The notes beneath the pieces are model-generated. The model was not told where the DNA came from and did not search any database. It was given only the letters and a program-made list of their open reading frames with translations. Position numbers and translations under genes: made by a program. This document shows, in pieces, positions 1-64,000 of a stretch of 64,000 bases of DNA. The DNA lies in the NCBI GenBank assembly GCA_035352635.1, contig DAOPYA010000003.1, positions 21,506-85,505 on the forward strand, in the 5' to 3' direction. Each line of letters starts with the position of its first letter. Position 1 is the first letter of the stretch. Origin of the DNA: Candidatus Rifleibacterium sp. (GTDB lineage: Bacteria > Muiribacteriota > Ozemobacteria > Ozemobacterales > Ozemobacteraceae).

Positions 1-2216
1 TCGTCAGCTCTGAACTTTCGATTATTGCCGCTCTTGGCAATCTATATGGCGAAAACATCGATGCCCTTGCCGACGGTATCGGCGGCGTTCAGGGCAGTGG
101 CGGCGACGATCAGGCCGAACTTGGCGGCATGGATGAAAACGATGCCCCGATCATCAAACTGGTTAATCTGATTCTCACTCAGGCAGTCGTGACCAACGTC
201 TCTGACATTCACATCGAGATCTACGAAAATGAGCTGCGCATCAGATTCAGACAGGATGGCACGATGAAGGTGTTCATGACCCCCGCCAAAGCTGCCCATG
301 CGGGTGTTATCAGCCGCATCAAGGTAATGGCCAGTCTTGACATCGCCGAAACCCGTCGCCCGCAAGATGGTCGCATCAAGCTCAACATGCAGAATCGCAA
401 GATTGACCTGCGTGTTTCCTGCATTCCGTGCGTCTGGGGCGAAAAAGTCGTCATGCGTATCTGCGACCAGGGCAACCTTAAAGTTGACCTTAAAGATCTG
501 GGCTTTGAGCCTTTCGTGCTTGAAAAATACATGGAAGGGGTCGAAAGCGCGAACGGCATCGTGCTGGTAACTGGCCCAACCGGCTCAGGCAAAACCACAA
601 CCCTTTATTCATCGCTGTTTTTGCTCAACAACCCATCGATAAATATCATGACGGCCGAAGACCCGGTTGAGTATAACCTTATGGGCATCAACCAGGTGCA
701 ATGTCATGCTGATATCGGCCTTGATTTTAACGCGGCACTGCGCTCATTTCTGCGCCAGGACCCAGATGTAATCATGCTCGGAGAAATTCGCGACTTCGAA
801 ACCGCCAATATCGCCATCAAAGCAGCGCTTACCGGCCATCTGGTAATTTCAACCCTTCACACCAACGATGCTCCGGCAACGGTTGCCCGCCTGCTCAACA
901 TGGGAATCGAACCCTTCAGTCTGGCTTCTTCGCTGCGAATCGTTCAGGCACAACGCCTGGTTAAAAAAGTTTGCAAAACTTGCGGGGTTGAATTCAAACC
1001 CGACAAAGATCTGCTGCAATCTCTTGGTATCACTGAGCGCCTGTTGCATAAATTGCACCTCGACGACCGTTACACCATGGACAACGTTATGTTCAAACGT
1101 GGCAGCGGTTGCCCAGACTGCGACAACACCGGCCTCAAGGGGCGACAGGGCATTTATGAAGTTCTTTCCATGACCCAGAAATTCCGCGAACTGATCGAAA
1201 GCAGAGCAACCACCGAAGACATGCGGCGCCAGGCACTGATTGACGGCATGCTGTCACTTCGCGAATCGGCTATTTACAAGCTGATCTGCGGCAGCACTTC
1301 TGTCGAAGAAGTCTTCGGCACCACCATCGATGCCGGCGGCCAATCCGAAGAAGATGGTGGCACTCCCAAGCCCAAAATGGCCGAAGCTTCTGCACCAGCC
1401 AAACCCGTGGCCGGCAAGCCCGTTGAGCTCAACCTGCCGATTGGCTCTGCCGGGGGCAATCTCGGTGATCTGTCACGCGAACTGCATGAATTTAACAGCC
1501 TGCTTGCACGAGTTTCGGGCGCAACCCACGGCACAACCGGCATGACTACCATCAGCAATGAAATTCTCAAGAGCAATATTGCGGCCCCACTCGAAGCAAT
1601 CAGGGCGCAGGCCGCCAAAACCGACCAGGCCGACAAAGCTCTGCCAATCATTATGGCCCAGGGCCAGAAAATGGAACACAACGTCAAAAACCTCATAAGC
1701 CATTTTTCTGACTACACGCCAAAACTCGGGGTGCTGCACCTGAATCAGCTCGTCGAACAAGAAATTTTTGCCGGCCTGAAAAATCATGTCATCACTGCCC
1801 GACTGCTCTCGGGTGTTAAAGAAATCGGCAAAAACCTCAAGGTTTCTAAAAATCTGCCCGAGAATCTGCCCGATGTAAAAATCGATGCTGAGGCATTTGC
1901 AACCATTGCTTCAAATATTTTTATCAATGCCCTGATCGGTCTGGGTTCAAAAGGCGGCGAAATAAAAGTTGTGACACGCATCAAGCCCAAAACCACCGAC
2001 CGGGTTGAATTCATAATCTTCGACAGTGGCTCAGGCATACCCGTCGAGCGCCAGGGCGATCTTTTCAAACCATTCGTCGCCAACGGCAAAACTTCGCTGG
2101 GCCTTGGTCTGGCCGTTGCCCAAAAATTAGTCAGACAGCTGAACGGCGAAATAACCATCAGAAGTACCCCGGACACCAGCACCCTGGTGACCGTCGAACT
2201 GCCTGCCGCAGGCTGA
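1..2216 (+). CDS. PilB/GspE-family secretion ATPase, 5'-truncated (frame open to window start), fused to a C-terminal histidine-kinase-like transmitter (DHp + HATPase_c)
   Basis: Frame 3 has no stop codon upstream of the annotated ATG at 129 and the upstream translation still reads as GspE core. Walker A GPTGSGKTTT, Walker B DPDVIMLGEIRD, His-box LVISTLHTNDAP and the tetracysteine motif CKTCG...CPDCDNTG are present. The C-terminal roughly 270 aa carry a putative H-box (RELHEFNSLLARV), N-box (NIFINALIGL), G1 (DSGSGIP) and G2 (GLGLAVAQKLV). Confidence 0.8.
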   Translation, partial: VSSELSIIAALGNLYGENIDALADGIGGVQGSGGDDQAELGGMDENDAPIIKLVNLILTQAVVTNVSDIHIEIYENELRIRFRQDGTMKVFMTPAKAAHAGVISRIKVMASLDIAETRRPQDGRIKLNMQNRKIDLRVSCIPCVWGEKVVMRICDQGNLKVDLKDLGFEPFVLEKYMEGVESANGIVLVTGPTGSGKTTTLYSSLFLLNNPSINIMTAEDPVEYNLMGINQVQCHADIGLDFNAALRSFLRQDPDVIMLGEIRDFETANIAIKAALTGHLVISTLHTNDAPATVARLLNMGIEPFSLASSLRIVQAQRLVKKVCKTCGVEFKPDKDLLQSLGITERLLHKLHLDDRYTMDNVMFKRGSGCPDCDNTGLKGRQGIYEVLSMTQKFRELIESRATTEDMRRQALIDGMLSLRESAIYKLICGSTSVEEVFGTTIDAGGQSEEDGGTPKPKMAEASAPAKPVAGKPVELNLPIGSAGGNLGDLSRELHEFNSLLARVSGATHGTTGMTTISNEILKSNIAAPLEAIRAQAAKTDQADKALPIIMAQGQKMEHNVKNLISHFSDYTPKLGVLHLNQLVEQEIFAGLKNHVITARLLSGVKEIGKNLKVSKNLPENLPDVKIDAEAFATIASNIFINALIGLGSKGGEIKVVTRIKPKTTDRVEFIIFDSGSGIPVERQGDLFKPFVANGKTSLGLGLAVAQKLVRQLNGEITIRSTPDTSTLVTVELPAAG

Positions 2217-2264
2217 GAAGCCCGTCTGGCAGAAAAATCCATAAGCCAGGAGAGGAATAACTTC

Positions 2265-2888
2265 ATGATCATCACCAGGCGCTCATTAACAGGTTGGTTG
2301 CTGGTTGCCATGCTGCTGCTGAATGTGGTCGGCTTTGCCCAGAATGACAATCAGGTGGTTGCAGACCCTGCCCGTACTGACAACCCGGTGGTTGCCATCC
2401 TTGAACCGCAGTTCGGTTCAGTGCTGATTCGAGACCTCGAAGGTTTTCACGAATTCACCTTTTCAGCGCCATTCGACAAGATCGAAACCATCCTTAATCT
2501 TGTGGTAATGCAAGAATGGTATCCGACCTATATTTCGATCAGTTGCCGGCCAGACGAAAAAGCCGCAATCATTATGCGGGCCAGCATCAGCAAAAATGCG
2601 GCTTCCGAACGCTTTGCCATGCTTCAGCAGCTGGTGACACCCGGCCTGCTACCCTGGAAAACCGGCGAACTGAACAATGAATCGCCGGCGGTCACCGCTG
2701 TCGAAACTGATTTTTCGAGCCGGGTTTCGGTTCTTGGGCAGACCTTAAAAAGCGGCCTGATTTTTACCCAGCTTTTTCCGATGTTGCAAAGAGCGCCGGG
2801 CATCAGAGACCCATTCTTTGAACGCGGCAGCTACCGGGATTCTCCATCCGGCCGGCTTATGGAATTTTCGGTCAAATGCAACTGGTAA
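2265..2888 (+). CDS. hypothetical secreted protein (N-terminal signal peptide)
   Basis: 207-aa ORF with a hydrophobic N-terminus (LLVAMLLLNVVGFAQ) and no recognisable motif. It overlaps the rluB start by 13 nt. Confidence 0.4.
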   Translation: MIITRRSLTGWLLVAMLLLNVVGFAQNDNQVVADPARTDNPVVAILEPQFGSVLIRDLEGFHEFTFSAPFDKIETILNLVVMQEWYPTYISISCRPDEKAAIIMRASISKNAASERFAMLQQLVTPGLLPWKTGELNNESPAVTAVETDFSSRVSVLGQTLKSGLIFTQLFPMLQRAPGIRDPFFERGSYRDSPSGRLMEFSVKCNW

Positions 2889-3607
2889 GAATCCAGAAGC
2901 TGCTGGCGAACTGGGGAGCGGCGTCAAGAAGAGCCATTGAGCGACTGATCGATGAAAAAGCCATCAGTACCGACGGCATACCGGTCGAAGGGCAAGGGAC
3001 CCTTGTCGATGCAGACAATCCCCCTGAAATACGCATCAATGGCAAGCTGATCACACCGCCACGCGACAAGGTCTGCCGGGTTTATGCATTTAATAAGCCG
3101 ATGCTGGTCATTACGACTCTCAAAGACGAGCGTGGCCGGCGCACCATAGCCGATTACCTGCCAGTCGGTCAGCGACTCTACCCGGTTGGCCGCCTCGATT
3201 ACGACTCGACCGGTTTGCTGATCATCACCGACCACGGTGAACTGACTAACCGTCTGCTGCACCCTTCTTACAAAGTCGAAAAAGAGTATCTCGTCAAAAT
3301 TACGGGCGCAGAACTGTCTACAGCCGAATTTGCAATGTTTACCAGCGGGTTGCAGCTTGACGACGGCTTGACTCTGCCCTGCCAGCTGAAAAAGCTCGCC
3401 GAACCAGGCACTTATTCGGTTACGATACGAGAAGGGCGAAAACGTCAGGTTCGACGGATGTTCTCATGCCTTGGGCATAAAGTTCTCAGCCTGCACCGCA
3501 CCCGGTTCGGGCCGCTGAGCATCGGCAACCTCAAGGCAGGCGAACTCAGAGAACTCAGCGTAGAAGAAAAAGCAGCCCTGCTGAAATCAGCAGGGCTGCA
3601 TGAATAA
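2876..3607 (+). CDS. rluB: RsuA/RluB-family 16S/23S rRNA pseudouridine synthase (S4 domain + catalytic domain)
   Basis: N-terminal S4-like segment (IQKLLANWGAASRRAIERLIDEKAISTDG). Catalytic motif GRLDYDSTGLLIITDHGELTNRLLHP is typical of RsuA/RluB. Confidence 0.75.
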   Translation: MQLVRIQKLLANWGAASRRAIERLIDEKAISTDGIPVEGQGTLVDADNPPEIRINGKLITPPRDKVCRVYAFNKPMLVITTLKDERGRRTIADYLPVGQRLYPVGRLDYDSTGLLIITDHGELTNRLLHPSYKVEKEYLVKITGAELSTAEFAMFTSGLQLDDGLTLPCQLKKLAEPGTYSVTIREGRKRQVRRMFSCLGHKVLSLHRTRFGPLSIGNLKAGELRELSVEEKAALLKSAGLHE

Positions 3608-3614
3608 CCAGTAA

Positions 3615-4697
3615 TCAGTTCTTCGGGGCGAGCATGGCAGCCTTGATGCGCTTCAGGTGCAAAGACACCCTCGCAGCGGGCAAACCGTTTTTCTGCATGT
3701 TCAGCCACATGGCAGCCGCCTGATACAGGTAACCACTCTTTTCGAGTTTCCAGGCTGCCACGATTGAATCTTCGGCGGTTACGACCACGGCAACCGTCAT
3801 AGAAGCAAGATTACCACCCAGATTAAATGTCGAGGTTGCGGCACCGGTATAGTCAACCGAGAACTCGCACCAGCCATCAACAGGTGAACCGAGACTGAAA
3901 CTGCTCACCCCGGCACCCGAAACATCAAAACTACTTTCTGCGTCACAGATGCCCGTGAATACTTCGGTCGGCATGGCAAAGCAGAGCGGCGCAACAGCAG
4001 GAGCAGGGGCCGCTTTCGCATTGTCAGACTCCTCAGATTTTAAACTTCCGGCCTCAGATGAAGAGGGCGCAGCACCGGCAGTCATCGCACCATTGTCGGG
4101 CATAGATTCTGATTCAGAAGGCTTGTCGGTTTCAAAAGCATCGGCTATTGGTTCGTCAGGCGCTTGCGGCACAGCTATCTCAGGAGTCATGCCAATTTCT
4201 TTGTCGATTTTTTCGTCGATTTCAGCTGATTTATTTAAACCTTCGTCAGAAATCGAAGGCCGTAATTCTTGTTGTCTGGCAGAAGCAGGTGGCGGAGGAG
4301 CTGCTGAAGCTCCCACGATTCTTTCGGGGTTCACCGCTCCGGTCTGGTTGGCCATGTTCTGCCCGAGTGCAAGATCGCTTGAAACGAGCTCAACAGCGCT
4401 GGAGGTAAAATTGCCGCCAACCACTGCGGCCAGTGAAATGGTAGCAGTCGCATCGGCGCTGAAGCGATATTCCTGGTTGGTGGGCAGATGAATCAGCACG
4501 AGCGAGCCATCGGGAGCCACTTTAATTTCGACACCGTCGGGCAGAATTTCTGCAAGCTCGACTTCCCATTTGTCGCCTGCCAGGCTTGCCTGAACAGAAC
4601 CGGTCTTGTCAGTGACCATGGCCACTTCAGCCGCGGCCAGCATGCTGACCGGCAGAATAAAGCAAAACAACAGCACCAGGGATGTGATTCTCGACAT
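3615..4697 (-). CDS. FecR-domain secreted protein (sensor partner of the downstream cyclase)
   Basis: Signal peptide MSRITSLVLLFCFILPVSMLAAA, then a FecR-like beta domain and an acidic Ala/Pro/Ser-rich linker. Start chosen at the internal ATG 4697 with a GGAGG RBS, 1 nt after the cyclase stop. Confidence 0.55.
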   Translation of the reverse strand: MSRITSLVLLFCFILPVSMLAAAEVAMVTDKTGSVQASLAGDKWEVELAEILPDGVEIKVAPDGSLVLIHLPTNQEYRFSADATATISLAAVVGGNFTSSAVELVSSDLALGQNMANQTGAVNPERIVGASAAPPPPASARQQELRPSISDEGLNKSAEIDEKIDKEIGMTPEIAVPQAPDEPIADAFETDKPSESESMPDNGAMTAGAAPSSSEAGSLKSEESDNAKAAPAPAVAPLCFAMPTEVFTGICDAESSFDVSGAGVSSFSLGSPVDGWCEFSVDYTGAATSTFNLGGNLASMTVAVVVTAEDSIVAAWKLEKSGYLYQAAAMWLNMQKNGLPAARVSLHLKRIKAAMLAPKN

Positions 4698-4698
4698 T

Positions 4699-6498
4699 TT
4701 ATGCCTCCAGATTGCTGATGGTATAAAGCTCAACTTCGTTGGCTTTACCACGTAAACTCGTCTTTGCCAGAAATTTCCAGGGAATTTCTGCCTTTGTTGA
4801 TTTTACCACTTCTCCGCTGACGAGCAGAGAAGTTTGATATTCTTTGTTGAGGCTTTCCATGCGCGAGCAGGCGTTAACCGTGTCGCCGATAACCGTAAAT
4901 TCAGCCTTTCGCTCTGAGCCGATATTGCCAAACACCACATTGCCGGCGTGCAGTGCCAGGCCAACTTTTAAGTCTACTCCATAGCAGGTTGCTTTGAATT
5001 CAGGGGAAGCGGTGAAAGCAATAATCTCTCGGGCCGCCTTGACTGCGTCATCTGCATAGTCGGCATGTTCGACCGGCGCGTTGAAAAATGCCAGCAGGCC
5101 ATCACCCAGAAACTTATCTACTACGCCGCGGTTCGCCATAATAATGTCAGTCAGACGGGCAAAGTAGGCATTGAGAAACTGCACAATTTCGGGGGCATCG
5201 CGCTGTTCGCTGAATGAGGTAAAGCCTCTGATATCAGCGATAAGAATACACAATCTTCGGCGCTTGCCCTGCAGAAAATCACGATCATTTGAGGCGAGTA
5301 TTTCTTTGACGACCGAGTCACTGACATAACGGCTGAAAATGGCCCGCACACGCCGCCGGTCGAGATAAATGGCGCGGTAGGCGAGAAATCGCTCAGCGGT
5401 TATGAAGACGGCGAGAAGCAGCAACGGGCGCACCACCGGTATTACCAGGGGGTCGAACCATAAGACCGCCATAATCGGCCAGCCAACAAAGAGCAACGCC
5501 GCGCAGACAAGCGATGCATTACGTTGCCAGCGGGCAATCAGCAGCAGACCGATAAGAAGCGCCACAATCACCATGATCTCGTGCTGCCGTGACATGGGTT
5601 GCAGAAAGCGGTCATTGAGAATGTTATCAAGGATATTGGCGTGTATTTCGACCCCGGGCATATAGTCATAGGGGGTCGCTTTGAAATCTGTGATATCAGT
5701 AAAGCCCAGCAAAACGATTTTCCCGGCAAGATCGTTATTTAATGACCCGCCGGCACGGGCAGACTCAAGCAGACGCCGCACCGGAACTGTTTTTATCGTA
5801 CCGCGCGGGCCACGGTAGCTTATCTGCTGAATCGGGTTGGCGGATAGCGGTTGTTTATAATAACCACTGCGCATGGCGGCAACCATGGCTACGGCATGCA
5901 CAGCCCCGGCAGGCCCGGTTCCGGAAAGCTGAACGTTGCGGATAACGCCGTCGTGTGAGGTTGCCAGATTGAAATACCCGGTGTTTTCTTTTCGGGCAAT
6001 ATGCAGAAGGGTCGGGTCAGAGAAGACGGGTTGGTTTTTTTCCCAGGCGTAGCCGGCGATCAACGATGCCCCTGAAGCGACAAACTCAAGCAGAGCAGTT
6101 CTGAATGGCTTTTCGAAGCCAATTTCGCGAAAAAAGCGGCCGGGCAGATCAAGACCAAGCCGTTCACCCGTTTCGCGCACGTGGTCACGAATAACCGATT
6201 CAGAGCCTGGCGAGAACACCAGGTCGAGCAGCAGGGCCGAAGCCGAAGCCTGGCTGACCGCCCTGGTCAGTTCAGCATAGATCGGGCCCCAGGCAAACAT
6301 CGGCCGACCAGCCCAGGCAAGGGTTTCCTGGTCTATGCCTGCGATGACGATTCTGGAATCAGGCGTCACAGCACCACGCCAGCGAAACTGCATGTCGAGC
6401 ACCCGGTTTTCGGCATCGTCAATCAATCTGAAATCGCCGCCATATATTAACAGCCCAAGAATCAGACAGATTAACCAGGTCAATGCATTCAGTCTCAT
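4699..6498 (-). CDS. CHASE2 sensor domain class III adenylate/guanylate cyclase
   Basis: N-terminal TM, periplasmic CHASE2-like region and three TM helices. The C-terminal CYC domain carries LCILIADIRGFTSFSE...FLGDGLLAFFNAP...GNVVFGNIGS. Confidence 0.85.
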   Translation of the reverse strand: MRLNALTWLICLILGLLIYGGDFRLIDDAENRVLDMQFRWRGAVTPDSRIVIAGIDQETLAWAGRPMFAWGPIYAELTRAVSQASASALLLDLVFSPGSESVIRDHVRETGERLGLDLPGRFFREIGFEKPFRTALLEFVASGASLIAGYAWEKNQPVFSDPTLLHIARKENTGYFNLATSHDGVIRNVQLSGTGPAGAVHAVAMVAAMRSGYYKQPLSANPIQQISYRGPRGTIKTVPVRRLLESARAGGSLNNDLAGKIVLLGFTDITDFKATPYDYMPGVEIHANILDNILNDRFLQPMSRQHEIMVIVALLIGLLLIARWQRNASLVCAALLFVGWPIMAVLWFDPLVIPVVRPLLLLAVFITAERFLAYRAIYLDRRRVRAIFSRYVSDSVVKEILASNDRDFLQGKRRRLCILIADIRGFTSFSEQRDAPEIVQFLNAYFARLTDIIMANRGVVDKFLGDGLLAFFNAPVEHADYADDAVKAAREIIAFTASPEFKATCYGVDLKVGLALHAGNVVFGNIGSERKAEFTVIGDTVNACSRMESLNKEYQTSLLVSGEVVKSTKAEIPWKFLAKTSLRGKANEVELYTISNLEA

Positions 6499-6735
6499 TT
6501 AATATCCTTGCTTTTTGTATTCTTACTCTATCACAATTCAGCGGTCAAAGCATCCACAACTATGCTGATAACGCCCGAAACGGTCGCCGGATTTAGTTTT
6601 TCGGCGGTGCCGGCCAAAATTCAACAAACGGATGACAATTTTGCCGGCGGGGGGTAAAATGAGCGGGTACACTTCAATCCCCGCTTTTGTCAAAGCAACA
6701 TAGACCGATACGACAGACGCACAAGGAGGAAAGGG

Positions 6736-7053
6736 ATGACATCCCTTCGCATTCAGGAACACCCGGTTCTCAGTTTTCCGGAACGCAAACTGGTTAAGTT
6801 TTTCTTCGAAGATCGTGAGTATGAGGGCTATGAAGGCGAACCAATCGCGGCTGCCCTTCATGCTGCCGGGGTTAAGACCCTGCGCCGCAGCCCTCAGAAG
6901 AATCGCGCCCGAGGGTTCTTCTGTGCCATCGGCCGCTGTTCAAGCTGCATAATGGAAGTTGACGGCCAGGTAAATATCATGACCTGTATCACTCCGTTGA
7001 AACCAGGCATGAAGATCCGCATGCAGAAAGGGCACGGTGTCATTCACCCATGA
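6736..7053 (+). CDS. 2Fe-2S ferredoxin-like small subunit of a heteromeric FAD amino-acid dehydrogenase/oxidase (SoxA-N / HcnA-like)
   Basis: Cys cluster FFCAIGRCSSCIMEVDG...MTC, placed as the first gene of the operon. RBS AAGGAGGAAAGGG lies upstream. Confidence 0.55.
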   Translation: MTSLRIQEHPVLSFPERKLVKFFFEDREYEGYEGEPIAAALHAAGVKTLRRSPQKNRARGFFCAIGRCSSCIMEVDGQVNIMTCITPLKPGMKIRMQKGHGVIHP

Positions 7054-8147
7054 GCAGAAAAACAGAAGTTTTTATAATCGGCGGTGGCCCGGCCGGCCTT
7101 TCTGCCGCAACAGTAGCGGCAGAACTGGGTGCCCAGACCCTTCTCGTCGATGACAGTGCCAGGCTTGGCGGTCAGCTGATCAAGCAGACCCATCGGTTCT
7201 TCGGCAGCAGCAATCGCGATGCAGGCATTCGCGGCATAACCATTGCCAACAAACTTTGCGAAGAAGTTAAATCAGCGTCTGACCGGCTGACTGTTCTCGA
7301 GAACACTGCTGCCGTTGGGTTTTACGCCAACAAGGAAGCCGGAATACTTTCTCAAAGTGCTTATGAGCGGGTATCATATCAGGCAGCCATTGTCTGTACC
7401 GGGGCTACCGAGAACAGTCTTGCCTTTGAGAACAATGACCTGCCTGGCATTTATGGTGCTGGCGGCGTGCAAACCCTGATGAATGTCCATGGCATCAAGC
7501 CAGGCCAGAAAATTCTCATGGTTGGCAGCGGTAACATCGGCTTGATCGTCAGTTATCAGTTGATTCAGGCTGGGGTCGAAGTTGTTGGCCTGGTCGAAGG
7601 CATGCCAAACATCGGCGGCTATCTGGTGCATGCCAGCAAAATCCGCCGACTGGGCGTGCCAATCTACACTTCACATACTATCCTGAAAGCCCTAGGCGAG
7701 ACGGGCGTCGGCGGCGCGGTGCTCTGCCGGGTTGACGAAAAATTTCAGGCGGTTCCCAATACTGAATTCGAAGTTAACTGCGACTGTATCTGCCTCGCGG
7801 TTGGCCTGACCCCGCTGATCGACCTGTTTCAACAGGCCCAGTGCCGCATGGTGCATGTCGGCGAACTTGGTGGTCTGGTTCCGCTGCATGATTCAGCCAT
7901 GCGCACAACCAACCATGATATTTTTGTGGCCGGTGATGCCTCGGGCATTGAAGAAGCAACCACCGCGATGCTGGCCGGGCGAATAGCCGGAGCCAAAGCC
8001 TACGAAAGCATTCACGGCAAATCTGTTAAAGCAGAAGCCATTGTTGAAGAAGCCCGCGAAGAATTACGCACCCTCAGGTCAGGCTCAACAGGTGACCGCA
8101 TTCGCTGGGGCCGCGAACGGGTGCTCAAGGAGGCAGGATCATGTTAA
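7050..8147 (+). CDS. FAD/NAD(P)-binding oxidoreductase, alpha-like subunit (HcnB/OoxA/PdhB-like)
   Basis: Dinucleotide-binding motif VFIIGGGPAGLSAA, a second GxGxxG (MVGSGNIGLIV) and FVAGDASG. Start overlaps the upstream stop (ATGA). Confidence 0.75.
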   Translation: MSRKTEVFIIGGGPAGLSAATVAAELGAQTLLVDDSARLGGQLIKQTHRFFGSSNRDAGIRGITIANKLCEEVKSASDRLTVLENTAAVGFYANKEAGILSQSAYERVSYQAAIVCTGATENSLAFENNDLPGIYGAGGVQTLMNVHGIKPGQKILMVGSGNIGLIVSYQLIQAGVEVVGLVEGMPNIGGYLVHASKIRRLGVPIYTSHTILKALGETGVGGAVLCRVDEKFQAVPNTEFEVNCDCICLAVGLTPLIDLFQQAQCRMVHVGELGGLVPLHDSAMRTTNHDIFVAGDASGIEEATTAMLAGRIAGAKAYESIHGKSVKAEAIVEEAREELRTLRSGSTGDRIRWGRERVLKEAGSC

Positions 8148-8626
8148 AAAATACCGGTATCCCTACCGCTGAAGAGTTAAAAAATGTAATGCCACCCCAC
8201 GAAAGACTGGCAAAAGGCCCGGTTGCAATCATAGAGTGCCTCCAGGATATCCCCTGTGACCCATGCGTTTCAGCATGCCCGGTGCATGCTATTCAGATGC
8301 AGTCTGGAATCACCGACCGGCCGCAGCTGAATTTCGATAAATGCACTGGTTGCGGCGCCTGCGTGCCCAAATGCCCTGGCCTGGCCATCTTCATCGTTAA
8401 CATGCAGCATAAAGTCGCCGGCATGGCAACTTTGTCGCTGAGCTACGAACTGCTGCCCATTCCGGCAAAAGACAGCGAAGTTGACGCCCTCGACCGTTCA
8501 GGCAAGTTCCTCTGCCGGGCAAAGGTCATCAGGGTCATCAACCCGCCGGCCTACGACCGAACCGCCGTTGTTACCATTGAAGTTCCCGCCGACCGGATCA
8601 ACGATATCCGTGCCATACGAGTTTGA
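8141..8626 (+). CDS. 2x[4Fe-4S] ferredoxin-like subunit
   Basis: Two Cys clusters: CDPCVSACPVHAI and CTGCGACVPKCPGLAI. Confidence 0.7.
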   Translation: MLKNTGIPTAEELKNVMPPHERLAKGPVAIIECLQDIPCDPCVSACPVHAIQMQSGITDRPQLNFDKCTGCGACVPKCPGLAIFIVNMQHKVAGMATLSLSYELLPIPAKDSEVDALDRSGKFLCRAKVIRVINPPAYDRTAVVTIEVPADRINDIRAIRV

Positions 8627-8640
8627 CAGGGAGAGCCAAC

Positions 8641-8931
8641 ATGAAAATCATCTGCAGATGTATGGATGTAACCGAAGACGAAATCATTGCCGCCATTAGA
8701 CAGGGCGCAACTACCATTGACGAAATCCGAAGACTGGTGAGGGCCGGCATGGGTTCGTGTCAGGGTCGCACCTGTCGCCGCCTGGTTTCGCAGATTATCA
8801 GCCGCGAGCTCAAAACCCCCGCAGCCGAAATTTACCCGCCTACCTTCAGACCACCTAACCGACCGGTTGCGTTTGAGCTGATCAATGCCGAACTCGCCAC
8901 CCACGATCAGGAAAACGGAGAAGGCAAATGA
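8641..8931 (+). CDS. BFD-like [2Fe-2S]-binding domain protein
   Basis: CRCMDVTEDEI...GMGSCQGRTCRRL is a BFD-like motif. Start taken at ATG 8641, which follows a GGGAGAG RBS; the track ORF begins at 8623. Confidence 0.6.
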   Translation: MKIICRCMDVTEDEIIAAIRQGATTIDEIRRLVRAGMGSCQGRTCRRLVSQIISRELKTPAAEIYPPTFRPPNRPVAFELINAELATHDQENGEGK

Positions 8932-10073
8932 ACAGAGCATTTGACGCAGTAATCATTGGGGGCGGCATTCTGGGCGTTTCGACTGCTTATGAACTGGCAC
9001 GCGCCGGTATGACAAAGATCTGCGTTCTTGAAAGAAAATATCTGGCCAGCGGGTCAAGTGGTCGCTGTGGTGGCGGTTTCAGGCAGCAGTGGAGCACTGA
9101 AGCCAACACTACTCTTGCCATGGCCGCAGTAACGCGTCTTGAAGGTCTTGAAGAAGAGCTTGGCTACCGCACTGAATTCTATCAGGGCGGATACCTGATT
9201 CTCGCGCACACCGAAGAAGAAGAGCGGCAGTTTGAGAAAAATGTTGCCATGCAGCGCCGTCTAGGCCTGGAAGTTGACGTGGTCGATCCTGACGAAGCTC
9301 GCAAGATTGTTCCCTTTCTCAATACCGAACTAATTCGCAAGGCCACCTGGTGCCCGAAAGACGGTCATATTAACCCATTTCTGCTGACTCAGGGCTATGC
9401 CAACGCGGCGAAGCGCCTGGGCGCTGAAATACACCTCTGGACCAACGTCACCGGCATCATGAAAAAGAGCAATATCTTCTTCGTGATGACCGAAAATGGC
9501 AACACCTACCAGACTCCGCTGCTGTTCAATTGCGCCGGCGGGTTTTCCCGGGGGATCGGCGAAATGCTGAATGTCGATATTCCGGTTGACCCTTATCGTC
9601 ACGAGATTCTGGTCACCGAACCGGTTGAGCGACTCTGGGACCCGATGGTCATCAGTTTCAGTGTTGGTCTCTACGCGCGCCAGGAAATGAGCGGCGGGGT
9701 GGTCATGGGGATGGGCGACCCGAATGAACCCGTTGGCACCCAGGTTGGCAGTTCAATGCACTTCATGTATGAAATGAGCCGGCGGTTCACCCAGTTGTTT
9801 CCGAAGCTTGATAAAATGCGCATTGTCAGGCAATGGGCGGGGCTGTATGAAATGACAGCAGATGCCCAGCCGATTCTCGGGCCAGTCGCTGATGTTGACA
9901 ACTTTATTCAGGCCAGTGGCTTTTCTGGGCATGGTCTGATGCTTGCGCCTGCTGTCAGCCAACTGCTGGCAGGCATGGTAGTCAGAAAAGAAAAAAGCGA
10001 AGTGATTGACAGCCTGAACGTTAAACGCCTCTACAACCTGAAAGACGTTACCCGCGAAAAATCAGTTGTTTGA
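8928..10073 (+). CDS. FAD-dependent oxidoreductase, DAO family, beta-like subunit (sarcosine oxidase beta / proline dehydrogenase beta / HcnC-like)
   Basis: FDAVIIGGGILGVSTAYELARAG...ERKYLASGSSGRCGGGF...HGLMLAPA. Confidence 0.8.
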   Translation: MNRAFDAVIIGGGILGVSTAYELARAGMTKICVLERKYLASGSSGRCGGGFRQQWSTEANTTLAMAAVTRLEGLEEELGYRTEFYQGGYLILAHTEEEERQFEKNVAMQRRLGLEVDVVDPDEARKIVPFLNTELIRKATWCPKDGHINPFLLTQGYANAAKRLGAEIHLWTNVTGIMKKSNIFFVMTENGNTYQTPLLFNCAGGFSRGIGEMLNVDIPVDPYRHEILVTEPVERLWDPMVISFSVGLYARQEMSGGVVMGMGDPNEPVGTQVGSSMHFMYEMSRRFTQLFPKLDKMRIVRQWAGLYEMTADAQPILGPVADVDNFIQASGFSGHGLMLAPAVSQLLAGMVVRKEKSEVIDSLNVKRLYNLKDVTREKSVV

Positions 10074-10086
10074 CGCCCTGAAATAG

Positions 10087-11805
10087 ATGCTGTCGATGGA
10101 ATATTTATCGAACAGGAAGTTTTGCCGCATGCTAATGACACGAACAGATTGTAAAATAAGAGTTACAGGTCTTCTGTTGCTTGCCGGCCTGATTTTATTC
10201 TGCTCTGATGCATTTGCATCGCGGCAGCGCATGGAACTGGCCGAACCCGATCATTCATCGACGCTTACCGGAGTGCTGGTTGTTGCCCCACTCTTCGAAA
10301 AAACCGGAAACGGCTGGGATCCCTACAAACGGGAGTCACAGGATCCGATTGTCGAGTTGTTCGGCGGTGACGGCAAGATGCTTTCTTATGCCCGCAGCGC
10401 TTTTGCCGAAGGCAAAGACCCTGATTATCTGGTCAAATTCAGACAGGTTGCCGGCAAATATCTGCAGGGCAGCAAAACCATAGAAGATGCCCTGAAAGCC
10501 CGTCAGAAAGCCCGCTGGATAATAAATCGCGAACTCACAAGTGACCCGGGCAGGTCTGAAAAGGCGGCCAAGCCTGATGCCAAGGCCGTTCTTCAGCAGT
10601 GGGTCGAGGAACCGCTGGCTCTGTTGCCGAGAACTCCTATACCCGGCCTTGAATCGACCGGCCCGCATGCAGTACCTCACCCGCTGGCCGTTTACAACGA
10701 TAGAAACGAGTGTGTCGCTTTTGACTCGTTCTTTATCGTAATTGCTGATTCAGAAAGGCACTCGGCTCAGGAAGTGCCCTTCAATGTTGCCAGATCCGTA
10801 GAGAATGACACGCTCGATCTGGTTGTCTGTCATGAAATGGCGCATGGCATCATGTTCGATGCCTATGGCCGGCCGCATAACACCAAGGTTGGCCGTGGCC
10901 CAAGCATTCACGGTCACACGGCCAATCTGATCACCGACCGCGAAAAAGCCTGGCTTGAAGGCTGGGCCGAAGCTTTTGAGGCTTTTTACGGACGCAACCG
11001 CAAGATTACCCGACTCGGCGAATCACATTATGGCATTGCCTCGTTTCTCATTGACCGTCAGGATTCAGTGCGCCGCGACCGCTGGCTATGGCTGACCGGA
11101 AAAGCGAATAAGGCCGCGCAGATGAAAAATGCCGCGCAGATGATGGCCAGCGAAGGCGTTATCGCCGGACTGTTTTTCGATATTCTCTCGAACCGGGCTC
11201 TGGTTTCGCCTTTTGAAAAATCGATCACCGTTATGGTCAGGCGCAACCCCAAAGATTTTGCAGCATTCGTCAATGCCTGGCTGGAACTCTTTCCCGGCGA
11301 CCGCCGCACTATACTGCGTATTGTGCTTGAACATACCAGGTATGCTACTTTCGATCCTTCGGTAACTGCTCTTTACCAGGAATTTTACCGCGTGCGCCGT
11401 GCCCTGCAGACACGCGAAGGCAGCAATAGCGAAGCTCTGGTTGCCGAAAAGGCATATTTAAAAGCCAAAGAAGAAGCTTTCGCCAAGGCTCTTGCCGGCG
11501 CCGACCCCTTTTCCGCGCTCCCCCCCCAACTCTGGATCGGCATCGAAAATCTTACCCGAAAAGACGGCAGGGTAACCCGCATGGCCAGATTGAACATCGA
11601 TCTAAACAGTGTCGATGCATTTCTGCTCGAATACTCAGGCTTGTTTGAAAAACCTCAAATCGCAGAATTTCTGGCAACTCGCGATAAACAGGGATTTTTT
11701 CGCGGCAACCCCATCGAAGTGTTGCGCAGCTTTTTCGGCGCTGAGCGCTGGAAAAACCTGCCCGACGAGGGCGTTAAATTTTACCCCGAACTTCTCCTGC
11801 CTTAG
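10087..11805 (+). CDS. secreted zincin-like putative metallopeptidase (HExxH...EGWAEAFE) with C-terminal ComEA-type helix-hairpin-helix domain; paralog 1
   Basis: Signal peptide LLLLAGLILFCSDAFA; an alternative start at the internal Met 10129 is possible. Motifs are NDTLDLVVCHEMAHGIMFD and EGWAEAFEAFYG. The C-terminus NIDLNSVDAFLLEYSGL...ATRDKQGFFRGNPIE resembles ComEA HhH. It shares long colinear identity with the next gene. Confidence 0.6.
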   Translation: MLSMEYLSNRKFCRMLMTRTDCKIRVTGLLLLAGLILFCSDAFASRQRMELAEPDHSSTLTGVLVVAPLFEKTGNGWDPYKRESQDPIVELFGGDGKMLSYARSAFAEGKDPDYLVKFRQVAGKYLQGSKTIEDALKARQKARWIINRELTSDPGRSEKAAKPDAKAVLQQWVEEPLALLPRTPIPGLESTGPHAVPHPLAVYNDRNECVAFDSFFIVIADSERHSAQEVPFNVARSVENDTLDLVVCHEMAHGIMFDAYGRPHNTKVGRGPSIHGHTANLITDREKAWLEGWAEAFEAFYGRNRKITRLGESHYGIASFLIDRQDSVRRDRWLWLTGKANKAAQMKNAAQMMASEGVIAGLFFDILSNRALVSPFEKSITVMVRRNPKDFAAFVNAWLELFPGDRRTILRIVLEHTRYATFDPSVTALYQEFYRVRRALQTREGSNSEALVAEKAYLKAKEEAFAKALAGADPFSALPPQLWIGIENLTRKDGRVTRMARLNIDLNSVDAFLLEYSGLFEKPQIAEFLATRDKQGFFRGNPIEVLRSFFGAERWKNLPDEGVKFYPELLLP

Positions 11806-11959
11806 CTGGGAAGTAATTACCGATGGGCGCCATGGTTCAAAAAATCTAAACCCGTTCCCCGAAAAATAGCGACGCTATTTTTCGGGCGACGGGGTACCAT
11901 TGACGGTTTCTAATTTTATCAGTAAAATACTAAGATAATCTCATCAGGAGGGCCAGACA

Positions 11960-13735
11960 GTGAAATTTCGCCTTAAAAATGCCTTTGCAGTGCTTCTCAC
12001 CGCCGGAACCATCTATTCAGGAGCAGCTTTCGGCAGAGCGCCGGTTACCAATCTCTCGGGTGACCCTAGCCCGGTTGATGGTTCAATGGTAATCATGCAG
12101 CCAATCACCGTTGGCAAAGGTAACATCGTTGGTGGGCTTATTGGCAAGACCCTCAATATTCCGAAGCAGGTTAAAATCGATGACGCCGGTTATCTGGTTT
12201 TCGCTCTTGCAGCTGATGCCATTCAGGTTAGCCCGGCTGACCCGAAAGGCTACCATGTGGTAACCGCCCTTCCATACCTTACGGGCAGCAAAGAAATGCA
12301 GGATTCTCTCAAACTGAGAAGAACCGCACGCCAGATTCGCTTTCAGGCCCTGAAAGATGCGATCAGCAAAACTGACGCCCTGAATGCCGAACAAAAGAAG
12401 AGTGTTCTGAATTTTCTGTCGCAGTCGGTCGGCACACCCATGGTTGTTTTGTCAAAATCGCCGTTGCCGTCATTCATGCCGTCACCGGGGCCATGCATGA
12501 TTCCGCTTGGCGCCGAAATGGTCGAAAACAAGACTGGCAAGCGCCTTGGCCTTGAAACTTCAATGATCTGTGTTCTCGATATCGAATCAGAAGGCAAAAA
12601 GATTTTCTCGGTCGATGACGCCCTGAAGAACGATACTCTCGACCTGGTGGTTGCCCACGAAAACGGCCATGCCATCATGTTCGACCTCTATGGCAAACTT
12701 TTTCAAAAGATTCAGCGCACTTCTTCGAATGGTCACGATGCCCCGATCATCACTGACGTGGGTCTTGCCTATGTAGAAGGTTGGGCAGAAGCATTCGAAG
12801 CCGTTTATGGGCCTGCAAACCCCAAACTGGCCGAAAAAGACCGCACCAAATACAATATCTCTGAATTCCTTTACAGCCGCCAGGATCCGATCCGCCGCGA
12901 CCGCTATGTCTGGGCCAGCAATACCGGCAAAAAAACCGGCGTAATCAAGAATGGCCTGCAGCTGATGTCAACCGAAGGCGTTCTGGCCGGTTTCTTCTAC
13001 GATATTCTTACCAGCCGCGCCATTAATGCCCCATACGAAAAATGCGTGCAGACGATGCTGACCTCGCCAATGAACTTCATGGAATTCGTCGAAAACTATG
13101 TGAAGCTTTTTCCTGAAGATAAAAAAGTCGTCTACCGCATCATGCTCGAAAATTCTCACTACGTTACCATGCACGAAAATGCCGCCGAAAGTTACAAGAA
13201 TTTCTATGAATTCAAGGTAGCCTACACCCAGAAGAAAATTGACAAAGCCGACTACGACAAGGCCAAAACTCAGTATAAAGCCTATACCGAAGGTCTGTTC
13301 GCCGAAGCCATGAAAACTGACAAGGTTTTTGCCAATGTCGGGCCGCAGATGTGGTTCGCCGGCAAGATCAACCTGACCCAGCTCAAAAAAGAAGCCAGCG
13401 CCGTTAAGAAGTATTTCGCCGCCGCCTTCGGCAAAAAAGACGAATATTACGAATTCAGGCTCGACCTGAATACCGCCACCGCCGACATGTTCAGAATGAT
13501 CGGTTTTGCCGAAGCCGATGCCGCCAAACTGGTTACCGCACGCGACGAAAAAGGCTTCTTCACAGGCAATCCGGTCAGCATCATCAAGCAGACTGTCGGT
13601 GATGAGCGCTTTGCCAAATACAATGCCGTTCTCAATCTGGCTCCTTATGACCACCAGAAAGCCGACGTCATTGCCCAGTATAAAGAACAATCTCTGGCCA
13701 TGTGGCCCGAAGATATTGCCAAACTCGGCAAGTAA
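11960..13735 (+). CDS. secreted zincin-like putative metallopeptidase with C-terminal ComEA-type HhH domain; paralog 2
   Basis: GTG start with an AGGAGG RBS. Signal peptide, NDTLDLVVAHENGHAIMFD, EGWAEAFEAVYG, and C-terminal LDLNTATADMFRMIGFAEADAAKLVTARDEKGFFTGNPV. Confidence 0.6.
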   Translation: MKFRLKNAFAVLLTAGTIYSGAAFGRAPVTNLSGDPSPVDGSMVIMQPITVGKGNIVGGLIGKTLNIPKQVKIDDAGYLVFALAADAIQVSPADPKGYHVVTALPYLTGSKEMQDSLKLRRTARQIRFQALKDAISKTDALNAEQKKSVLNFLSQSVGTPMVVLSKSPLPSFMPSPGPCMIPLGAEMVENKTGKRLGLETSMICVLDIESEGKKIFSVDDALKNDTLDLVVAHENGHAIMFDLYGKLFQKIQRTSSNGHDAPIITDVGLAYVEGWAEAFEAVYGPANPKLAEKDRTKYNISEFLYSRQDPIRRDRYVWASNTGKKTGVIKNGLQLMSTEGVLAGFFYDILTSRAINAPYEKCVQTMLTSPMNFMEFVENYVKLFPEDKKVVYRIMLENSHYVTMHENAAESYKNFYEFKVAYTQKKIDKADYDKAKTQYKAYTEGLFAEAMKTDKVFANVGPQMWFAGKINLTQLKKEASAVKKYFAAAFGKKDEYYEFRLDLNTATADMFRMIGFAEADAAKLVTARDEKGFFTGNPVSIIKQTVGDERFAKYNAVLNLAPYDHQKADVIAQYKEQSLAMWPEDIAKLGK

Positions 13736-13755
13736 TCGCTGCAAGTCACTCACTA

Positions 13756-13789
13756 CCGGCCGCTCCATCAGGGGCGGCCGGTTTTATTT
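13756..13789 (+). terminator. rho-independent terminator after paralog 2
   Basis: CCGGCCGC-loop-GCGGCCGG stem followed by TTTTATTT. Confidence 0.55.
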
Positions 13790-13823
13790 GCAGCCCTTTC
13801 GGGCAGCGGTTATAATCTGAAAC

Positions 13824-14966
13824 ATGCGCATATTAATCAATGCGGTCTCAGCGAGGGCCGGCGGCGGGGTTTCTTACCTGATCAACCTGCTGCAGTTTTT
13901 GCCGCGTCTCTGCCCCGACGACCAGTTTTTAGCCGTATTACCCACCATCAAACTGCCGGTGCAGATTGCCCCGCACCCGAATCTTGAAATTCAAACAATC
14001 CCCGAGGCTTCGGGCAATGTTTTTCTGCGTTTTTTATGGGAAAACACTGACCTTATCGACTTATGCCACAGCTGGAAAGCCGACCTGCTGTTCTGCGTAG
14101 CCAATTTCATGCCATTGCGCAACCCCGGGGTTCCGGTGGCGGTGATGGTGCAGAATGTCGCCCCTTTAACCGCGAGGGTTCTTGATCTGATGCGCACATA
14201 TGAGTCGGCGGCGGGCTATGCCCGGATGCTGCTGGCTCAGAAGCTCACCCTCTACTCGGCCCGCCATGCCAGCCAGGTCATCGCCCTGTCACAATCTGCG
14301 GCCGAGCTGATCAAGGAATGGGTGCCCGAAAGCAACCCGGAGTATCTGTATCACGGGATCTCTGAAATTTTCAACCCTTCGGCCCCGAGGCCCGGCGCTG
14401 CCGGCACCGCACCTTACCTGCTTTATGTTTCAAATCTCTATGTGTATAAAGGGCTTGAATATCTGGTGCGGGCAATGGCAGCCAACCCTGACCTGCCGGG
14501 CATATTCATCGCGGGCAAGGTTTATGACCCGGGGTTTCATAAGATGATCGTCAGGCAGATTGCGGCCAGCAAGCTTGAGAATCGCATCATTTTTCTCGAT
14601 GCGGTCGCCTATCATGAACTTCCCGGCTGGTATGCACATGCCGCTGCCATGGTTTACACTTCATGGTGTGAGAACTGCCCAAATATTCTGCTTGAAGCGA
14701 TGGCCTGCGGCTGCCCGGTCGTTGTCATGCGCACCGGGCCGATGCCTGAAATATGCGGGCCGGCGGCTTTTTATGCCGAACCTTTTGACGCGGGTTCTCT
14801 GGCAGCAGCGATAAGGTCAGCACTCGCTGCCGACCGCGAGCAATGCGGCGGCGAACTCGCCAGAAGAGCCGCGACCTTCACCTGGGAAAACTCAATGCAA
14901 CAGCACGCCCGCATCTTTTCGGCAATGAGCAAACCGGGCAGAAGCATAGAGCCGTCTGCCCGGTAA
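13824..14966 (+). CDS. glycosyltransferase family 4 (GT1 fold)
   Basis: C-terminal Glycos_transf_1 signature: YLLYVS...GLEYLVRAM...LLEAMACGCPVV. Confidence 0.75.
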   Translation: MRILINAVSARAGGGVSYLINLLQFLPRLCPDDQFLAVLPTIKLPVQIAPHPNLEIQTIPEASGNVFLRFLWENTDLIDLCHSWKADLLFCVANFMPLRNPGVPVAVMVQNVAPLTARVLDLMRTYESAAGYARMLLAQKLTLYSARHASQVIALSQSAAELIKEWVPESNPEYLYHGISEIFNPSAPRPGAAGTAPYLLYVSNLYVYKGLEYLVRAMAANPDLPGIFIAGKVYDPGFHKMIVRQIAASKLENRIIFLDAVAYHELPGWYAHAAAMVYTSWCENCPNILLEAMACGCPVVVMRTGPMPEICGPAAFYAEPFDAGSLAAAIRSALAADREQCGGELARRAATFTWENSMQQHARIFSAMSKPGRSIEPSAR

Positions 14967-15170
14967 AAGCTTGCTATTTCGATCAGCGTTGTCTCTGCCA
15001 GCCTGTTTCCCACCAGGTGCGTGAATTAGCACGGCACAGGGGAAGCTGGTTTTCATGGTTGCCAGCTGGCGCGAGGGCGAGTGAGCCATGACTGGCGGCT
15101 ACCGATGAGTGGGATGCAGCGTTCTGCCGCCTGCTGAGGTAGAATTCAGAAAATAGTGAATATCTTAACA

Positions 15171-15452
15171 TCACCTGCTCCTGTCTACAAAGCCTGGCCA
15201 TGGGCCGGGGCGGTTGCTGCGGCAGAGTTCTTCGAGTTCGATCTCTAGTTCGCGCAGTTTTCGATCAATAACGTTTAAGCGATCGATTTCTTCACGACAC
15301 TTTTCTGAAATTTCGCTTTCAACGATCTTTTCTTCGCGTTTAAGTGCTTCGATAGAATTTTGTATGAGCTTCAACCGCAGCTTTTCTTCATTATTGAGCT
15401 GCAGATCGCCTTCTGGTTCACGGGTTTTGAACAACGGGACAAGTACACCCAT
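15171..15452 (-). CDS. small coiled-coil hypothetical protein
   Basis: 93-aa ORF rich in heptad-like E/K/L repeats. Weak support only. Confidence 0.3.
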   Translation of the reverse strand: MGVLVPLFKTREPEGDLQLNNEEKLRLKLIQNSIEALKREEKIVESEISEKCREEIDRLNVIDRKLRELEIELEELCRSNRPGPWPGFVDRSR

Positions 15453-15605
15453 GTATAACCCTCCGTCTGAATATGATTAGCCGCCGACTTATTACAACGA
15501 CCACTAATTTATCGACCGGTGCCGCTATTTTAATTAGCATTTGCTGCTTGCCTTGACCGGGTGTTTAGGTTAGATTTTCAGCAAATGCAATTAAAGGAAG
15601 CAAAC

Positions 15606-16700
15606 ATGACCTCAAACAATCGCCATTTTCGCGGCATCTTGCTGCTTTTTCTCATCACATTTTCAGCTGCAATTTTCGCTCAGAACCCGGTGCAGCCCCG
15701 CAATATTATTTTTATGATCGGCGATGGCATGGGAATCGCCCACATAACCGCAACCCGCATCGAACGAGGGCCACTGCAACTTGAGCGCTTCAAGGTTCTG
15801 GGCATGAGCATGACCCATTCTGCCGACAATTATGTGACCGATTCAGCGGCGGCCGGCACTGCTCTATCGACTGGGAGCAAAACCAACAACGACATGGTCG
15901 GGCAGACTCCTGACGGCCGACCCCTGAAAAACCTCATGGAATACGCCCGCGAAGCTGGCAAAGCAACGGGAATCGCAGTAACCAGCATTCTGCCGCATGC
16001 GACTCCGGCCGCTTTTTCAGCCCATCACCAGGCGCGCTACCATTACGATATAATTTCTGAACAGCAGATTAACTCAGGTCTTGATGTAATGATCGGCGGG
16101 GGGCTATGCAACTATTACCCCAAATCGGTAACGGGAAGCCGGCGCAAAGACGATAAACACCTGCTCAACGAACTGCGCAAAAAAATGCCGGTTATTCTTA
16201 GTATTGAAACCTTACGAAAGATTAAAGCACCGCCGCAACTGGCAGCCATTCTGGCGATGGGTCATCTGCCCCCGGCCGGCAAGCGCAATTACTCGCTCGG
16301 CGAACTGACTGATAAAGCTGTCGAAGCTCTCAGCCGCGACCCTGAAGGTTTCGTACTCATGGTAGAAGGCTCGCAGATCGATCTGGCCGCCCACGATAAA
16401 GACATGCCGCGCATTATTTCAGAGGTCGCCGATTTTGATACTGCCATAAAAGCCGCCCTGGATTTTGCAGAAAAAGACGGAAACACGCTGGTTGTGGTGA
16501 CCGCCGACCACGAAACCGGCGGCATCACCTTGCCGATGAACACCATTGAAAACGGCAAAATCAGCAAACCCACTTTTTCGAGCGACAACCATACGGCGGC
16601 TATGGTGCCAGTTTTTGCGTTCGGGCCAGGTGCCGAAAACTTTGCCGGCATTCAGAATATCGAAGCAGTTGGCAAAAAGCTGATCGAGCTGGTCAGGTAA
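15606..16700 (+). CDS. phoA: alkaline phosphatase (PhoA family), secreted
   Basis: Signal peptide, IIFMIGDGMGIAH and the active-site motif VTDSAAAGTALSTGSKTNN. Start chosen at ATG 15606, which follows an AAAGGAAG RBS; the track ORF begins at 15561. Confidence 0.8.
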   Translation: MTSNNRHFRGILLLFLITFSAAIFAQNPVQPRNIIFMIGDGMGIAHITATRIERGPLQLERFKVLGMSMTHSADNYVTDSAAAGTALSTGSKTNNDMVGQTPDGRPLKNLMEYAREAGKATGIAVTSILPHATPAAFSAHHQARYHYDIISEQQINSGLDVMIGGGLCNYYPKSVTGSRRKDDKHLLNELRKKMPVILSIETLRKIKAPPQLAAILAMGHLPPAGKRNYSLGELTDKAVEALSRDPEGFVLMVEGSQIDLAAHDKDMPRIISEVADFDTAIKAALDFAEKDGNTLVVVTADHETGGITLPMNTIENGKISKPTFSSDNHTAAMVPVFAFGPGAENFAGIQNIEAVGKKLIELVR

Positions 16701-16702
16701 GT

Positions 16703-16864
16703 ATGCTTAAAGCAACAGGTCGGGCCGGTCAGGTTCAGGTTTCAACCATAATCACGCTTTTGCTGGCGTTGATTCTGATATTCATCGGCTTCAGCAACGG
16801 CGAACATCGCAGCTATTTTCAGAAAGCGGTCATGATATGCACTCAATGCATCGGCCTGGGCTAA
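16703..16864 (+). CDS. possible small membrane protein (53 aa, below the ORF-track cutoff)
   Basis: Translated by hand: MLKATGRAGQVQVSTIITLLLALILIFIGFSNGEHRSYFQKAVMICTQCIGLG, with one clear TM helix. It starts 3 nt after the phoA stop and overlaps the start of the next gene. Confidence 0.25.
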   Translation: MLKATGRAGQVQVSTIITLLLALILIFIGFSNGEHRSYFQKAVMICTQCIGLG

Positions 16865-17763
16865 AAATCAGATTCTGGTCGCAGATTGCGGCAACCATCA
16901 GCAGCAATGCCTATCTGATCGGTTTTAAAACCGGAAATATTTACACCGGGGTGTTGAAGCATGGCTGTGTTCCGACACTCAACTGCTACAGTTGCCCGGC
17001 AGCGCTTTTTGCCTGCCCGATCGGTGCCATGCAGGTCACAGTAGCCGGTGCCGGCGGGCTTGATCTGACAGCGTTGCCCACAATAGGGGCGCGTCTAACC
17101 GCAATTTCGACCTCTCTGCCACTTCTGGTTATTGGTTTTCTAGCCCTGATCGGCAGCATTGTGGGTCGAGCTGCATGTGGCTGGGCATGCCCATTCGGCT
17201 GGTTTCAGGAACTGCTGAACCGCATTCCGACGCCTAAATTCAACGGGCCAAAGGTTTTTAAATATCTCAAGTATGTGATTCTGATCGTTTTTGTTTTTTT
17301 GCTGCCAGCTTTCTGGCTCGATGAATACGACGGTGGTGAACCATCTTTCTGCAAATACATCTGCCCGGCCGGCACACTCGAAGGCGGGGTGCCTCTGGCC
17401 ATACTGCAACCGTCGCTGCGCAGCCAGCTCGGGTGGCTGTTTACCTGGAAAGCCACTCTGCTTGGCATTATACTTCTGGCGGCAGTTTTTATCAGGCGGC
17501 CCTTCTGCCGCTGGGTCTGCCCGCTCGGTGCTTTTTATGGGCCATTCAACCGGGTCAGCCTCTTCAAGATTGAGTTTAACAAAGCTGGCTGTATTGAATG
17601 TGGCGCCTGTTCGCGTGCCTGCCCGGTCAGCCTTGACGTACCACGCGAAGTCGATTCGGCAGAATGTCTTCGCTGCCTTGAATGCCGCGATGTCTGCCCG
17701 AAAAGCCTGCTCAAAATCTCAACTAGAGCATCTTCAGCATGCCCTGAGCTGAAACAGCAATAA
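16837..17763 (+). CDS. NapH/MauN/CcoG-like membrane-bound 4Fe-4S ferredoxin-type protein
   Basis: TM segments plus CPFGWFQE, CPAGTLEGG, CPLGAFYG, CIECGACSRACPV and CLRCLECRDVCP. Confidence 0.7.
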   Translation: MHSMHRPGLKIRFWSQIAATISSNAYLIGFKTGNIYTGVLKHGCVPTLNCYSCPAALFACPIGAMQVTVAGAGGLDLTALPTIGARLTAISTSLPLLVIGFLALIGSIVGRAACGWACPFGWFQELLNRIPTPKFNGPKVFKYLKYVILIVFVFLLPAFWLDEYDGGEPSFCKYICPAGTLEGGVPLAILQPSLRSQLGWLFTWKATLLGIILLAAVFIRRPFCRWVCPLGAFYGPFNRVSLFKIEFNKAGCIECGACSRACPVSLDVPREVDSAECLRCLECRDVCPKSLLKISTRASSACPELKQQ

Positions 17764-17776
17764 TAATCGCCCTGTA

Positions 17777-19579
17777 TCAGCGCATAACAAAGGTATCAAA
17801 CCAGAGTTGCGCACCGGCGGGCATGTTAGCAGCGACCCGAACCTGCACAGCCTTAACCAGGCCTTCTTCTTCTTTTTGCAGCTCATATTTGCACGAATGC
17901 GAGGTTGCCTGCCATCGATCGGGCAGAGCCTCAAATTCAAACTGGGCCAGACGGCGGGCCAGGGGCTTGCCTGCAGCGTCGAGCAGCTCAACTACTACCA
18001 TTCCCTTCTGCTGGCGATCACCCATAAAAAACAATGACCAGGCCAGCGGCTGACCGGCTTTTAATGCATCAACCGGCACTGGCGCAAAAGCAAACCCTGA
18101 TTCGCCTTCCTGGGTCGCCTTAAATTTAAGAGAAGCGTAGCCTGTATTAAATTTGTCATAATCGATGCTGACAAGTTCTGGAGCCCCGACCACCCCTGTC
18201 GGAACGCCGTTACCTTCGTTTCGTTCAAAATCACCGCCAGGCAGAAGATTGGCAGCAACCGGTGTTGCCGCGAAGGGGCGCAGACTGAGGTCGTCGAACA
18301 GAACGCTTCCTTGAGAGAATGGCCCGGTCTGCAGCAAGATGCGCATAAAGGCGTTGTTGGCTGCAAAAATCTTCTTTTCTTTGCTGTTCACCAGCCGGGC
18401 ATCTATTTTCTGCCATTCGCCACCCAGAACCGCCATCGGCCTGATCGCCCAGATACGGTTGCGAAGACGTTTGCCGGCGTCATAAAGTTCGATACCGATC
18501 GCCGCATTTTGAGTGCCGTTCTCTGAGCGAGCCTCGATCGAAAAGGCCAGGTCAGATGCTTCGTTAATCGCGATAAAATCAGATAAGACACGGGTGGCTG
18601 AATTGCGTTCTTCAGGCCACATCTGCAGAGCTTTGCGGCCAGAAGCGGCTGTCTGTTGCGAGAGACCGGCCTTGCCTTCTGCAATCTGCCAACCCGGAAG
18701 CAGGCCCGCCGAAGTCGAAGCCGCTTCAAAGCTGTAATTGTTGATCAGGTTGGTCTGTTCGATGGTCATAATCTGCCGGGTATTAGCAAATACAGCGCCC
18801 GGAGCAACATTCATCTTGCTCAGATTATTACGGGCATTCTGAATACGCTGACTGGAAGGCGGATGAGAACTGAGATACTGCTCAAGACCCTTGGAGTCAC
18901 CATACCTTTTCAGAAACTTTTCCCAGAGGGTTACCTGGGCGGCCGGGTTATAGCCGGCGCGGGCAATTCGCATCTGACCGATATCGTCAGCTTCGTCTTC
19001 CTGTTCGCGTGAAAATTTCATCAGAGTGATATAGCTGAGCAGGGCTCCCCAGGTTTCACGGTCCTGCCTGTTTTTGACGGCTTTATTCAAAACGGCGACC
19101 ATAAGGGTTGAAGCCCGAAAATTTCGCAGCGAATGCCGGCGTTCGGCATGACCGAGTTCGTGGCTTATTACAGCGGCGAGTTCATCGTCTGATTCTACCA
19201 TGTCGAGCATTCCTGAATGAACGTAGACGTGCCCGCCGGGAATAACAAAGGCATTGGCGGTGCTATCCTGGATAACCCGAACGTCATACTTCATGCCCCG
19301 GTCTTTAAAATGCGGCAACAGACGATTGAAAATGCCTTTGACATATTCGGTTACTTTTTTGTCTTTGACTGGCTTCTGCGTCAGCCCCATCCATAATTGC
19401 AGTTCCTTGCCAAATCTTTTTTCGGCGCCGACATCACCGACCAGCCAAAGACTCATGTTTACTTCCTGGTAGGTCTGATAAACCCCCAGTAACTGCTCAA
19501 GAACGTTTTTGGCCGAAACTCTGGCGCTGCCCAAAAGCGATATCAGAACAATAACAATTGCATATCTGCATTTAATCAT
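17777..19579 (-). CDS. M48-family (Ste24/BepA-like) Zn metallopeptidase with two C-terminal CBM4/9-like beta-sandwich domains
   Basis: Signal peptide, VISHELGHAERRHS (HExxH) and EADDIGQMRIARAGYNP. The C-terminal roughly 330 aa carry two repeats that start NLINNYSFEAAS and NLLPGGDFERNEG. Confidence 0.75.
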   Translation of the reverse strand: MIKCRYAIVIVLISLLGSARVSAKNVLEQLLGVYQTYQEVNMSLWLVGDVGAEKRFGKELQLWMGLTQKPVKDKKVTEYVKGIFNRLLPHFKDRGMKYDVRVIQDSTANAFVIPGGHVYVHSGMLDMVESDDELAAVISHELGHAERRHSLRNFRASTLMVAVLNKAVKNRQDRETWGALLSYITLMKFSREQEDEADDIGQMRIARAGYNPAAQVTLWEKFLKRYGDSKGLEQYLSSHPPSSQRIQNARNNLSKMNVAPGAVFANTRQIMTIEQTNLINNYSFEAASTSAGLLPGWQIAEGKAGLSQQTAASGRKALQMWPEERNSATRVLSDFIAINEASDLAFSIEARSENGTQNAAIGIELYDAGKRLRNRIWAIRPMAVLGGEWQKIDARLVNSKEKKIFAANNAFMRILLQTGPFSQGSVLFDDLSLRPFAATPVAANLLPGGDFERNEGNGVPTGVVGAPELVSIDYDKFNTGYASLKFKATQEGESGFAFAPVPVDALKAGQPLAWSLFFMGDRQQKGMVVVELLDAAGKPLARRLAQFEFEALPDRWQATSHSCKYELQKEEEGLVKAVQVRVAANMPAGAQLWFDTFVMR

Positions 19580-19720
19580 CTTTGCTGCTCCGAAAATTCG
19601 ATGTTTAATACCCTCTCATTATCACCGAAAAGAGGCTGAATTGTCAAAAGCCGAATTGACGCGACTTCTGCATCTGAAAAAAAATTACTGACTGATTCGC
19701 CAGAAAGCCGACGGGCAATG

Positions 19721-19749
19721 CTGGCAAATTTGCCGACGGGCAAGTATAA
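19721..19749 (+). promoter_or_regulatory. putative sigma70 promoter with overlapping palindrome upstream of the Mo-hydroxylase operon
   Basis: TGGCAA-N17-TATAAT with the -10 at 19744-19749. A 12-bp perfect palindrome GGCAAATTTGCC (19722-19733) overlaps the -35. A 12-bp direct repeat GCCGACGGGCAA appears twice around it. Confidence 0.35.
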
Positions 19750-19801
19750 TAAAAAACCGAGTTTGCAATAATACTGTTTTCACAAGGAAAAGGAGGGCGA
19801 G

Positions 19802-20662
19802 ATGCTCAAAAAGCTCACCCAGTTCTATCACCCGAAAACCATAGAAGAAGCCTGTCTGTTTCTGGGCAACAAAGAACAGAAGACTGCCATCATCGCCGGT
19901 GGCACTTCAGAAGCTCTGCGTCAGGACAACAGCATCGAAGCACTGGTCGATATTTCTCAGGTCAAAGAACTGGCTTATATCAACAAAGACACAGCCTTTT
20001 TTCGAATTGGCGCCGGCACACCGGTTCAGGACATCTACAAATCAGCTGCCCTTACGGGCCCAAGTGGCAACCTGCTCAAAACTGCCGCCGGAAAAATTGG
20101 TTCAACCCTGCTGCGCAACTCAATTACCGCCGGTGGCAACCTTGCCGCCATTTTTCCATGGTCAGATATGCCGCTAGTTTATATGGCTCTTGATGCCGAG
20201 ATCGTCTGTCGCAAAGGCAAGCCGAAACGCACAGTGCCAGTGCAGACTATTATCGATCAGAAGGCCCCCCAGTTTCTTGATAAAGCTGAAATTATCGCCG
20301 AAATCGCCATACCCTGTTACGGCAAAGGCACCGGCACTTCTTTTGCCAAGCTGGTTAAAACTGCCAACGATTATTCAATGGCCACCGTTGCCACCAGGCT
20401 TTCAATTAAAAACGGCCTGATCGAGCAGGTTCGCATCGCAATAAATGCGATCACCGCTTCGCCGGTTCGCTGCCTCGAAGCCGAAAAGATGCTCACCGGC
20501 CAGAAACCTGGCGCCGAACTGCTGGCAGCCGCTGCGAAAAAAGCCGCCGACTCTCTCACCATCCGCAAAGATTTCAGGGCCAGTCGCGAGTATCGCAAGG
20601 AAGTCTGTGAAGTCATGATTCGCAGGGCTCTCGGCGAAGCTCTCGAAAAAGCCGGCAAGTAA
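19802..20662 (+). CDS. molybdo-hydroxylase FAD-binding medium subunit (CoxM/XdhB-like)
   Basis: FAD_binding_5-like N-terminus FYHPKTIEEACLFLGNKEQKTAIIAGGTS and a CO-dehydrogenase flavoprotein C-terminal domain. RBS AGGAGGG. Confidence 0.8.
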   Translation: MLKKLTQFYHPKTIEEACLFLGNKEQKTAIIAGGTSEALRQDNSIEALVDISQVKELAYINKDTAFFRIGAGTPVQDIYKSAALTGPSGNLLKTAAGKIGSTLLRNSITAGGNLAAIFPWSDMPLVYMALDAEIVCRKGKPKRTVPVQTIIDQKAPQFLDKAEIIAEIAIPCYGKGTGTSFAKLVKTANDYSMATVATRLSIKNGLIEQVRIAINAITASPVRCLEAEKMLTGQKPGAELLAAAAKKAADSLTIRKDFRASREYRKEVCEVMIRRALGEALEKAGK

Positions 20663-20673
20663 GGAGAACATCA

Positions 20674-21162
20674 GTGAAACTTAATACGAAAATTAATGGC
20701 AAAGCCTTTTGCCTCGAAATCCAACCCAATGCCACACTCATGGATGTCCTTCGCCAGGCAGGCATGAAAAGCGTAAAGTTTGGCTGTGGTGAAGGCAGTT
20801 GCGGCTCATGCGCCGTCATGATTGACGGTCGCCCCCGCAATTCATGCATCACTCTGGCCGGCTGCGCTGAAGGCGCCGAAATCCTGACCGTTGAAGGCAT
20901 GGGAAACCCCGAGAATCCGCATGTTTTGCAAAAAGCCTTTGTAGACACTGGTTCGACCCAGTGCGGTTACTGCAACCCGGGTTCGCTGATCGCGGCCAAA
21001 GCATTGCTCGACAAAAACCCGAATCCGACTGCCGAAGACGTAAAAGACGCTCTTGACGGCAATCTGTGCCGCTGCACTGGCTATGTCAAGAGAATTGACG
21101 CAGTTCTTCAGGCTGCTGCCGAATCCAAAAAGACTACCAAGAGCACCCGAGGTAAAAAATAA
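20674..21162 (+). CDS. molybdo-hydroxylase [2Fe-2S] small subunit (CoxS-like)
   Basis: CGEGSCGSCAV...C..L and QCGYCNPG...CRCTGY. GTG start. Confidence 0.85.
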   Translation: MKLNTKINGKAFCLEIQPNATLMDVLRQAGMKSVKFGCGEGSCGSCAVMIDGRPRNSCITLAGCAEGAEILTVEGMGNPENPHVLQKAFVDTGSTQCGYCNPGSLIAAKALLDKNPNPTAEDVKDALDGNLCRCTGYVKRIDAVLQAAAESKKTTKSTRGKK

Positions 21163-23720
21163 TGGCAAAGACCGCAAAAAAAGAAACCCCAAAAAAAGCC
21201 GCGCCGGCCGCCAAGGTAGCCGCTGTGTCTCCGATTCCCGAATCTCCACTCTTTTTTGAAAAACCCGAAAAATTCAATCAGGTCAATCACAGTCTGACCA
21301 AAATTGATTCAATGGGTCTGGTCTGCGGCCAGCAAAAGTATGTTGCCGATATCGACCTGCCCAATCTTCTGCACATCAAGGTTCTGGGCAGCCCCCACGC
21401 TCACGCCGTTATCAAAAGCATCGACGTTGAAGACGCCAGAAAGATGCCAGGCGTTGTTGCAGTTTTCACCTACAAAGACGTTCCGAGAATACCGCGAACC
21501 ACCGCCGGGCAGGGTTTTCCTGAACCCTCCCCCTATGACACCTATCTGCTCGACAGCAAAGTTCGTTTTGTGGGCGACCGTGTGGCGATAGTTGCCGCCG
21601 AAACCCCTGAAGCAGCCAGCGAAGCCTGCACAAAAATCAAAGTTCAGTATCAGGTTCTCAAGGCAGTTCTCGACCCCGAAAAAGCCCGTGATAAAGATGC
21701 CCCCATCATTCACGACGAAAAAGATTGCCGCGTTCCCATACCTATTTTCTACGATCCGAAACATAACCACTGCTCGCACGTCGAAACGGCGGTCGGTGAT
21801 GTTAAGAAGGGTTTCAAGCAGGCTGACGTAGTACTCGAAAAAACCTACTACCCCCATTACGCGCAGCATTGCCCGATTGAACCACACATCTGCATCGGTT
21901 ACCTCGACGAGAATGATCGTCTGGTGCTGCGAACTTCGACCCAGGTTCCATTTCATGCCCGCCGCATCACCGCTCAGACCCTCGGAATCCCGGTCAAAAA
22001 AATCAGAGTAATCAAACCCCGCATCGGCGGCGGTTTCGGCACGAAGCAGGAAGTTTTGCTCGAAGACGTTTGCGGCCTGGTGGCTCTCAAAACCAGAAGA
22101 CCATGCGTCTGGGCGTTGACCCGCGCCGAAGAATTCATGGCAGCACGCACCCGCCACCCGATGGTCGTCACCATTCAGAGCGGCGTCAAAAAAAATGGCA
22201 CGATTACCGCCATTTCAATGCGCATCATCAGCAACACCGGTGCTTACGGTTCCCATGGCCTGACGGTTCTCAGCAACTGCGGCTCGAAAGTTCTGCCTCT
22301 CTACCGCGCTGACAACATTGAATTCATCGGCGACACAGTTTATACCAACCTGCCGGTCGGCGGAGCCTATCGCGGCTACGGCGCTACCCAGGCTGCCTTT
22401 GCCATGGAATGCCAGATGGATGAGATGGCCGAAGCAATCGGCATGGACCCGATCAAGTTCCGTCAGATGAACCACATCAAGGAAGGTGAGTCTTCACCGA
22501 TCTTCAAAGCCCTCGGCGAAGGTCGCGAAGGCGTCGATATGGCCATTGGTTCTTGCGGGCTGAGCAAATGCATAACCGAAGGCATGAAGCACATCGACTG
22601 GGCAAAAAAATACGGCAAACCTGGTAACGGCACCAAACGACGCGGTCTTGGCATGTGCTGCCTTATGCAGGGCAGTTCGATTCCCGAGATTGATATGGGC
22701 GCGGTCTTCATTAAAATGAACGAAGACGGTTCATTCAATATGCTGCTGGGCGCCACCGACCTCGGAACTGGCTCTGACACTGTCTTAGGCCAGATCGCAG
22801 CCGAAACCATTGGCTGCAAACTGACCGACATGCTGGTTTACAGCTCAGACACCGATATGACCCCATTCGACGTTGGCGCTTATGCCTCTTCAACCACTTA
22901 TCTGACCGGTGGTGCAGTAATTAACTGTGCTAAAAAGGTTCGAGAACAGATTGTTGCGGTTGCTGCCAGCATAATGGGCGAAAAATCCGAAGATATAAGC
23001 ATCGATGACGGCATCTGCTACGGAAAAGGGCGCAAGAACAAGGTTACTTTCGGCCAGGTCTGCAATTATGCAATGTATGAACACAAGCAGTTTCAGATTG
23101 GTGCCATCGGCAGTCATATCAGTCATGCATCGCCACCGCCTTTCTCGGCGCACTTTGCTGAAGTCGAAGTTGACACCGAGACCGGTGAAGTCAAATTGCT
23201 CAAATACGTAGCCGGCGTCGACTGTGGCACCGCTATCAACCCACAGCTTGCTGACGGCCAGACTCAAGGCGCCTGCATGAACGGTATCAGTTTCGCCCTC
23301 ACCGAAGAGTACATCTTCGATGAAAACGGCCGTATGCTGAACCCGAATTTTGGCAACTACAAGATCTGGAGCACCAAAGACATGCCTGAACTCGTCACTT
23401 TCCTGGTGCCGACCTATGAAAAGACCGGCCCCTACGGTGCGAAGAGCGTCAGCGAAATCAGCATCAACGGCGCACTGCCAGCCATCGGCAATGCCATCAA
23501 GAACGCAGTCGGCATCAGGCTCACCCGGCCTCCTTATACCGCTGAAAAAGTTCTGACTGCAATGAAAGAACTCAATAAATCTGCCAAGGTCACCGGCAAA
23601 GCCGCCCCGAAGGCAGCCAGCGCTGCAAAAGCCGTTAAAGCCAAGGCCGAAAAGCCAGCCGTCAAAGCGGCTAAGGCCCCCGCCAAAAGCGCAGCACCCG
23701 TAAAGAAGGCAAAAAAGTAG
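21162..23720 (+). CDS. xanthine dehydrogenase/aldehyde oxidase-family molybdopterin-binding large subunit with Lys/Ala-rich N- and C-terminal tails
   Basis: Ald_Xan_dh-type domains (GGGFG..K, GQ..QG, ...E motifs). N-terminus MAKTAKKETPKKAAPAAKVAA and C-terminus KAAPKAASAAKAVKAKAEKPAVKAAKAPAKSAAPVKKAKK. Confidence 0.85.
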   Translation: MAKTAKKETPKKAAPAAKVAAVSPIPESPLFFEKPEKFNQVNHSLTKIDSMGLVCGQQKYVADIDLPNLLHIKVLGSPHAHAVIKSIDVEDARKMPGVVAVFTYKDVPRIPRTTAGQGFPEPSPYDTYLLDSKVRFVGDRVAIVAAETPEAASEACTKIKVQYQVLKAVLDPEKARDKDAPIIHDEKDCRVPIPIFYDPKHNHCSHVETAVGDVKKGFKQADVVLEKTYYPHYAQHCPIEPHICIGYLDENDRLVLRTSTQVPFHARRITAQTLGIPVKKIRVIKPRIGGGFGTKQEVLLEDVCGLVALKTRRPCVWALTRAEEFMAARTRHPMVVTIQSGVKKNGTITAISMRIISNTGAYGSHGLTVLSNCGSKVLPLYRADNIEFIGDTVYTNLPVGGAYRGYGATQAAFAMECQMDEMAEAIGMDPIKFRQMNHIKEGESSPIFKALGEGREGVDMAIGSCGLSKCITEGMKHIDWAKKYGKPGNGTKRRGLGMCCLMQGSSIPEIDMGAVFIKMNEDGSFNMLLGATDLGTGSDTVLGQIAAETIGCKLTDMLVYSSDTDMTPFDVGAYASSTTYLTGGAVINCAKKVREQIVAVAASIMGEKSEDISIDDGICYGKGRKNKVTFGQVCNYAMYEHKQFQIGAIGSHISHASPPPFSAHFAEVEVDTETGEVKLLKYVAGVDCGTAINPQLADGQTQGACMNGISFALTEEYIFDENGRMLNPNFGNYKIWSTKDMPELVTFLVPTYEKTGPYGAKSVSEISINGALPAIGNAIKNAVGIRLTRPPYTAEKVLTAMKELNKSAKVTGKAAPKAASAAKAVKAKAEKPAVKAAKAPAKSAAPVKKAKK

Positions 23721-23760
23721 CTCCCCGGAGCAATAAAACCCCAGAATCAATACAATATTC

Positions 23761-23794
23761 AGCCCGGCCGTCATGGCCGGGCTGATTTTATCTT
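23761..23794 (+). terminator. rho-independent terminator after the Mo hydroxylase operon
   Basis: AGCCCGGCC-gtcat-GGCCGGGCT followed by GATTTTATCTT. Confidence 0.55.
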
Positions 23795-23984
23795 CCAGAG
23801 AGTGGCGACGCTCACAACAACGACTGCCGGCAATCAGGTAACTCGACTGGCAGACTGTGCCGCTTGCGAATCTTGCGCCGGTTGTGCAGTATAAAATAAT
23901 GTATTTGCCTTTTGGAAAACCCAGTTAGCCATAGACTCTTGTGATTCTTTGCATTAGAATGGTCGAAAATCGAGATTCAGGAGA

Positions 23985-25361
23985 ATGCTGATGCCCTCGA
24001 GAAATCAAGTGGGTTCGACAATCAAAAGAGCTTTGCTGGCCGCTGCGATCAGTGCATTTCTCTGTGTTCCGATCGTTTCAGAAGCACGTCTTCTGGCAGG
24101 CAGTGTCACTGAGCGCAAGCAGAATCGCAAAATCAACACGATGCTTAAATCTGCCCGGAAAAACGTGGACTCTGGCAAGATTCAGACCGCTCTTGAAGCC
24201 TACTGGAAAATTCTCGAACTCGACCCGAATGAAACTTTCGCCTACCTCGAACTCGGCGAAGTGTACGTTAATTTGAGCATTTTCGACCGGGCCATTGAGT
24301 TGCTTGAACCCGGCCTGACAATGGCAGAGCGCGAAATGGATGCCGACACGGTCTGCTATTATTACTGTATTCTTACCAACGCGCATATTGGGCTAAACCA
24401 GATCGGCCTGGCAAACAAATCTTTGTTGAAGGCAGCAGAAGCTTCACCTGCCAACCCGATGCCACGCAAAGTCATGGGTGACATCTATCTGGCAAATGAC
24501 CGCATCGCTGACGCCATGAAGGCCTATCGCAAAGCCGTCGAACTCGACCCCGCCTACCAGCCGGCCGCCGAAAAACTTGGTGAACTGGTTGCAAAATATG
24601 GTGACCAGCCCCCGGCAAAAACCCGCGACAAAAAAGTCATTCAGGCCAAAGCCGAAAAACTGCCCACAGCAAAAGTATCAGCCGGGGCAACTGTTGCCAC
24701 CCGGCCCACAGTCACACCCGCTTCATCAGCGTTAAAAAAAGTTCCAGCCGCTGACCCGACACCAGAAACACCCACGCGCCCTGCCACTAAAGAACCAGTA
24801 TCCAAACCCCCCGTGGTTGCATCGGTTGCCAGCACTGTATCACCGCTCCTGCCGGCATCAGCAACCATAAATGCGCCGGCTGGCGAGACTGCCCCGCCAC
24901 GCCCCATGCCCGAAGTGTCGCCCGTCAAGCCCCCAGCCACCCAGACAGCCGTAGCAGATCCCGGTTCCAGACCGATGCCCGTCGCAGTGGCTAACCCAAC
25001 GGTTGGCTCAACTGCTGCCGCACTTGCTGGTTCAGTATCTCAGGCCTCCAACGCATCAGCATCAGCCAGTATCACCGCCGATGCCGCCGAAGTCGAAAAC
25101 CAGCTTGACAAGCTGTTAGCAGGCACGCCCGAAGAAAAAAGTGCCGCTACAAGCTTTTTTGTGAGGCTCGAAGAAAAAGGGCTGACCGAGATCGAAGAGT
25201 TGCTTTATGACCCTGACCCAGAAGTCAGGGTTCTGGCAGTGCGAACTCTCATCGAATTCAAGGCCTTCGGCCAGCGGGTCAAGACCATGCTTCAAGATGC
25301 CAGTGAAGACCCTGATCCTCTGGTGATCGAAGAAATCAACAGCGCCCTGCAGAAGCTTTAA
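23985..25361 (+). CDS. secreted TPR-repeat protein with Pro/Thr/Ala-rich linker and C-terminal HEAT-like repeats
   Basis: Signal peptide, TPR-like helices (ALEAYWKILELDPNETFAYLELGEVY...), a long PTPETPTRPATKEP low-complexity linker and C-terminal EVRVLAVRTLIEF. Confidence 0.55.
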   Translation: MLMPSRNQVGSTIKRALLAAAISAFLCVPIVSEARLLAGSVTERKQNRKINTMLKSARKNVDSGKIQTALEAYWKILELDPNETFAYLELGEVYVNLSIFDRAIELLEPGLTMAEREMDADTVCYYYCILTNAHIGLNQIGLANKSLLKAAEASPANPMPRKVMGDIYLANDRIADAMKAYRKAVELDPAYQPAAEKLGELVAKYGDQPPAKTRDKKVIQAKAEKLPTAKVSAGATVATRPTVTPASSALKKVPAADPTPETPTRPATKEPVSKPPVVASVASTVSPLLPASATINAPAGETAPPRPMPEVSPVKPPATQTAVADPGSRPMPVAVANPTVGSTAAALAGSVSQASNASASASITADAAEVENQLDKLLAGTPEEKSAATSFFVRLEEKGLTEIEELLYDPDPEVRVLAVRTLIEFKAFGQRVKTMLQDASEDPDPLVIEEINSALQKL

Positions 25362-25392
25362 TCTGCAAGGCGCGGTAATGCGCTTCGAACGC

Positions 25393-25432
25393 AAAAAAAT
25401 CGCCCCGCGGGTTAGCGCGGGGCGATTTTTTT
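25393..25432. terminator. bidirectional rho-independent terminator between convergent genes
   Basis: AAAAAAA-TCGCCCCGCG-ggtta-CGCGGGGCGA-TTTTTTT: a perfect 10-bp GC stem flanked by an A-tract on one side and a T-tract on the other. Confidence 0.7.
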
Positions 25433-25448
25433 AACAGTTACTCAGCAA

Positions 25449-28160
25449 TCAGTCACCAGCCGGAATAACAGCTGAATCAAGATTGAGGGCTTCGGGTTCT
25501 TCGACGCTATAGGGGTGGAAAACGCCGTTGTATAGTTCTGAATTATCAGATTCAGAGAGGCCCATGTTCATCTGCACATCGTCTTTGATCTTTTCGAAAG
25601 CCAGAATGATTTCTTTGTAGCCTTCGAGTTCGGTGTTCAGGTCGCTCAGAAGGTTTTTCGGATGATAGCCATCTTTGCTGAAGAAGATGAACTTTTTGCG
25701 GGTATCAGAATTTGAATCATCGGCGACTTCAGTGAAGTCTTCGACTTCGTTCATATAGAGATTGGTGAATTTTTCGAGTTCTTCATAGGCCGGGTACAGG
25801 TCTGAGAGCCAGTCAAAGAAGGTTTTGCCCTTCACGTCAAGGAAAGTGCCTTCTTTAAGAAACTTGGCAATATCATAGTTGGTGAATTCTTTGCTGAAGT
25901 CATCCATGGCGGCACGTTTTTCGTCGCCAAGTTCGCGCATCATCACGGCAGTGTCGAGGTTTTTCTTGATGGTGGCTACCATGAGAACCACTTCGGCGGC
26001 TTTCTGGCTAACCGAGATCGGGTCATAGGTCAGAGCTTTTTCGATGTCGGTGAGATAGATCTTGATGATATTTCGCGGGGTTTCTTTGCCATTAGCCTTG
26101 TTCCAGCGCCAGCCGAAAGCTTTCTGGCAATCTTTCATCAGGTCTTTGTGCTCACGTTCAGGGTCAATGTTATAGCATTCAACGAGGCGACCCAGAGCCT
26201 TGCGCATTTTCTGGGAGTATTTGAGGTGCTCGTTGCGGATGAAATCAACCATTTTGTCGCTGTCTTTGATACCGGCCTTGACCTGTTCGCGGGCAGCCTT
26301 GATCTGTTCTTTGAAGAACATCATTTCTTTGACGCCAATCTGGAAGGCATCACTATTGAAGGCCTGGATAAGAAGGTCTTCGTTCCAGGCACCGGTGTCG
26401 ATGCCGACCAGCGGGATGTAATTGAAGGGAGACTGCTCTATGCGCAGACCAACTACGTCAAAGATGCCACCATGATATTTGTTGGCGGTGATCCAGTTCT
26501 GATATTTTTTGATCAGAACGTAGTCAGGGTTAAAGAACACTTTGAGAATATTGTATTCATCGATAGTCTTCTTGTAATCACGTGACTGAATCTTGTCGCC
26601 TGCCCAGCTGACATAGGTCATCGGGTTGATTGCATGACCAACTTTGCCCCAGAAACCGCGGTTTTTGGCCTTTTCAGATTCCACTTCGGTCGGTTTCCAT
26701 GACATGTAGTCGGCTTTCATGGTCCAGAGTTCCTGTAGGCGTTCCATGCCGAAGTCGGGCAGTGAGAAGCCCTTGCGGCTGTAATAGCTCATCAGCACGC
26801 CCTGTTTTTCGAGTTCGGCATAAACACGCAGATTCTTTTCGTGAATTGCTTTCTGTTCTTCGTCTGAAGGGGCCTGACTCTTCACGAAATCGCCGTAGTG
26901 GTTCTCGGTAACAAGCAGAGCTGCAGCCTTTTCTTCGGCTTTCAGCTGCCCGCGGTTATCGTAGAAAGACTTAAATTCAGGGTCGTTTTCGTAGAGATAC
27001 CAGTATGAATTCTTGTAGGCGGCTTTCCAGCGCTTGTTGTATTTGCCGAGCTGGTCACCAAGGGTCGTAACCAGAGCCCACACAAGCGCAATGGCACCGA
27101 TAACCTGCCCGACCACCGGAATACAGAACATGGCGATCAGGGTTGCGGTACCAAGCGCGAGGCCGACATAGTTTTTAACGAGTGAATAAGAGTTGTAGCG
27201 ACCGCCCTGGCGGTCTTCGGACTTGATGATGCCATAAGAATCAAGGGCAATACCGACAACACACAGGCCGATGCCAACGGTGTGGCCCCAACCCTTGGCG
27301 TCGCCAATGACCGTAGCGCCTTTATTGGTGCTGATACCGGCTTTTTTAGCAACTTTGCGATAGGTTTCGACATTTTCGAGACCGGTTTTGCGGGCTACCC
27401 AACGCCAGTATGAATAAAAACCTTCGCCCGGGCCGGCTTTGTAGCCGCATGGAGGTGCCATGTGACTGAGGAAAGTGCCAACATTCTTGGCGCTGAAAGT
27501 TTTCTGGGCTTTGGATGCGAGGTCGCCCATCTTCTGGAAACCGCTCATCAGATTCGCTTTGCGCTGAATGAAGCCAACGCCTTTTTTGTAAAGGCGCGTA
27601 TTTCCGATGGCGTCACCAGTGAATTTGGCGGCGGTTGAAACCTTCTGCATGGCCCATTTGGCACCACGGGCCACACCCGAGTTAGCAACTGCCTGGGTAG
27701 CGGTTTCCATGCCGGCAAGAACTTTGAGAGCCGGCTGCGAGTGAACCAGAAACGAAAATGCCATGGTCGCTTTTGAAGCAGCCATACAAACGGCTTTAAA
27801 ATAGTATGGGGTATTGGTGAAATGAGGCGACATGTCGCTGAGCGTGCTGTAGAAACTGAACACGTCAGTACAACCGTCGTCCATCATGGCGTAGGCACCA
27901 GAAATACTGGTCATCCATTCGCCCCAGGCGATGGCCTCAGCCTCTTCTTTGGTGCGACCACGCAACGAGAGCATGTATTCTAGATAATCAGCGGGCGCGA
28001 CAATTTCGTTGATATCTTCGATGCCCTCAATGCCTTCAGTATTCAGAATCGGCTGCGGAACATCATCGTTAGCAAAAGCCACATTGATGACGAACGGCTC
28101 AAATGCCAGCCAGAAAGCCAGAAAGAATATCAGCAAATTATAACGACCACGAATCTTCAT
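25449..28160 (-). CDS. large orphan membrane protein (903 aa), function unknown
   Basis: N-terminal signal peptide or anchor, two central TM helices (GIGLCVVGIALDSYGII; LALGTATLIAMFCIPVVGQVIGAIALVWALV) and a K/E/D/Y/F/N-rich C-terminal half. No recognisable motif. The gene looks AT-richer than its neighbours by eye. Confidence 0.5.
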   Translation of the reverse strand: MKIRGRYNLLIFFLAFWLAFEPFVINVAFANDDVPQPILNTEGIEGIEDINEIVAPADYLEYMLSLRGRTKEEAEAIAWGEWMTSISGAYAMMDDGCTDVFSFYSTLSDMSPHFTNTPYYFKAVCMAASKATMAFSFLVHSQPALKVLAGMETATQAVANSGVARGAKWAMQKVSTAAKFTGDAIGNTRLYKKGVGFIQRKANLMSGFQKMGDLASKAQKTFSAKNVGTFLSHMAPPCGYKAGPGEGFYSYWRWVARKTGLENVETYRKVAKKAGISTNKGATVIGDAKGWGHTVGIGLCVVGIALDSYGIIKSEDRQGGRYNSYSLVKNYVGLALGTATLIAMFCIPVVGQVIGAIALVWALVTTLGDQLGKYNKRWKAAYKNSYWYLYENDPEFKSFYDNRGQLKAEEKAAALLVTENHYGDFVKSQAPSDEEQKAIHEKNLRVYAELEKQGVLMSYYSRKGFSLPDFGMERLQELWTMKADYMSWKPTEVESEKAKNRGFWGKVGHAINPMTYVSWAGDKIQSRDYKKTIDEYNILKVFFNPDYVLIKKYQNWITANKYHGGIFDVVGLRIEQSPFNYIPLVGIDTGAWNEDLLIQAFNSDAFQIGVKEMMFFKEQIKAAREQVKAGIKDSDKMVDFIRNEHLKYSQKMRKALGRLVECYNIDPEREHKDLMKDCQKAFGWRWNKANGKETPRNIIKIYLTDIEKALTYDPISVSQKAAEVVLMVATIKKNLDTAVMMRELGDEKRAAMDDFSKEFTNYDIAKFLKEGTFLDVKGKTFFDWLSDLYPAYEELEKFTNLYMNEVEDFTEVADDSNSDTRKKFIFFSKDGYHPKNLLSDLNTELEGYKEIILAFEKIKDDVQMNMGLSESDNSELYNGVFHPYSVEEPEALNLDSAVIPAGD

Positions 28161-28247
28161 AATGCCCTCCCATTGACGACATACATCACAAGTGTACAGC
28201 TACAATAATACCTCAATTGTAACAGATAAGTTTTGCAAACCGTAACC

Positions 28248-29573
28248 CTATTCTGACGATTCACCGGTCAGCATGTTTTCCTGGCAGGCAACCACGTATG
28301 TACAGGCCAGATCGCCAGTAACGTTGTTCATGGTTTCAAACATGTCAAGAATCGGGTTGATGCCGAGAGCAAAGGCAACCACCTGCGAAACCTGCATTTC
28401 ATTGAGGCCCATGCTGTTAAGAATAATAAACAGCAGCATCAGGCTGCCACCCGGAATACCACCGGCACCAACCGCAGCCAGAACCGTGGTGAACACCAGA
28501 ACAACCAGGTCACCAAAACCCAGCTGAATGCCGAAAATATTGGCAGCCAGAATAGCAAACATTGGCAGGTGAATACAGACGCCATCCATGTTCACGGTCG
28601 AGCCGAGCGGCAGTGAGAAATCGGCGAGTTCGCGCCTGATCTGCAAAGCGTCAGCGGCCTTGAGAGTTACCGGCAGAGTCGCACCAGAACTTCGGGTGAC
28701 AAAGGCGGTTATCATTGCTTCCTGGGCATATTTAAAAAAGCGCAACGGACTCGAATTGGTCAGAAGTTTGATCATCAGTGAGTAAACAATCAAGATCATC
28801 ATTATGATCCCGCAGATGACGCCAAGACCGATGTTAAGATACGGGCCAGCCAGCTCAGGGCCGTGTTGTGTAAAGTTGACAATCGTCAACGCCAGAATGC
28901 CAATCGGTGCGTAGTCCATGATCCAGTCAACCATGACAAATAAAATGCGATTTATGGCCGAAGCGGTTGCCGGCATGGCAGTCAGGGCATCGGTATCGGC
29001 ATCTCTTTTGCCTTCATCGGCGGCATCGAGCAGCACCCGCAGAGCCAGACCGGCCAGAATCGCAAAGACGATCACCGCCAGGAAGTTTCCCTCGGCAAGG
29101 GCTTTAAAGGGATTCTCGAACATGCTCATAAAAACAGCGGTCAAAGAAGTGGCTCCGGCAGCGGAAACTGCTGGAATACCTGCGGCCGCTGCCTCACCCG
29201 TTGAAAGTTGCATGCCATCGCGCCCGGGGTTGATGCCGAGGGCAAATAAAGTGCCAATTAACGCCGCGAAGAAAGATGTGGCCATATAGAGAACAATGAC
29301 CCGCAGGCCGATGCGCCCGAATTTTTTTAACGGCAAGCTGGCGGCACCCTGAAAAAGAGAGAAGAAAATCAGCGGCACAACGATCATCTTAAGCATTTTA
29401 ACAAGAACCAGGCCGAACGGTGACAACCAGGCGTCGAGGCTCCCCTTGAGGGCAACACCGTAATTTGCTTCGGCATACCAGCAAACAATGCCGGTTAGAG
29501 CGCCAATTATGAATGCGCCGAGCATGCGATAAAGAATCGGAACAGCACGATACCTGGCAATAATACCCATCAA
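28248..29573 (-). CDS. dicarboxylate/amino acid:cation symporter (DAACS/SDF family, GltP/DctA-like)
   Basis: Polytopic membrane protein carrying the conserved NMDG motif (GSTVNMDGVCIHL) and the typical SDF fold pattern. Confidence 0.85.
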   Translation of the reverse strand: MMGIIARYRAVPILYRMLGAFIIGALTGIVCWYAEANYGVALKGSLDAWLSPFGLVLVKMLKMIVVPLIFFSLFQGAASLPLKKFGRIGLRVIVLYMATSFFAALIGTLFALGINPGRDGMQLSTGEAAAAGIPAVSAAGATSLTAVFMSMFENPFKALAEGNFLAVIVFAILAGLALRVLLDAADEGKRDADTDALTAMPATASAINRILFVMVDWIMDYAPIGILALTIVNFTQHGPELAGPYLNIGLGVICGIIMMILIVYSLMIKLLTNSSPLRFFKYAQEAMITAFVTRSSGATLPVTLKAADALQIRRELADFSLPLGSTVNMDGVCIHLPMFAILAANIFGIQLGFGDLVVLVFTTVLAAVGAGGIPGGSLMLLFIILNSMGLNEMQVSQVVAFALGINPILDMFETMNNVTGDLACTYVVACQENMLTGESSE

Positions 29574-29634
29574 TTCACCTCGTTATCCGGCAGTTTTTCT
29601 ATTTATACCACGGCCACTTCGCGCTGCCAACAAG

Positions 29635-29677
29635 CCCATAAAACAAACGTCGGGGTTCAACATGTTGAACCCCGACG
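29635..29677 (-). terminator. rho-independent terminator for the lipoprotein gene (minus strand)
   Basis: Perfect palindrome CGTCGGGGTTCAAC-atg-TTGAACCCCGACG, followed on the minus strand by TTTGTTTTAT. Confidence 0.5.
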
Positions 29678-29711
29678 AGTCAGAAACCAGTGGAAAAAAA
29701 TTACAGAACCG

Positions 29712-30266
29712 TCAGATACCACCCACATCGGTCGAGAGATAGGGCAGGCCTTTGATGATTTTCCAGGTGCCGCTTTCGTTTTTCCAGGTGAGGGTCGGGC
29801 TGGGGTCAAGGGTGGTTTTGAGTGATTCGAAACCGCCGGCGGCGCCTTCTTTGCGAACAACATAAATCGACATGGCGGTAGTCACGGCGATGGTGCCATC
29901 TTCGTTGACCTTATGAGCAGTCGGAACAAAGCTGTATTCATTGATGGTATAGCGCTTCACCCGGCTGAGGGTGGTTGTTTCAAGGTCAGTTCGGGCTGCC
30001 GAACCTGCGGCATTGACAAAATCGGCCGAAATTTCTGCCATAAATGAAGAAACGCGCTGTTCGGCAGTCTGAGAGCTTTCTTTGAGAACAGAATCAAGTT
30101 TAACGTAAGAAGCGGCGATTGTCGGGTAATCTTCTTGCAGTTTCAGATCGAAGTTGGGGTCAGGAGGTGGCGCAACCGGGTTACCGCCACCACCACCGCC
30201 ACCGCAGCCCAACAGGGCAAGAGAGATGCAAAATAGGGTAACAAGGCCGGCAAATTGCAGTTTCAT
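29712..30266 (-). CDS. lipoprotein, function unknown
   Basis: Lipobox LALLGC followed by a poly-Gly linker (GCGGGGGGGN). No catalytic motif. Confidence 0.5.
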   Translation of the reverse strand: MKLQFAGLVTLFCISLALLGCGGGGGGGNPVAPPPDPNFDLKLQEDYPTIAASYVKLDSVLKESSQTAEQRVSSFMAEISADFVNAAGSAARTDLETTTLSRVKRYTINEYSFVPTAHKVNEDGTIAVTTAMSIYVVRKEGAAGGFESLKTTLDPSPTLTWKNESGTWKIIKGLPYLSTDVGGI

Positions 30267-30386
30267 GCTTTAACTCCAACAACAGAATGAGAATCATTTT
30301 CGTTGAGGATTATACACGAATCGGTACACTTTGCCAAACATGTTCACTTGCCCATTGGGGCAAACCCGACCGGCAGGCAGAATTGA

Positions 30387-31553
30387 TCAGTTGAATTTTA
30401 TATCTCGCAGGTCGCCGAGGCCGCTGAAAACGGCTTCCCAGGTGGTGCCGACCCGCAGTTTCATGAACTGCTCAAGAGTCAATGGCTTGTTATGGAGTTC
30501 TTTAATTTCGACTTCGCTTGAATTATCGAGTCTTTTCGCCTTGACGCTGTAGTTTTCGGTTCGTGATTTTTCTGACAGGTCGCCAACTTTTGGCGGCACA
30601 TTGTTAGCGACACCGGAATCAGGCCAGCGAGGCTCGTCGGTGGCACCCTGGAGTTGGACAGGAGCAAAGGCAACCCAGCGTTCGATGTCGTAGGTCACCT
30701 CTTCGTCATAAACAGGCTCTTTGCGGAATTTTTGACGCCTGACGCGGCGGGTGCGCTCTTCTTCTTTGTATTCTGGCACCATCTTGTATTTGATTTTAAA
30801 GCGCCCGTTGCCCAGATCGACTTTGCCGTCTTCGACCTGTTTTTCGCCGACTTTAACCTTTTGGGTGTAGGTTTCATCGACTTCTTCAAAACCATCGGGG
30901 ATTTCTTTGTGTGAACGAACCTTGCGTTCGCTGCCTAATTTTCTGGCTTCGGCCGGAACTTCTTTAACCCAGGCCTGTTCGCGAACCGTCTTATATTCGT
31001 TGCGTTCAATAATGCGAACCCAGCTGTTTGCGGTTATCTCGATTTTCACTGCCTTTTCGTAGCAACTGAAAGCAGTAAGGATCATGAAAAGCAGAATAAA
31101 AACGCCACAGCCGGCCTTCAGCCAGAGAGGTGCCGGCGGCGGCGGTTGCGCCGGCCCGGATGGTTCATGGCCGTTTGCTTTGGCGCTCTTTTTTTCTGAG
31201 CCGGGGGGGATTTCTTTTACGGCACGGTTTTTGCCGGCCGAGCGGTCAGAACCGCAACCAGTGCATTTTTTTGCAGCAGCTGGGCTCATATTGCTGCAGA
31301 AGGGGCATATCCAGTCTGGGCCAGACATGGCCTCGGCCAGTTCGGCCTCGTCGGTTATCGCTTTAGCACCGTCTTCAACATAAAACTGCACGTTTTCGCT
31401 GCGCACAGCACCGCAGTCATTGCATTGCTGGGCTGAACCACGATTTTTGGCATTACAGTTCGGGCAATCCCAGAAACCTTCAACTATTTCTTCGACGACC
31501 CGCACGTCATCTTTCTTGGCCCCTGAATTTTTTGTATTGCTGTTTTCGTTCAT
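30387..31553 (-). CDS. double zinc-ribbon (DZR) membrane protein, function unknown
   Basis: N-terminus has two CxxC...CxxC ribbons (CPNCNAKN..CNDCGA; CPFCSN..CTGCGS), then a Pro-rich stretch, one TM helix (VFILLFMILTAF) and a charged C-terminal domain. Confidence 0.5.
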   Translation of the reverse strand: MNENSNTKNSGAKKDDVRVVEEIVEGFWDCPNCNAKNRGSAQQCNDCGAVRSENVQFYVEDGAKAITDEAELAEAMSGPDWICPFCSNMSPAAAKKCTGCGSDRSAGKNRAVKEIPPGSEKKSAKANGHEPSGPAQPPPPAPLWLKAGCGVFILLFMILTAFSCYEKAVKIEITANSWVRIIERNEYKTVREQAWVKEVPAEARKLGSERKVRSHKEIPDGFEEVDETYTQKVKVGEKQVEDGKVDLGNGRFKIKYKMVPEYKEEERTRRVRRQKFRKEPVYDEEVTYDIERWVAFAPVQLQGATDEPRWPDSGVANNVPPKVGDLSEKSRTENYSVKAKRLDNSSEVEIKELHNKPLTLEQFMKLRVGTTWEAVFSGLGDLRDIKFN

Positions 31554-31803
31554 CTCAATCGCTCCAATGTTTTTTCAATGCACAATCTGCCCACGCAACT
31601 GTTTTACAGCAGAGCAAAGGTGGACAGCCAAAGAACAGAAAGGTCAGTTAGTTATCTTAAGTATCCGAGTTCTCATTATTCTCTATATTTGAACTTATAC
31701 CATAAAATCGGATTTTTTTCTAAAAAACTTGTTTTTTGTCTATAAACCCACGTCTGAGGCTCCAGAATGAGTATTTATCGGGGAGGTCGGGTTGCATACT
31801 GGT

Positions 31804-31940
31804 CGCTTCGACAGGCTCAGCGACCGGCAAGAGTGCGACAAGATTCGCTTCGACAGGCTCAGCGACCGGTGAGACTGCGACAACTTTCGCTTCGACAGGC
31901 TCAACGAACGATTGGGTTGCGAACGGTTGGGTAGCGACAG
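31804..31940. repeat. 42-bp tandem direct repeat, about 3 copies, third degenerate
   Basis: CGCTTCGACAGGCTCAGCGACCGG(C/T)(A/G)AGA(G/C)TGCGACAA(G/C)(A/T)TT at 31804-31845 and 31846-31887, with a diverged copy at 31888-31940. It lies in the intergenic region downstream of the NHL gene. Confidence 0.7.
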
Positions 31941-31941
31941 G

Positions 31942-33249
31942 TCAGTAGGAGTCTTTTGGGGGAGCGGGTGGTGGCAGGAGTTCTTCGAGTTTTTGTGGTG
32001 GCGGGGGCGGCTCAGGCATTGGGCAGCGTGGAAACTGCTGGAAATTAGGCCCGCGAAAGATCTGAATCCGGCCGTTTCCGGTGTCGAGAACATAAAGGTC
32101 GCCGTTTGGCCCGAATCTGGCTTCATGTGGCCTGACGAAGCGCCCTTCGCCAGTTCCAAAGCCGCCGATAATCTGTTTGATGTTGTGTTCGGCATCGAGA
32201 ATAAGCACTTTGTGGTTGCCGGTATCGGCGATGGCGAGCCAGCCGTCGGGCGTGCAATCGATGCCATTCGGGTAGCGGAGCGTATAACCTGGCCACCTGA
32301 TGAGTTCAGCCTTTTTCTGCATGTTGTTCTCAAAGACCATGACGCGGTGATTGCCGTTGTCGGTAAGGTAGATATCGCCGTTCAGGCCGACCCAGACTCG
32401 GGTAATATCTTTAAACTGGCGATAATCACGCCCCGACATGTGATGCATGTGGCCAAGACGCTTTGAGGGCTTGAGATCGGCACCAAAAATCTGCAGGCGG
32501 TTTCCCTGAACACGCTGGCGCTGAAGAAAATCGAGGCCCAGGCCGCGGATATATTTGCTGCGTGGTTCGGTCACGTAAAGCTGACCGGCACAATCGACAT
32601 CAATACCAAGCGGATGGTTGAAATAACCGTTTTTCCAGCCTTCCTGGCCGAGAACCCATTTAACTTCACCGTTGAGTTTCAATGCCTTGATGCGGTGGTT
32701 TCCGGTGTCGGCGATGAGCATGGTCGAGGTTCCAAGCCAGGCAATGCCGACCGGAAGGTTGAAGTGATCCATTGGCACGTTTTCGCCGGGTCTGATTCGA
32801 CTCTGGCTATGCTGATAGGCACGCCCCACAAGATAGTTCGGGTCACGGCCATGCAGATAATCTTTTTCGCGGTAGGCATCGTTCGAGTCAATTGGTTTGG
32901 TGCGGTCATCCCAGGGCCAGAGGTCGCCATAGATCATTTCGAGCTTCAATGGCTGGGTGGCGGTCGGCGAATTATCAACCGAAAATAGCTGCAACCGATT
33001 GTTATGGGTATCAGAAACCACCAGCAACCGGCCATCGGGCGAAAAAGCCATGCCTTCAGGCTGATAAAATCGACCATCTTCATTACCATGCCCGGCATAC
33101 AAAGTCAGAAACTGATAGAAATCATCAGCGACAACTACAGAAACCGGCAATGTAAGCAGCAAAAGAAACACAGCCGCAAGATAAAATTCTTTTATTAGAG
33201 GTTTCACTGGTTCAATTCCATTATCCCGTATTTCAATTCGCTTCAGCAC
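31942..33249 (-). CDS. NHL-repeat beta-propeller protein with Pro-rich C-terminus, membrane-anchored or secreted
   Basis: N-terminal hydrophobic segment and repeated NHL-like units (FSPDGRLLVVSDTHNNRLQLFS; IADTGNHRIKALK; LTDNGNHRVMVFE; IADTGNHKVLILD; VLDTGNGRIQIFRGP). C-terminus PEPPPPPQKLEELLPPPAPP. Confidence 0.75.
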   Translation of the reverse strand: MLKRIEIRDNGIEPVKPLIKEFYLAAVFLLLLTLPVSVVVADDFYQFLTLYAGHGNEDGRFYQPEGMAFSPDGRLLVVSDTHNNRLQLFSVDNSPTATQPLKLEMIYGDLWPWDDRTKPIDSNDAYREKDYLHGRDPNYLVGRAYQHSQSRIRPGENVPMDHFNLPVGIAWLGTSTMLIADTGNHRIKALKLNGEVKWVLGQEGWKNGYFNHPLGIDVDCAGQLYVTEPRSKYIRGLGLDFLQRQRVQGNRLQIFGADLKPSKRLGHMHHMSGRDYRQFKDITRVWVGLNGDIYLTDNGNHRVMVFENNMQKKAELIRWPGYTLRYPNGIDCTPDGWLAIADTGNHKVLILDAEHNIKQIIGGFGTGEGRFVRPHEARFGPNGDLYVLDTGNGRIQIFRGPNFQQFPRCPMPEPPPPPQKLEELLPPPAPPKDSY

Positions 33250-33639
33250 GATTATTCAGGTCTGCAAAACATCATGAAAGCTGATTCAACGGCCCGTTAA
33301 GCACAATTCGTGATGCCTGCCCACAGTTTCAATACCAGAAAATTTTACCATACCTTCATCAATGAAAAAGCATGAAGTTTCGCGCAGCGTGTTTTATTAC
33401 TAACCAACAAAGAGCCTTTCACAGCTTTTCATGGTTTAGAGCGACAGAATTTCGCGAATGCATTGCAGCCACAGGAAAAACAAAACCAGTCGAGCAAGAA
33501 CGACTGAGCGCAGGTCGCGAAATTGCCGGAGCGTCTGCGAATACAGGGCTGTTAGACCAGCAACAACGACTAATAAATGAGCAGAACACTTATTTAAGGC
33601 CGGATTCAGCATTACTTTTGGTTATACATTTGTCATTCC

Positions 33640-33668
33640 TTGACCGTGGGTGGCAGGTTTGTTATTAT
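33640..33668 (+). promoter_or_regulatory. putative sigma70 promoter for mtnA
   Basis: TTGACC-N17-TATTAT, with the -10 ending about 60 nt upstream of the mtnA ATG. Confidence 0.4.
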
Positions 33669-33727
33669 CCACTACTGAATATTGATGTTTTGCTTCATAC
33701 GTCGCGACTCCACAGGGCGGAAAAACT

Positions 33728-34789
33728 ATGATAGATGCTGTCTCTTACCACAGCGAATCGGGCAGCCTGGAGCTGCTCGACCAGACTTTGCTGCCCGTTG
33801 ACACGAAAATATTGCGCTGCCATGATGAGCACGAAGTAGCGCATGCCATAGTCACCATGAAGGTGCGAGGTGCTCCGGCTATCGGCGTTGCCGCGGCTTA
33901 TGGCATCGCCCTTGGTCTGGCCAGCCGCGCCAACCAGCCCGGGAACCTTGATCAGGCCCTCGATTACGTCTGCAAGTTGCTCGCGGCTACCAGGCCGACG
34001 GCTGTTAACTTGTTCTGGGCCATCGAACGGGTCAAAAAGGCAGTTAAAGAGCAGGCGGGCGGCGATTTTGCCGTAGCTGCGGCCGTTGCCCTTAAAGAGG
34101 CTCATGCCATCAAAGCCGAAGATATCGAAATGTGCCGCAGAATCGGGCATTTTGGCGCCAGTCTGCTGAAAGACGGCGACACATGGCTGACCCACTGTAA
34201 TGCCGGGGCCTTGGCCACTGCGGGTTATGGCACCGCGCTCGGGGTTTTTCGGGCAGCCCGCGAGCAGGGCAGAAAATTCAAAATTTTTGTTGATGAGACC
34301 CGGCCGTTGCTGCAGGGCGCCAGACTCACCGCCTGGGAACTATCTCAAGAAGGCTTTGACGCCACTCTCATCTGCGACAACATGGCCGGCAGCCTGATTC
34401 GCGATGATCGAGTTCAGGGTGTCGTCGTCGGAGCCGACCGCATCACCGCCAAAGGCTTTGTTGCCAACAAAATCGGCACTTACCCTCTTGCCGTGCTGGC
34501 CAAATACAACGGAGTGCCATTCTATGTGGCTGCCCCGGCTTCGACCTTCGATCTTGGCATTTCTTACGGCAACGAGATCAAAATTGAAGAGCGCGACCAC
34601 AATGAAGTCAGATTTATCGGCGGTGTTCAAATCGCGCCCGACAACATGCCGGTTTATAATCCGGCATTTGACGTCACCCCGCCCGAACTGATCACAGCCA
34701 TCATTACCGACCGCGGCATTATCAGGCCGATCTATGGCGAAACTATCCCTGAAGTGATCGGCAGACCGCCAGCCGGAAAAGCATCATGA
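33728..34789 (+). CDS. mtnA: S-methyl-5-thioribose-1-phosphate isomerase (eIF-2B alpha/beta/delta-like family)
   Basis: RGAPAIGVAAAYGIALG...VVGADRITAKGFVANKIGTY, length 353 aa. Confidence 0.85.
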   Translation: MIDAVSYHSESGSLELLDQTLLPVDTKILRCHDEHEVAHAIVTMKVRGAPAIGVAAAYGIALGLASRANQPGNLDQALDYVCKLLAATRPTAVNLFWAIERVKKAVKEQAGGDFAVAAAVALKEAHAIKAEDIEMCRRIGHFGASLLKDGDTWLTHCNAGALATAGYGTALGVFRAAREQGRKFKIFVDETRPLLQGARLTAWELSQEGFDATLICDNMAGSLIRDDRVQGVVVGADRITAKGFVANKIGTYPLAVLAKYNGVPFYVAAPASTFDLGISYGNEIKIEERDHNEVRFIGGVQIAPDNMPVYNPAFDVTPPELITAIITDRGIIRPIYGETIPEVIGRPPAGKAS

Positions 34790-35352
34790 ACATACTTCGC
34801 GATTTTCAGACAGCAGGCTACGACCTGTTTATTGCCGGCCTGAACAATTCACACTCGGGTAACATGAGCGTGCGAAACAACCGGATGATGGCGATTACCC
34901 GCAGCGGCTCAATGCTGCATCGTCTCGACTACAACGACATCGTCGAGACCCTCATAGACGGTGAAGATGCCGAAACTCCAAGGGCCTCACGCGAGCGACC
35001 AGTTCATCGCGCCATTTATCAGCAGACTGACGCCCTGGCAATAGTGCATGCACACCCACCGCAACTGATTGCCCTGTCGTTCTTCACTGACCTGTTTGTG
35101 CCGATCGATGCGGAGGGGCGCTATTTCTTTCCGGATGGTGTGCCGGTTATCGAAGTTGCCAATGCCATCGCCTCTGAAGAGGTGGCGGCAAGGGTTTCGC
35201 CATTACTGGCTCGGGTGCCAGTTGTTATTGTGCGCGGTCACGGCACTTTTGCTATCGGTACGACTCTCGAAGACGGTTTTCACCATACCAGCAGTCTGGA
35301 ACACAGCGCCAGGATTGCTTCAGCCTATAGAGTTAATTCAAACTTAAAATAA
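34786..35352 (+). CDS. mtnB: class II aldolase/adducin-family protein, probable methylthioribulose-1-phosphate dehydratase
   Basis: SGNMSVRNN..MAITRSGS and HAHPP motifs. It is translationally coupled (ATGA overlap) to mtnA. Confidence 0.6.
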   Translation: MNILRDFQTAGYDLFIAGLNNSHSGNMSVRNNRMMAITRSGSMLHRLDYNDIVETLIDGEDAETPRASRERPVHRAIYQQTDALAIVHAHPPQLIALSFFTDLFVPIDAEGRYFFPDGVPVIEVANAIASEEVAARVSPLLARVPVVIVRGHGTFAIGTTLEDGFHHTSSLEHSARIASAYRVNSNLK

Positions 35353-35363
35353 GGACACCTGCA

Positions 35364-38300
35364 ATGCTTTTCGAAAAACCAGAAAATACAGTTTCAGCGC
35401 GACGCGAAGAAGAGATTCTGAAATACTGGGAACAGGAAGATATTTTCCAGAAGTCGATGAAGAACCGCGAAGGCGCGAAGAAATTTGTATTCTTCGAAGG
35501 CCCGCCAACCGCCAACGGCTCCCCGCACCCCGGTCACGTTCTGACCAAAGCGATGAAAGACCTGGTGCCGCGCTATAAAACCATGTGCGGTTTTCATGTC
35601 GGGCGCAAGGCTGGCTGGGATACCCACGGTCTGCCGGTCGAGCTCGAAGTCGAAAAGCAGCTGGGCATCGAGAGCAAGCAGGATATCGAAAAATACGGCA
35701 TCGAAAATTTTATCAAGAAGTGTCGTGAAAGCGTCTTCAAATATGAAGCGCAATGGCGGGCCATGGTGAACCGCGGCGGTTTCTGGATCGACATGAACGA
35801 CCCCTATATCACCTGCACCAACAAGTATATTGAAACCGTCTGGTGGATGCTTGGCCAGTTCTGGAAGGAAGGCATGCTTTACGAAGGGCACAAGGTCGTT
35901 CCTTACTGCCCGCGCTGTGGCACGGCGCTTTCTTCGCACGAAGTTGCCCAGGGCTATCGCGAAGTCGAAGATCCATCGGTTTACGTCAGATTTGCCATAA
36001 AAGATCAGCCCGATACCAGCTTTCTGGTCTGGACAACCACCCCCTGGACGCTAATTTCTAACGTTGCGCTTGCAGTAGGCAAAGACATTGACTACGTCAA
36101 AGTGAAGCTGAACGAAGAATACCTGATTCTGGCCAAAGCCCGGCTCGAAGTGCTGAACGGCGAAGGCGAAATCGTCGATACCATGAAGGGCGAAAAGCTC
36201 CTCAATATCGAATATCAGCAGCTTTATACCTATGTTAAGCCACAAAAAAGAGCACATTATGTGATTGCCGGCGATTTCGTATCGACTGAAGATGGCTCGG
36301 GTATCGTTCATATCGCCCCGGCTTTCGGCGAAGACGACTATCGGGTTGGTAAAGAAAACGATCTGCCGGTAATTCAGCCGGTCGGTCTCGACGGCAAGTT
36401 CAAAGACGAAGTCACCCCCTGGAAGGGCATTTTCGTCAAAAAAGCCGACCCGGATATCATCAAAGAGCTAAAAACCAGCAAGCGCCTTTTCGCTTCGGCA
36501 AAAATCAAGCACACTTACCCATTTTGCTGGCGTTGCGACAGCCCGCTGCTTTATTACGCACGCCACAGCTGGTTCATCAAGGCCACGGCCTTCAAAGACG
36601 AAGTTCTCAAGAACAACGACCTGATCAACTGGTATCCGGCGCACATCAAGGAAGGCCGCTTTCTGAACTTTCTTGAAAACATGATCGACTGGGCCATTTC
36701 ACGTGACCGCTACTGGGGCACACCACTGCCGATCTGGGTCTGCACCGCATGCAAACACCATCATCTTGTTGACAGCATTGCCAATCTTAAGGAACTGGGC
36801 CGCAATGTTCCTGATGACATTGAGCTTCACAAGCCTTACGTTGACCAGATCGAACTGACCTGCCCAAAATGTTCGGCGGGCATGAAGCGGGTTCCCGAGG
36901 TCATCGACTGCTGGTTCGATTCTGGCGCCATGCACACCGCCCAGTGGCATTACCCATTCGAAAACCAAGAAACGTTCAAAGAAAATTTTCCGGCCGATTT
37001 CATCTGTGAAGCCGTCGATCAGACTCGCGGCTGGTTTTACAGTCTGTTGGTGACCAGCACTTTCCTGCACAAAGCGCCCGCCTACAAAAACGTTGTCGTT
37101 CTCGGGCTGATCTGCGACAAAAATGGCATCAAGATGAGCAAGTCGAAGGGAAACGTGCTTGACTGCATGGCATTATTCGACAAATACGGTGCCGATGCTG
37201 TTCGCTGGTCGCTCTACAGTGGCACTGCCCCATGGAACACCCGCAGATTTTACGAAGAAGCGATTGCTGAGTCTCAGAAACGTTATCTAGGCACCTTGCA
37301 GAACGTTTATAGTTTCTTTGTGCTGTATGCCAACATTGAAAACTTTAACCCGCAGCAGCACTCGATCAACGTCGCTGATCGCCCCGAAATCGACCGCTGG
37401 ATCATTTCGCGGTTCAATCACACCGCCGATGAAGTTCGCAAGGCCATGGACCGCTTTGAAGTAGTCTGGGCCACCGGGCACATGGAAAAGTTCGTCGATG
37501 ATCTTTCGAACTGGTATGTGCGCCGCAGTCGTCGCCGTTTCTGGAACAGCAGCACCGGTGGCGATTCAATCAGCGCCTTTTTGACCCTTTATGAAGTGCT
37601 GGTCGGTTTTGCCAAGCTCACCGCACCGTTCACCCCGTTCATTGCTGAAGACATTTATCGCAATCTGGCTGTCAATATTGACAAGCAGACCCATCAGAGC
37701 GTGCATCTCACCGACTACCCGACTGCCCGTGAAGAACTGATTGACGAACAGCTTGAACGCAAGATGGAATTCGTAATGAAGGTGGTGCAGCTTGGCCGCG
37801 CCGCCCGCAACGAAGCCAATCTCAAAGTCAGACAACCCCTTGCCGAAATGAAGGTTGTGGTAGTTGATGATTTTGAGCGCAACGCCCTCAAAGACATGGA
37901 AAATCTGCTGCAGGAAGAGTTGAACATCAAGGAAATCTGCGCGGTGAGCGATGCTGCCAGCCTGGTTCGCTACGTGGCCAAACCCAATTTTCGCACGATC
38001 GGCCAGGGGCCATTGAAGGGCATGATTCCGCAAATCAAGGCGCATCTTGAACAGGCAGATGGCAATGAAGTGCGCCAACAACTGGCCAACGGCGGTTATG
38101 AATTTTCACTTGACGGCAAACCGGTGACTCTCAAACCTGAAGAAGTCGATATGCAGGCCCAGGCTTCGAGCGACTTTGCGGTGCAGTCAGAAGGTTCGCT
38201 CAGTATTGCCCTGAAGAAAGTTCTTTCTCGGGAGCTCATTCTTGAAGGTCTGGCCCGCGAACTGGTCAACAAGATACAATTCATGCGCAAAGAACGGGGC

Positions 38301-38519
38301 TTCGATATTGTCGATAGAATCAGAGTCGGGTATGATGTAATTGATACTGACATGCAGAAAGACATCGACGATTCAGTCAGCCAGTTTGGCGCTTACATCA
38401 CCCAGGAAACACTGGCCCGCCGCATCGGTGCTATCGATGCATCAACTGGCGAAGCCGCCGAATGGAACATTAACGGCATCAGAGTTAGGCTCGGGATTGC
38501 CAGGGAGGCATCAGAATGA
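35364..38519 (+). CDS. ileS: isoleucine--tRNA ligase, type 2
   Basis: HIGH motif region PTANGSPHPGHV, KMSKSKGN, the WCISRQRYWG-like segment WAISRDRYWGTPLP and a zinc-binding CxxC; 1051 aa. Confidence 0.95.
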   Translation: MLFEKPENTVSARREEEILKYWEQEDIFQKSMKNREGAKKFVFFEGPPTANGSPHPGHVLTKAMKDLVPRYKTMCGFHVGRKAGWDTHGLPVELEVEKQLGIESKQDIEKYGIENFIKKCRESVFKYEAQWRAMVNRGGFWIDMNDPYITCTNKYIETVWWMLGQFWKEGMLYEGHKVVPYCPRCGTALSSHEVAQGYREVEDPSVYVRFAIKDQPDTSFLVWTTTPWTLISNVALAVGKDIDYVKVKLNEEYLILAKARLEVLNGEGEIVDTMKGEKLLNIEYQQLYTYVKPQKRAHYVIAGDFVSTEDGSGIVHIAPAFGEDDYRVGKENDLPVIQPVGLDGKFKDEVTPWKGIFVKKADPDIIKELKTSKRLFASAKIKHTYPFCWRCDSPLLYYARHSWFIKATAFKDEVLKNNDLINWYPAHIKEGRFLNFLENMIDWAISRDRYWGTPLPIWVCTACKHHHLVDSIANLKELGRNVPDDIELHKPYVDQIELTCPKCSAGMKRVPEVIDCWFDSGAMHTAQWHYPFENQETFKENFPADFICEAVDQTRGWFYSLLVTSTFLHKAPAYKNVVVLGLICDKNGIKMSKSKGNVLDCMALFDKYGADAVRWSLYSGTAPWNTRRFYEEAIAESQKRYLGTLQNVYSFFVLYANIENFNPQQHSINVADRPEIDRWIISRFNHTADEVRKAMDRFEVVWATGHMEKFVDDLSNWYVRRSRRRFWNSSTGGDSISAFLTLYEVLVGFAKLTAPFTPFIAEDIYRNLAVNIDKQTHQSVHLTDYPTAREELIDEQLERKMEFVMKVVQLGRAARNEANLKVRQPLAEMKVVVVDDFERNALKDMENLLQEELNIKEICAVSDAASLVRYVAKPNFRTIGQGPLKGMIPQIKAHLEQADGNEVRQQLANGGYEFSLDGKPVTLKPEEVDMQAQASSDFAVQSEGSLSIALKKVLSRELILEGLARELVNKIQFMRKERGFDIVDRIRVGYDVIDTDMQKDIDDSVSQFGAYITQETLARRIGAIDASTGEAAEWNINGIRVRLGIAREASE

Positions 38520-39643
38520 GATTTCAACTTCCGCTCAAGACACTGACCGAAACAGTTGCCATGGTCAGCAAGGCTGTGGCCGCCAAGGGCATCAAACCGA
38601 TTCTTGCCAACCTTCTGATTACAGCGCAGAACAACCAGTTGCGCTTTGTCGGCACTGATCTTGAAGTAATGATGATTTCGACCATCGAGGCAGAAATCGA
38701 AGAAAACGGCAGTTTCACCATTCCGGCGAAGCTGATTCAAGAGATCATCACCAGTATTCCGGCCGACGAAAACACCGTTACCCGCTTTGAACTCACCGAT
38801 GCCGATGCCAACGAAATTACCATCATCAGCGGCCGCAGCAAATACACCCTGCAGATTCAAAGTATCGAAGATTTCCCGCCGGTTCCGGTGGTCGAAGAAG
38901 AAGGCTTGCCGGTATTTCAGGCCCCGGGCAATGCTATGGCCCGCGCCCTTAAAGAAGCCGGAGTGGCCATGAGCGTCGAAGACGGCAACCCGGTTCAAAA
39001 AAGTATCTGCATCGACTTCAGCAATCAGGATCGGCCGGTGATGGCATCAACCGACAGCAAACGACTCGCAGTTACCAGAATTCAGAGCATTCAGGTTCCG
39101 GAAATTTTTCGCCGGGCTTTTATCGTGCCTTCTCGGGCGGTTGCCGAGCTGCAGAAGCTCTTTGAGAGCAACGAGCAGATAACCATTGGCCTGTATAAAG
39201 AACAACTTGTTTTCAGTTCGCCGCAATTTCAGCTGATCACCCGCCTGGTTGAAGGTCGGTTTCCTGACTACAACAGAGTTCTGCCCAAAGAATCGAGCCG
39301 CATTCTCAAGCTCAAACGCAAAGAACTGACCCAGTCACTGAAAGCAGTGGTTCCGATCGCCAGAAACATCAGCGGCCTTGTGCATTTCGATGTTTCTGCC
39401 AACGAAACCAAAATCTGGTCAGATGCGAAAGAGCAGGGCAAGGCTGAATCTTTTCTGCAATCTGAACTCAACGGTGAACCAATTAACATAGCCTTCAATG
39501 TCAAGTTCCTGCAGGATTTTCTGAACGTTCTCGATGACGAAGAAGTGGTAATCGAAATGACCACCCCGAGCTACCCTGGTATGATGCGCCCGGGCAACCC
39601 TGAATCGGAATTCAAATACGTCGTGATGCCGATGTCTTATTAA
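38516..39643 (+). CDS. dnaN: DNA polymerase III beta sliding clamp
   Basis: MRFQLPLKTLTETVAMVSKAVAAKGIKPILANLLITAQNNQLRFVGTDLEV..., 375 aa with three-domain colinearity to DnaN. ATGA overlap with ileS. Confidence 0.9.
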   Translation: MRFQLPLKTLTETVAMVSKAVAAKGIKPILANLLITAQNNQLRFVGTDLEVMMISTIEAEIEENGSFTIPAKLIQEIITSIPADENTVTRFELTDADANEITIISGRSKYTLQIQSIEDFPPVPVVEEEGLPVFQAPGNAMARALKEAGVAMSVEDGNPVQKSICIDFSNQDRPVMASTDSKRLAVTRIQSIQVPEIFRRAFIVPSRAVAELQKLFESNEQITIGLYKEQLVFSSPQFQLITRLVEGRFPDYNRVLPKESSRILKLKRKELTQSLKAVVPIARNISGLVHFDVSANETKIWSDAKEQGKAESFLQSELNGEPINIAFNVKFLQDFLNVLDDEEVVIEMTTPSYPGMMRPGNPESEFKYVVMPMSY

Positions 39644-39664
39644 TAAAGGAAGCGGGATATAAAT

Positions 39665-40978
39665 ATGAGCAGAATTGATTCTACGAAGCTGCGCCGCGAA
39701 CTTGTCAGTGAAAAATCAGAAGTCAGAAAGGCAGCAATTGCTGAATTAAAGAGTTTTTCGGCTGAAGAAGCCCTGCCATTGCTGACCGAACTGCTGAACT
39801 GCAAAAATGACGATGTGCTGACTGATATCGGCAAATCTATGGCGGCCTACAAAGACGAGGCATTGCCATACCTGATCAAAGCCCTGAGTTCTGAAAGCTA
39901 TAATCAGCGCCGTGGTGCATCTATAGCGCTCGCCCGTCTTGGCCCGACCTCGCTGAACAAACTCATGGCCATGATTCCGGAAAACGAAGAAGACGTAGAT
40001 TACTGGATGGTTCAGACCCTCGGCAACATGGGCGGAGAAGCTGTTCAATACCTCGTCAGGATTTTCAGGCACCCAAATCAGAAAATTCGCATAGCAGCCA
40101 TCAGAGCGGCTCAGAACATTAACGACCCAAGAATGGTTGTTTCATTGCTGCATCTGCTCGAAGAGCAGAACTGGCCGATACGCAAGGCAGCTTACGACAG
40201 CCTTGAAAAAATCTATACCTGCAATCAGCAGGCAGTTGCCTCGGCCCTTGAAAGCAGCAGCGAGGAAGCGAAATTCTGGATCATCAAACTGCTGTCGCAG
40301 CAGGCTGCACCTCAGCTGGTGCCGCAGTTTGCCCGAATCGTCGAGTCAGCCCCCATGGAATCAAAGCTAGAGGCAATCAAAGCTCTGGCGATGGTTGAAA
40401 ACGCGGAAGCTCACCGACTGCTGGTCGGCTACCTGGCGCACAAATCCTGGATAATCAGAAAAACTGCTGCCGATGCGATCTGGGCGCAGGGGCTTGGGGT
40501 ATCAGAAGAACTGATGTCGGCCATCAAAGGCGCCAACGTCGATGCGCGCTACTGGTCAGTCAAGCTTCTTGGCCAATCCCGTGAACCTCAGATTTTTGAA
40601 GAAATTGTCAAATGTCTTCAGGACAGTCAGCACTCAGTGCGCTCAGCCGCGTGTCAGGCCCTCGGGTCTCTTGGCGACAAACGGGCACTGGCGCCTTTAA
40701 TGACCATGCTCAACGATGAATCAGAAGAAGTTAGAACGGCAGCGATTCTGTCGCTGAGTCAGCTTGGCGACCGCGAAGAAATTCAGCCCAAATCGGCACT
40801 GCCGGCGCACATCCGCAAGGAAAACATGCTTCCATGCACTAAATGCGGGAAGCTGGTCGGTCGAAACTTCAGTTTTTGCCCATTTTGCATGACCCATCTG
40901 CGCAACAGCTGCCGCCATTGCGGCCGGGTCGTTGAAGCGGGCTGGAAGGGCTGCCCGGACTGCGGAGCGCCTGTGTGA
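39665..40978 (+). CDS. HEAT/PBS-lyase repeat protein with C-terminal double zinc ribbon
   Basis: Repeated units (E/D)xxVR..A..ALG.LGD, and C-terminal CTKCGKLV..CPFCMTHL..CRHCGRVV..CPDCGAPV. Confidence 0.6.
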   Translation: MSRIDSTKLRRELVSEKSEVRKAAIAELKSFSAEEALPLLTELLNCKNDDVLTDIGKSMAAYKDEALPYLIKALSSESYNQRRGASIALARLGPTSLNKLMAMIPENEEDVDYWMVQTLGNMGGEAVQYLVRIFRHPNQKIRIAAIRAAQNINDPRMVVSLLHLLEEQNWPIRKAAYDSLEKIYTCNQQAVASALESSSEEAKFWIIKLLSQQAAPQLVPQFARIVESAPMESKLEAIKALAMVENAEAHRLLVGYLAHKSWIIRKTAADAIWAQGLGVSEELMSAIKGANVDARYWSVKLLGQSREPQIFEEIVKCLQDSQHSVRSAACQALGSLGDKRALAPLMTMLNDESEEVRTAAILSLSQLGDREEIQPKSALPAHIRKENMLPCTKCGKLVGRNFSFCPFCMTHLRNSCRHCGRVVEAGWKGCPDCGAPV

Positions 40979-41003
40979 CAGTTTGAACAACAGGGGGCCA
41001 GAA

Positions 41004-44000
41004 ATGAGCCGAAAACAACTTGCAGCTTTTTTAAGCATTGCTGTAATTGTGTTTTCGGTTCTTTTTTATCAACCATTGCTGGCCGACCAGGAACCCGAAG
41101 TCATTAAAATCGGCATACTTGATAAAGAAAGCGTTGGTGGCTGGAACTACGAATGGCAGGAGACCGTAGATTTTCTCAACAGTGAAATCAAGGAACATCA
41201 CTTTGAAAAAATCATGCTGCCATGGCGCGAACTGCGTGCTGCGGTAGATGACGGTACTGTTGATTTTATCATAGCCAGCCCGATTTTCAGTGTTGAAGCT
41301 GGCATGGAAGGCCAGATGACGGTAATTGCGACCCTGAAGCGCGAGAGTGAAAAAATTGAAGCTTTCGATAATCTTTTGGGGTCAGTAATTTTCTGGCGTG
41401 CTGATGACAAGAACATCAAAACGCTCTGGGACATCACCAACAAGCGTCTTGCTGCCGGCCCGGTGCAATCAATAGGGGGTTGGCTGGCCGCGGTACGAGA
41501 ATTTGCTGACCGGGGCATCGACCTGCGCAAGGCCTGCCGCACCATCAAGCATCATTCTGACACCCGAAAAATCGTTGATGAGGTTCTCTCTGGCGAGGCT
41601 GATTTCGGAATCTGTCAGACGGCGAGTCTTGAATCCCTCGCCCGGCAAGGGCAGTTCGACATGCGATCGATTACCTATAGTCGTGAACTCTACCTTCACA
41701 CTGAATCTCTGCCATTCGCCTGCTCAACCCGTCTCTACCCTGAATGGTCTTTTGCCAGGGCCAGGCATACCAACGAAAATCTGGTTGAAAGGGTTAACCT
41801 GGCTATTCTAAAAATGTCGAATATCGATGTTCCAAAAAAGATCACCTGGGGTATCGCGGCAAACTATGCCCAGGTTCACCAGCTCATGCAGGTTCTCAGG
41901 CTTGAACCCTACAACCAGGATAATTCTCTGGTATCTTCCCTGATCAAACGTTTCAAAAACTGGATCGCCATACTGCTAACTGCCACCCTTTTGCTCGGAG
42001 TTGGCATGTTTTATCTGTTGGCGCTGAATCGAAGGCTGCGAAACCTCAGCAGTGAACTCGAAAATCAGAAGTCTTTTCTCAAGCACCTGATCGACTCAAT
42101 TCCTGACTATATCTTTGTTAAAGATTTTCAGGGTCATTATCTGCTCTGCAATGAATCTTTTGCCCGGGCCTTTAACTGCAAAGCTGACCAGATCGACGGC
42201 AAAACCGACGCAGAGGTTTTGCCTGGGGGTGAACCCTTGCTGGCGCCCTTACAGGCGCCTTCAGAGTTCGGGGTCAGCGAAAAAATCACCCGCGAGATTG
42301 ATCTGCCTGATTCAACGACCATATTCGGTGAAATCATCAGGGTGACCTGCCAGCTGAAAGACCTCGAAGAGCCGAGAATTGTCGGTATTATTCGCGATGT
42401 TTCGGTCAGTTACCGGGCACGCCAACGCCAGGAACAACGCGAAAAGCTGATTTCAGGCATAGCGCAAGCCGCTCACCTGATTGTCGGCGCTGAATCAACC
42501 GTCGAAGAAGCTATGCCCGGCGCCCTTGATGCGATAGCCACGGCAGTTGGCGCCGACCGGATCGGCCTGATAAGAAACTCAGACCCAGCCAACCCGGCTG
42601 AGAGTCCGATAAGTTTTCGCTGCTTCTCATGTTATTGCAAAAACGAGCACCATTGCCACAATCAGACAGCAGAAATAGTTGCCGATGCAATCAGAAACAA
42701 CGCCCGAAAGCTCTATGCCGGTTCGGCTATTGGCCGCACCATTGCCGAATTTTCGCCTGAAACACAGGCCAAGCTGCGGGCTGTTGGGGTCAAATCATTG
42801 TTGATCATACCGGTCTTCGTTCACAAAAAGTTCTGGGGTTGCCTTGAAGTGCACGCGATCACTGAAGAACGGCGCTGGTTTGATTTTGAGATTTCTGCCC
42901 TGCTGCTGGCAGCAGATATTTTTGGTTCGATGATTGAGCGAAGTAACGACTTCAGACAACTGCTCGACTACCGTGACCGGTTGCGCCTTGCGCTTGATTC
43001 TGCCGGGTTGTTTCTCTGGGAGTTTGATTTCGAAAACAAAATAAACAATACTCCCGATGACCTTTATAACAACCTGGGCTATTCAGGAACAAGTGAAATT
43101 GAGGCGCAGCGTCAGCTAGGGTTTGAGATTTTTCACCCTGATGACCAGCATCTGATAAGAAATATTGCTGAAGTCGAAAACTGCCAGTTCGAAGTGCGCC
43201 TGAAAAGCGCGGCAGAGCGGTTTATCTGGCACTCATTCATCGGGCGAAACTATTTTGGCAGCAATCGCCAGCATATCAAACTGATCGGGTTTTTCAGAAA
43301 CACCTCAATTGAGCACGAAAACGCCATGCTGCTGCGCATGGAAGAAGCCCGAAACGCCCACGCCCTCACGGCCGCCCACGCGGCAAGCTGGGAATACAAG
43401 CCTGAAGAACGCCGGTTTTTCTGGTCAGGGCACATCAAGAACCTGCTTGGTTACAGCCCCGAAATCTTTTCTCCAAATATTCAGTCGGTCTACCAGGTTA
43501 TTCACCCCGACGACCTGCCAGAAGCCAAGGCGGCTGTGCGTGAGTTTCTGGCTTCGGGCAAAGAACTGCGTTTCGACTGCCGGTTACGCAGATTTGACGG
43601 TTCTTATTCATGGTTCACTAACCTCGGCACCCAGGTCAAAGACCCTGAACTGGCTGAATATCGTTATTACGGCATCCTGATCGATATTTCTGAAACAAGG
43701 GCTTTGCAGCAGAATCTTCTCGAAGCAAGCAATCATGCCCGCGAAATGGCGCTACAGGCTCAACAGGCCAGCCAGGCCAAAACCGAGTTTCTCGCCAACA
43801 TGTCGCATGAGATCAGAACCCCGATGAATGGCATTCTCGGCATGCTCGAACTCTTGATGACCACAGACCTGAATACCCGTCAGAAAGAATTCGCCGATTT
43901 GATTTATCGATCATCGCATGCCCTTTTGAACATTTTGAATTCAGTTCTCGACCTGTCGAAGATTGAAGCGGGCAAACTGGTTCTTGAACCAGTGAGCATT

Positions 44001-45722
44001 AACCTGCGCCGCCTGCTTGAAGAAATCGTCAGTCTAATGCAACCGATCGCCGAGAAAAAAAAGGTCGAAATGGTTTTAAAATTTCCGCCCTCAGTCCCTG
44101 AAAACGTTGTTGCTGACGGCGGCAGACTGCGGCAAGTTCTTATCAACCTGCTCAGCAACGCCGTAAAATTCACCGAAGAAGGTTTTGTCAGCCTTGAAAT
44201 AACCGCCAACCAGTCGGATGACACCCGAGGAAGTTTTACCTTCAAGGTCAAAGATACCGGGATCGGCATGAACGCAGAGCAGCAGAAAATTGTTTTTGAT
44301 AAGTTCAGTCAGGCCGATTCATCGATTACCAGAAGGTTTGGCGGCACCGGTCTGGGCCTGACCATCTGCCGTGAACTGATAAAACTCATGGGCGGCGATA
44401 TTTCGCTTGAAAGCGCCCCGGGGCTTGGCACAAAAATTCGTTTTTCGTTGACCCTGGACCTCAGCAGACAGATGGGTAATGAGACTCCTACCTTCCCTGA
44501 AAAACTGAGAGTGCTGATCACCGGCAACAGCGCCCCGATCATTGATGCGGTTGGCGAAATCCTTGCATCATGGCAAGTCACCTGGCAAATGGCATCCCTC
44601 AAAGACATCGATCTGCTGATCGCCAAAGAAAAAGACCCCGACGTCAGCTTTTTGCATATCGTCGATCTGCCAGCCGGCGAAAAACCGCCCGAAGAAGCAC
44701 ACATAAAGAAACACAACAGCAATACCGGCACAATCTATCTCATGACCCCCCGGCAGGTTGCCTCCGAAAACGTCGATGGTCGCCGAAAAACCGGGTGTTT
44801 CCATCTTAGCAAGCCGGTGACCAATTCAAAACTGCACAACGCGATGTTTGAAATGCTCAATCGCAAACAGCAGGCGATCGAATCAGCCAGTCATTCGGTC
44901 AAAAACGCCAGTGGCCGTTTCCGGTCGTTGTCTCCAGGTGTTAAGCTTAAAATTTTGATCGTTGAAGACAATGAAATAAACCAGGAAGTCGCCCGTGGCA
45001 TTCTCGAAATGTTCGGCTGCATTTCGACAATTGCCAATTCAGGCCCTGAAGCCCTCGAATTTCTTGAACAACACAAATACGATGCAGTCTTTCTCGATTG
45101 CCAGATGCCAGAAATGGATGGCTTTGAGGTTATCAGACGCATTCGCGCCCAGCCCGCCCTGAATGACCTGCCGGTCATTGCCATGACCGCTTATTCAATG
45201 CCGGGTGACCGCGAAAAATGTCTGGCGTCAGGCATGAACGACTATCTATCAAAGCCAATAAACCCTGATCTGCTGCTGCGGATACTCGAAAGCATCAAAG
45301 AGCATGCCGGCAAGCTTGGCAGCCCGATGGTCACCGTCAAGCTCCCTGAATCCTCGGGCGATGATGAGCAGCTGCCTGATTTTGACGAAGCAAGAATCAG
45401 AAGAATTTTCACTCCAAAAGCCGCATCGTTGGCCAAGATAGTCGAAGTTTCACATGAAAATTATGACAAAATGATGGCAGAACTCGAAACCAATCTTGAA
45501 TCTGGCAAATTCGAAGAAGCACGCCATTGCGTTCACACAATAAAAGGCTCAGCAGCTAATCTGGGAGGCAATCTGGTCGCAGAAATCGCCCACAGGCTAG
45601 AAAAAGCCCTGACAGAAAACAATGCCAGCGAAGTTGCTGAGCTGAAAGCTCTTCTGAACCTGCGTTACCATGAATTCATGCAATCGATCAGCAAAATCAG
45701 CGACGAATTGAACCGTAAATAA
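41004..45722 (+). CDS. multidomain hybrid sensor histidine kinase (PhnD-like periplasmic binding domain, TM, PAS/GAF/PAS, HisKA, HATPase, REC, HPt)
   Basis: Start chosen at ATG 41004 after a GGGGG RBS, clear of the upstream gene. H-box LANMSHEIRTPMNGILGM and G2 GTGLGLTICRELIKLMGG. Receiver KILIVEDNEINQEVARGILE...LDCQMPEMDG...DYLSKPI. HPt motif HTIKGSAANLGGN. Confidence 0.85.
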   Translation: MSRKQLAAFLSIAVIVFSVLFYQPLLADQEPEVIKIGILDKESVGGWNYEWQETVDFLNSEIKEHHFEKIMLPWRELRAAVDDGTVDFIIASPIFSVEAGMEGQMTVIATLKRESEKIEAFDNLLGSVIFWRADDKNIKTLWDITNKRLAAGPVQSIGGWLAAVREFADRGIDLRKACRTIKHHSDTRKIVDEVLSGEADFGICQTASLESLARQGQFDMRSITYSRELYLHTESLPFACSTRLYPEWSFARARHTNENLVERVNLAILKMSNIDVPKKITWGIAANYAQVHQLMQVLRLEPYNQDNSLVSSLIKRFKNWIAILLTATLLLGVGMFYLLALNRRLRNLSSELENQKSFLKHLIDSIPDYIFVKDFQGHYLLCNESFARAFNCKADQIDGKTDAEVLPGGEPLLAPLQAPSEFGVSEKITREIDLPDSTTIFGEIIRVTCQLKDLEEPRIVGIIRDVSVSYRARQRQEQREKLISGIAQAAHLIVGAESTVEEAMPGALDAIATAVGADRIGLIRNSDPANPAESPISFRCFSCYCKNEHHCHNQTAEIVADAIRNNARKLYAGSAIGRTIAEFSPETQAKLRAVGVKSLLIIPVFVHKKFWGCLEVHAITEERRWFDFEISALLLAADIFGSMIERSNDFRQLLDYRDRLRLALDSAGLFLWEFDFENKINNTPDDLYNNLGYSGTSEIEAQRQLGFEIFHPDDQHLIRNIAEVENCQFEVRLKSAAERFIWHSFIGRNYFGSNRQHIKLIGFFRNTSIEHENAMLLRMEEARNAHALTAAHAASWEYKPEERRFFWSGHIKNLLGYSPEIFSPNIQSVYQVIHPDDLPEAKAAVREFLASGKELRFDCRLRRFDGSYSWFTNLGTQVKDPELAEYRYYGILIDISETRALQQNLLEASNHAREMALQAQQASQAKTEFLANMSHEIRTPMNGILGMLELLMTTDLNTRQKEFADLIYRSSHALLNILNSVLDLSKIEAGKLVLEPVSINLRRLLEEIVSLMQPIAEKKKVEMVLKFPPSVPENVVADGGRLRQVLINLLSNAVKFTEEGFVSLEITANQSDDTRGSFTFKVKDTGIGMNAEQQKIVFDKFSQADSSITRRFGGTGLGLTICRELIKLMGGDISLESAPGLGTKIRFSLTLDLSRQMGNETPTFPEKLRVLITGNSAPIIDAVGEILASWQVTWQMASLKDIDLLIAKEKDPDVSFLHIVDLPAGEKPPEEAHIKKHNSNTGTIYLMTPRQVASENVDGRRKTGCFHLSKPVTNSKLHNAMFEMLNRKQQAIESASHSVKNASGRFRSLSPGVKLKILIVEDNEINQEVARGILEMFGCISTIANSGPEALEFLEQHKYDAVFLDCQMPEMDGFEVIRRIRAQPALNDLPVIAMTAYSMPGDREKCLASGMNDYLSKPINPDLLLRILESIKEHAGKLGSPMVTVKLPESSGDDEQLPDFDEARIRRIFTPKAASLAKIVEVSHENYDKMMAELETNLESGKFEEARHCVHTIKGSAANLGGNLVAEIAHRLEKALTENNASEVAELKALLNLRYHEFMQSISKISDELNRK

Positions 45723-45723
45723 A

Positions 45724-45754
45724 AGCCAGAGAAACCAAGTGGCTTCTCTGGCTC
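45724..45754. terminator. hairpin between convergent genes (possible bidirectional terminator)
   Basis: AGCCAGAGAA-N11-TTCTCTGGCT 10-bp stem followed by CTTTAAT. Loop is long and the U-tract is weak. Confidence 0.35.
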
Positions 45755-45774
45755 TTTAATACAAGCTTTGCGTG

Positions 45775-47328
45775 CTATTTTTTAACTGGCCGGTTTTCGA
45801 CTGGTCTGACAGTTTCTGGCTGGGCTTCAGTGTCTTTCATACGGCCAAGATACGAGGGCAGTTCAACCCCGGCCATACCGGCGACATCTTGCAGAGGTGG
45901 CAGCGACTTAACGAAGCTCGAAACAAAGTTCGCAGTCGAAGAATTGCCATCGCCGCTGTTTGAATCCCAGACGGTGATCTTGTCGATTTTGATATTCTTG
46001 ATCGCTTCGACCTGCTTTTCGACGATTGACTCGATCTTTTCAACCATCAGAAGGGTCGCGAGAGCTTTCGGATCATTGTTAACACTCTTGAGCAGTTCTG
46101 AATAGCCCTGCGCTTTGGCTGTGAGCACTTTTCTGACGCCTTCGGCTTCGGCCTGATAGTTCTGCAACAGGGCGTCGGCGTGCCCCTTGGCTTCGATGCT
46201 GATTTTGCCGGCTTCAGCCTGTGCGTCGAGTTCAATTTTGTGTTTTTCGATTTCTCTTTTGACGATTTCTTCGGCCTTGAGGCGTTCGAGTTCGGCAAGA
46301 TACTGGGCTTTCTGAATTTCGACCTGGGCTTCGCGCAAGGCGATTTCAGCGTTCTTGTGAGCCTGAGCCTCTTTGACCATCAGTTCTGAATTAGAAATAA
46401 CGATCGAAGCCTTTGAGGTATTTTCGCCTTCGATTGCCTCGGCTTCTTTCTTCTGAACATAAACGCGGCGCTCGGCTTCGGCGTTTTTCTCACCCATTTC
46501 GGCAGCAGCGATTTTCTGGGCAACCTGAATGGTTTTTTCGCTGTTCGCCTCTGCTTCACCGATTACCGCAAGAGATTCTTTCTTCTGCACGAAAATGCGG
46601 CGATCAGCTTCTGATTCTTTTTCGCCCTTGTCAGCTTCAGCAAGGTTCTTGGCAACCTGAATGGCGCGTTCGCGGTTTGCAACTGATTCACCAATGGCCC
46701 CAAGCTTCTGTTGCTCGGCAACGTCAACCTTTGCGCGGTTGATGGCTTCTGAGGCTGCCTTTTTACCGATACTTTCGATGTAATTTGAACCATCGGTAAT
46801 GTCGGTGATATTGACGTTAATCAGATACAGACCAATCTTGTTGAGTTCGGGTTCAACGTTCTTGCGAACTGATTCAAGAAAGCTTTCGCGATCCTGGTTG
46901 ATCTGTTCGATGGTCAGAGAAGCGACCGTCAGACGAAGTTGACCAAAAATGATTTCCTTGGCCATGTCTTCCATGGCTGATGAAGAAAGATTGAGCAAGC
47001 GCTCAGCCGCATTGTTCATGATTTTCGGGTCAGTGCTGATACCAACAGTGAAAGTTGAAGGCACGTTGATACGAATATTCTGCAGTGACAGAGCGTTTTG
47101 CAGCGGTATGCTGATAGTCATCGGAGTCAGGCTAAGATAAGCGTAATCCTGAATCAGGGGCAGCACCAGAGAACCGCCGCCATGCATACAACGCGCCGAG
47201 CGATTATCGGCGACCTTACCATAAATAACCAGAATTTTGTCAGACGGGCAACGTTTATATCTCGTCGCCAGAAAAACAAATGTCGAAAAAACAATTGCAA
47301 CTAACCCGACTACGACTATCAGCCACAT
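45775..47328 (-). CDS. flotillin-like SPFH/band-7 protein (YqiK/FloT family)
   Basis: N-terminal TM, SPFH domain (ILVIYGKV...GGSLVLPLIQDYAYLSLTP...) and a long EA-rich coiled-coil. Confidence 0.85.
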   Translation of the reverse strand: MWLIVVVGLVAIVFSTFVFLATRYKRCPSDKILVIYGKVADNRSARCMHGGGSLVLPLIQDYAYLSLTPMTISIPLQNALSLQNIRINVPSTFTVGISTDPKIMNNAAERLLNLSSSAMEDMAKEIIFGQLRLTVASLTIEQINQDRESFLESVRKNVEPELNKIGLYLINVNITDITDGSNYIESIGKKAASEAINRAKVDVAEQQKLGAIGESVANRERAIQVAKNLAEADKGEKESEADRRIFVQKKESLAVIGEAEANSEKTIQVAQKIAAAEMGEKNAEAERRVYVQKKEAEAIEGENTSKASIVISNSELMVKEAQAHKNAEIALREAQVEIQKAQYLAELERLKAEEIVKREIEKHKIELDAQAEAGKISIEAKGHADALLQNYQAEAEGVRKVLTAKAQGYSELLKSVNNDPKALATLLMVEKIESIVEKQVEAIKNIKIDKITVWDSNSGDGNSSTANFVSSFVKSLPPLQDVAGMAGVELPSYLGRMKDTEAQPETVRPVENRPVKK

Positions 47329-48062
47329 AATTTTCCTCCTGTGTCTCTGCTGTCTTTTTCAACTACCAATATACCATTATCCTGAACCCAGACAACAGTA
47401 ACCTGCTCTCCGGTCTTTATTTCTTCTTTGCTGCCAGAAATGGCATCGCGAACCATCAATCGGCCATCGATCTCGACCTGAACCTGCCCGCTGCCACCCG
47501 CAGGAATGCGCAAATAAACCGTGCCGCCCGAACCAAGCGCACGATTAACCCGTATGGTTCCATCACTTTGCAGACTCCCGGCAAACCGAAACATCTGCGA
47601 AAGTATCCAGGTCGTAAAAACCCCGGCCGCCAAACCACCAACCGTGGCCACCCACCCCGGAAACCCGCTCTCATAAATCAGCGCCAGACCCACCCACCCA
47701 AACATCATAAAAAAAGCGGTCAGACCCTGAATCGACATATACTGAAAACTGAAATCAGAGTTGCTGATATCATGATGGCTACCGTCATCGACGTGGTCAA
47801 GCGCCACATCATGGGGCGCATCGCCATTAAAATCGTGAACATCGGAAACATCGTGTACATCAATCACGCCATCGGCATTGCTGACGTCGTGCCCGAGTTC
47901 CATGGTGCCATCATGGCCATCGACACCGTCTAATTCACCGCCACCACCCATCAAACCTGAAAACATCATCACCATGCGAATAAGAAACACGACGGTTCCG
48001 CTCAGAGCGCAGGTCAGAAAAAACTTTTCCAGCAGGCCCAGGCCAAGCATGAATTCAAGCAA
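47319..48062 (-). CDS. NfeD-like membrane protein (YqiJ-like partner of flotillin) with His/Asp-rich insert
   Basis: TM helices plus a C-terminal OB-fold-like GTVYLRIPAGGSGQVQVEIDGRLMVRDAISG. Insert DVHDVSDVHDFNGDAPHDVALDHVDDGSHHDISNSD. It overlaps the flotillin start. Confidence 0.6.
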   Translation of the reverse strand: MLEFMLGLGLLEKFFLTCALSGTVVFLIRMVMMFSGLMGGGGELDGVDGHDGTMELGHDVSNADGVIDVHDVSDVHDFNGDAPHDVALDHVDDGSHHDISNSDFSFQYMSIQGLTAFFMMFGWVGLALIYESGFPGWVATVGGLAAGVFTTWILSQMFRFAGSLQSDGTIRVNRALGSGGTVYLRIPAGGSGQVQVEIDGRLMVRDAISGSKEEIKTGEQVTVVWVQDNGILVVEKDSRDTGGKLCG

Positions 48063-48217
48063 GTTGTTTTCCTCCTACCGGTGGTTGTGAGAACCCGTCA
48101 TATCTGCAGCCCTTTCAGGCAAACCAACCAGACGCTGATGGCCATGATTCGATTGATTTTACACCAGTATACAGATATTGTATAACAGTTTTCAGACTTT
48201 TTCAGAAACGAAATTCG

Positions 48218-49423
48218 GTGGTTGATAAGAGCCAAAAACTTTCCTGGCAGAGCCGCGACCTGATAGCAACAATCATGCTGATCATGTCGGTTTTGTCGTT
48301 GCTGCAAACCGGTAATTCAGGCATACAGGGCTTTATCGCCGCCACCGACAAGCCATCAGCAATATATGGTGACTTTCACGACTATTATTACCCGGCCGGG
48401 CGCATGATAAGCAGAGTTGCGCAACCGCTGGGCGGCTATTTTTACACCCCATCGTTTGCCCTCCTGTTACCACCCTTCACCCCAGATTCCTATGAATTGG
48501 CCAGCATTCGCTGGCAACTGCTGCAACATTTCGGAATTTTTCTGCTGCTGTTTGTGCCGGCAATCTGGCTGGCTGCCCGGGGCGGCCGCAAAATCTGGTT
48601 TTTTCTCTACCTGCTCATATTTCTTCTCTCGTTTCCGCTCTGGCACAACCTGAAATGGGGGCAGATGAGCGTAATAATCACCATGGCCAGCATTGCAGCG
48701 CTGCTGCTTCATGAACGCGGCCATTACTGGTTCGCAGCCATGGCCCTGACCGTCGCCATCCTGATAAAATACTACCCTGCGCTCTTCGTTATCTACTTCA
48801 TCATTCGCAAAGACTTCGCCTTCATCGGCCGCATGGCGCTGTGCCTGCTGCTGGCGGGCTTTGTTTTCCCTGCTTCAATACTTGGTGCGGCCACCACCAT
48901 TGAGTTTTACAGGCTGGTCAACGCTGAACTGGCCTACGCCTTCGACTGGGTGGCCTTTGACCCGAATTCGCAGTTTCTACCAAATGTCGCGCTACGCGTC
49001 ATCGGTATCGACCCCGAATCATCGCTGCGCGGTTTCTTGTCGCTGCCGGGTCTGGCAGTCTGCCTGGCAATGTTCTGGCGCATGCGCCGTCTGGCCAGCG
49101 GGCGACAGCACGACCACATACTCACCGCATCAGGAATTTTTCTGCTCTACCCTCTGCTTATAAATACCTCGTGGCCACATTATTTTATCTATCTGCCATT
49201 TTGTGCTGTGATTTTGCTGCAAAATACCACTTCCTGTTGGCAAAAAGCAGTTATATTCATTGCGATCATGCTGCAAAGCTGCTTGATAGTGCCTTTTACC
49301 GGGCACCTCTGGTATTCAGGAAAAGGCCTGCTGCTGGCCGCGAATCTTCTGCTGCTGGCAATATGGTTTAAAAAAACATCTCCGGGGTCCGACCCTGATG
49401 GCCAGACCCCGGAGGTGTTTTAA
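48218..49423 (+). CDS. polytopic membrane protein, DUF2029/GT87-like putative glycosyltransferase
   Basis: About 10 TM helices. N-terminal GDFHDYYYPAGRMI...GGYFYTPSFALLL resembles the DUF2029 DF..YY.AG motif. Confidence 0.45.
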   Translation: MVDKSQKLSWQSRDLIATIMLIMSVLSLLQTGNSGIQGFIAATDKPSAIYGDFHDYYYPAGRMISRVAQPLGGYFYTPSFALLLPPFTPDSYELASIRWQLLQHFGIFLLLFVPAIWLAARGGRKIWFFLYLLIFLLSFPLWHNLKWGQMSVIITMASIAALLLHERGHYWFAAMALTVAILIKYYPALFVIYFIIRKDFAFIGRMALCLLLAGFVFPASILGAATTIEFYRLVNAELAYAFDWVAFDPNSQFLPNVALRVIGIDPESSLRGFLSLPGLAVCLAMFWRMRRLASGRQHDHILTASGIFLLYPLLINTSWPHYFIYLPFCAVILLQNTTSCWQKAVIFIAIMLQSCLIVPFTGHLWYSGKGLLLAANLLLLAIWFKKTSPGSDPDGQTPEVF

Positions 49424-49441
49424 TTCAACTGACAGTTTAAA

Positions 49442-49903
49442 TTATCTTTTGCAGTCTTTTTTAGCTTCAACGGTTCTCCAGTGACCTTTCACGTGTTTGC
49501 CGTTCTTGTCATAGTGACCCTTTACGAAGGTCTTGTCTTTATTGCCAGTTACGGCCTTTTTAACCGAGGTGCCGGCGTCCATTACTTTGTTCTGAACCGC
49601 ATCGTGAGCCTTGGTGCCGACTTTCTTGCCTGCTTCAAAACCCTTTTTGAATGAACTTTTGATTTTAGAAAGAAGACCATTCTGGTGATGACCACCGCAG
49701 TGCCCAGATTGCTCACACTGACCGGCCTGGCCAGACTGTTCTGACTGACCAGATTGTTCTGACTGACCTGACTGACCTGACTGGCCAGACTGACCTGATT
49801 GTTCTGACTGACCAGACTGATTATTGTGGCCATTATTACCGGCGAACGAAGGAACGGTTACGAGAGCGAGGGCGAGAACTGAACTCATGATTACTTTGCG
49901 CAT
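49442..49903 (-). CDS. small secreted basic protein with SGQSEQ/SGQSGQ hexapeptide tandem repeats
   Basis: Signal peptide, roughly 8 repeats (QSGQSEQSGQSGQSGQSGQSEQSGQSEQSGQAGQCEQSG) and a Lys/His-rich C-terminus. The DNA carries 18-bp tandem repeats at about 49690-49850. Confidence 0.5.
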   Translation of the reverse strand: MRKVIMSSVLALALVTVPSFAGNNGHNNQSGQSEQSGQSGQSGQSGQSEQSGQSEQSGQAGQCEQSGHCGGHHQNGLLSKIKSSFKKGFEAGKKVGTKAHDAVQNKVMDAGTSVKKAVTGNKDKTFVKGHYDKNGKHVKGHWRTVEAKKDCKR

Positions 49904-50220
49904 TTTAAAACACCTTCCTGATTGATCTTATCTGCTTATTAACGAAGGACTTGAATAAATAAATGATACACCCAAGAAAGCAAAATGCGTGCCAACCGTA
50001 CATAATCGAATCAAATCATGATTCAGAAGGCATTTTCGAGCAGACAAAATAAGCTGTCAAAAATTAAACATGCCAGTTTTCTGGCAGCCGGTTGCCAAAA
50101 AATCAACACCCGGGCACTTCATAACCGCCTGTTTGAATAAGTGTCAAACGAGGCGTGGCAGCCGATTAAGAGGCCGCGCCGCCGAATCGTCGAGAAATAC
50201 TCGCTGCACTCTAATATAGG

Positions 50221-50973
50221 CTATGGCTTGCGATGGCCGACAACCATGAATTCATACTCGTCAAGCTCGATGGGGCCGCGGCGCCAGTTTCCCGCTGTAC
50301 CGCCATAAATATTATCTACCTTCAGGCCGATGCGATTGACCATTCTGACGATTTCAGGCGGGGTATAATAACGTTCGATCGCCTGCACTGAAACGTTTTT
50401 GCCGGCAACCTCGATGTCGCACAGATTGCGAGTCGTCAGAGTAAACAGGTCGGCGGCGCCCGCTGCCACCTGTTCGTCAGAGAGCGACCTGACCAGTCTG
50501 AAGGCACTCAAAACCGTCACCAGAAAGGGCCGCCCCGGCAGAAGGTGGTTTGCCATCGCTGCAAAGACCGCCATATCCTTGCCCCAAAGGTCGTCATCAT
50601 CAGAAAAAAGGCAAAGGGCACCCTCACACAACGAAAGAACGCAATCATATTGCCGGTCAATAGCGAGATCCTGGGCCGGGCTTTCGATAAACTCGATCTC
50701 CACACCGGCCGCCAAGGCCTTTTGCTTTGCCACCGCCAGCATGCCGGCCGAAATATCTACGCCGGTCACTTTGTAGCCACGCCGTGCAAGTTCGATTGAA
50801 TGCCGGCCTGTGCCACAACCGATATCAAGAATGGCCGAACCGGTTGGCAATTGCAGTTCTGCTTCGATAAAATCGATCTCAGCAAGCGTGTCGCGCGTGA
50901 AAATCTCATTTTCATAAACCGGAGCGATGGCGTCAAAAAAGGCTCGCCAGTTATGATCTTTTTTACTGGTCAT
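50221..50973 (-). CDS. class I SAM-dependent methyltransferase
   Basis: Motif I LDIGCGTGRHSIELARRGYKVTGVDIS. Start chosen at Met41 of the track ORF (MTSKKDHNW), just after the upstream stop. The track ORF would add a PK-rich 40-aa extension. Confidence 0.7.
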   Translation of the reverse strand: MTSKKDHNWRAFFDAIAPVYENEIFTRDTLAEIDFIEAELQLPTGSAILDIGCGTGRHSIELARRGYKVTGVDISAGMLAVAKQKALAAGVEIEFIESPAQDLAIDRQYDCVLSLCEGALCLFSDDDDLWGKDMAVFAAMANHLLPGRPFLVTVLSAFRLVRSLSDEQVAAGAADLFTLTTRNLCDIEVAGKNVSVQAIERYYTPPEIVRMVNRIGLKVDNIYGGTAGNWRRGPIELDEYEFMVVGHRKP

Positions 50974-51765
50974 TTTTTTCGGCATTTTCAGCACCTTTGG
51001 TATCTTCGGCGGGTTCTGCATCTTTGGTGGCTTTGGTGTCTTTGGCATTATTACCATCTTTGCCATTCTTAGAATCTTTGGCAAAATTAGCAAAAAATTT
51101 CATAAAATCGCTCTTCACAGCTGCGACCGCATCAAAACTCGCATCAGGGCTTTCGATCGCCTGCAGATCAACGATTTTTTTCATCACCGCCAGACTCTCT
51201 TTGAGTTCGGCCTGTGTTAAACCAGTCTTCAGGCGCTGCAGGCTGATTTTATGTTTAACCTTGCCATCATTACCGGAAACTGTCTCGGTATAACGTTCAA
51301 CAATCAGCGCCGTTACCGAGGCAATCTGATCGACCGGAATTCGGTTAGCTGTCATGCCAAAAATGAGGCGCCGCACCGTCTCTGAGCCTTCCTGGTCAAC
51401 CGGAACGCCGGTTCCAGATTCACCTGAGAGCTTGTTTTGCCGATAAAAAGCAAGCAACATGGCCTTTACGTGCAGATTGGTTTCGAGTTGCCTGGTGGTG
51501 TTCGAAAGAAGCTCGACCAGGCCCACTTCGCCGTTTCTAACCTTGGCGGCGATTTCGATGGCAGATTTATTGATTTCTTGCCGGTCAGCATCGTTGAATG
51601 CCAGTTCTGTCACTTTGGCGATACTCTTTTCAAGGCCATCAGCCGCGTATTCCCGGCCTGATTCATGCAGAATGCCAAGACCAAAATAACCGCCGACCAC
51701 AAAAGCAACGACCACAAACAAACAACCCAGACCAAAGCAGCCACAACAGGTTTTCTTATTCATAT
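50963..51765 (-). CDS. hypothetical membrane-anchored protein with K/D/A-rich C-terminal tail
   Basis: Start at MNKKTCCG immediately after the GNAT stop. TM helix GLGCLFVVVAFVVGGYFGLG. C-terminus KDSKNGKDGNNAKDTKATKDAEPAEDTKGAENAEKNDQ. Confidence 0.45.
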
Positions 51766-52199
51766 AAAGCCTTTTCCATAACGTAATGCTGAATTTCACC
51801 ATACAGAAGATGCCCTTCTGCCACAACCTGATACCCGAGCACCAGATAAAAACCCACGGCCTGCTCGCGGGCATCAAGAACAATTTTTTCAACACCCTGC
51901 GCTCTGGCAATTTCTTCCATCGATTCCATCAGCAGACGGCCTATGCCCTTGCCCTGAAAAGCAGAAGCGACCGCCATGAAACGAACCCTGCCAAGTGCCG
52001 GAGTATCAATCTGAAGGCGGGCAATCCCTGCCAGATGCCCGTCGGCGTAAACAGCCCGATGCCATGAATCATTTTCACGGGGGTCTCTTTCGCTGCCCTT
52101 TGGCTGGTTCCATGGTTTGCGCATTACTTCCCAGCACAGGTCATGATAGTTTTCCCACTCGGTGGGCGTTTCGGGGCTTCTTAATTCGTATTCAGCCAT
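51756..52199 (-). CDS. GNAT-family N-acetyltransferase
   Basis: RFMAVASAFQGKGIGRLLMESMEEIARAQGVEKIVLDAREQAVGFYLVLGY (acetyl-CoA binding motif A). Confidence 0.8.
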   Translation of the reverse strand: MAEYELRSPETPTEWENYHDLCWEVMRKPWNQPKGSERDPRENDSWHRAVYADGHLAGIARLQIDTPALGRVRFMAVASAFQGKGIGRLLMESMEEIARAQGVEKIVLDAREQAVGFYLVLGYQVVAEGHLLYGEIQHYVMEKALYE

Positions 52200-52201
52200 A
52201 A

Positions 52202-53476
52202 CTACTGCCTCGCATTATCAACTTCGTCGACCGGAACGATTCGATAGACCTGGTCATTCTCGCGCACGATGCCCGCGAGCTTAACACCGACCAGCGAATC
52301 TTTTTTTGCACATTGCACTGGTTTAAAGGCTTCTTCGATCGATTCGACCCTGATGCTGACCACACCAGTGGCCGAACCCTGAAACATCAGTTCGTCGCCG
52401 CAGGCAAAGCCAGCCCCTTCAACCCTGATTTCAGCAACCATTACCTTGCGGAAAAAATTGGTTACCACACCCACATGCACCTTGCGATGTGTTGCTTTTG
52501 AGCCGTTGCCACCGGTCCATTGCGAAATCTGCCGGCCAAAAAAGAAGCCTTCAGAAAAACCCCGATGAAACACTGAATCAAGCCTGGTCATCAGTTGTTT
52601 TTTCAGGTCGGCGAGTCGAACGGCAAAATCGGGTTCGCGGCGGTGATCGTAATAAAAATCAATAAACTGCCGGTAACAAGCGGTAACAACACTTACATAC
52701 TCAGGGCTGCGCCCCCGCCCCTCAATTTTAAGGCTGTTAACCCCGGCCGCCAGTATCTGGTCGAGAAAAGGCAAAGAACACAGATCTTTCGGACTCATCA
52801 CGTAATCCTGGCCCAGCAAAAATTCTTTGCCCTCGCGCACGTCTTTGATGAGGTATTCACGGCGGCACGGTTGCCGGCATTCACCACGGTTTGCTGAGGC
52901 ATCGAACCCGAACTGTGACATGAAGCAACGGCCGCTCACCGAAACGCACATGGCGCCGTGTGCAAAAACTTCCAGCTCAATATTTTCGGCTTCAGAACCA
53001 AGCCTGGCGGCGAGCTGCCCCCTGATCTGCACGATTTCATCAAGAGTACATTCTCGAGCCAGCACAAAGCGCCTGACACCAAACTGCCGGTAAAGAAACA
53101 GCAGAGAGGCCGAATTGGCAACCGACATCTGGGTTGACACAAAAACCGCCACCCGGTGCCGCAACGCCAGCTCTAAAATAGCGAAATCCCAGCAGATAAT
53201 CGCATCAACGCCAGCGGCAGCCGCAGCCGCAACGAGATTTTCCGCCAATTCCAGCTCGCGATCAAAAACGATGGTATTCAGAGCCAGATAGGCTTTCGCA
53301 CCGCCGGCATGGCAAAGAGAAGCGATGGTCACCATGTCTTCAACCGCAAAGTTACGGGCGCTGGCCCGCATATTCATCGAAACAACCCCGAAATAAACAG
53401 CGTCCGCCCCGGCATCCAGCGCGGCTCGAAGGCTGGTCATATCGCCAGCCGGCGCCATCAGCTCAGGTTTTTTCAT
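52202..53476 (-). CDS. peptidase U32 family protein (PrtC/RlhA/TrhP-like)
   Basis: N-terminus MKKPELMAPAGDMTSLRAALDAGADAVYFGV plus conserved internal Cys. Start at Met9 of the track ORF. Confidence 0.8.
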   Translation of the reverse strand: MKKPELMAPAGDMTSLRAALDAGADAVYFGVVSMNMRASARNFAVEDMVTIASLCHAGGAKAYLALNTIVFDRELELAENLVAAAAAAGVDAIICWDFAILELALRHRVAVFVSTQMSVANSASLLFLYRQFGVRRFVLARECTLDEIVQIRGQLAARLGSEAENIELEVFAHGAMCVSVSGRCFMSQFGFDASANRGECRQPCRREYLIKDVREGKEFLLGQDYVMSPKDLCSLPFLDQILAAGVNSLKIEGRGRSPEYVSVVTACYRQFIDFYYDHRREPDFAVRLADLKKQLMTRLDSVFHRGFSEGFFFGRQISQWTGGNGSKATHRKVHVGVVTNFFRKVMVAEIRVEGAGFACGDELMFQGSATGVVSIRVESIEEAFKPVQCAKKDSLVGVKLAGIVRENDQVYRIVPVDEVDNARQ

Positions 53477-53635
53477 TGGCCCGGTGTTATTATGCTGCAT
53501 GCTGCTAAGACTAACATGTTAATGGCGATTTTTCATCCATCAAACTGCCCGACCACAGATGGGTGGAATTTTTTAAAGCAGAATAGTATAATGCGAATTC
53601 AATGGGTTTCATTTTCTTGCAGGTGAGGTGTTGAG

Positions 53636-53950
53636 ATGATAAGAACTGAAAATCAGAAGCAGTTATCAGAACTTATCGTTCAAGCGCTGTCAGACGAAAG
53701 CATCAAGCTGGCAGAGCCACTGAACGATTTTGAAATACAGGTATTTTCAGCGACCATCGACCGTCTGCTTACCGAAGACACCTTGCCGGAGCTATCGGAA
53801 CTAGCTATCGAGCCAAGGCGCATCATCACGCTGCTGCAGACTGACAAACTTTCTGCCGAACACGAAAAACAGGCCCGACAGACCCTGAGACGCTTCAGGG
53901 AAGTAATCATCAATCTTTCGGCTGAGCCAGAATTGAAGGTCCTGAACTGA
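53636..53950 (+). CDS. small hypothetical protein, translationally coupled to the cyclase
   Basis: 104 aa, predicted helical, no motif. Its stop TGA abuts the cyclase ATG. Confidence 0.35.
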   Translation: MIRTENQKQLSELIVQALSDESIKLAEPLNDFEIQVFSATIDRLLTEDTLPELSELAIEPRRIITLLQTDKLSAEHEKQARQTLRRFREVIINLSAEPELKVLN

Positions 53951-53951
53951 T

Positions 53952-55238
53952 ATGCCCCCTTCCGTAAAATCACAGAATCTGTCGATAATGATGACCGATA
54001 TCCAGGGATACTCGGCTGCCGTGGCCGAAGCCAGCCGCGAAGAAGTGGTAACCCTGATCAGAAGACACAACAAATTGATGCGCCCGGTCATCGAATTTTA
54101 TCGCGGCACCATCATCAAATCAATTGGCGACGCTTTCCTGTGCACTTTTCCCAGCGCGACCGACGCGGTAATCTGCGCCATTATCATTCAACTGCTTCTC
54201 AAAGAATACAACCAACGTATGCCTGACAAAGCGACCAATCTCAACTTGCGCATTGTCGTCAACTCAGGCGACGTAACGCTCGAACAGGGCGACATTTTTG
54301 GCAACGCCGTCAATATAACCGCCCGCATGGAAGCACTCGACTGCTTTCCGGGCGGGTCGATCGGCATCAGCGAATCTACTCACCTGCTCATGGATCGCAC
54401 CGAAATCGTCGCCGACAAAATCGGGGCCAAAACCCTCAAGGGAGTACCAGAACCGGTCACGGTCTATCAGGTACCTCTTGAAAAACAAAAACTGAACAAA
54501 CTGCCGATGCATCTGCTGACTCTCGTTGAAAAGGTCGTTAATTCAGACGATCTCGACTCAGACTCATCTGATGGCAACGCCAGGCTTAACGAGTGGGCAC
54601 AGTCGGTTGGCAGCTTTCTAAAACAGACCAACTGGGGCGACAACCTCAACAAAGCAACCAGGCAGATCGGCAACTTGCAGCAATCGCTGGCCAAAACTTT
54701 CGGAAAAAAGACCATTCTCGATAAAAAGCAGGAATTTAACGATGCCTCGCTCGCAAAACGAATCAAGAGCAGCCTCATCGACATCGTCATTCTGCTGGCC
54801 TTCGCGATGGCATTGCGAGGTCTCTGGTGGCCAGTGCATCGCATCGTTTACGGGCCAACGACCGTCAGCGCCTGGAACGAAATAACCGGCGAGACTGCCA
54901 GCTGGTCAAGTGAGCACATCGATGGCAAGACAATCATAACCAGAAAAATGGGCATCGCAGAATGGATCATCAACTTTAATGTCAATTTCCCCATTCTGAT
55001 CTTCTGGTTATATTTCGCCATCTTCTGGAAATTTCGCCATGCAAGCCCTGGGCAAATAGCAACTGGCACCGCTGTTGTCGATGAAAACGGCAACCCCGAC
55101 CTGCCGGTAATTCTCGTTTTTAAACGCAGCGCAATTTATGTCGTCTCAACCCTCAGCATAATCGGCAATTTTGCCATTTTTGTCGGTGACCGGCAAACCC
55201 TGCACGATAAAATATGTTCAACCCGAGTGGTTGAATAA
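53952..55238 (+). CDS. class III adenylate/guanylate cyclase domain fused to C-terminal RDD-family membrane domain
   Basis: CYC domain IMMTDIQGYS...IKSIGDAFLCTFPS...GNAVNITARMEAL. The C-terminal TM region carries KFRHASPGQIATGTAVVDENG (RDD signature). Confidence 0.75.
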   Translation: MPPSVKSQNLSIMMTDIQGYSAAVAEASREEVVTLIRRHNKLMRPVIEFYRGTIIKSIGDAFLCTFPSATDAVICAIIIQLLLKEYNQRMPDKATNLNLRIVVNSGDVTLEQGDIFGNAVNITARMEALDCFPGGSIGISESTHLLMDRTEIVADKIGAKTLKGVPEPVTVYQVPLEKQKLNKLPMHLLTLVEKVVNSDDLDSDSSDGNARLNEWAQSVGSFLKQTNWGDNLNKATRQIGNLQQSLAKTFGKKTILDKKQEFNDASLAKRIKSSLIDIVILLAFAMALRGLWWPVHRIVYGPTTVSAWNEITGETASWSSEHIDGKTIITRKMGIAEWIINFNVNFPILIFWLYFAIFWKFRHASPGQIATGTAVVDENGNPDLPVILVFKRSAIYVVSTLSIIGNFAIFVGDRQTLHDKICSTRVVE

Positions 55239-55438
55239 TTTGCATAAAATTTGTAACCACCCGACAAGCCAGGCACACCGGGCGCAATATTAAGCACCGA
55301 CGCAGGTGTACCTTGCCCGAACGGTAATAATGGCTTATCTTCAGGTCAGGTTATATCGCCTGTCGAAATTCGACAGAGATGAACAAAACGGCGTTGTCAT
55401 CGCCATACCTGCATGACAGACTTTGCAAAAACTTTTTC

Positions 55439-55470
55439 ATTGCTGCCCCCGGGCAGCAATTTTTCTTTTG
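55439..55470 (+). terminator. rho-independent terminator after the cyclase-RDD gene
   Basis: ATTGCTGCC-cccg-GGCAGCAAT followed by TTTTCTTTTGGGG. Confidence 0.55.
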
Positions 55471-55565
55471 GGGCGATTTCCAGTTCAGCGACTAATGGGT
55501 CTGAGATAGTTGACATCCGGGTTAAAATAGAGCAATCATTAGAAAATTAAATTGGAGAAAATGCA

Positions 55566-56306
55566 ATGTTTGAATCAGGAAAAACAGGCTTTTTTATGGC
55601 GATTCCCGCACTGATTATATTAGCTATCGTTCTAACCGCAGGTATGGCTGTGGCCGAACCAATGGTAACCCCGCCCCCGGTCAATGAAAAAATCAACGTT
55701 TTTGCGGTTGTATCAGGCGAAATAGAAACCGCCTGCCATGATGCAGCGACTGCATTGATGAATGAAGAAGCTCTCGAGTCTTTCGCGCTCAAGGGTTATC
55801 AGGTTCATTGCACCCTCTACATGACTCAATACCCGGCCAACAGCCTCGACAAGGTTGCTGCGATCGTAACTGACCTTGCCAGCAATACCAGAGAATTCGA
55901 AATACAGAGTACCGGCCTTGAAATTACCAGTGGTAACTGGTTCTTTATGAACCTTGAACGCAACCGCAGTTTGCAGACTTTGTCTGATCAGGTCGTCGAA
56001 AAACTGGCTGCTTTGCGCCACCCGTCGAATTTTGTTCCAGAATGGGCTAAAGACAACGCGACCAAAGTCGAATACATCACCAAATATGGCAGCCCGAATG
56101 TTTATGCCGAATTCAACCCGCACCTGACACTGCTTGCCCAATCAGATGGCAGCAAACTGCAGCGATTTATGCAGAAACACGCCACCGACACCTTCAACAA
56201 GCCAATTACTGGCAGAGTAGTTGCAGTGGGTCTCGGCATCGCCGATCGCGATGGCCAGATGCAAACACCTTATAAGATTCTGCCGTTGCAGCCAGCGGGC
56301 AAATAA
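55566..56306 (+). CDS. secreted 2H phosphoesterase superfamily protein (LigT/cyclic phosphodiesterase-like)
   Basis: Signal peptide FFMAIPALIILAIVLTAGMAVA and two H-x-T-x motifs (VHCTLYM and PHLTLLA) at 2H-family spacing. Confidence 0.55.
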   Translation: MFESGKTGFFMAIPALIILAIVLTAGMAVAEPMVTPPPVNEKINVFAVVSGEIETACHDAATALMNEEALESFALKGYQVHCTLYMTQYPANSLDKVAAIVTDLASNTREFEIQSTGLEITSGNWFFMNLERNRSLQTLSDQVVEKLAALRHPSNFVPEWAKDNATKVEYITKYGSPNVYAEFNPHLTLLAQSDGSKLQRFMQKHATDTFNKPITGRVVAVGLGIADRDGQMQTPYKILPLQPAGK

Positions 56307-56326
56307 GAGTCGCTCCGGTATCAGAT

Positions 56327-59300
56327 TCAACGCGACAATTTTTCGCCGATTTCCATGATCAGATCATAGAGAACCGGTATTACTACCATGGTCATGATCG
56401 TGCCGAACAGCAGTCCGGCGGCGGCAACCACCCCAAGGGGCGACATGCGTTCAAGGCCAACTGCCTGCTCGAGAATCAGCGGAATAAGACCGAGTATGGT
56501 TGACAACGTCGTGATGAGAATGGGTCGCAATCGTGTTTTTACCGATTCATCAAGAGCCACGCGGCGCGAAGTTCCTTCTTTTACGGCATTATCAATAAAG
56601 TCGATCAGAATGATGGCATTATTGACAATCGTGCCCCCAAGCAGAATCACCCCCATCATGGCGGGCATGCACATTGGCTTGTCAAAGATCAGCAATCCCC
56701 ACAAAGCCCCAATAAGCGAAAGCGGTATAGTTGCCATTACCAGCACAGGGCGCCACCAGTTCTCAAAGAGCAGATAGAGAACGACGTAGAGCATAATAAA
56801 GCCAAACCCGAGAACCTTGGCGAGTCGCCGGGCTGTTTCGCCCATATCAGTCATGGTGCCACTCAATTCAACCTGGTAGCCCCGCGGCAGGGTGATTCCT
56901 GCCAAGACCTGTTCAACATCACCTGCAACTGCCGAAAGTGGCCTGACAGAGTTCAAGCCGGTTATGTTAATAGTTTCGGAAAGATTTTCGCGGGTTACCA
57001 GAGTAGGCGCGAGAACCTGCTTTGAGACACCGAGCGAGCCAAGAAAAAGTTCACCAGCCGGCCCTGGCATTACAAGTTCGCCGATATCTCGCCCCCAGCG
57101 GGCGCCGGCTACGCCAATTTCTGCACGAACCGGCAGATCGACAAAACCCTGCATCTTCAGAAAGCCTGGCTGGCGGCCAGAGAGAGTCAGGCCAAGAAAT
57201 TCACCAATATCGGTTGGCATCAACTGATAACGCCCGGTGATATTGAGATCTGGGGTAAAATGGGTTTCGGGCTTACTTTTTGCCCAGGTAAAACGCAGAT
57301 CCTGCAGGCCATCGATCTTGCGCAACCTGGCGTCAATTCCTTCAGCCAGCCGATACAGAACCTCAGGATCACGACCGCTGACAAGCACATCAATCGGCGC
57401 ACGCGTCGTAGCCATGGGGGTCGCTCCATATTCAGAAACCGAGAACGATTGCAACTCCGGAATCCGGCTAAAACTGGCACGCCAGTCCTGCATGATTTCC
57501 CAGATCGATACGCTGCGAAGATCGCGGGTTGTAAGACGCACCTGCATATCAACCTGCTGCAGCAATTGGCCACCGGCGCCAAAGCTCACCTGGCCGGGCT
57601 CAGAACCAGCAACGGTCGAAATGCTTAAAACATGCTGATTGCTTCTGACAATGCTTTCAATTTTGCTGATGCTGGCCGCCACTTCGTCAAGAGTCATAGA
57701 AGGCGGCAAATCCGCCTTTATGACCACCATGCCGGTATCCATACGTGGCATCAGTTCACGACCAACCAATGGCAGAACCGTGCGAGCGCTGATTGCCAGA
57801 AGAGCGAAACAGCCAAGAAGCAGCGGAACCCGTGCCTTAAGGCCGAGATGCAGCAAGCTAAGATAGATATTGGTCACCGACTCGAGCAACCAGTCAATCA
57901 GTCGATAAAACCATGGCTTGCGGCTGCCCTGGGAGGCGGTTTCTTCGGGTAAAGCCCCCCTGTTCTTGTTGAAGCGGTTGAGCAATATCGGCACAATGGT
58001 CATTGAAGCGAGGAACGAGCCAATGAGGGTCGCCGAGATGGTCATGGTCAAAGGTCGCAAGACCTGCTGCACGTAGCCCCCGACAAACATAATCGGAATC
58101 ATGACCACTACGGTTGTCAGCATGCCGCCGAAAACAGAAAACATGACTTCACCGGTGCCTCTGGTGACCTGATCATTGCTAGAGGGGTTAATATCAAAGT
58201 GGCGTTGAACGTTTTCTACGACGACTATCGAAGCATCGACCACCATACCCACCGCGATGATCAGGCCCGAAAGCGTTACCATATTCAGGGTGAACGGCGT
58301 AAAATATAAAAAGGCGAAAGCTGAAAGAAACGAAAGGGGGATTGAAACCCCGACTACCATTGAAGCTTTGAAGTTCTGCAGCAGAATTAAAACTACCAGC
58401 ATGGTCAACCAGACCGACGAGAACAATGCTTCTTTCATGCCAATAACATTGACGCTTATAATCGGTTCCTGGTCGGTCGTGATCGCGAAGTCAACTTCTG
58501 GAAACCTTTTCTGAAGGTCAGGCAGAGATTTTTTTACACTGTTGAGACCATCAACAGCGAAGCCATTCTCGGGCTTGAGAATATTCAGAGCTATGGCCGG
58601 CGAGGCGTTGCCGTGATAAATACTGCGTGGTGTTTTAATACCCAGAGAAACCGAGGCAACATCCCCAAGACTGATGATTCCGCCAGACTGAACTCTGACT
58701 GGTAGAGATTCAAGTTCGTCAGGCGTTAAAGCTTCGTGAATGGTCTTCACCAGCGATTCCCGACCGCCGGTTTCAAGATAACCCCCGGGAAGAGAAGTGT
58801 TCTGGGCGCCGATTGCCTTGAGAATCTGAGCCGGGGGTATTTTAAACTGGCGCAGTTTCTCGATATCGAGGCGCACCAGAACCTGTGGTTCATTGGCGCC
58901 AAAAACATCGACGCGCCCAATGCCTGGTTGTCGCAGCAATTCTTCCCTGATATCGTTTTCGGCGAGCAGTCTGATGGCCTTAAGATCAAGTGTTGAACCA
59001 GCGGCAGGCCTGAGGGCCAGCGTCACCACCGGGCGATTGGCATCGGTTACCCTGAAAAATTGCGTTGGCTGGGTTCCAGAAGGGAAACTGCCGGTAACCC
59101 GGTTAACGGCATTGATAACATCGGTCATGGCACCAGCCATCTCGGTGCCATAATCAAACTGGGCGTTGACCGACGAAACTTCATCACGCGAGGTCGAAAC
59201 GACCTTAACTATGCCTTTCAGCCCTTTCAGTTCGCGATCAATCAAAGTAGTGACCCGGCGATTTACATCAGCGGCCGAAGCACCGCGCACCACGGTCATG

Positions 59301-59440
59301 GCCACTACCTGGGGGGGCATGGTATCTGGGAACAGATCGATGGGCATGAAGTTGTAAGATAGAATGCCGATGGCGCCAACCAGCAACCAGAAGGCAATCG
59401 ACCAGGCCGGACGCTCAATCACCGCTTTGATGATATTCAT
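56327..59440 (-). CDS. RND efflux transporter permease (AcrB/HAE family)
   Basis: 1037 aa with 12 TM and two large periplasmic loops, colinear with AcrB. Confidence 0.9.
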   Translation of the reverse strand: MNIIKAVIERPAWSIAFWLLVGAIGILSYNFMPIDLFPDTMPPQVVAMTVVRGASAADVNRRVTTLIDRELKGLKGIVKVVSTSRDEVSSVNAQFDYGTEMAGAMTDVINAVNRVTGSFPSGTQPTQFFRVTDANRPVVTLALRPAAGSTLDLKAIRLLAENDIREELLRQPGIGRVDVFGANEPQVLVRLDIEKLRQFKIPPAQILKAIGAQNTSLPGGYLETGGRESLVKTIHEALTPDELESLPVRVQSGGIISLGDVASVSLGIKTPRSIYHGNASPAIALNILKPENGFAVDGLNSVKKSLPDLQKRFPEVDFAITTDQEPIISVNVIGMKEALFSSVWLTMLVVLILLQNFKASMVVGVSIPLSFLSAFAFLYFTPFTLNMVTLSGLIIAVGMVVDASIVVVENVQRHFDINPSSNDQVTRGTGEVMFSVFGGMLTTVVVMIPIMFVGGYVQQVLRPLTMTISATLIGSFLASMTIVPILLNRFNKNRGALPEETASQGSRKPWFYRLIDWLLESVTNIYLSLLHLGLKARVPLLLGCFALLAISARTVLPLVGRELMPRMDTGMVVIKADLPPSMTLDEVAASISKIESIVRSNQHVLSISTVAGSEPGQVSFGAGGQLLQQVDMQVRLTTRDLRSVSIWEIMQDWRASFSRIPELQSFSVSEYGATPMATTRAPIDVLVSGRDPEVLYRLAEGIDARLRKIDGLQDLRFTWAKSKPETHFTPDLNITGRYQLMPTDIGEFLGLTLSGRQPGFLKMQGFVDLPVRAEIGVAGARWGRDIGELVMPGPAGELFLGSLGVSKQVLAPTLVTRENLSETINITGLNSVRPLSAVAGDVEQVLAGITLPRGYQVELSGTMTDMGETARRLAKVLGFGFIMLYVVLYLLFENWWRPVLVMATIPLSLIGALWGLLIFDKPMCMPAMMGVILLGGTIVNNAIILIDFIDNAVKEGTSRRVALDESVKTRLRPILITTLSTILGLIPLILEQAVGLERMSPLGVVAAAGLLFGTIMTMVVIPVLYDLIMEIGEKLSR

Positions 59441-60684
59441 CTGATTACCTCAACGGCAAAAGACGCTGGCAGACGGATATTTTCGAGATAAGAACCAATA
59501 GCCAGCTCAGTTCCGACCGGAACAATATCGTCGGAAAGCAGTGTCAGACCATCGTCACCATTAAGAAGCGGGGTAACCGGCACTCTGGTGGCCCATGAAT
59601 CCTTTACCAGATAGACAAAGCGCTGCTTCGGGTTGTTAAAATCAATAAAGCAGGCCTGTTCAGAAACCACGCTGCCCTCGCCCTGCTCGATGACGATGCG
59701 CACCGGAATTTGCATATCATAAACAAGACCTGTGCAGGTTTGCCTGGTCTCAGCCTCGATGGTCACCTGCCGCAATTCATTCTGCACCGGGAAAATTCGG
59801 CTGACCACGAAGCGGCTGGCAACATCGCCCCTGATTATAACCGCCTGGCCGGAGGCAACACGCCTGACAGATTCTTGCGGAATCTGCATGATCAGGCGGG
59901 TATGTGAATTATCTTCGATAACATAGACTGTAGTACCGGGCATAACACGGTTTCCAGCTTCCTGAAGTCTCGCTGAAATTATGCCATCGACGGGTGAAAT
60001 AATTTCAGAGTAATCACGGCGGACTTTCCAGAGCATGACATCTTTTTCGCTGGCTTTTTTTTGAGACATCAGAGCCTCTACCTGGGCCTTCTGTGCTTCA
60101 ATCTGTGATTTTAGAGAAGCAAGCCGACTTGAAGCTTCGGCATGGCGATTTCGGGTGTTTTCGTATTCAGTCTGGGCAATTGCTCCGGCGTTCAGCAACT
60201 CTTCACTGCGCTTCAATTCATTTGCCCAGAAGGTTGAATTAGTCGTGGCAGCATCGACCTGGCTGGTTAAAACCGCGAGACCGGCCGAAGTAGCAGAAAC
60301 CTGGTTAACCGCAGAATCTTTGCGGGCACTGGCAGCCTGCAACTGCGCGTCCTGTTCCCGGCTGTCGATCAGGCCAATAATCTGGCCAGCCTTAACCGGG
60401 TCGCCTTCACGTAGAGGCAGATTGAGCAGACTGCCCCCCGTTTCGGTTCTAATCTGCACGGTCGCCGCACTTTTTACGGTTGCCAGGGCTGGAATAGAGG
60501 TATTAACGACACCATGGCGTGACACAATAGTCTTAACGGCCAAAGGAACGGCATGAATGGGTTCAGCACCAGCCAGTCTGGTCTGGAGCCGCCGCAAGCC
60601 GACAGCGGCCATCACAATAAAAATTATGCAGCACGCCAGAATCACCAGATAGTTATAAATACGCTGATTTTTGATTGCGGTCAT
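59437..60684 (-). CDS. RND efflux periplasmic adaptor (membrane fusion protein)
   Basis: N-terminal TM, coiled-coil and lipoyl/beta-barrel segments (GDPVKAGQIIGLIDSRE). Start at ATG 60684 with an AAGGAG RBS, 2 nt after the tetR stop; the track ORF would overlap tetR. Confidence 0.8.
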   Translation of the reverse strand: MTAIKNQRIYNYLVILACCIIFIVMAAVGLRRLQTRLAGAEPIHAVPLAVKTIVSRHGVVNTSIPALATVKSAATVQIRTETGGSLLNLPLREGDPVKAGQIIGLIDSREQDAQLQAASARKDSAVNQVSATSAGLAVLTSQVDAATTNSTFWANELKRSEELLNAGAIAQTEYENTRNRHAEASSRLASLKSQIEAQKAQVEALMSQKKASEKDVMLWKVRRDYSEIISPVDGIISARLQEAGNRVMPGTTVYVIEDNSHTRLIMQIPQESVRRVASGQAVIIRGDVASRFVVSRIFPVQNELRQVTIEAETRQTCTGLVYDMQIPVRIVIEQGEGSVVSEQACFIDFNNPKQRFVYLVKDSWATRVPVTPLLNGDDGLTLLSDDIVPVGTELAIGSYLENIRLPASFAVEVIR

Positions 60685-60686
60685 GG

Positions 60687-61286
60687 TCAGGCTCCTTTCG
60701 CTGACAGCAGCTGATAAAAGAAATCGGTCAGGGTCTCGGCAAGCTCTACCAAACCATCTTCCTGTTGCTGCATGGTCCATCTGATTACAGTCGTCTGCAA
60801 AAGCCCGACAACACAAGAAGCCGTAGCTTCAACATCGAGATGCCCCGGCAGTTCTCCGGTGGCGACAGCAGTTGTAAAAATTTCGACTACCGTGTTCCGC
60901 AAAAAAGCAAGGCTAGTGCGCAGCTTTTCGAGCATGCGTGAATTCTCGGGCCTGATGGCTTCTGAGAAAAACAACAGAGGGTTGAGCTGGCGATCAATCA
61001 GGTGATGAATGTGCAGGTTTGCAAGCTGGCGCAATTTTTCGCGGCAGGGCACTTTAAGAACGATGAGTTCTTCAAGAGCCAGACGCCATGGAACAAACAA
61101 CGAGTCAAGCAGCCCGAGAATCAATTCTTCTTTGCTTTCAAAATGGCGATAAATTGCAGCTTCACTGATACCGACCTGGCTCGCAACGACCCGAATCGAG
61201 AAGTTGTTGAAACCTTCGGTAAAAATGATATTCCGGGTTATCGCGAGAATCTCAATTTTGCGCTGTTCACCAGTTTTTTTGGGCAT
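60687..61286 (-). CDS. TetR/AcrR-family transcriptional repressor
   Basis: HTH FSIRVVASQVGISEAAIYRHFESKEEL. It is the first gene of the efflux operon. Confidence 0.85.
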   Translation of the reverse strand: MPKKTGEQRKIEILAITRNIIFTEGFNNFSIRVVASQVGISEAAIYRHFESKEELILGLLDSLFVPWRLALEELIVLKVPCREKLRQLANLHIHHLIDRQLNPLLFFSEAIRPENSRMLEKLRTSLAFLRNTVVEIFTTAVATGELPGHLDVEATASCVVGLLQTTVIRWTMQQQEDGLVELAETLTDFFYQLLSAKGA

Positions 61287-61304
61287 GGCTCCGGCTCCAT
61301 TTTT

Positions 61305-61332
61305 TTAAGTTAGTTAACGTTAACTTAACTAT
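61305..61332. promoter_or_regulatory. putative TetR operator palindrome upstream of tetR-MFP-RND
   Basis: AGTTAACGTTAACT is a 14-bp perfect palindrome (61312-61325) inside TTTTTTTAAGTTAGTTAACGTTAACTTAACTATAAAAAAA, about 20 bp upstream of the tetR start. Confidence 0.45.
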
Positions 61333-61377
61333 AAAAAAATCAGGGCAATTTGTCAAGAGGCTGAGAAATTCAGCAAA

Positions 61378-62688
61378 TTATTGGGTGGCAGGTCGTGCGG
61401 AATGAAGCTCGACTTCGCGATGCGAGAGTTGGTAGAACCAGAGAGCAACGCCCAGAATTCCGATGCCCTGAATTATACAAACCTTATCAGGCGAGAGAAG
61501 ATCGCCAAGGTAGCCAAAAACGAGATAGGCAATCGGGAAGGAAAAACCGATAATTGCCTGCATGGCAGCGAAAAACCGGCCCTTGATTTCGTCATCAACC
61601 ACTTTTTGAAACAGGGTGATGAACTTAACATTGTTTATGCCGAGAGACATGCCGGCCATGAACAGGGCAGAACCAAAAGCCCAGGCGTCTATAAAAAAAC
61701 CTGGAATAAACATGCAGATACCATAAACCAGCATGCTGATGGCGCCGAGTTTGATTGCCCGATGACCTGTTTTAATAAGAGAAGCGGCGAAGGTTCCGAG
61801 CAGAATGCCTACCCAGAGGGATGCTTCGAGCATGCCGAGGGTTGAAGCTTCTGCGTGCAGAACATTCTTGACATACAGCGGAATTACCACCAGCACCGGG
61901 GTCGCAAAAAAGTTCACCAGACCAAAGCCAACCAGCAATGACTTAAGCAACGGAAACCGCTGCCAGTCTATGTTGCCCTGATTGGCATTCGACAGTTGCC
62001 CTGGGGGGGCTTCAACAGGGCCGGGGGTGCCGGACGCGTCTGGCATATCAGGCGCGGCAACCGATTCTGCCCGGGCTTCGCTGGAATGCACCTCTTCAGG
62101 GAATTGAATGGTTAATTCGATCATCGCTGAAATAAAATAGTTCAGCGCCGTCAGTGAAATTAGGAGAGGAATCCCCAGCCAGCCGATCAGCATGGCCCCA
62201 ACTACCGAACCACCGAAACTGGCCAGATACTGCGTAGACGTCTGATAAGCGACCGCCTGTTCGAGTGACTCTTCATCAACCAGCGATGGCAGGCATTTGG
62301 TAACCGCCGGGTTGAAAAACCCCTCAGCAGTGGCAAGCAAAAAACTCAGTAAAAATGCCTGCTTCAGGTCAAGAAGGTTGTTGAAAAGCGAATAGCCTAT
62401 AAAAGTCAGCAGGCAGGTGGTTATCAGATCGCAGCCAACCAGCATTTTTTTAGCCGGCATACGGTCAACCACCCGGCCGATAAAATTACAGAAAAGAAGT
62501 GACGGCAGTGCCCCGGCCACCATAAAAGCACCCAGAGCAAAGCCACCGTGCTCAGGGTAAGTATTCAAAATCCACCAGACAATAGCTATCTGATAGATCT
62601 TGTTTCCCGCCTGGCTGGTTACCTGGCCAAGCCAGAGTTTAAAAAACTGCCGATATCGGAAAAAGAACGGAGTGTGTCTGGCCTGCAT
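61378..62688 (-). CDS. MFS transporter
   Basis: 12 TM; motif A-like GRVVDRMPAKKML. Confidence 0.8.
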   Translation of the reverse strand: MQARHTPFFFRYRQFFKLWLGQVTSQAGNKIYQIAIVWWILNTYPEHGGFALGAFMVAGALPSLLFCNFIGRVVDRMPAKKMLVGCDLITTCLLTFIGYSLFNNLLDLKQAFLLSFLLATAEGFFNPAVTKCLPSLVDEESLEQAVAYQTSTQYLASFGGSVVGAMLIGWLGIPLLISLTALNYFISAMIELTIQFPEEVHSSEARAESVAAPDMPDASGTPGPVEAPPGQLSNANQGNIDWQRFPLLKSLLVGFGLVNFFATPVLVVIPLYVKNVLHAEASTLGMLEASLWVGILLGTFAASLIKTGHRAIKLGAISMLVYGICMFIPGFFIDAWAFGSALFMAGMSLGINNVKFITLFQKVVDDEIKGRFFAAMQAIIGFSFPIAYLVFGYLGDLLSPDKVCIIQGIGILGVALWFYQLSHREVELHSARPATQ

Positions 62689-62785
62689 CGATTAACCCGC
62701 CGATCTGAATAGGAGGCTGAACAACCTCAGTGTATCATATCTAATTCGTGAGCCAATTTCAACCCTGCGAAATGCCTGCCGATGG

Positions 62786-63406
62786 CTATTTATTCAGGAT
62801 GGCCTTTTTCAGAACCAGCCAGATAACAGGAATTATCAGTAAGGTCGGCAGAAATATCAGCAGTTCAACAAGATCGAAAGCCGTAAAAGCGGGCCTGGCC
62901 GCATCGAATTCCCGCTGATGCTCAAGATAGAATCTGCTGCTGAAGTCGGTTCCGTGATAGGCACAATAAACCGTGCCCGAGCCAGCAAGATCACCAAACG
63001 ATCTGAAACTGCAGTCATCTGTGGTTTTGAGCGGTACCGGCCTGAGATATTCAAAAAAAGGTGAACTCTGATTATAAATAAGGGCGTCATCAATATAATT
63101 GAACGGCAATCGGCTTTCTGAGGCAAGCATGCGTTCGATACCCTTGTTAATGCGGGCCTGCATTTTGAAACATGAACGAAAAGCAGGTTCTCCGCCAAGT
63201 CCAACGAAAAATTCGAAGCGCGAACGGAACTCACCAACCAGGTTCTTGAGGCTGATTTTGTCAGTGCGGCGAAAATACTCAGGATAAAGCAGTTCAGCGG
63301 GCAACTCAGAATTGCTGGCGACCTGCGTCTGATATGGTTCAAGCGTAAAATCGGCCTGACAGACCCCCGAAAGGCAACAGAACAGAAAAACCAATAATCG
63401 CAGCAT
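62786..63406 (-). CDS. hypothetical secreted protein
   Basis: Signal peptide MLRLLVFLFCCLSGVCQA (start at an internal Met). No motif. A second overlapping ORF in another frame was judged spurious. Confidence 0.4.
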   Translation of the reverse strand: MLRLLVFLFCCLSGVCQADFTLEPYQTQVASNSELPAELLYPEYFRRTDKISLKNLVGEFRSRFEFFVGLGGEPAFRSCFKMQARINKGIERMLASESRLPFNYIDDALIYNQSSPFFEYLRPVPLKTTDDCSFRSFGDLAGSGTVYCAYHGTDFSSRFYLEHQREFDAARPAFTAFDLVELLIFLPTLLIIPVIWLVLKKAILNK

Positions 63407-63500
63407 AAGAACCCCAGGCTGGTAATTTTCATGCAATCATACCAGATATCTGCCTATAGTGTTACAATCATGGTGCAGAACTTTTCAAGGAGAGCAGAGC

Positions 63501-64000
63501 ATGCAGAAAATTCACCTGCCGGGCCGGTGTTATTGGGTTATCGAAAACCGTTTCCTGGCTGGAAATTACCCATACAACCCCGGTATCGACGAGCCAGAAG
63601 AGTTTCTCAGAGTTTTGCTGGCCAATGGCATTAATGCTTTTGTGGATCTGACAGAAGAAGATGAATTGCCCCATTATCAGCCAGTTTTAACCAGGCTCAC
63701 CCATAATGCGACCCAGTATCGCCGTTTTGCAATTCAAGATTTTTCGACCCCTGATCAGGGCTGCATGCGGCAAGCCGTCAACTGCATCAACGAACTGCTC
63801 GACGCTGGCAATTGTGTGTATCTGCACTGCCGCGGTGGCATTGGCCGCACCGGCACCGTGGTTGGTTGCTGGCTTCGCAGCCAGGGGATGACCGGCGAAC
63901 AGGCACTGCATGAAGTCAGCAGACTTTTCAGTGCCAGCAATGCGGCGCGGTTTACCCGCAGCCCTGAAACCGATGAGCAGAGGCAACTGGTGCTGAGCTA
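63501..64000 (+). CDS. dual-specificity/tyrosine protein phosphatase (CX5R), 3'-truncated at window end
   Basis: Translated by hand from ATG 63501 with an AAGGAG RBS: ...CVYLHCRGGIGRTGTVVGCWL contains the HCxxGxxRT P-loop. No stop codon before the window end. Confidence 0.65.
   Translation, partial: MQKIHLPGRCYWVIENRFLAGNYPYNPGIDEPEEFLRVLLANGINAFVDLTEEDELPHYQPVLTRLTHNATQYRRFAIQDFSTPDQGCMRQAVNCINELLDAGNCVYLHCRGGIGRTGTVVGCWLRSQGMTGEQALHEVSRLFSASNAARFTRSPETDEQRQLVLS

Follow-up and report, generated by a model that had tools for sequence, protein, structure and literature searches.

The gene at the start of the window (the whole 64,000-nt stretch of Candidatus Rifleibacterium DNA analyzed here) joins two proteins that are each well known separately. 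We confirmed that a complete PilB/GspE ATPase is covalently joined in it to a module of the histidine-kinase type, made up of a DHp-like hairpin and a catalytic ATP-binding (CA) domain. Sequence and fold comparisons show that this C-terminal module belongs with the class-I histidine-kinase cores such as NtrB, ZraS, and AtoS, with the DHp hairpin and the ATP-binding boxes kept. Because the phospho-acceptor His has been lost, the module is probably a binding or regulatory appendage rather than an ordinary transmitter. With confidence and doubt about evenly balanced, we propose that the gene encodes a cytoplasmic, Riflebacteria-specific PilB paralog, putatively responsive to c-di-GMP, that carries a histidine-pseudokinase-type module.

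A motor ATPase fused to a histidine-kinase core

The fusion occupies frame 3 of the window, open from nt 3 to a TGA at 2214–2216. The first-pass annotation had described the gene as 5'-truncated by the window edge, and this is the case: the full protein has 1026 aa, its first 289 codons precede the window, and the missing residues could be taken from an identical 1026-aa protein, P0001. The full-length domain order is an extra N-terminal domain, MshEN, the PilB/GspE ATPase, a flexible linker, the DHp-like hairpin, and HATPase_c. Pfam places T2SSE (aa 45–438) and HATPase_c (aa 628–735, E 5.8e-17) in the single window ORF, and the fusion protein contains no receiver domain. The unusual architecture originally proposed, an ATPase covalently linked to a kinase-type module with no receiver in the same protein, is therefore borne out by the Pfam matches and the continuous frame.

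Table 1. Positions of the fusion gene, its domains and motifs, and the neighboring genes in the window. Residue numbers are those of the full-length protein unless stated otherwise.
Feature	Position (nt)	Strand	Support or remark
PilB-paralog/kinase-like fusion gene, C-terminal 737 codons and stop	3..2216	+	Open frame; 100% identity to P0001 residues 290–1026
GspE/PilB-type secretion ATPase (N2 and C-terminal ATPase domain)	135..1316	+	Pfam T2SSE PF00437, E 3.5e-131
Walker A GPTGSGKT	573..596	+	Invariant in 95 family members
Asp box	648..671	+	Motif located in window ORF
Walker B region DPDVIMLGEIRD with catalytic Glu	759..794	+	D542, P543, G549, E550, I551, R552, D553 invariant (n=95)
His box TGHLVISTLHTNDA	831..872	+	H568, H575 invariant (n=95)
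Tetracysteine (zinc) motif CKTC ... CPDC	972..1121; CxxC pairs 972–983, 1110–1121	+	C613, C616, C659, C662 invariant (n=95)
Flexible Ala/Pro/Gly/Glu-rich linker, ~45 aa	1326..1460	+	Length and sequence differ among members; dN/dS 0.29
Helix 0 with RELHEFNSLL (1476–1505; His 1485–1487)	1461..1523	+	AF2 helix, module residues 4–24, low confidence
DHp-like helical hairpin	1554..1745	+	AF2 helices, module residues 37–55 and 58–86; dN/dS 0.081
Degenerate H-box LKSNIAAPLEAI	1566..1601	+	Ser at 1572–1574 in phospho-acceptor position
Catalytic ATP-binding (CA, GHKL) domain	1773..2213	+	Pfam HATPase_c PF02518; dN/dS 0.060
CA boxes	N 1908–1940; G1 2019–2042; F 2061–2075; G2 2094–2114	+	Motifs in window ORF
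Conserved downstream gene, 207 aa	2265..2888	+	N-terminal hydrophobic helix or signal peptide; 35/38 loci
RluB/RsuA-type pseudouridine synthase	2876..3607	+	Pfam S4 and PseudoU_synth_2; NCBIfam TIGR00093; 34/38 loci
CHASE2 receptor/class III nucleotide cyclase fusion, convergent neighbor	4699..6498	-	Pfam CHASE2 and Guanylate_cyc; 20/38 loci

The motor half had been read as a complete GspE/PilB core, and the evidence agrees: the T2SSE domain matches, and Walker A and B, the Asp box, the His box, and the tetracysteine were all located. So were the Ala/Pro-rich linker and, behind it, the GHKL domain with its N, G1, and G2 boxes. The Asp box, like the other motor motifs, is invariant among the 95 fusion sequences compared. 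A tetracysteine zinc motif is typical of the PilB/GspE branch and not of PilT. The full-length fusion scores 666.8 bits with the NCBIfam PilB equivalog model TIGR02538, against a cut-off of 675.65, and its residues 170–730 align to model positions 2–562 of 564. The nearest non-fused relatives are PilBs of 573–576 aa with about 60% identity. For the ATPase part dN/dS is 0.048, and across the fusion gene the ratio is highest in the linker.

Upstream of the window, residues 169–221 reach 57.7 bits with the c-di-GMP-motif model NF053729, for which the curated cut-off is 38. By its published description, the MshEN motif spans 53 residues and consists of a tandem RLGxx(L/V/I)(L/V/I)xxG(L/V/I)(L/V/I)xxxxLxxxLxxQ with a 5-residue spacer (PMC5013675). 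Motif II of the fusion matches it perfectly, and motif I departs from it twice, with Lys in place of Gly10 and Ala in place of Gln24. By its sequence, the N-terminus carries a putative c-di-GMP receptor domain, MshEN.

The AF2 model of the C-terminal module (pLDDT 84) consists of a DHp hairpin followed by the CA domain. Foldseek matched this model to ZraS, HK853, WalK, KinB, RetS, and the pseudokinase DivL, with E-values down to about 1e-14 (1e-12 to 1e-14 for ZraS, HK853, WalK, and KinB); the top sequence matches were the cytoplasmic domain of ZraS (E 2.1e-23), NtrB, and AtoS. Within the CA domain N931, D963, G965, G967, F980, and L990 are invariant (n=95), and at least 90% of these sequences share N927, F977, G989, G991, and L992; as read off the ZraS alignment, the G2 box of the fusion has Ser or Thr where kinases have its first Gly. 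A non-kinase GHKL domain of the RsbW type, the outcome that would have overturned the first-pass reading of this region, was not what we found, as the module matches class-I sensor kinases with a DHp. We also rejected an RsbW-like or SpoIIAB identity when considering it in its own right: PF02518 alone was found at E <= 1, with no HATPase_c_2, and the top matches in sequence and fold were DHp sensor kinases.

Searching 1.84 billion proteins with the module returned only seven representatives above 217 bits, all of them fusion-family members or fragments, and the next-best matches, at 170 bits, were generic kinases. On sequence similarity, the module is a clade of its own. None of the 33 generic kinases of similar size among the best 150 of this search contained a T2SSE domain, a comparison with low power to detect independent fusions.

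The fusion is found with the same Pfam architecture in at least 95 (about 100) protein clusters and in 38 species genomes, and its carriers are all Riflebacteria, or MAGs that are unlabeled or oddly labeled. Such recurrence rules out frameshifting and chimeric assembly as its source. The first-pass annotation had raised the concern of an assembly error or frameshift at the linker; that a pilB gene and a separate kinase gene were joined only by misassembly or a frameshift has next to no probability, as the frame runs continuously across the junction, independent assemblies from NCBI, JGI, ENA, and Logan show the same architecture, the 38 species genomes carry the fusion in conserved synteny, and both halves are under purifying selection (dN/dS 0.06–0.08 for the kinase-like part). 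The literature that we searched, on PilB-kinase fusions, Riflebacteria pili, and pseudokinases, does not describe a PilB/kinase fusion.

A hairpin without the phospho-acceptor histidine

The first-pass annotation called for a check that the C-terminal part is HisKA plus HATPase_c. Only HATPase_c was recovered; HisKA gave no match to the window ORF even at E <= 1. Profile alignments with ZraS and with six of eight bona fide kinases place the phospho-acceptor His position at Ser524 of the window ORF, which is S813 of the full protein. Across the 95 members this column contains S in 36, Q in 16, K in 16, A in 8, N in 7, and H in 7, and the column after it, the catalytic Glu/Asp position in kinases, is Asn in 84. 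The canonical H-box HE[IL]xNPL has thus become xNIA[AD]PL in the fusion family, where a remnant, xNIxxPLxxI, aligns to the HEIRNPLxxI of kinases, and the Thr/Asn at H+4 is also lost.

After residue 740, that is, in the C-terminal ~290 aa, no His is invariant in the 95-member columns, the most frequent being H884 (82/95), H784 (69/95), and H856 (53/95), and no Ser, Thr, or Tyr in the DHp is invariant among the 95 members. Strong conservation is seen on the polar face of DHp helix 2, at Q842, Q844, K845, N849, and N852.

The H-box-like RELHEFNSLL helix of the first-pass annotation is present in the sequence, but this segment, helix 0, aligns with the coiled-coil linker helix upstream of the DHp in kinase P0261 and not with an H-box. 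Its His is aa 495 of the window ORF and His784 of the full protein; it precedes the canonical acceptor position by 29 residues and the N-box Asn by 147. The usual spacing between a phospho-acceptor His and the N-box Asn is about 100–125 residues. A Gly/Ser/Thr loop of variable length separates helix 0 from the DHp, and dN/dS is 0.17 for the helix 0 segment versus 0.08 for the DHp. On alignment, spacing, and conservation we rejected RELHEF as a canonical H-box, and the idea of a working transmitter built on it is not supported, with HisKA silent and His in the acceptor column of only 7 of 95 members.

Absent in 26 of the 95 members, His784 is present in nearly all of those with at least 65% identity to the window protein. 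An Ozemobacteraceae-like branch (<=62% identity) has mostly lost it, with just 4 of its 21 members still carrying this His. Glu785 tends to go when His784 goes, with 'QA' replacing 'HE' in that branch. Inside the His-bearing clade, R, S, or Q appears sporadically at position 784 (P0022, P0058, P0060, P0061/62, and P0070). The exact H-E-x-x-S occurs in helix 0 of 57 of the 95 sequences, and HE-x-x-S is kept in the clade of the window protein.

Genomic neighborhood

The fusion lies in a conserved plus-strand cassette with a gene for a TPR protein upstream (33 of 38 loci), the gene for the 207-aa, putatively exported protein downstream, and the pseudouridine synthase gene as the final member. Successive genes are separated by an 11-nt gap and a 48-nt gap, and the last two overlap by 13 nt. 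These short gaps and the overlap are what argue for an operon, not promoter or terminator counts, which did not rise above shuffled expectation in a scan of the cassette; the 207-aa gene is probably co-transcribed with the fusion. The 207-aa protein is modeled as four alpha-beta-beta units (AF2 pLDDT 89), has no Pfam or NCBIfam match, and has only 12–13 close relatives in two homolog searches. Its topology gave the impression of a PilN/PilO/GspM-like protein, which was not supported: Foldseek matched the model to no PDB fold at E < 0.001.

A cognate response regulator had been sought nearby, and none is adjacent. Among 470 ORFs from 39 loci (38 GTDB loci plus L001), phmmer with CheY found a single REC domain, which is not conserved, and the only REC in the 64-kb window sits inside a hybrid kinase 38 kb from the fusion; an orphan partner may be encoded elsewhere. 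Likewise, no T2SSF, PilT, or secretin gene lies within about 10 kb of the fusion in five loci (L001–L005), and the 64-kb window has no second T2SSE. One MAG, GCA_042576865.1, encodes both the fusion (P0105) and, elsewhere in the genome, a canonical pilB-pilT-pilC cluster (P0110); the PilB parts of the two are 51% identical. Since at least one such genome has the canonical cluster elsewhere, the fusion is an extra paralog, and we infer that it is an accessory or regulatory motor, not the main pilus extension ATPase.

Possible functions of the fusion

The nearest precedents for a kinase core without its histidine are DivL of Caulobacter (PMC4211667) and PsmA of Streptomyces (PMC12963549), in which such cores are used as binding modules. 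DivL keeps its N, G1, F, and G2 boxes, binds ATP only weakly, and senses a phosphorylated regulator by binding it through the DHp (PMC4211667); PsmA is a histidine pseudokinase with a decayed ATP site (PMC12963549). Either condition of the ATP site is typical of pseudokinases. The fusion module resembles both in being a kinase core without a phosphorylatable His that is conserved across a lineage, as histidine pseudokinases are defined (PMC4211667, PMC12963549). They form a functional class and not a homologous family. Like DivL, which is among its top Foldseek matches, it has retained all four boxes; like PsmA, it varies among orthologs at the His position and has no E/DxxT/N phosphatase motif. 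It differs from PsmA in the stricter conservation of its ATP site and from both proteins in its fusion partner, which is a secretion/pilus motor ATPase and not a set of PAS domains. Compared with class-I kinases (NtrB, ZraS, AtoS), the module shares the N-box form NxxxNAL, conserved G1, F, and G2 boxes, and the DHp and CA fold (TM 0.55–0.68 to ZraS, HK853, and WalK), but it lacks the phospho-acceptor His, the adjacent Glu/Asp, and the H+4 Thr/Asn. Moreover, the variable loop separates its short DHp helix 1 from the upstream helix, it has no sensor domain apart from the PilB motor, and no response regulator is adjacent.

It is plausible that the module couples the state of the motor to signaling, though probably not via a classical His-Asp relay. 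We suggest that the module no longer runs such a relay and works as a DivL-like histidine pseudokinase. It would form a dimerizing, nucleotide-binding platform that pairs adjacent protomers of the PilB hexamer, and the motor would be coupled to a partner through binding and not phosphotransfer, most likely by docking on the polar face of DHp helix 2. The partner might be a response regulator in its phosphorylated form, a second kinase, or the product of the conserved TPR gene that precedes the fusion. A single polypeptide could in this way bring together a c-di-GMP input through MshEN, the motor with its ATP-driven cycle, and an interaction surface of the two-component type.

Two points count against the pseudokinase reading. 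The residues that bind ATP vary little or not at all and are under strong constraint, a sign that nucleotide binding or catalysis still matters, and in the clade of the window protein the HE-x-x-S motif of helix 0 may provide a non-canonical acceptor. An alternative that we consider unlikely is that Rifleibacterium-type proteins are genuine if unorthodox kinases, gated by motor or c-di-GMP state, in which the CA domain phosphorylates His784 (HEFNS) and the phosphate passes to a distant orphan regulator. H-E-x-x-S/T/N does resemble the HisKA motif H-E/D-x-x-T/N, the His is nearly universal among the closer relatives and tends to be lost together with Glu785, and the ATP site of the CA is intact. 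However, the His is missing from over a quarter of members, some of them inside the His-bearing clade; it lies too far from both the canonical position and the N-box, corresponds in alignment to the coiled-coil linker of bona fide kinases, and is separated from the DHp by a variable loop in a segment under weaker constraint. The silence of Pfam HisKA and the lack of an adjacent cognate regulator also argue against it.

Alternatively, the CA domain could be catalytically active, as a kinase or an ATPase, on something other than a DHp His. It might phosphorylate a Ser, Thr, or Tyr in the PilB core, in the TPR protein, or in some further partner, or its ATP hydrolysis might serve as a timer. PDK/BCKDK, SpoIIAB, and RsbW are GHKL protein kinases of the kind that this would call for. 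Near-invariant boxes at a dN/dS of 0.06 in the absence of any conserved His would fit, as would the adjacent TPR gene, a possible partner. We nevertheless regard it as quite improbable: sequence and fold are nearest to class-I sensor kinases and not to RsbW or SpoIIAB, with PF02518 and no HATPase_c_2, the DHp has no invariant Ser, Thr, or Tyr, and DivL is inactive although all its boxes are kept (PMC4211667). As a tentative and rather doubtful model, we can offer a putative c-di-GMP-binding PilB hexamer bearing three His-less, ATP-competent DHp/CA dimers. These would either read a phosphorylated regulator to gate the motor, in DivL-like reverse signaling, or, depending on the nucleotide state of the motor, transfer phosphate to an acceptor that is in trans or is not a histidine. 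If the protein is a motor-coupled signaling device of this new kind, it would be a 'Rosetta stone' fusion that predicts direct PilB-kinase contacts in those bacteria whose PilB and kinase are separate proteins.

Both building blocks of the fusion are well known, its host phylum Riflebacteria is uncultured, and the mechanism given here is a proposed one. The module clearly illustrates how a histidine-kinase core can lack its histidine while its ATP site stays strictly conserved, which is relevant to the role of bacterial pseudokinases. The links between pilus or secretion motors and cellular signaling are only partly understood, with c-di-GMP binding by MshEN, the docking of response regulators on PilB, and signaling by Myxococcus PilB standing as separate observations. 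A c-di-GMP receptor, a motor, and a two-component-type module in one protein that is conserved across a candidate phylum are natural evidence that these act jointly, and the fusion offers a compact protein for studying their coupling in vitro.

MshE/PilB-type ATPases with an N-terminal MshEN domain include V. cholerae MshE, M. xanthus PilB, and C. perfringens PilB2 (PMC5013675, PMC11656802). The fusion shares with them the end-to-end alignment to the PilB model, the invariant motor motifs, and a 53-residue c-di-GMP motif above the cut-off. It differs in its additional N-terminal domain of ~165 aa and C-terminal linker, DHp, and CA of ~295 aa, and in that its gene is not beside pilT, pilC, or pilMNOPQ and coexists with a canonical pilB-pilT-pilC. 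The MshEN fusions named in the main text of PMC5013675 are to CheA, REC, HD-GYP, CheX, cyclases, and Ser/Thr kinases, and that text has no PilB-ATPase/kinase fusion. In Myxococcus xanthus, PilB is described as a signaling protein in exopolysaccharide regulation (PMC5544727), and in cyanobacteria response regulators are described as docking on PilB (bioRxiv 10.1101/2021.06.11.447907). Both are functional precedents for a PilB motor that communicates with two-component or chemosensory proteins; the partners there are separate proteins, whereas in the fusion a two-component-type module is covalently attached.

A secretion ATPase joined to a kinase-type tail

The fusion gene is truncated at the window edge, as the first-pass annotation had noted, and an identical protein from Candidatus Rifleibacterium sp. 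(P0001, 1026 aa, whose numbering we use) supplies the 289 missing upstream residues. Every motif listed in that annotation was found where it had been placed. The top NCBIfam match for the motor part was PilB, with GspE second, and the tail best matched the sensor kinases AtoS, ZraS and NtrB. The motor is intact, and its c-di-GMP motif is present. Of the HisKA and HATPase_c domains anticipated for the tail, Pfam recovered HATPase_c, but no HisKA match was found in the 737-aa window ORF, even with the cut-off relaxed to E <= 1.

Features of the fusion protein and its neighbourhood (loci counts out of 38; L001 is a locus that also covers DNA upstream of the window)
Feature	Position	Strand	Remarks
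Fusion gene, frame 3	window nt 3 to TGA 2214-2216	+	737 residues
T2SSE	window aa 45-438	+	Pfam E 3.5e-131
HATPase_c	window aa 628-735	+	Pfam E 5.8e-17
Extra T2SSE_N-like domain	residues ~1-165		full-length protein
MshEN, 53-residue c-di-GMP motif	residues 169-221		NF053729, 57.7 bits; curated cut-off 38
Complete PilB	residues 170-730		positions 2-562 of 564-position equivalog model; 666.8 bits; cut-off 675.65
Linker and kinase-like module	C-terminal to PilB part		full-length protein
Low-confidence helix	module residues 4-24		AF2
Disordered loop	between helix 4-24 and hairpin		AF2
Helical hairpin	module residues 37-55 and 58-86		AF2
Alpha/beta domain	C-terminal to hairpin		AF2
Single-ring AAA+ protein, 482 aa	L001 7022-8470	-	just upstream of window; divergent from TPR gene; 31 loci
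TPR protein, 472 aa	upstream of fusion gene		33 loci, all that extend far enough upstream
207-aa protein	window 2265-2888	+	48-nt gap after fusion gene; 35 loci
RluB-type pseudouridine synthase	downstream of 207-aa gene		13-nt overlap; 34 loci
Hypothetical gene	window 3615-4751	-	downstream of CHASE2-cyclase gene; 16 loci
CHASE2 receptor with class III adenylate/guanylate cyclase	window 4699-6498	-	20 loci
Hybrid sensor kinase, 1596 aa	window 40932-45722	+	sole receiver (REC) of window; 38 kb away

In a search of 5.8 billion proteins, ~100 clusters shared the three-domain architecture, with identity down to 42%; all named clusters were from Riflebacteria or Ozemobacteraceae, and the next matches were ordinary PilBs of 573-576 aa. 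A pattern diagnostic of the C-terminal module, scanned against one genome per GTDB species, yielded 38 loci with the fusion, titled Riflebacteria, Ozemobacteraceae or 'uncultured bacterium' apart from three odd labels. For 31 full-length genes, compared in 43 pairs that are 80-97% identical, codon analysis gave dN/dS values, approximate because dS is ~1, of 0.048 for the ATPase, 0.057 for MshEN, 0.060 for the ATP-binding (CA) domain, 0.081 for the helical hairpin (DHp), 0.174 for the low-confidence helix and its loop, and 0.292 for the linker. We therefore conclude from the clusters, the loci and these constraints on both halves that the fusion described in the first-pass annotation is real, old and functional in both parts.

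The three odd labels belong to MAGs named 'Candidatus Avigastranaerophilus sp.' or 'Erysipelotrichia bacterium' (L023, JAZRWI01; L024, JAZUDR01; L026, SABV01). Their synteny is that of Riflebacteria MAGs, and both Avigastranaerophilus ones (L023, L024) have the rumen-MAG gene order, which suggests mislabelled or contaminated bins.

No pilC, pilT, pilM-Q or pilin genes were found near the fusion in the window and loci examined. The MAG GCA_042576865.1 encodes the most divergent fusion (P0105) and, elsewhere, a canonical 574-aa pilB (P0110) followed by pilT and pilC, with the two PilB parts 51% identical; the fusion thus represents an extra PilB paralogue, and an old one. P0106 is the closest canonical PilB; in its loci, L007/L008 (1666-12082), a secretin, a second T2SSE/T2SSF pair and an integrase-like gene precede pilB-pilT-pilC.

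A kinase fold without the canonical acceptor histidine

The last 255 residues were modelled by AF2 with pLDDT 84 and pTM 0.79, and Foldseek matched this module to the cytoplasmic cores of ZraS, DivL, HK853, WalK, KinB and RetS (E 1e-14 to 1e-12, TM 0.55-0.68). ZraS was also the top of a profile search against PDB sequences (E 2.1e-23), its 'HEIRNPLSSIK' pairing with the family's 'xNIA[AD]PLxxIx'. When the profile was rebuilt and aligned to eight bona fide kinases from the large protein search, the His of 'AHE[IL]xNPL' fell on one shared position in six of them, corresponding here to Ser813 (window aa 524, nt 1572-1574). Among 95 full-length members this column holds S 36, Q 16, K 16, A 8, N 7 and H 7; the next column, Glu/Asp in normal kinases, is Asn in 84, and Ala or Asp stands at H+4. 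The H-box alignment is secure, since K812, I815, P818, L819 and I822 are conserved, and no column after residue 740 has an invariant His in these members. At the ATP site, N931, D963, G965, G967, F980 and L990 are invariant, and at least 90% of family members share N927, F977, G989, G991 and L992. The module has the fold of a kinase and conserves the ATP site, yet lacks the canonical acceptor His.

The first-pass annotation had called RELHEFNSLL H-box-like. Its His, His784 (in 'ELHEFNS', window aa 495), belongs to the low-confidence helix at the front of the module, which a variable-length Gly/Ser/Thr loop separates from the DHp and which aligns with the coiled-coil linker N-terminal to the DHp in real relatives (P0261). 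The column is His in 69/95 members and in only 4/21 of an Ozemobacteraceae-like branch (<=62% identity), where Q/E/K/L/S mostly replace it, often with Glu785 changed to Ala; R, S or Q is scattered even within the His-bearing clade. The distance to the N-box Asn is 147 residues from His784 and 118 from Ser813, the usual spacing being ~100-125 (EnvZ 104, HK853 120). Because of its variability, linker-helix location and spacing, His784 is probably not the phospho-acceptor of the family, and we do not retain the motif as an H-box.

Against 1.84 billion representative proteins, the module profile scored above 217 bits for seven proteins, all family members or fragments; scores then dropped to 170 bits, for generic multi-domain kinases, and none of 33 generic kinase matches of similar size carried T2SSE. 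The module thus appears to form its own lineage among NtrB/ZraS-type cores, one known from the PilB fusion alone. P0253, a membrane sensor kinase that is unrelated but likewise NtrB-like, reads 'VQEIRNPL', with Gln where His is expected; NtrB-like cores that lack the His may not be unusual.

Possible roles of the module

We propose that the module serves as a histidine pseudokinase, a dimer that would bind nucleotide and offer a platform for docking or regulation. A flexible tether would attach one module to every protomer of the hexamer, connecting the motor to a partner through binding, not phosphotransfer. DHp helix 2 opens with strongly conserved polar residues (Q842, Q844, K845, N849, N852), which on structural grounds probably mark where a regulator docks in kinases. 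A precedent for a His-less kinase core as a binding module is DivL, an inactive protein with every box in place but no His, which senses the phosphorylated form of a regulator (PMC4211667); in PsmA, too, the residue at the His position varies and the E/DxxT/N motif has been lost (PMC12963549).

The strict conservation of the ATP site is the point that fits the pseudokinase reading least well, and we therefore retain two rivals. His784 may be phosphorylated as a non-canonical site in the clade that includes the window protein, where an H-E-x-x-S pattern is well kept, although its patchy occurrence, its linker-type helix, the variable loop and the long spacing all count against this. Alternatively, the substrate of the module may be something other than a histidine, or may lie in trans.

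In the literature searched we found no PilB/GspE-kinase fusion described; the text of an MshEN survey names CheA, REC, HD-GYP, CheX, cyclases and Ser/Thr kinases as fusion partners, and not this one. Since the two building blocks and the idea of a pseudokinase were known before, what is new is their combination, not a category.

Gene neighbourhood

Neighbours were counted by tblastn of L001 proteins against the 38 loci. The TPR neighbour, whose product has no signal peptide, is conserved, and in L001 a gap of 11 nt separates it from the fusion gene. Conservation among the neighbours is highest for the AAA+ protein (77-97% identical across the phylum), which resembles the second nucleotide-binding domain of ClpB/ClpA alone (NCBIfam ClpB positions 551-845). 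Downstream, the 207-aa protein carries a hydrophobic helix or signal peptide at its N-terminus, and a confident AF2 model (pLDDT 89) gives it four alpha-beta-beta units. Neither Pfam nor NCBIfam matched it, nor did any PDB fold at E < 0.001; we have the impression, no firmer than that, that its topology recalls PilN/PilO/GspM. Its homologues (191-655 aa) share the hydrophobic helix and a conserved C-terminal domain, and Ozemobacteraceae versions reach 360-655 aa through extra similar units.

The cognate response regulator expected nearby did not emerge: none is adjacent, and a CheY search found one REC domain in 470 ORFs of the loci. The REC-bearing hybrid kinase of the window combines a periplasmic phosphonate-binding-type domain, PAS domains, HisKA, HATPase_c, REC and Hpt. 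The CHASE2-cyclase and hypothetical genes are convergent with the fusion cassette; roughly half of the loci keep this pair, which places a cyclic-mononucleotide sensor beside a motor with a c-di-GMP motif.

At the thresholds used, Pfam gave no match for three large ORFs, at 10087-11805 (+, 572 aa), 11960-13735 (+, 591 aa) and 25449-28160 (-, 903 aa). Genes for Fer2_4, Pyr_redox_2, 4Fe-4S ferredoxin, Fer2_BFD/SO_alpha_A3 and DAO-type oxidase proteins occupy 6736-10073 (+), a set that in our reading resembles a heteromeric sarcosine/opine-oxidase or HcnABC-like dehydrogenase. The set follows the cassette in many Rifleibacterium-type loci.

What the first reader, a model, noticed from the sequence alone, without database searches (positions are those of the whole stretch)
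10087..13735. Tandem paralogous secreted proteins: novel zincin-like core (HExxH...EGWAEAFE) fused to a ComEA-type HhH DNA-binding domain
Two adjacent genes encode 572- and 591-aa secreted proteins that share long blocks of identity. The shared blocks are NDTLDLVV-HE-xH-IMFD, EGWAEAFEA-YG, RRDR, STEGV-AGFF-DIL, and a C-terminal LDLN..A......ARD--GFF-GNP helix-hairpin-helix like periplasmic ComEA. The HExxH ... EGxAE arrangement echoes BSP-type and other zincin-like families, but I cannot match it to a named one. A secreted metalloprotease-like domain joined to an extracellular DNA-binding HhH is an unusual architecture. It could act on DNA-associated proteins during eDNA or competence processing, or anchor a hydrolase to extracellular DNA. 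The duplication suggests a lineage-specific expansion. A hairpin lies between the two genes at 11858-11886.
Basis: partly seen in the sequence, partly recalled or inferred. Interest (0 to 1): 0.7.

Follow-up and report, generated by a model that had tools for sequence, protein, structure and literature searches.

The report
Unannotated exported zinc protease pair
Two neighbouring genes of a Riflebacteria genome encode diverged copies of an unannotated family of exported thermolysin-like zinc proteases that always carry a ComEA-like helix-hairpin-helix tail. The finding is real and moderately new, but the tail has lost ComEA's DNA-binding residues, and the pair arose by a recent gene insertion, not a duplication.

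Summary
Gene A (10087/10129-11805) and gene B (11960-13735) are paralogues: 35% identity, E = 5e-85. Both have signal-peptide-like leaders and share every quoted motif.

The protease-HhH fusion is conserved across a superfamily of at least 450 clusters. It spans Riflebacteria, Wallbacteria, UBP16, Clostridia, Acidobacteriota and Aminicenantes. RefSeq names some members "ComEA family DNA-binding protein".

The tandem pair is not a local duplication. Gene A is a 1.82-kb insert that is absent from about 30 syntenic loci, including a strain 92% identical in its flanks. It is far closer to the Ca. Rifleibacterium amylolyticum copy (dS 0.19) than gene B is (dS 1.56).

The most likely function is extracytoplasmic proteolysis.

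The parts
10087..11805 (+). Gene A. The longest ORF is 572 aa; the probable true start is ATG 10129 (558 aa). It is an exported gluzincin-like metallopeptidase with a C-terminal HhH-fold domain.
   Evidence: ORF. 35% identity to B. RBS-like AGGAAG 9 nt before 10129. Gene callers give 558 aa. dN/dS 0.13 against the L073 orthologue.
10129..10218 (+). Predicted signal peptide of A (MLMTRTDCKIRVTGLLLLAGLILFCSDAFA|SRQ).
   Evidence: Hydropathy peak and an AxA-like site. No dedicated predictor was run. F at position -1 argues against a lipobox.
10831..10845 (+). HEMAH zinc-binding/catalytic motif of A (residues 249-253 of the 572-aa ORF).
   Evidence: This column is invariant or nearly invariant in alignments A1, A2 and A5.
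10957..10983 (+). EGWAEAFEA 'glutamate helix' of A. The first Glu is the probable third zinc ligand.
   Evidence: DNA sequence. E and G are invariant in all alignments.
11584..11766 (+). C-terminal HHH_3-like domain of A (IDLNSV...ATRDKQGFFRGNP...FGAERW).
   Evidence: Aligned with B and with the ComEA, EEPD1 and Tex fragments.
10074..11892 (.). A 1.82-kb insert that carries gene A and the hairpin. It is absent from all other syntenic loci.
   Evidence: blastn break points are L003 5936|5937 and L078 3430|3427. The insert is 93.7% identical to L073 while the flanks are about 77% identical to that genome. L078, with B 97% identical, lacks it.
11851..11893 (+). Interrupted stem-loop of about 19 bp (perfect palindrome 11858-11886) at the 3' edge of the insert, with no U-tract. 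It is a possible transcript-end or insulating hairpin.
   Evidence: It is not present in L073, L003, L006 or L078.
11900..11928 (+). Sigma-70-like promoter of B (TTGACG-17-TAAAAT). The hexamers and the spacing are conserved in L003, L006 and L078 while the spacer sequence varies.
   Evidence: scan. (orthologous intergenic sequences). The function is inferred.
11946..11952 (+). AGGAGGG ribosome-binding site of B, 7 nt before GTG 11960.
   Evidence: It is conserved in L003, L006 and L078.
11960..13735 (+). Gene B (591 aa). It is an exported gluzincin-like metallopeptidase with a C-terminal HhH-fold domain, and is the resident, syntenic copy.
   Evidence: dN/dS 0.04 against L078.
11960..12034 (+). 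Predicted signal peptide of B (MKFRLKNAFAVLLTAGTIYSGAAFG|RAP).
   Evidence: Basic n-region followed by a hydrophobic stretch. The leader is conserved in the family alignment.
12656..12670 (+). HENGH motif of B (H233, E234, H237), on model helix 227-250.
12734..12757 (+). Loop from H259 to D266 (GHDAPIITD), invariant across the superfamily. It is a candidate transition-state or substrate-positioning element, or an alternative metal ligand.
   Evidence: H259 in 36/40 and D266 in 35/40 sequences of A2; both invariant in A5. The model confidence is lower here.
12776..12802 (+). EGWAEAFEA of B (E273-A281) on model helix 267-286. E273 is the probable third zinc ligand.
   Evidence: E273 and G274 are invariant in A1, A2, A4 and A5. 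Helix assignment.
12974..12988 (+). Second invariant motif, E339-G340-x-x-A343 (STEGVLAG), in the helical C-terminal lobe.
   Evidence: E339 38/40, G340 39/40 and A343 38/40 in A2; all invariant in A5.
13448..13654 (+). C-terminal HHH_3-fold domain of B (about residues 497-565: LDLNTAT...IGFAEADAAKLVTARDEKGFF...VGDERF).
13755..13792 (+). Intrinsic-terminator-like site after B (12-bp G+C-rich stem followed by a T-run).

Best explanation
A and B are two anciently diverged paralogues of a previously unannotated family of zinc metallopeptidases. The family has a thermolysin-like (gluzincin, clan MA(E)) catalytic fold.

Each protein is made with a Sec-type leader and works outside the cytoplasm. 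Inferred mechanism, in B numbering: His233 and His237 of the HExxH helix, plus Glu273 of the following 'EGWAE' helix, hold the zinc. Glu234 acts as the general base. The invariant His259...Asp266 loop and the Glu339-Gly340 motif line the cleft.

The C-terminal domain of about 70 residues has the ComEA/HHH_3 fold and is fused to this protease core throughout a multi-phylum superfamily, so the two parts work together. In the Riflebacteria proteins it has lost the glycine hairpins and the lysine that ComEA uses to grip DNA. I therefore read it as a targeting, anchoring or substrate-docking module whose ligand is not established. DNA is possible but not favoured.

The most likely biological role is extracytoplasmic protein breakdown for a fermentative heterotroph.

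The tandem arrangement is secondary. B is the resident gene with its own conserved promoter. A was inserted as a single-gene 1.82-kb segment directly behind the stop codon of the upstream Sox-like operon. It came from a donor close to Ca. Rifleibacterium amylolyticum. It is probably transcribed by read-through from that operon and closed off by the hairpin at the end of the insert.

Shown: paralogy, fold class, motif invariance, HhH fold, degeneration of the ComEA DNA-binding determinants, the insertion and its discordant divergence, and purifying selection.

Inferred: zinc ligands, export, peptidase activity, physiological role, transcription pattern.
For: Paralogy and motifs.

No curated family covers the core. 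The precomputed Pfam columns show only HHH_3, T2SSK or HHH_6.

Active-site constraint: H233, E234, H237, H259, D266, E273, G274, E339 and G340 are invariant or at least 90% conserved down to about 18% identity. E273 lies on the helix directly after the HExxH helix.

Selection: dN/dS is 0.13 for A and 0.04 for B.

Export: leader present in 70 of 73 members.

HhH fold. Loss of the ComEA determinants: against PMC3879209.

Superfamily-wide fusion.

Degradative neighbourhoods: Peptidase_S41 + S9 + amidohydrolases; oligopeptide ABC + amidohydrolase; glycosidases and esterases; SoxAB-like amino-acid dehydrogenase cluster. Riflebacteria are described as fermentative heterotrophs (PMC7509429).

Insertion. 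Conserved B promoter.
Against: - No coordinates were available, so the zinc-site geometry, the identity of the third ligand (E273 or H259) and the packing of the HhH domain were not checked.
- The profile alignment to thermolysin was reliable only at HExxH.
- The signal peptides were judged by hydropathy only.
- Clostridial members of the superfamily lack a leader, so export is not universal.
- Genomic contexts are heterogeneous, with no conserved partner, so the nutritional role is a weak inference.
- B has its own promoter, so its synteny with the Sox-like cluster need not mean functional coupling.
- Some relatives (for example P0274) keep a canonical LPGIG...R HhH1, so DNA binding may be ancestral and cannot be excluded for A and B.
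Confidence: 0.62

Rival explanations
1. DNA-anchored or DNA-guided extracellular protease. The HhH domain binds extracellular or periplasmic DNA. It tethers the protease to eDNA in flocs or biofilm, or directs it to DNA-associated proteins during eDNA or competence processing.
For: The C-terminal domain is HHH_3/ComEA-like by profile and by fold. The LNTAT cap and the RxxxGxF core are conserved (R528 corresponds to ComEA R71). Some superfamily members score above Pfam's HHH_3 threshold and keep a canonical LPGIG hairpin followed by a basic residue. The fusion is conserved across phyla, so the domain is functionally required. HhH2 keeps one Gly and one Arg/Lys.
Against: In A, B and all 39 close relatives the second Gly of HhH1 is lost. 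The position of ComEA's DNA-contacting Lys is Asp or Glu in most of them. K62/K63 and the GIG hairpin are required for DNA binding in V. cholerae ComEA (PMC3879209; alignment). The domain's net charge is -4 in B and -1 in A. No competence, pilus or nuclease genes are linked in any of about 85 loci. The same fold serves non-DNA roles in T2SS GspK, and T2SSK Pfam hits are seen here too. That GspK does not bind DNA is my own knowledge.
Confidence: 0.2
2. Envelope housekeeping or regulatory protease. A periplasmic enzyme processes specific envelope proteins, and the degenerate HhH domain serves as a protein-protein docking or structural module.
For: Leader peptide without a lipobox. Several paralogues per genome with distinct, strongly conserved sequences: B orthologues have dN/dS 0.04 and stable synteny across Ozemobacteraceae. 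The model's pTM of 0.87 for the whole chain suggests that the domains are packed and not beads on a string. In Clostridia the leaderless homologue is paired with an ArsR-type winged-helix gene, reminiscent of protease-plus-regulator pairs.
Against: No conserved envelope-biogenesis partner is nearby. The contexts are mostly catabolic. Two members have lost the HExxH, and copy number varies, including a strain-level gain of A. This fits accessory degradative enzymes better than essential housekeeping.
Confidence: 0.13
3. Non-catalytic protein with a coincidental or decayed HExxH (the refutation the reader proposed).
For: No sequence model of any peptidase family reaches threshold. Foldseek finds nothing. 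Two family members (P0119, P0129) really have lost the HExxH.
Confidence: 0.03
4. The pair is a local tandem duplication, a lineage-specific expansion in situ.
For: Two adjacent paralogues on the same strand. The family is multi-copy in many genomes.
Against: The two are only 35% identical. About 30 syntenic loci, down to 55% B identity, have no gene between the DAO-family gene and B. A strain 91.8% identical in its flanks lacks A, with clean break points. A has dS 0.19 to the R. amylolyticum copy, which sits at a different locus, against dS 1.56 for B.
Confidence: 0.02

Closest known systems
Fungalysin (MEROPS M36) and thermolysin/pseudolysin (M4), gluzincins of clan MA(E)
   Different: About 10% identity. 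Neither A nor B gives a Pfam M36 or M4 hit. The HExxH-to-Glu spacing is 35 residues, with an inserted invariant H...D loop. There is no FTP or PepSY propeptide. The N-terminal helical insert and the C-terminal helical lobe differ. An HhH domain is appended. Foldseek does not connect them.
M1 aminopeptidases (ERAP1, APN, LTA4H, tricorn F3)
   Different: No sequence-profile hit. No GxMEN exopeptidase motif is evident. The size and domain order are different.
ComEA (periplasmic or surface DNA receptor; Pfam HHH_3, PF12836)
   Different: Both G-h-G hairpins are degenerate, and the essential Lys position is acidic. A and B score below Pfam's threshold (14.9 against 27 bits). The domain is fused to a protease of about 490 residues and is not a small stand-alone DNA binder or an SLBB fusion. 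RefSeq's name 'ComEA family DNA-binding protein' for relatives describes only about 12% of the protein.
EEPD1 (tandem HhH domains fused to an endonuclease/exonuclease/phosphatase domain)
   Same: This is the best PDB profile hit for the HhH domain (E = 8e-5). It is also an HhH module appended to a hydrolase.
   Different: It is eukaryotic, the HhH is N-terminal, and the catalytic domain is unrelated (EEP fold).
SprT / Spartan / Wss1 DNA-dependent metalloproteases
   Same: Concept only: an HExxH protease joined to a DNA-binding element. There is a faint Pfam SprT-like hit around HExxH (E 0.01).

Membership tests
Gluzincin / thermolysin-like fold (clan MA(E)) | HExxH on an alpha-helix | tested here: met
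   HENGH 233-237 lies inside model helix 227-250. The motif is invariant or at least 95% conserved across the family.
Gluzincin / thermolysin-like fold (clan MA(E)) | Glu third ligand on the next helix, at least 18 residues downstream | tested here: inconclusive
   E273 is invariant and lies on helix 267-286. No coordinates were available to measure the geometry. The invariant H259 is an alternative ligand. hhalign against thermolysin was unreliable beyond HExxH.
Gluzincin / thermolysin-like fold (clan MA(E)) | Overall structural similarity to solved gluzincins | tested here: met
Gluzincin / thermolysin-like fold (clan MA(E)) | Zinc-dependent peptidase activity | not testable with these tools
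   This needs biochemistry.
Named peptidase families M36 / M4 / M1 / BSP / Peptidase_MA_2 (sequence membership) | Match to the family HMM at or above the curated cut-off | tested here: not met
   There are no such hits for A or B even at E <= 10. One of 40 relatives hits M36 at E = 8e-4, below the cut-off. PDB profile searches of the core returned nothing.
ComEA-type HhH domain (Pfam HHH_3) | HMM match at or above the gathering score | tested here: not met
   B scores 14.9 bits against a cut-off of 27, and A has no hit. Distant relatives do pass: P0161 scores 29.6 bits, and most of the P0161 branch carries a precomputed PF12836.
ComEA-type HhH domain (Pfam HHH_3) | (HhH)2 fold | tested here: met
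ComEA-type HhH domain (Pfam HHH_3) | G-h-G hairpins plus the basic residue(s) after HhH1 that contact DNA phosphates | tested here: not met
   HhH1 reads G-F-A-E-A-D in B and G-L-F-E-K-P in A. HhH2 reads V-G-D-E-R. The second Gly is absent in all 39 close relatives. The requirement is taken from PMC3879209.
ComEA-type HhH domain (Pfam HHH_3) | Non-specific DNA binding | not testable with these tools
   This needs EMSA or a similar assay.
SprT-like / Spartan DNA-dependent proteases | SprT HMM match and minigluzincin fold | tested here: not met

The most novel reading that the evidence does not exclude
The obligatory fusion of this gluzincin core to an HhH domain, kept across at least five phyla, could mark a new class of nucleic-acid-guided proteases that work outside the cytoplasm. 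Such an enzyme would dock on extracellular or periplasmic DNA, or on another polyanion, through a non-canonical HhH surface. It would then cut DNA-bound matrix or uptake proteins. This would be an extracytoplasmic counterpart of the Spartan/Wss1 principle. The leaderless Clostridial branch, paired with an ArsR-type gene, would be a cytoplasmic version.
Probability: 0.12. Interest if true: 0.8.

Novelty: new variant of a known kind. Interest (0 to 1): 0.45.

Why it matters
- **A new peptidase family.** This defines a sizeable family: at least 450 clusters at 50% identity, in Riflebacteria, Wallbacteria, UBP16, Clostridia, Acidobacteriota and Aminicenantes. It has a thermolysin-like fold that current libraries (Pfam, NCBIfam, PDB sequences) do not recognise.
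- **An annotation to correct.** Public annotation either leaves these proteins as 'hypothetical' or mislabels them as 'ComEA family DNA-binding protein'. Correcting this would change protease inventories for poorly understood candidate phyla.
- **Experiments are feasible.** Cultured Clostridia such as Sedimentibacter sp. zth1 and Desnuesiella massiliensis carry homologues.
- **An open biochemical question.** The conserved protease-HhH coupling raises the question of what an HhH fold binds once its canonical DNA-contact residues are gone.
- **Limits.** It is still a new family inside a very well known enzyme class, found in a phylum known for hundreds of novel families per genome (PMC10849945). 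A specialist would be only moderately surprised.

Tried and rejected
- Pfam and NCBIfam scans of A and B at E <= 10 gave only sub-threshold SprT-like, flagellinolysin and HHH_3 hints.
- PDB sequence searches found nothing for the core. I tried the single sequence, the full profile (C-terminal hits only) and a core-only profile (zero hits).
- Foldseek against the PDB: best E = 1.5, meaningless.
- The AFDB50 fold library was unavailable, so predicted-structure relatives were not examined.
I did not use it for ligand assignment.
- The SprT/Spartan and BSP readings were rejected.
- I searched for a conserved partner by clustering all ORFs of 80 loci. Only generic recurrences appeared: histidine kinases, a secreted ankyrin protein and oligopeptide ABC components in one lineage.
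- A's native neighbourhood in L073 is uninformative. Its upstream 185-aa ORF is not homologous to the Firmicute ArsR-type partner.
- The hairpin is not a repeated element in the window. It has no U-tract, and I found no target-site duplication or convincing terminal repeats at the insert ends. The insertion mechanism therefore stays unknown.
- A word-indexed search with a profile of distant members returned only 7 proteins and no taxonomy. The cluster look-up gave almost no names.
- Literature searches found no description of this architecture.
- Net charge of the HhH domain does not discriminate, because the ComEA fragment is itself -2.


Full report
**1. Observation**

BLASTP gives 35% identity over 452 residues (E = 5e-85), and every quoted block is present. 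tblastn finds no further copy in the window.

A most likely starts at M15 (ATG 10129). An AGGAAG lies 9 nt upstream, and gene callers on two independent assemblies call a 558-aa product. Both proteins begin with a basic stretch followed by a hydrophobic one, ending in AFA/AFG. The same kind of leader is present in 70 of 73 family members by a hydropathy criterion. I did not run a dedicated signal-peptide predictor.

The hairpin is a perfect palindrome, CCCGAAAAATAGCG-A-CGCTATTTTTCGGG, at 11858-11886. It occurs once in the window and is not expected by chance. It extends to an interrupted stem of about 19 bp at 11851-11893. The intergenic region folds at -47.2 kcal/mol (z = -3.4), and no U-tract follows the stem.

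**2. The catalytic core**

Neither protein reaches threshold in any Pfam or NCBIfam family. The best hits are SprT-like (E 0.01), flagellinolysin (0.043) and HHH_3 (0.03). PDB sequence searches find nothing for the core, whether with the single protein, the full family profile or a core-only profile.

Foldseek finds nothing (best E = 1.5), so the relationship is remote. One distant family member gives a sub-threshold Pfam M36 hit (E = 8e-4).

In the model, HENGH (233-237) lies on helix 227-250, and EGWAEAFEA (273-281) lies on the next helix, 267-286. This is the gluzincin 'active-site helix plus glutamate helix' arrangement.

Conservation is what an active site would show. In 40 sequences reaching down to about 17% identity, E273 and G274 are invariant. 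H233, E234, H237, H259, D266, A276, E280, E339, G340 and A343 are 88-98% conserved. With the most distant branch added, H233, E234, H237, H259, D266, E273, G274, R307, E339, G340, A343, W465 and R528 are invariant across 18 sequences. E277 is conserved only in the Riflebacteria-type branch.

I infer that E273 is the third zinc ligand and E234 the general base. H259 is an alternative ligand that I could not exclude, because no coordinates are exposed. A profile alignment to thermolysin was trustworthy only at HExxH.

Two relatives (P0119, P0129) have lost the HExxH and look like pseudoenzymes. A and B keep everything and evolve under purifying selection: dN/dS is 0.13 for A and 0.04 for B.

**3. 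The C-terminal domain**

The function is another matter. Seitz et al. (PMC3879209) showed that V. cholerae ComEA needs the G-I-G hairpin of HhH1 and the K62/K63 pair to bind DNA, and that R71 is structural. I aligned the family with the ComEA, EEPD1 and Tex fragments printed. The family keeps the LNTAT cap and the RxxxGxF core (R528 = R71). But HhH1 reads G-F-A-E-A-D in B and G-L-F-E-K-P in A. The second glycine is missing in all 39 close relatives, and the lysine position is usually Asp. HhH2 keeps one Gly and one basic residue. The domain's net charge (-4 in B, -1 in A) does not discriminate, because the ComEA fragment is itself -2.

I conclude that it is a ComEA-type fold, and that ComEA-type DNA binding is not supported for A and B. 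I put the probability of DNA binding at about 0.2-0.3.

**4. The family**

A word-indexed search returned 103 relatives. All the named ones are Riflebacteria, Rifleibacteriota or Ozemobacteraceae 'hypothetical proteins'.

An exhaustive profile search of 1.84 billion representatives found 450 clusters at E <= 1e-3, and 60 at E <= 1e-30.

A scan of species-representative genomes found 75 loci in Riflebacteria, Wallbacteria, UBP16 and unclassified MAGs, often with 3-5 paralogues per genome.

A distant branch of about 485 residues occurs in cultured Clostridia (Desnuesiella massiliensis, Sedimentibacter sp. zth1, Clostridium sp. 19966), Vallitalea, Acidobacteriota and Aminicenantes. NCBI and UniRef call these 'ComEA family DNA-binding protein' or 'helix-hairpin-helix domain-containing protein'. 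These proteins carry the complete catalytic signature (FSHELGHVMM...KQHxSMGITD...AFxEGWAxHFE...CEGVxATLFYRI) as well as the C-terminal LNTA...R...GxF.

The protease-HhH fusion is therefore ancient and obligatory, and existing annotation misses the protease. I found no paper describing it. Riflebacteria are known for the highest density of novel gene families per genome (PMC10849945).

**5. Context and likely role**

B is syntenic in about 30 loci, down to 55% identity. It follows a five-gene cluster (Fer2_4, Pyr_redox_2, Fer4, BFD/SO_alpha_A3, DAO) that resembles a split heterotetrameric sarcosine-oxidase-type amine or amino-acid dehydrogenase. It precedes a GT1 glycosyltransferase, an alkaline phosphatase and a NapH-like ferredoxin.

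B nevertheless has its own promoter-like site, TTGACG-17-TAAAAT. Its hexamers and spacing are conserved in L003, L006 and L078 while the spacer varies. It also has a strong AGGAGG site and a terminator. Co-transcription with the upstream cluster is therefore not implied.

Other paralogues sit in unrelated places, and ORF clustering over 80 loci found no conserved partner. Several neighbourhoods are nonetheless degradative:
- Peptidase_S41 + Peptidase_S9 + three amidohydrolases in an Aminicenantes genome
- an oligopeptide ABC transporter + amidohydrolase in a UBP16-like MAG
- glycosidases and esterases

Riflebacteria are described as fermentative heterotrophs (PMC7509429). My committed reading is an exported, broadly degradative metallopeptidase whose HhH-fold tail docks it to a substrate or matrix component. 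The role is an inference of modest strength.

**6. Origin of the tandem pair**

No syntenic locus has a gene between the DAO-family gene and B. At the DNA level, window 10074-11892 is inserted between adjacent bases of L003 (5936|5937), immediately after the DAO stop codon. Homology resumes at GGTAC(C)ATTGACG.

The insert (10089-11837) is 93.7% identical to a different locus of Ca. Rifleibacterium amylolyticum CH46 (L073). The flanks are about 77% identical to that genome's syntenic locus (L017). Synonymous divergence makes the same point: dS is 0.19 for A against L073, but 1.56 for B against L017, and 0.37 for B against the closest A-less strain L078. L078 is 91.8% identical on both sides and lacks the insert.

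The window is 100% identical to GCA_964580875.1 and 99.94% identical to an independent ENA assembly with the same arrangement. The exact B protein lies on six contigs. So this is a real, recent, strain-level acquisition, most simply by lateral transfer from an R. amylolyticum-like donor. It is not an in-situ duplication.

The last 55 bp of the insert, which include the hairpin, match neither source. I saw no target duplication or convincing terminal repeats, so the mechanism is unknown. A has no promoter-like site of its own in the scan. It probably rides on the upstream operon, with the hairpin closing the transcript ahead of B's promoter (inference).

**7. Verdict**

- Right: a novel zincin core, a ComEA-type fold, and probable export.
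- Unsupported: DNA binding or competence, the BSP resemblance, and tandem duplication.

It is a new family within a very familiar enzyme class, with an unusual and deeply conserved accessory domain. That makes it moderately interesting, mainly as an annotation correction and as a tractable biochemical question.

Noticed in passing
window 10074-11892; L003 5936|5937; L078 ~3427-3430; L073 5630-7379: Gene A is a recent single-gene insertion directly behind the stop codon of the upstream operon. Its divergence from the rest of the locus is discordant: dS 0.19 against 1.56 to R. amylolyticum. It landed right next to its own distant paralogue. The mechanism is unknown, and so is whether that placement is chance.
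   Followed up: yes
L081 6391-6951 and L082 6402-6953 (upstream of the homologue at 7001-8458): In Sedimentibacter sp. zth1 and Desnuesiella massiliensis the leaderless homologue is preceded, about 48 nt upstream on the same strand, by an ArsR-type winged-helix protein of about 185 aa (HTH_5 at or above the gathering score). This could be a protease-plus-regulator pair in the cytoplasmic branch.
   Followed up: partly
P0255, P0259, P0263, P0274: RefSeq and UniRef name these proteins of about 485 aa 'ComEA family DNA-binding protein' on the basis of the C-terminal HHH_3 domain alone. The gluzincin core of about 400 residues with its intact HExxH is not annotated.
   Followed up: partly
P0119, P0129: Two family members have SFELAQ / SFQLAQ in place of HExxH and EGFS in place of EGWA. 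They are probably catalytically dead paralogues.
   Followed up: partly
L010, L020, L023, L024: MAGs labelled Erysipelotrichia, Candidatus Methylomirabilis and Candidatus Avigastranaerophilus carry B orthologues at 65-79% identity. L010 and L020 also have the full Riflebacteria synteny. These contigs are probably mis-binned or the MAGs mislabelled.
   Followed up: no
window 6736-10073: A five-gene cluster (Fer2_4, Pyr_redox_2, 2x[4Fe-4S], BFD/SO_alpha_A3, DAO/SoxB-family) looks like a heterotetrameric sarcosine-oxidase or proline-dehydrogenase-type enzyme with its alpha subunit split into separate genes. All matches are far below the equivalog cut-offs, so the substrate is unknown.
   Followed up: partly
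B residues 26-40 and 575-585 (window ~12035-12079 and ~13682-13714): Two conserved short motifs lie outside the recognised domains. One is [AG]-[RK]-x-P-x-T-x-L-[SAG] right after the predicted signal-peptide cleavage site. The other is a C-terminal L-W-P-E-D (FYPEL in A) in a low-confidence tail. The shortest clade lacks the tail.
   Followed up: no
B residues ~98-158 (window ~12251-12433): A helical insert in the N-terminal domain carries the strongly conserved PYL..SKEM.DSLKLRRTARQIK. R124 is kept in 37 of 40 distant relatives. It could be a prosegment-like or substrate-binding element, but this could not be examined without coordinates.
   Followed up: no
L002/L052 1898-2758, L050 3075-3950, L051 3395-4255, L054 7507-8391: In the UBP16-like lineage a secreted ankyrin-repeat protein of about 290 aa lies convergently just downstream of the protease homologue in several loci.
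   Followed up: no
window 17777-19579 (-) and 4699-6498 (-): A 600-aa M48 protease with sub-threshold similarity to BepA (BAM-associated) hints at a diderm envelope. A CHASE2-adenylate/guanylate cyclase flanks the Sox-like cluster. Both are conserved in the syntenic loci.
   Followed up: no
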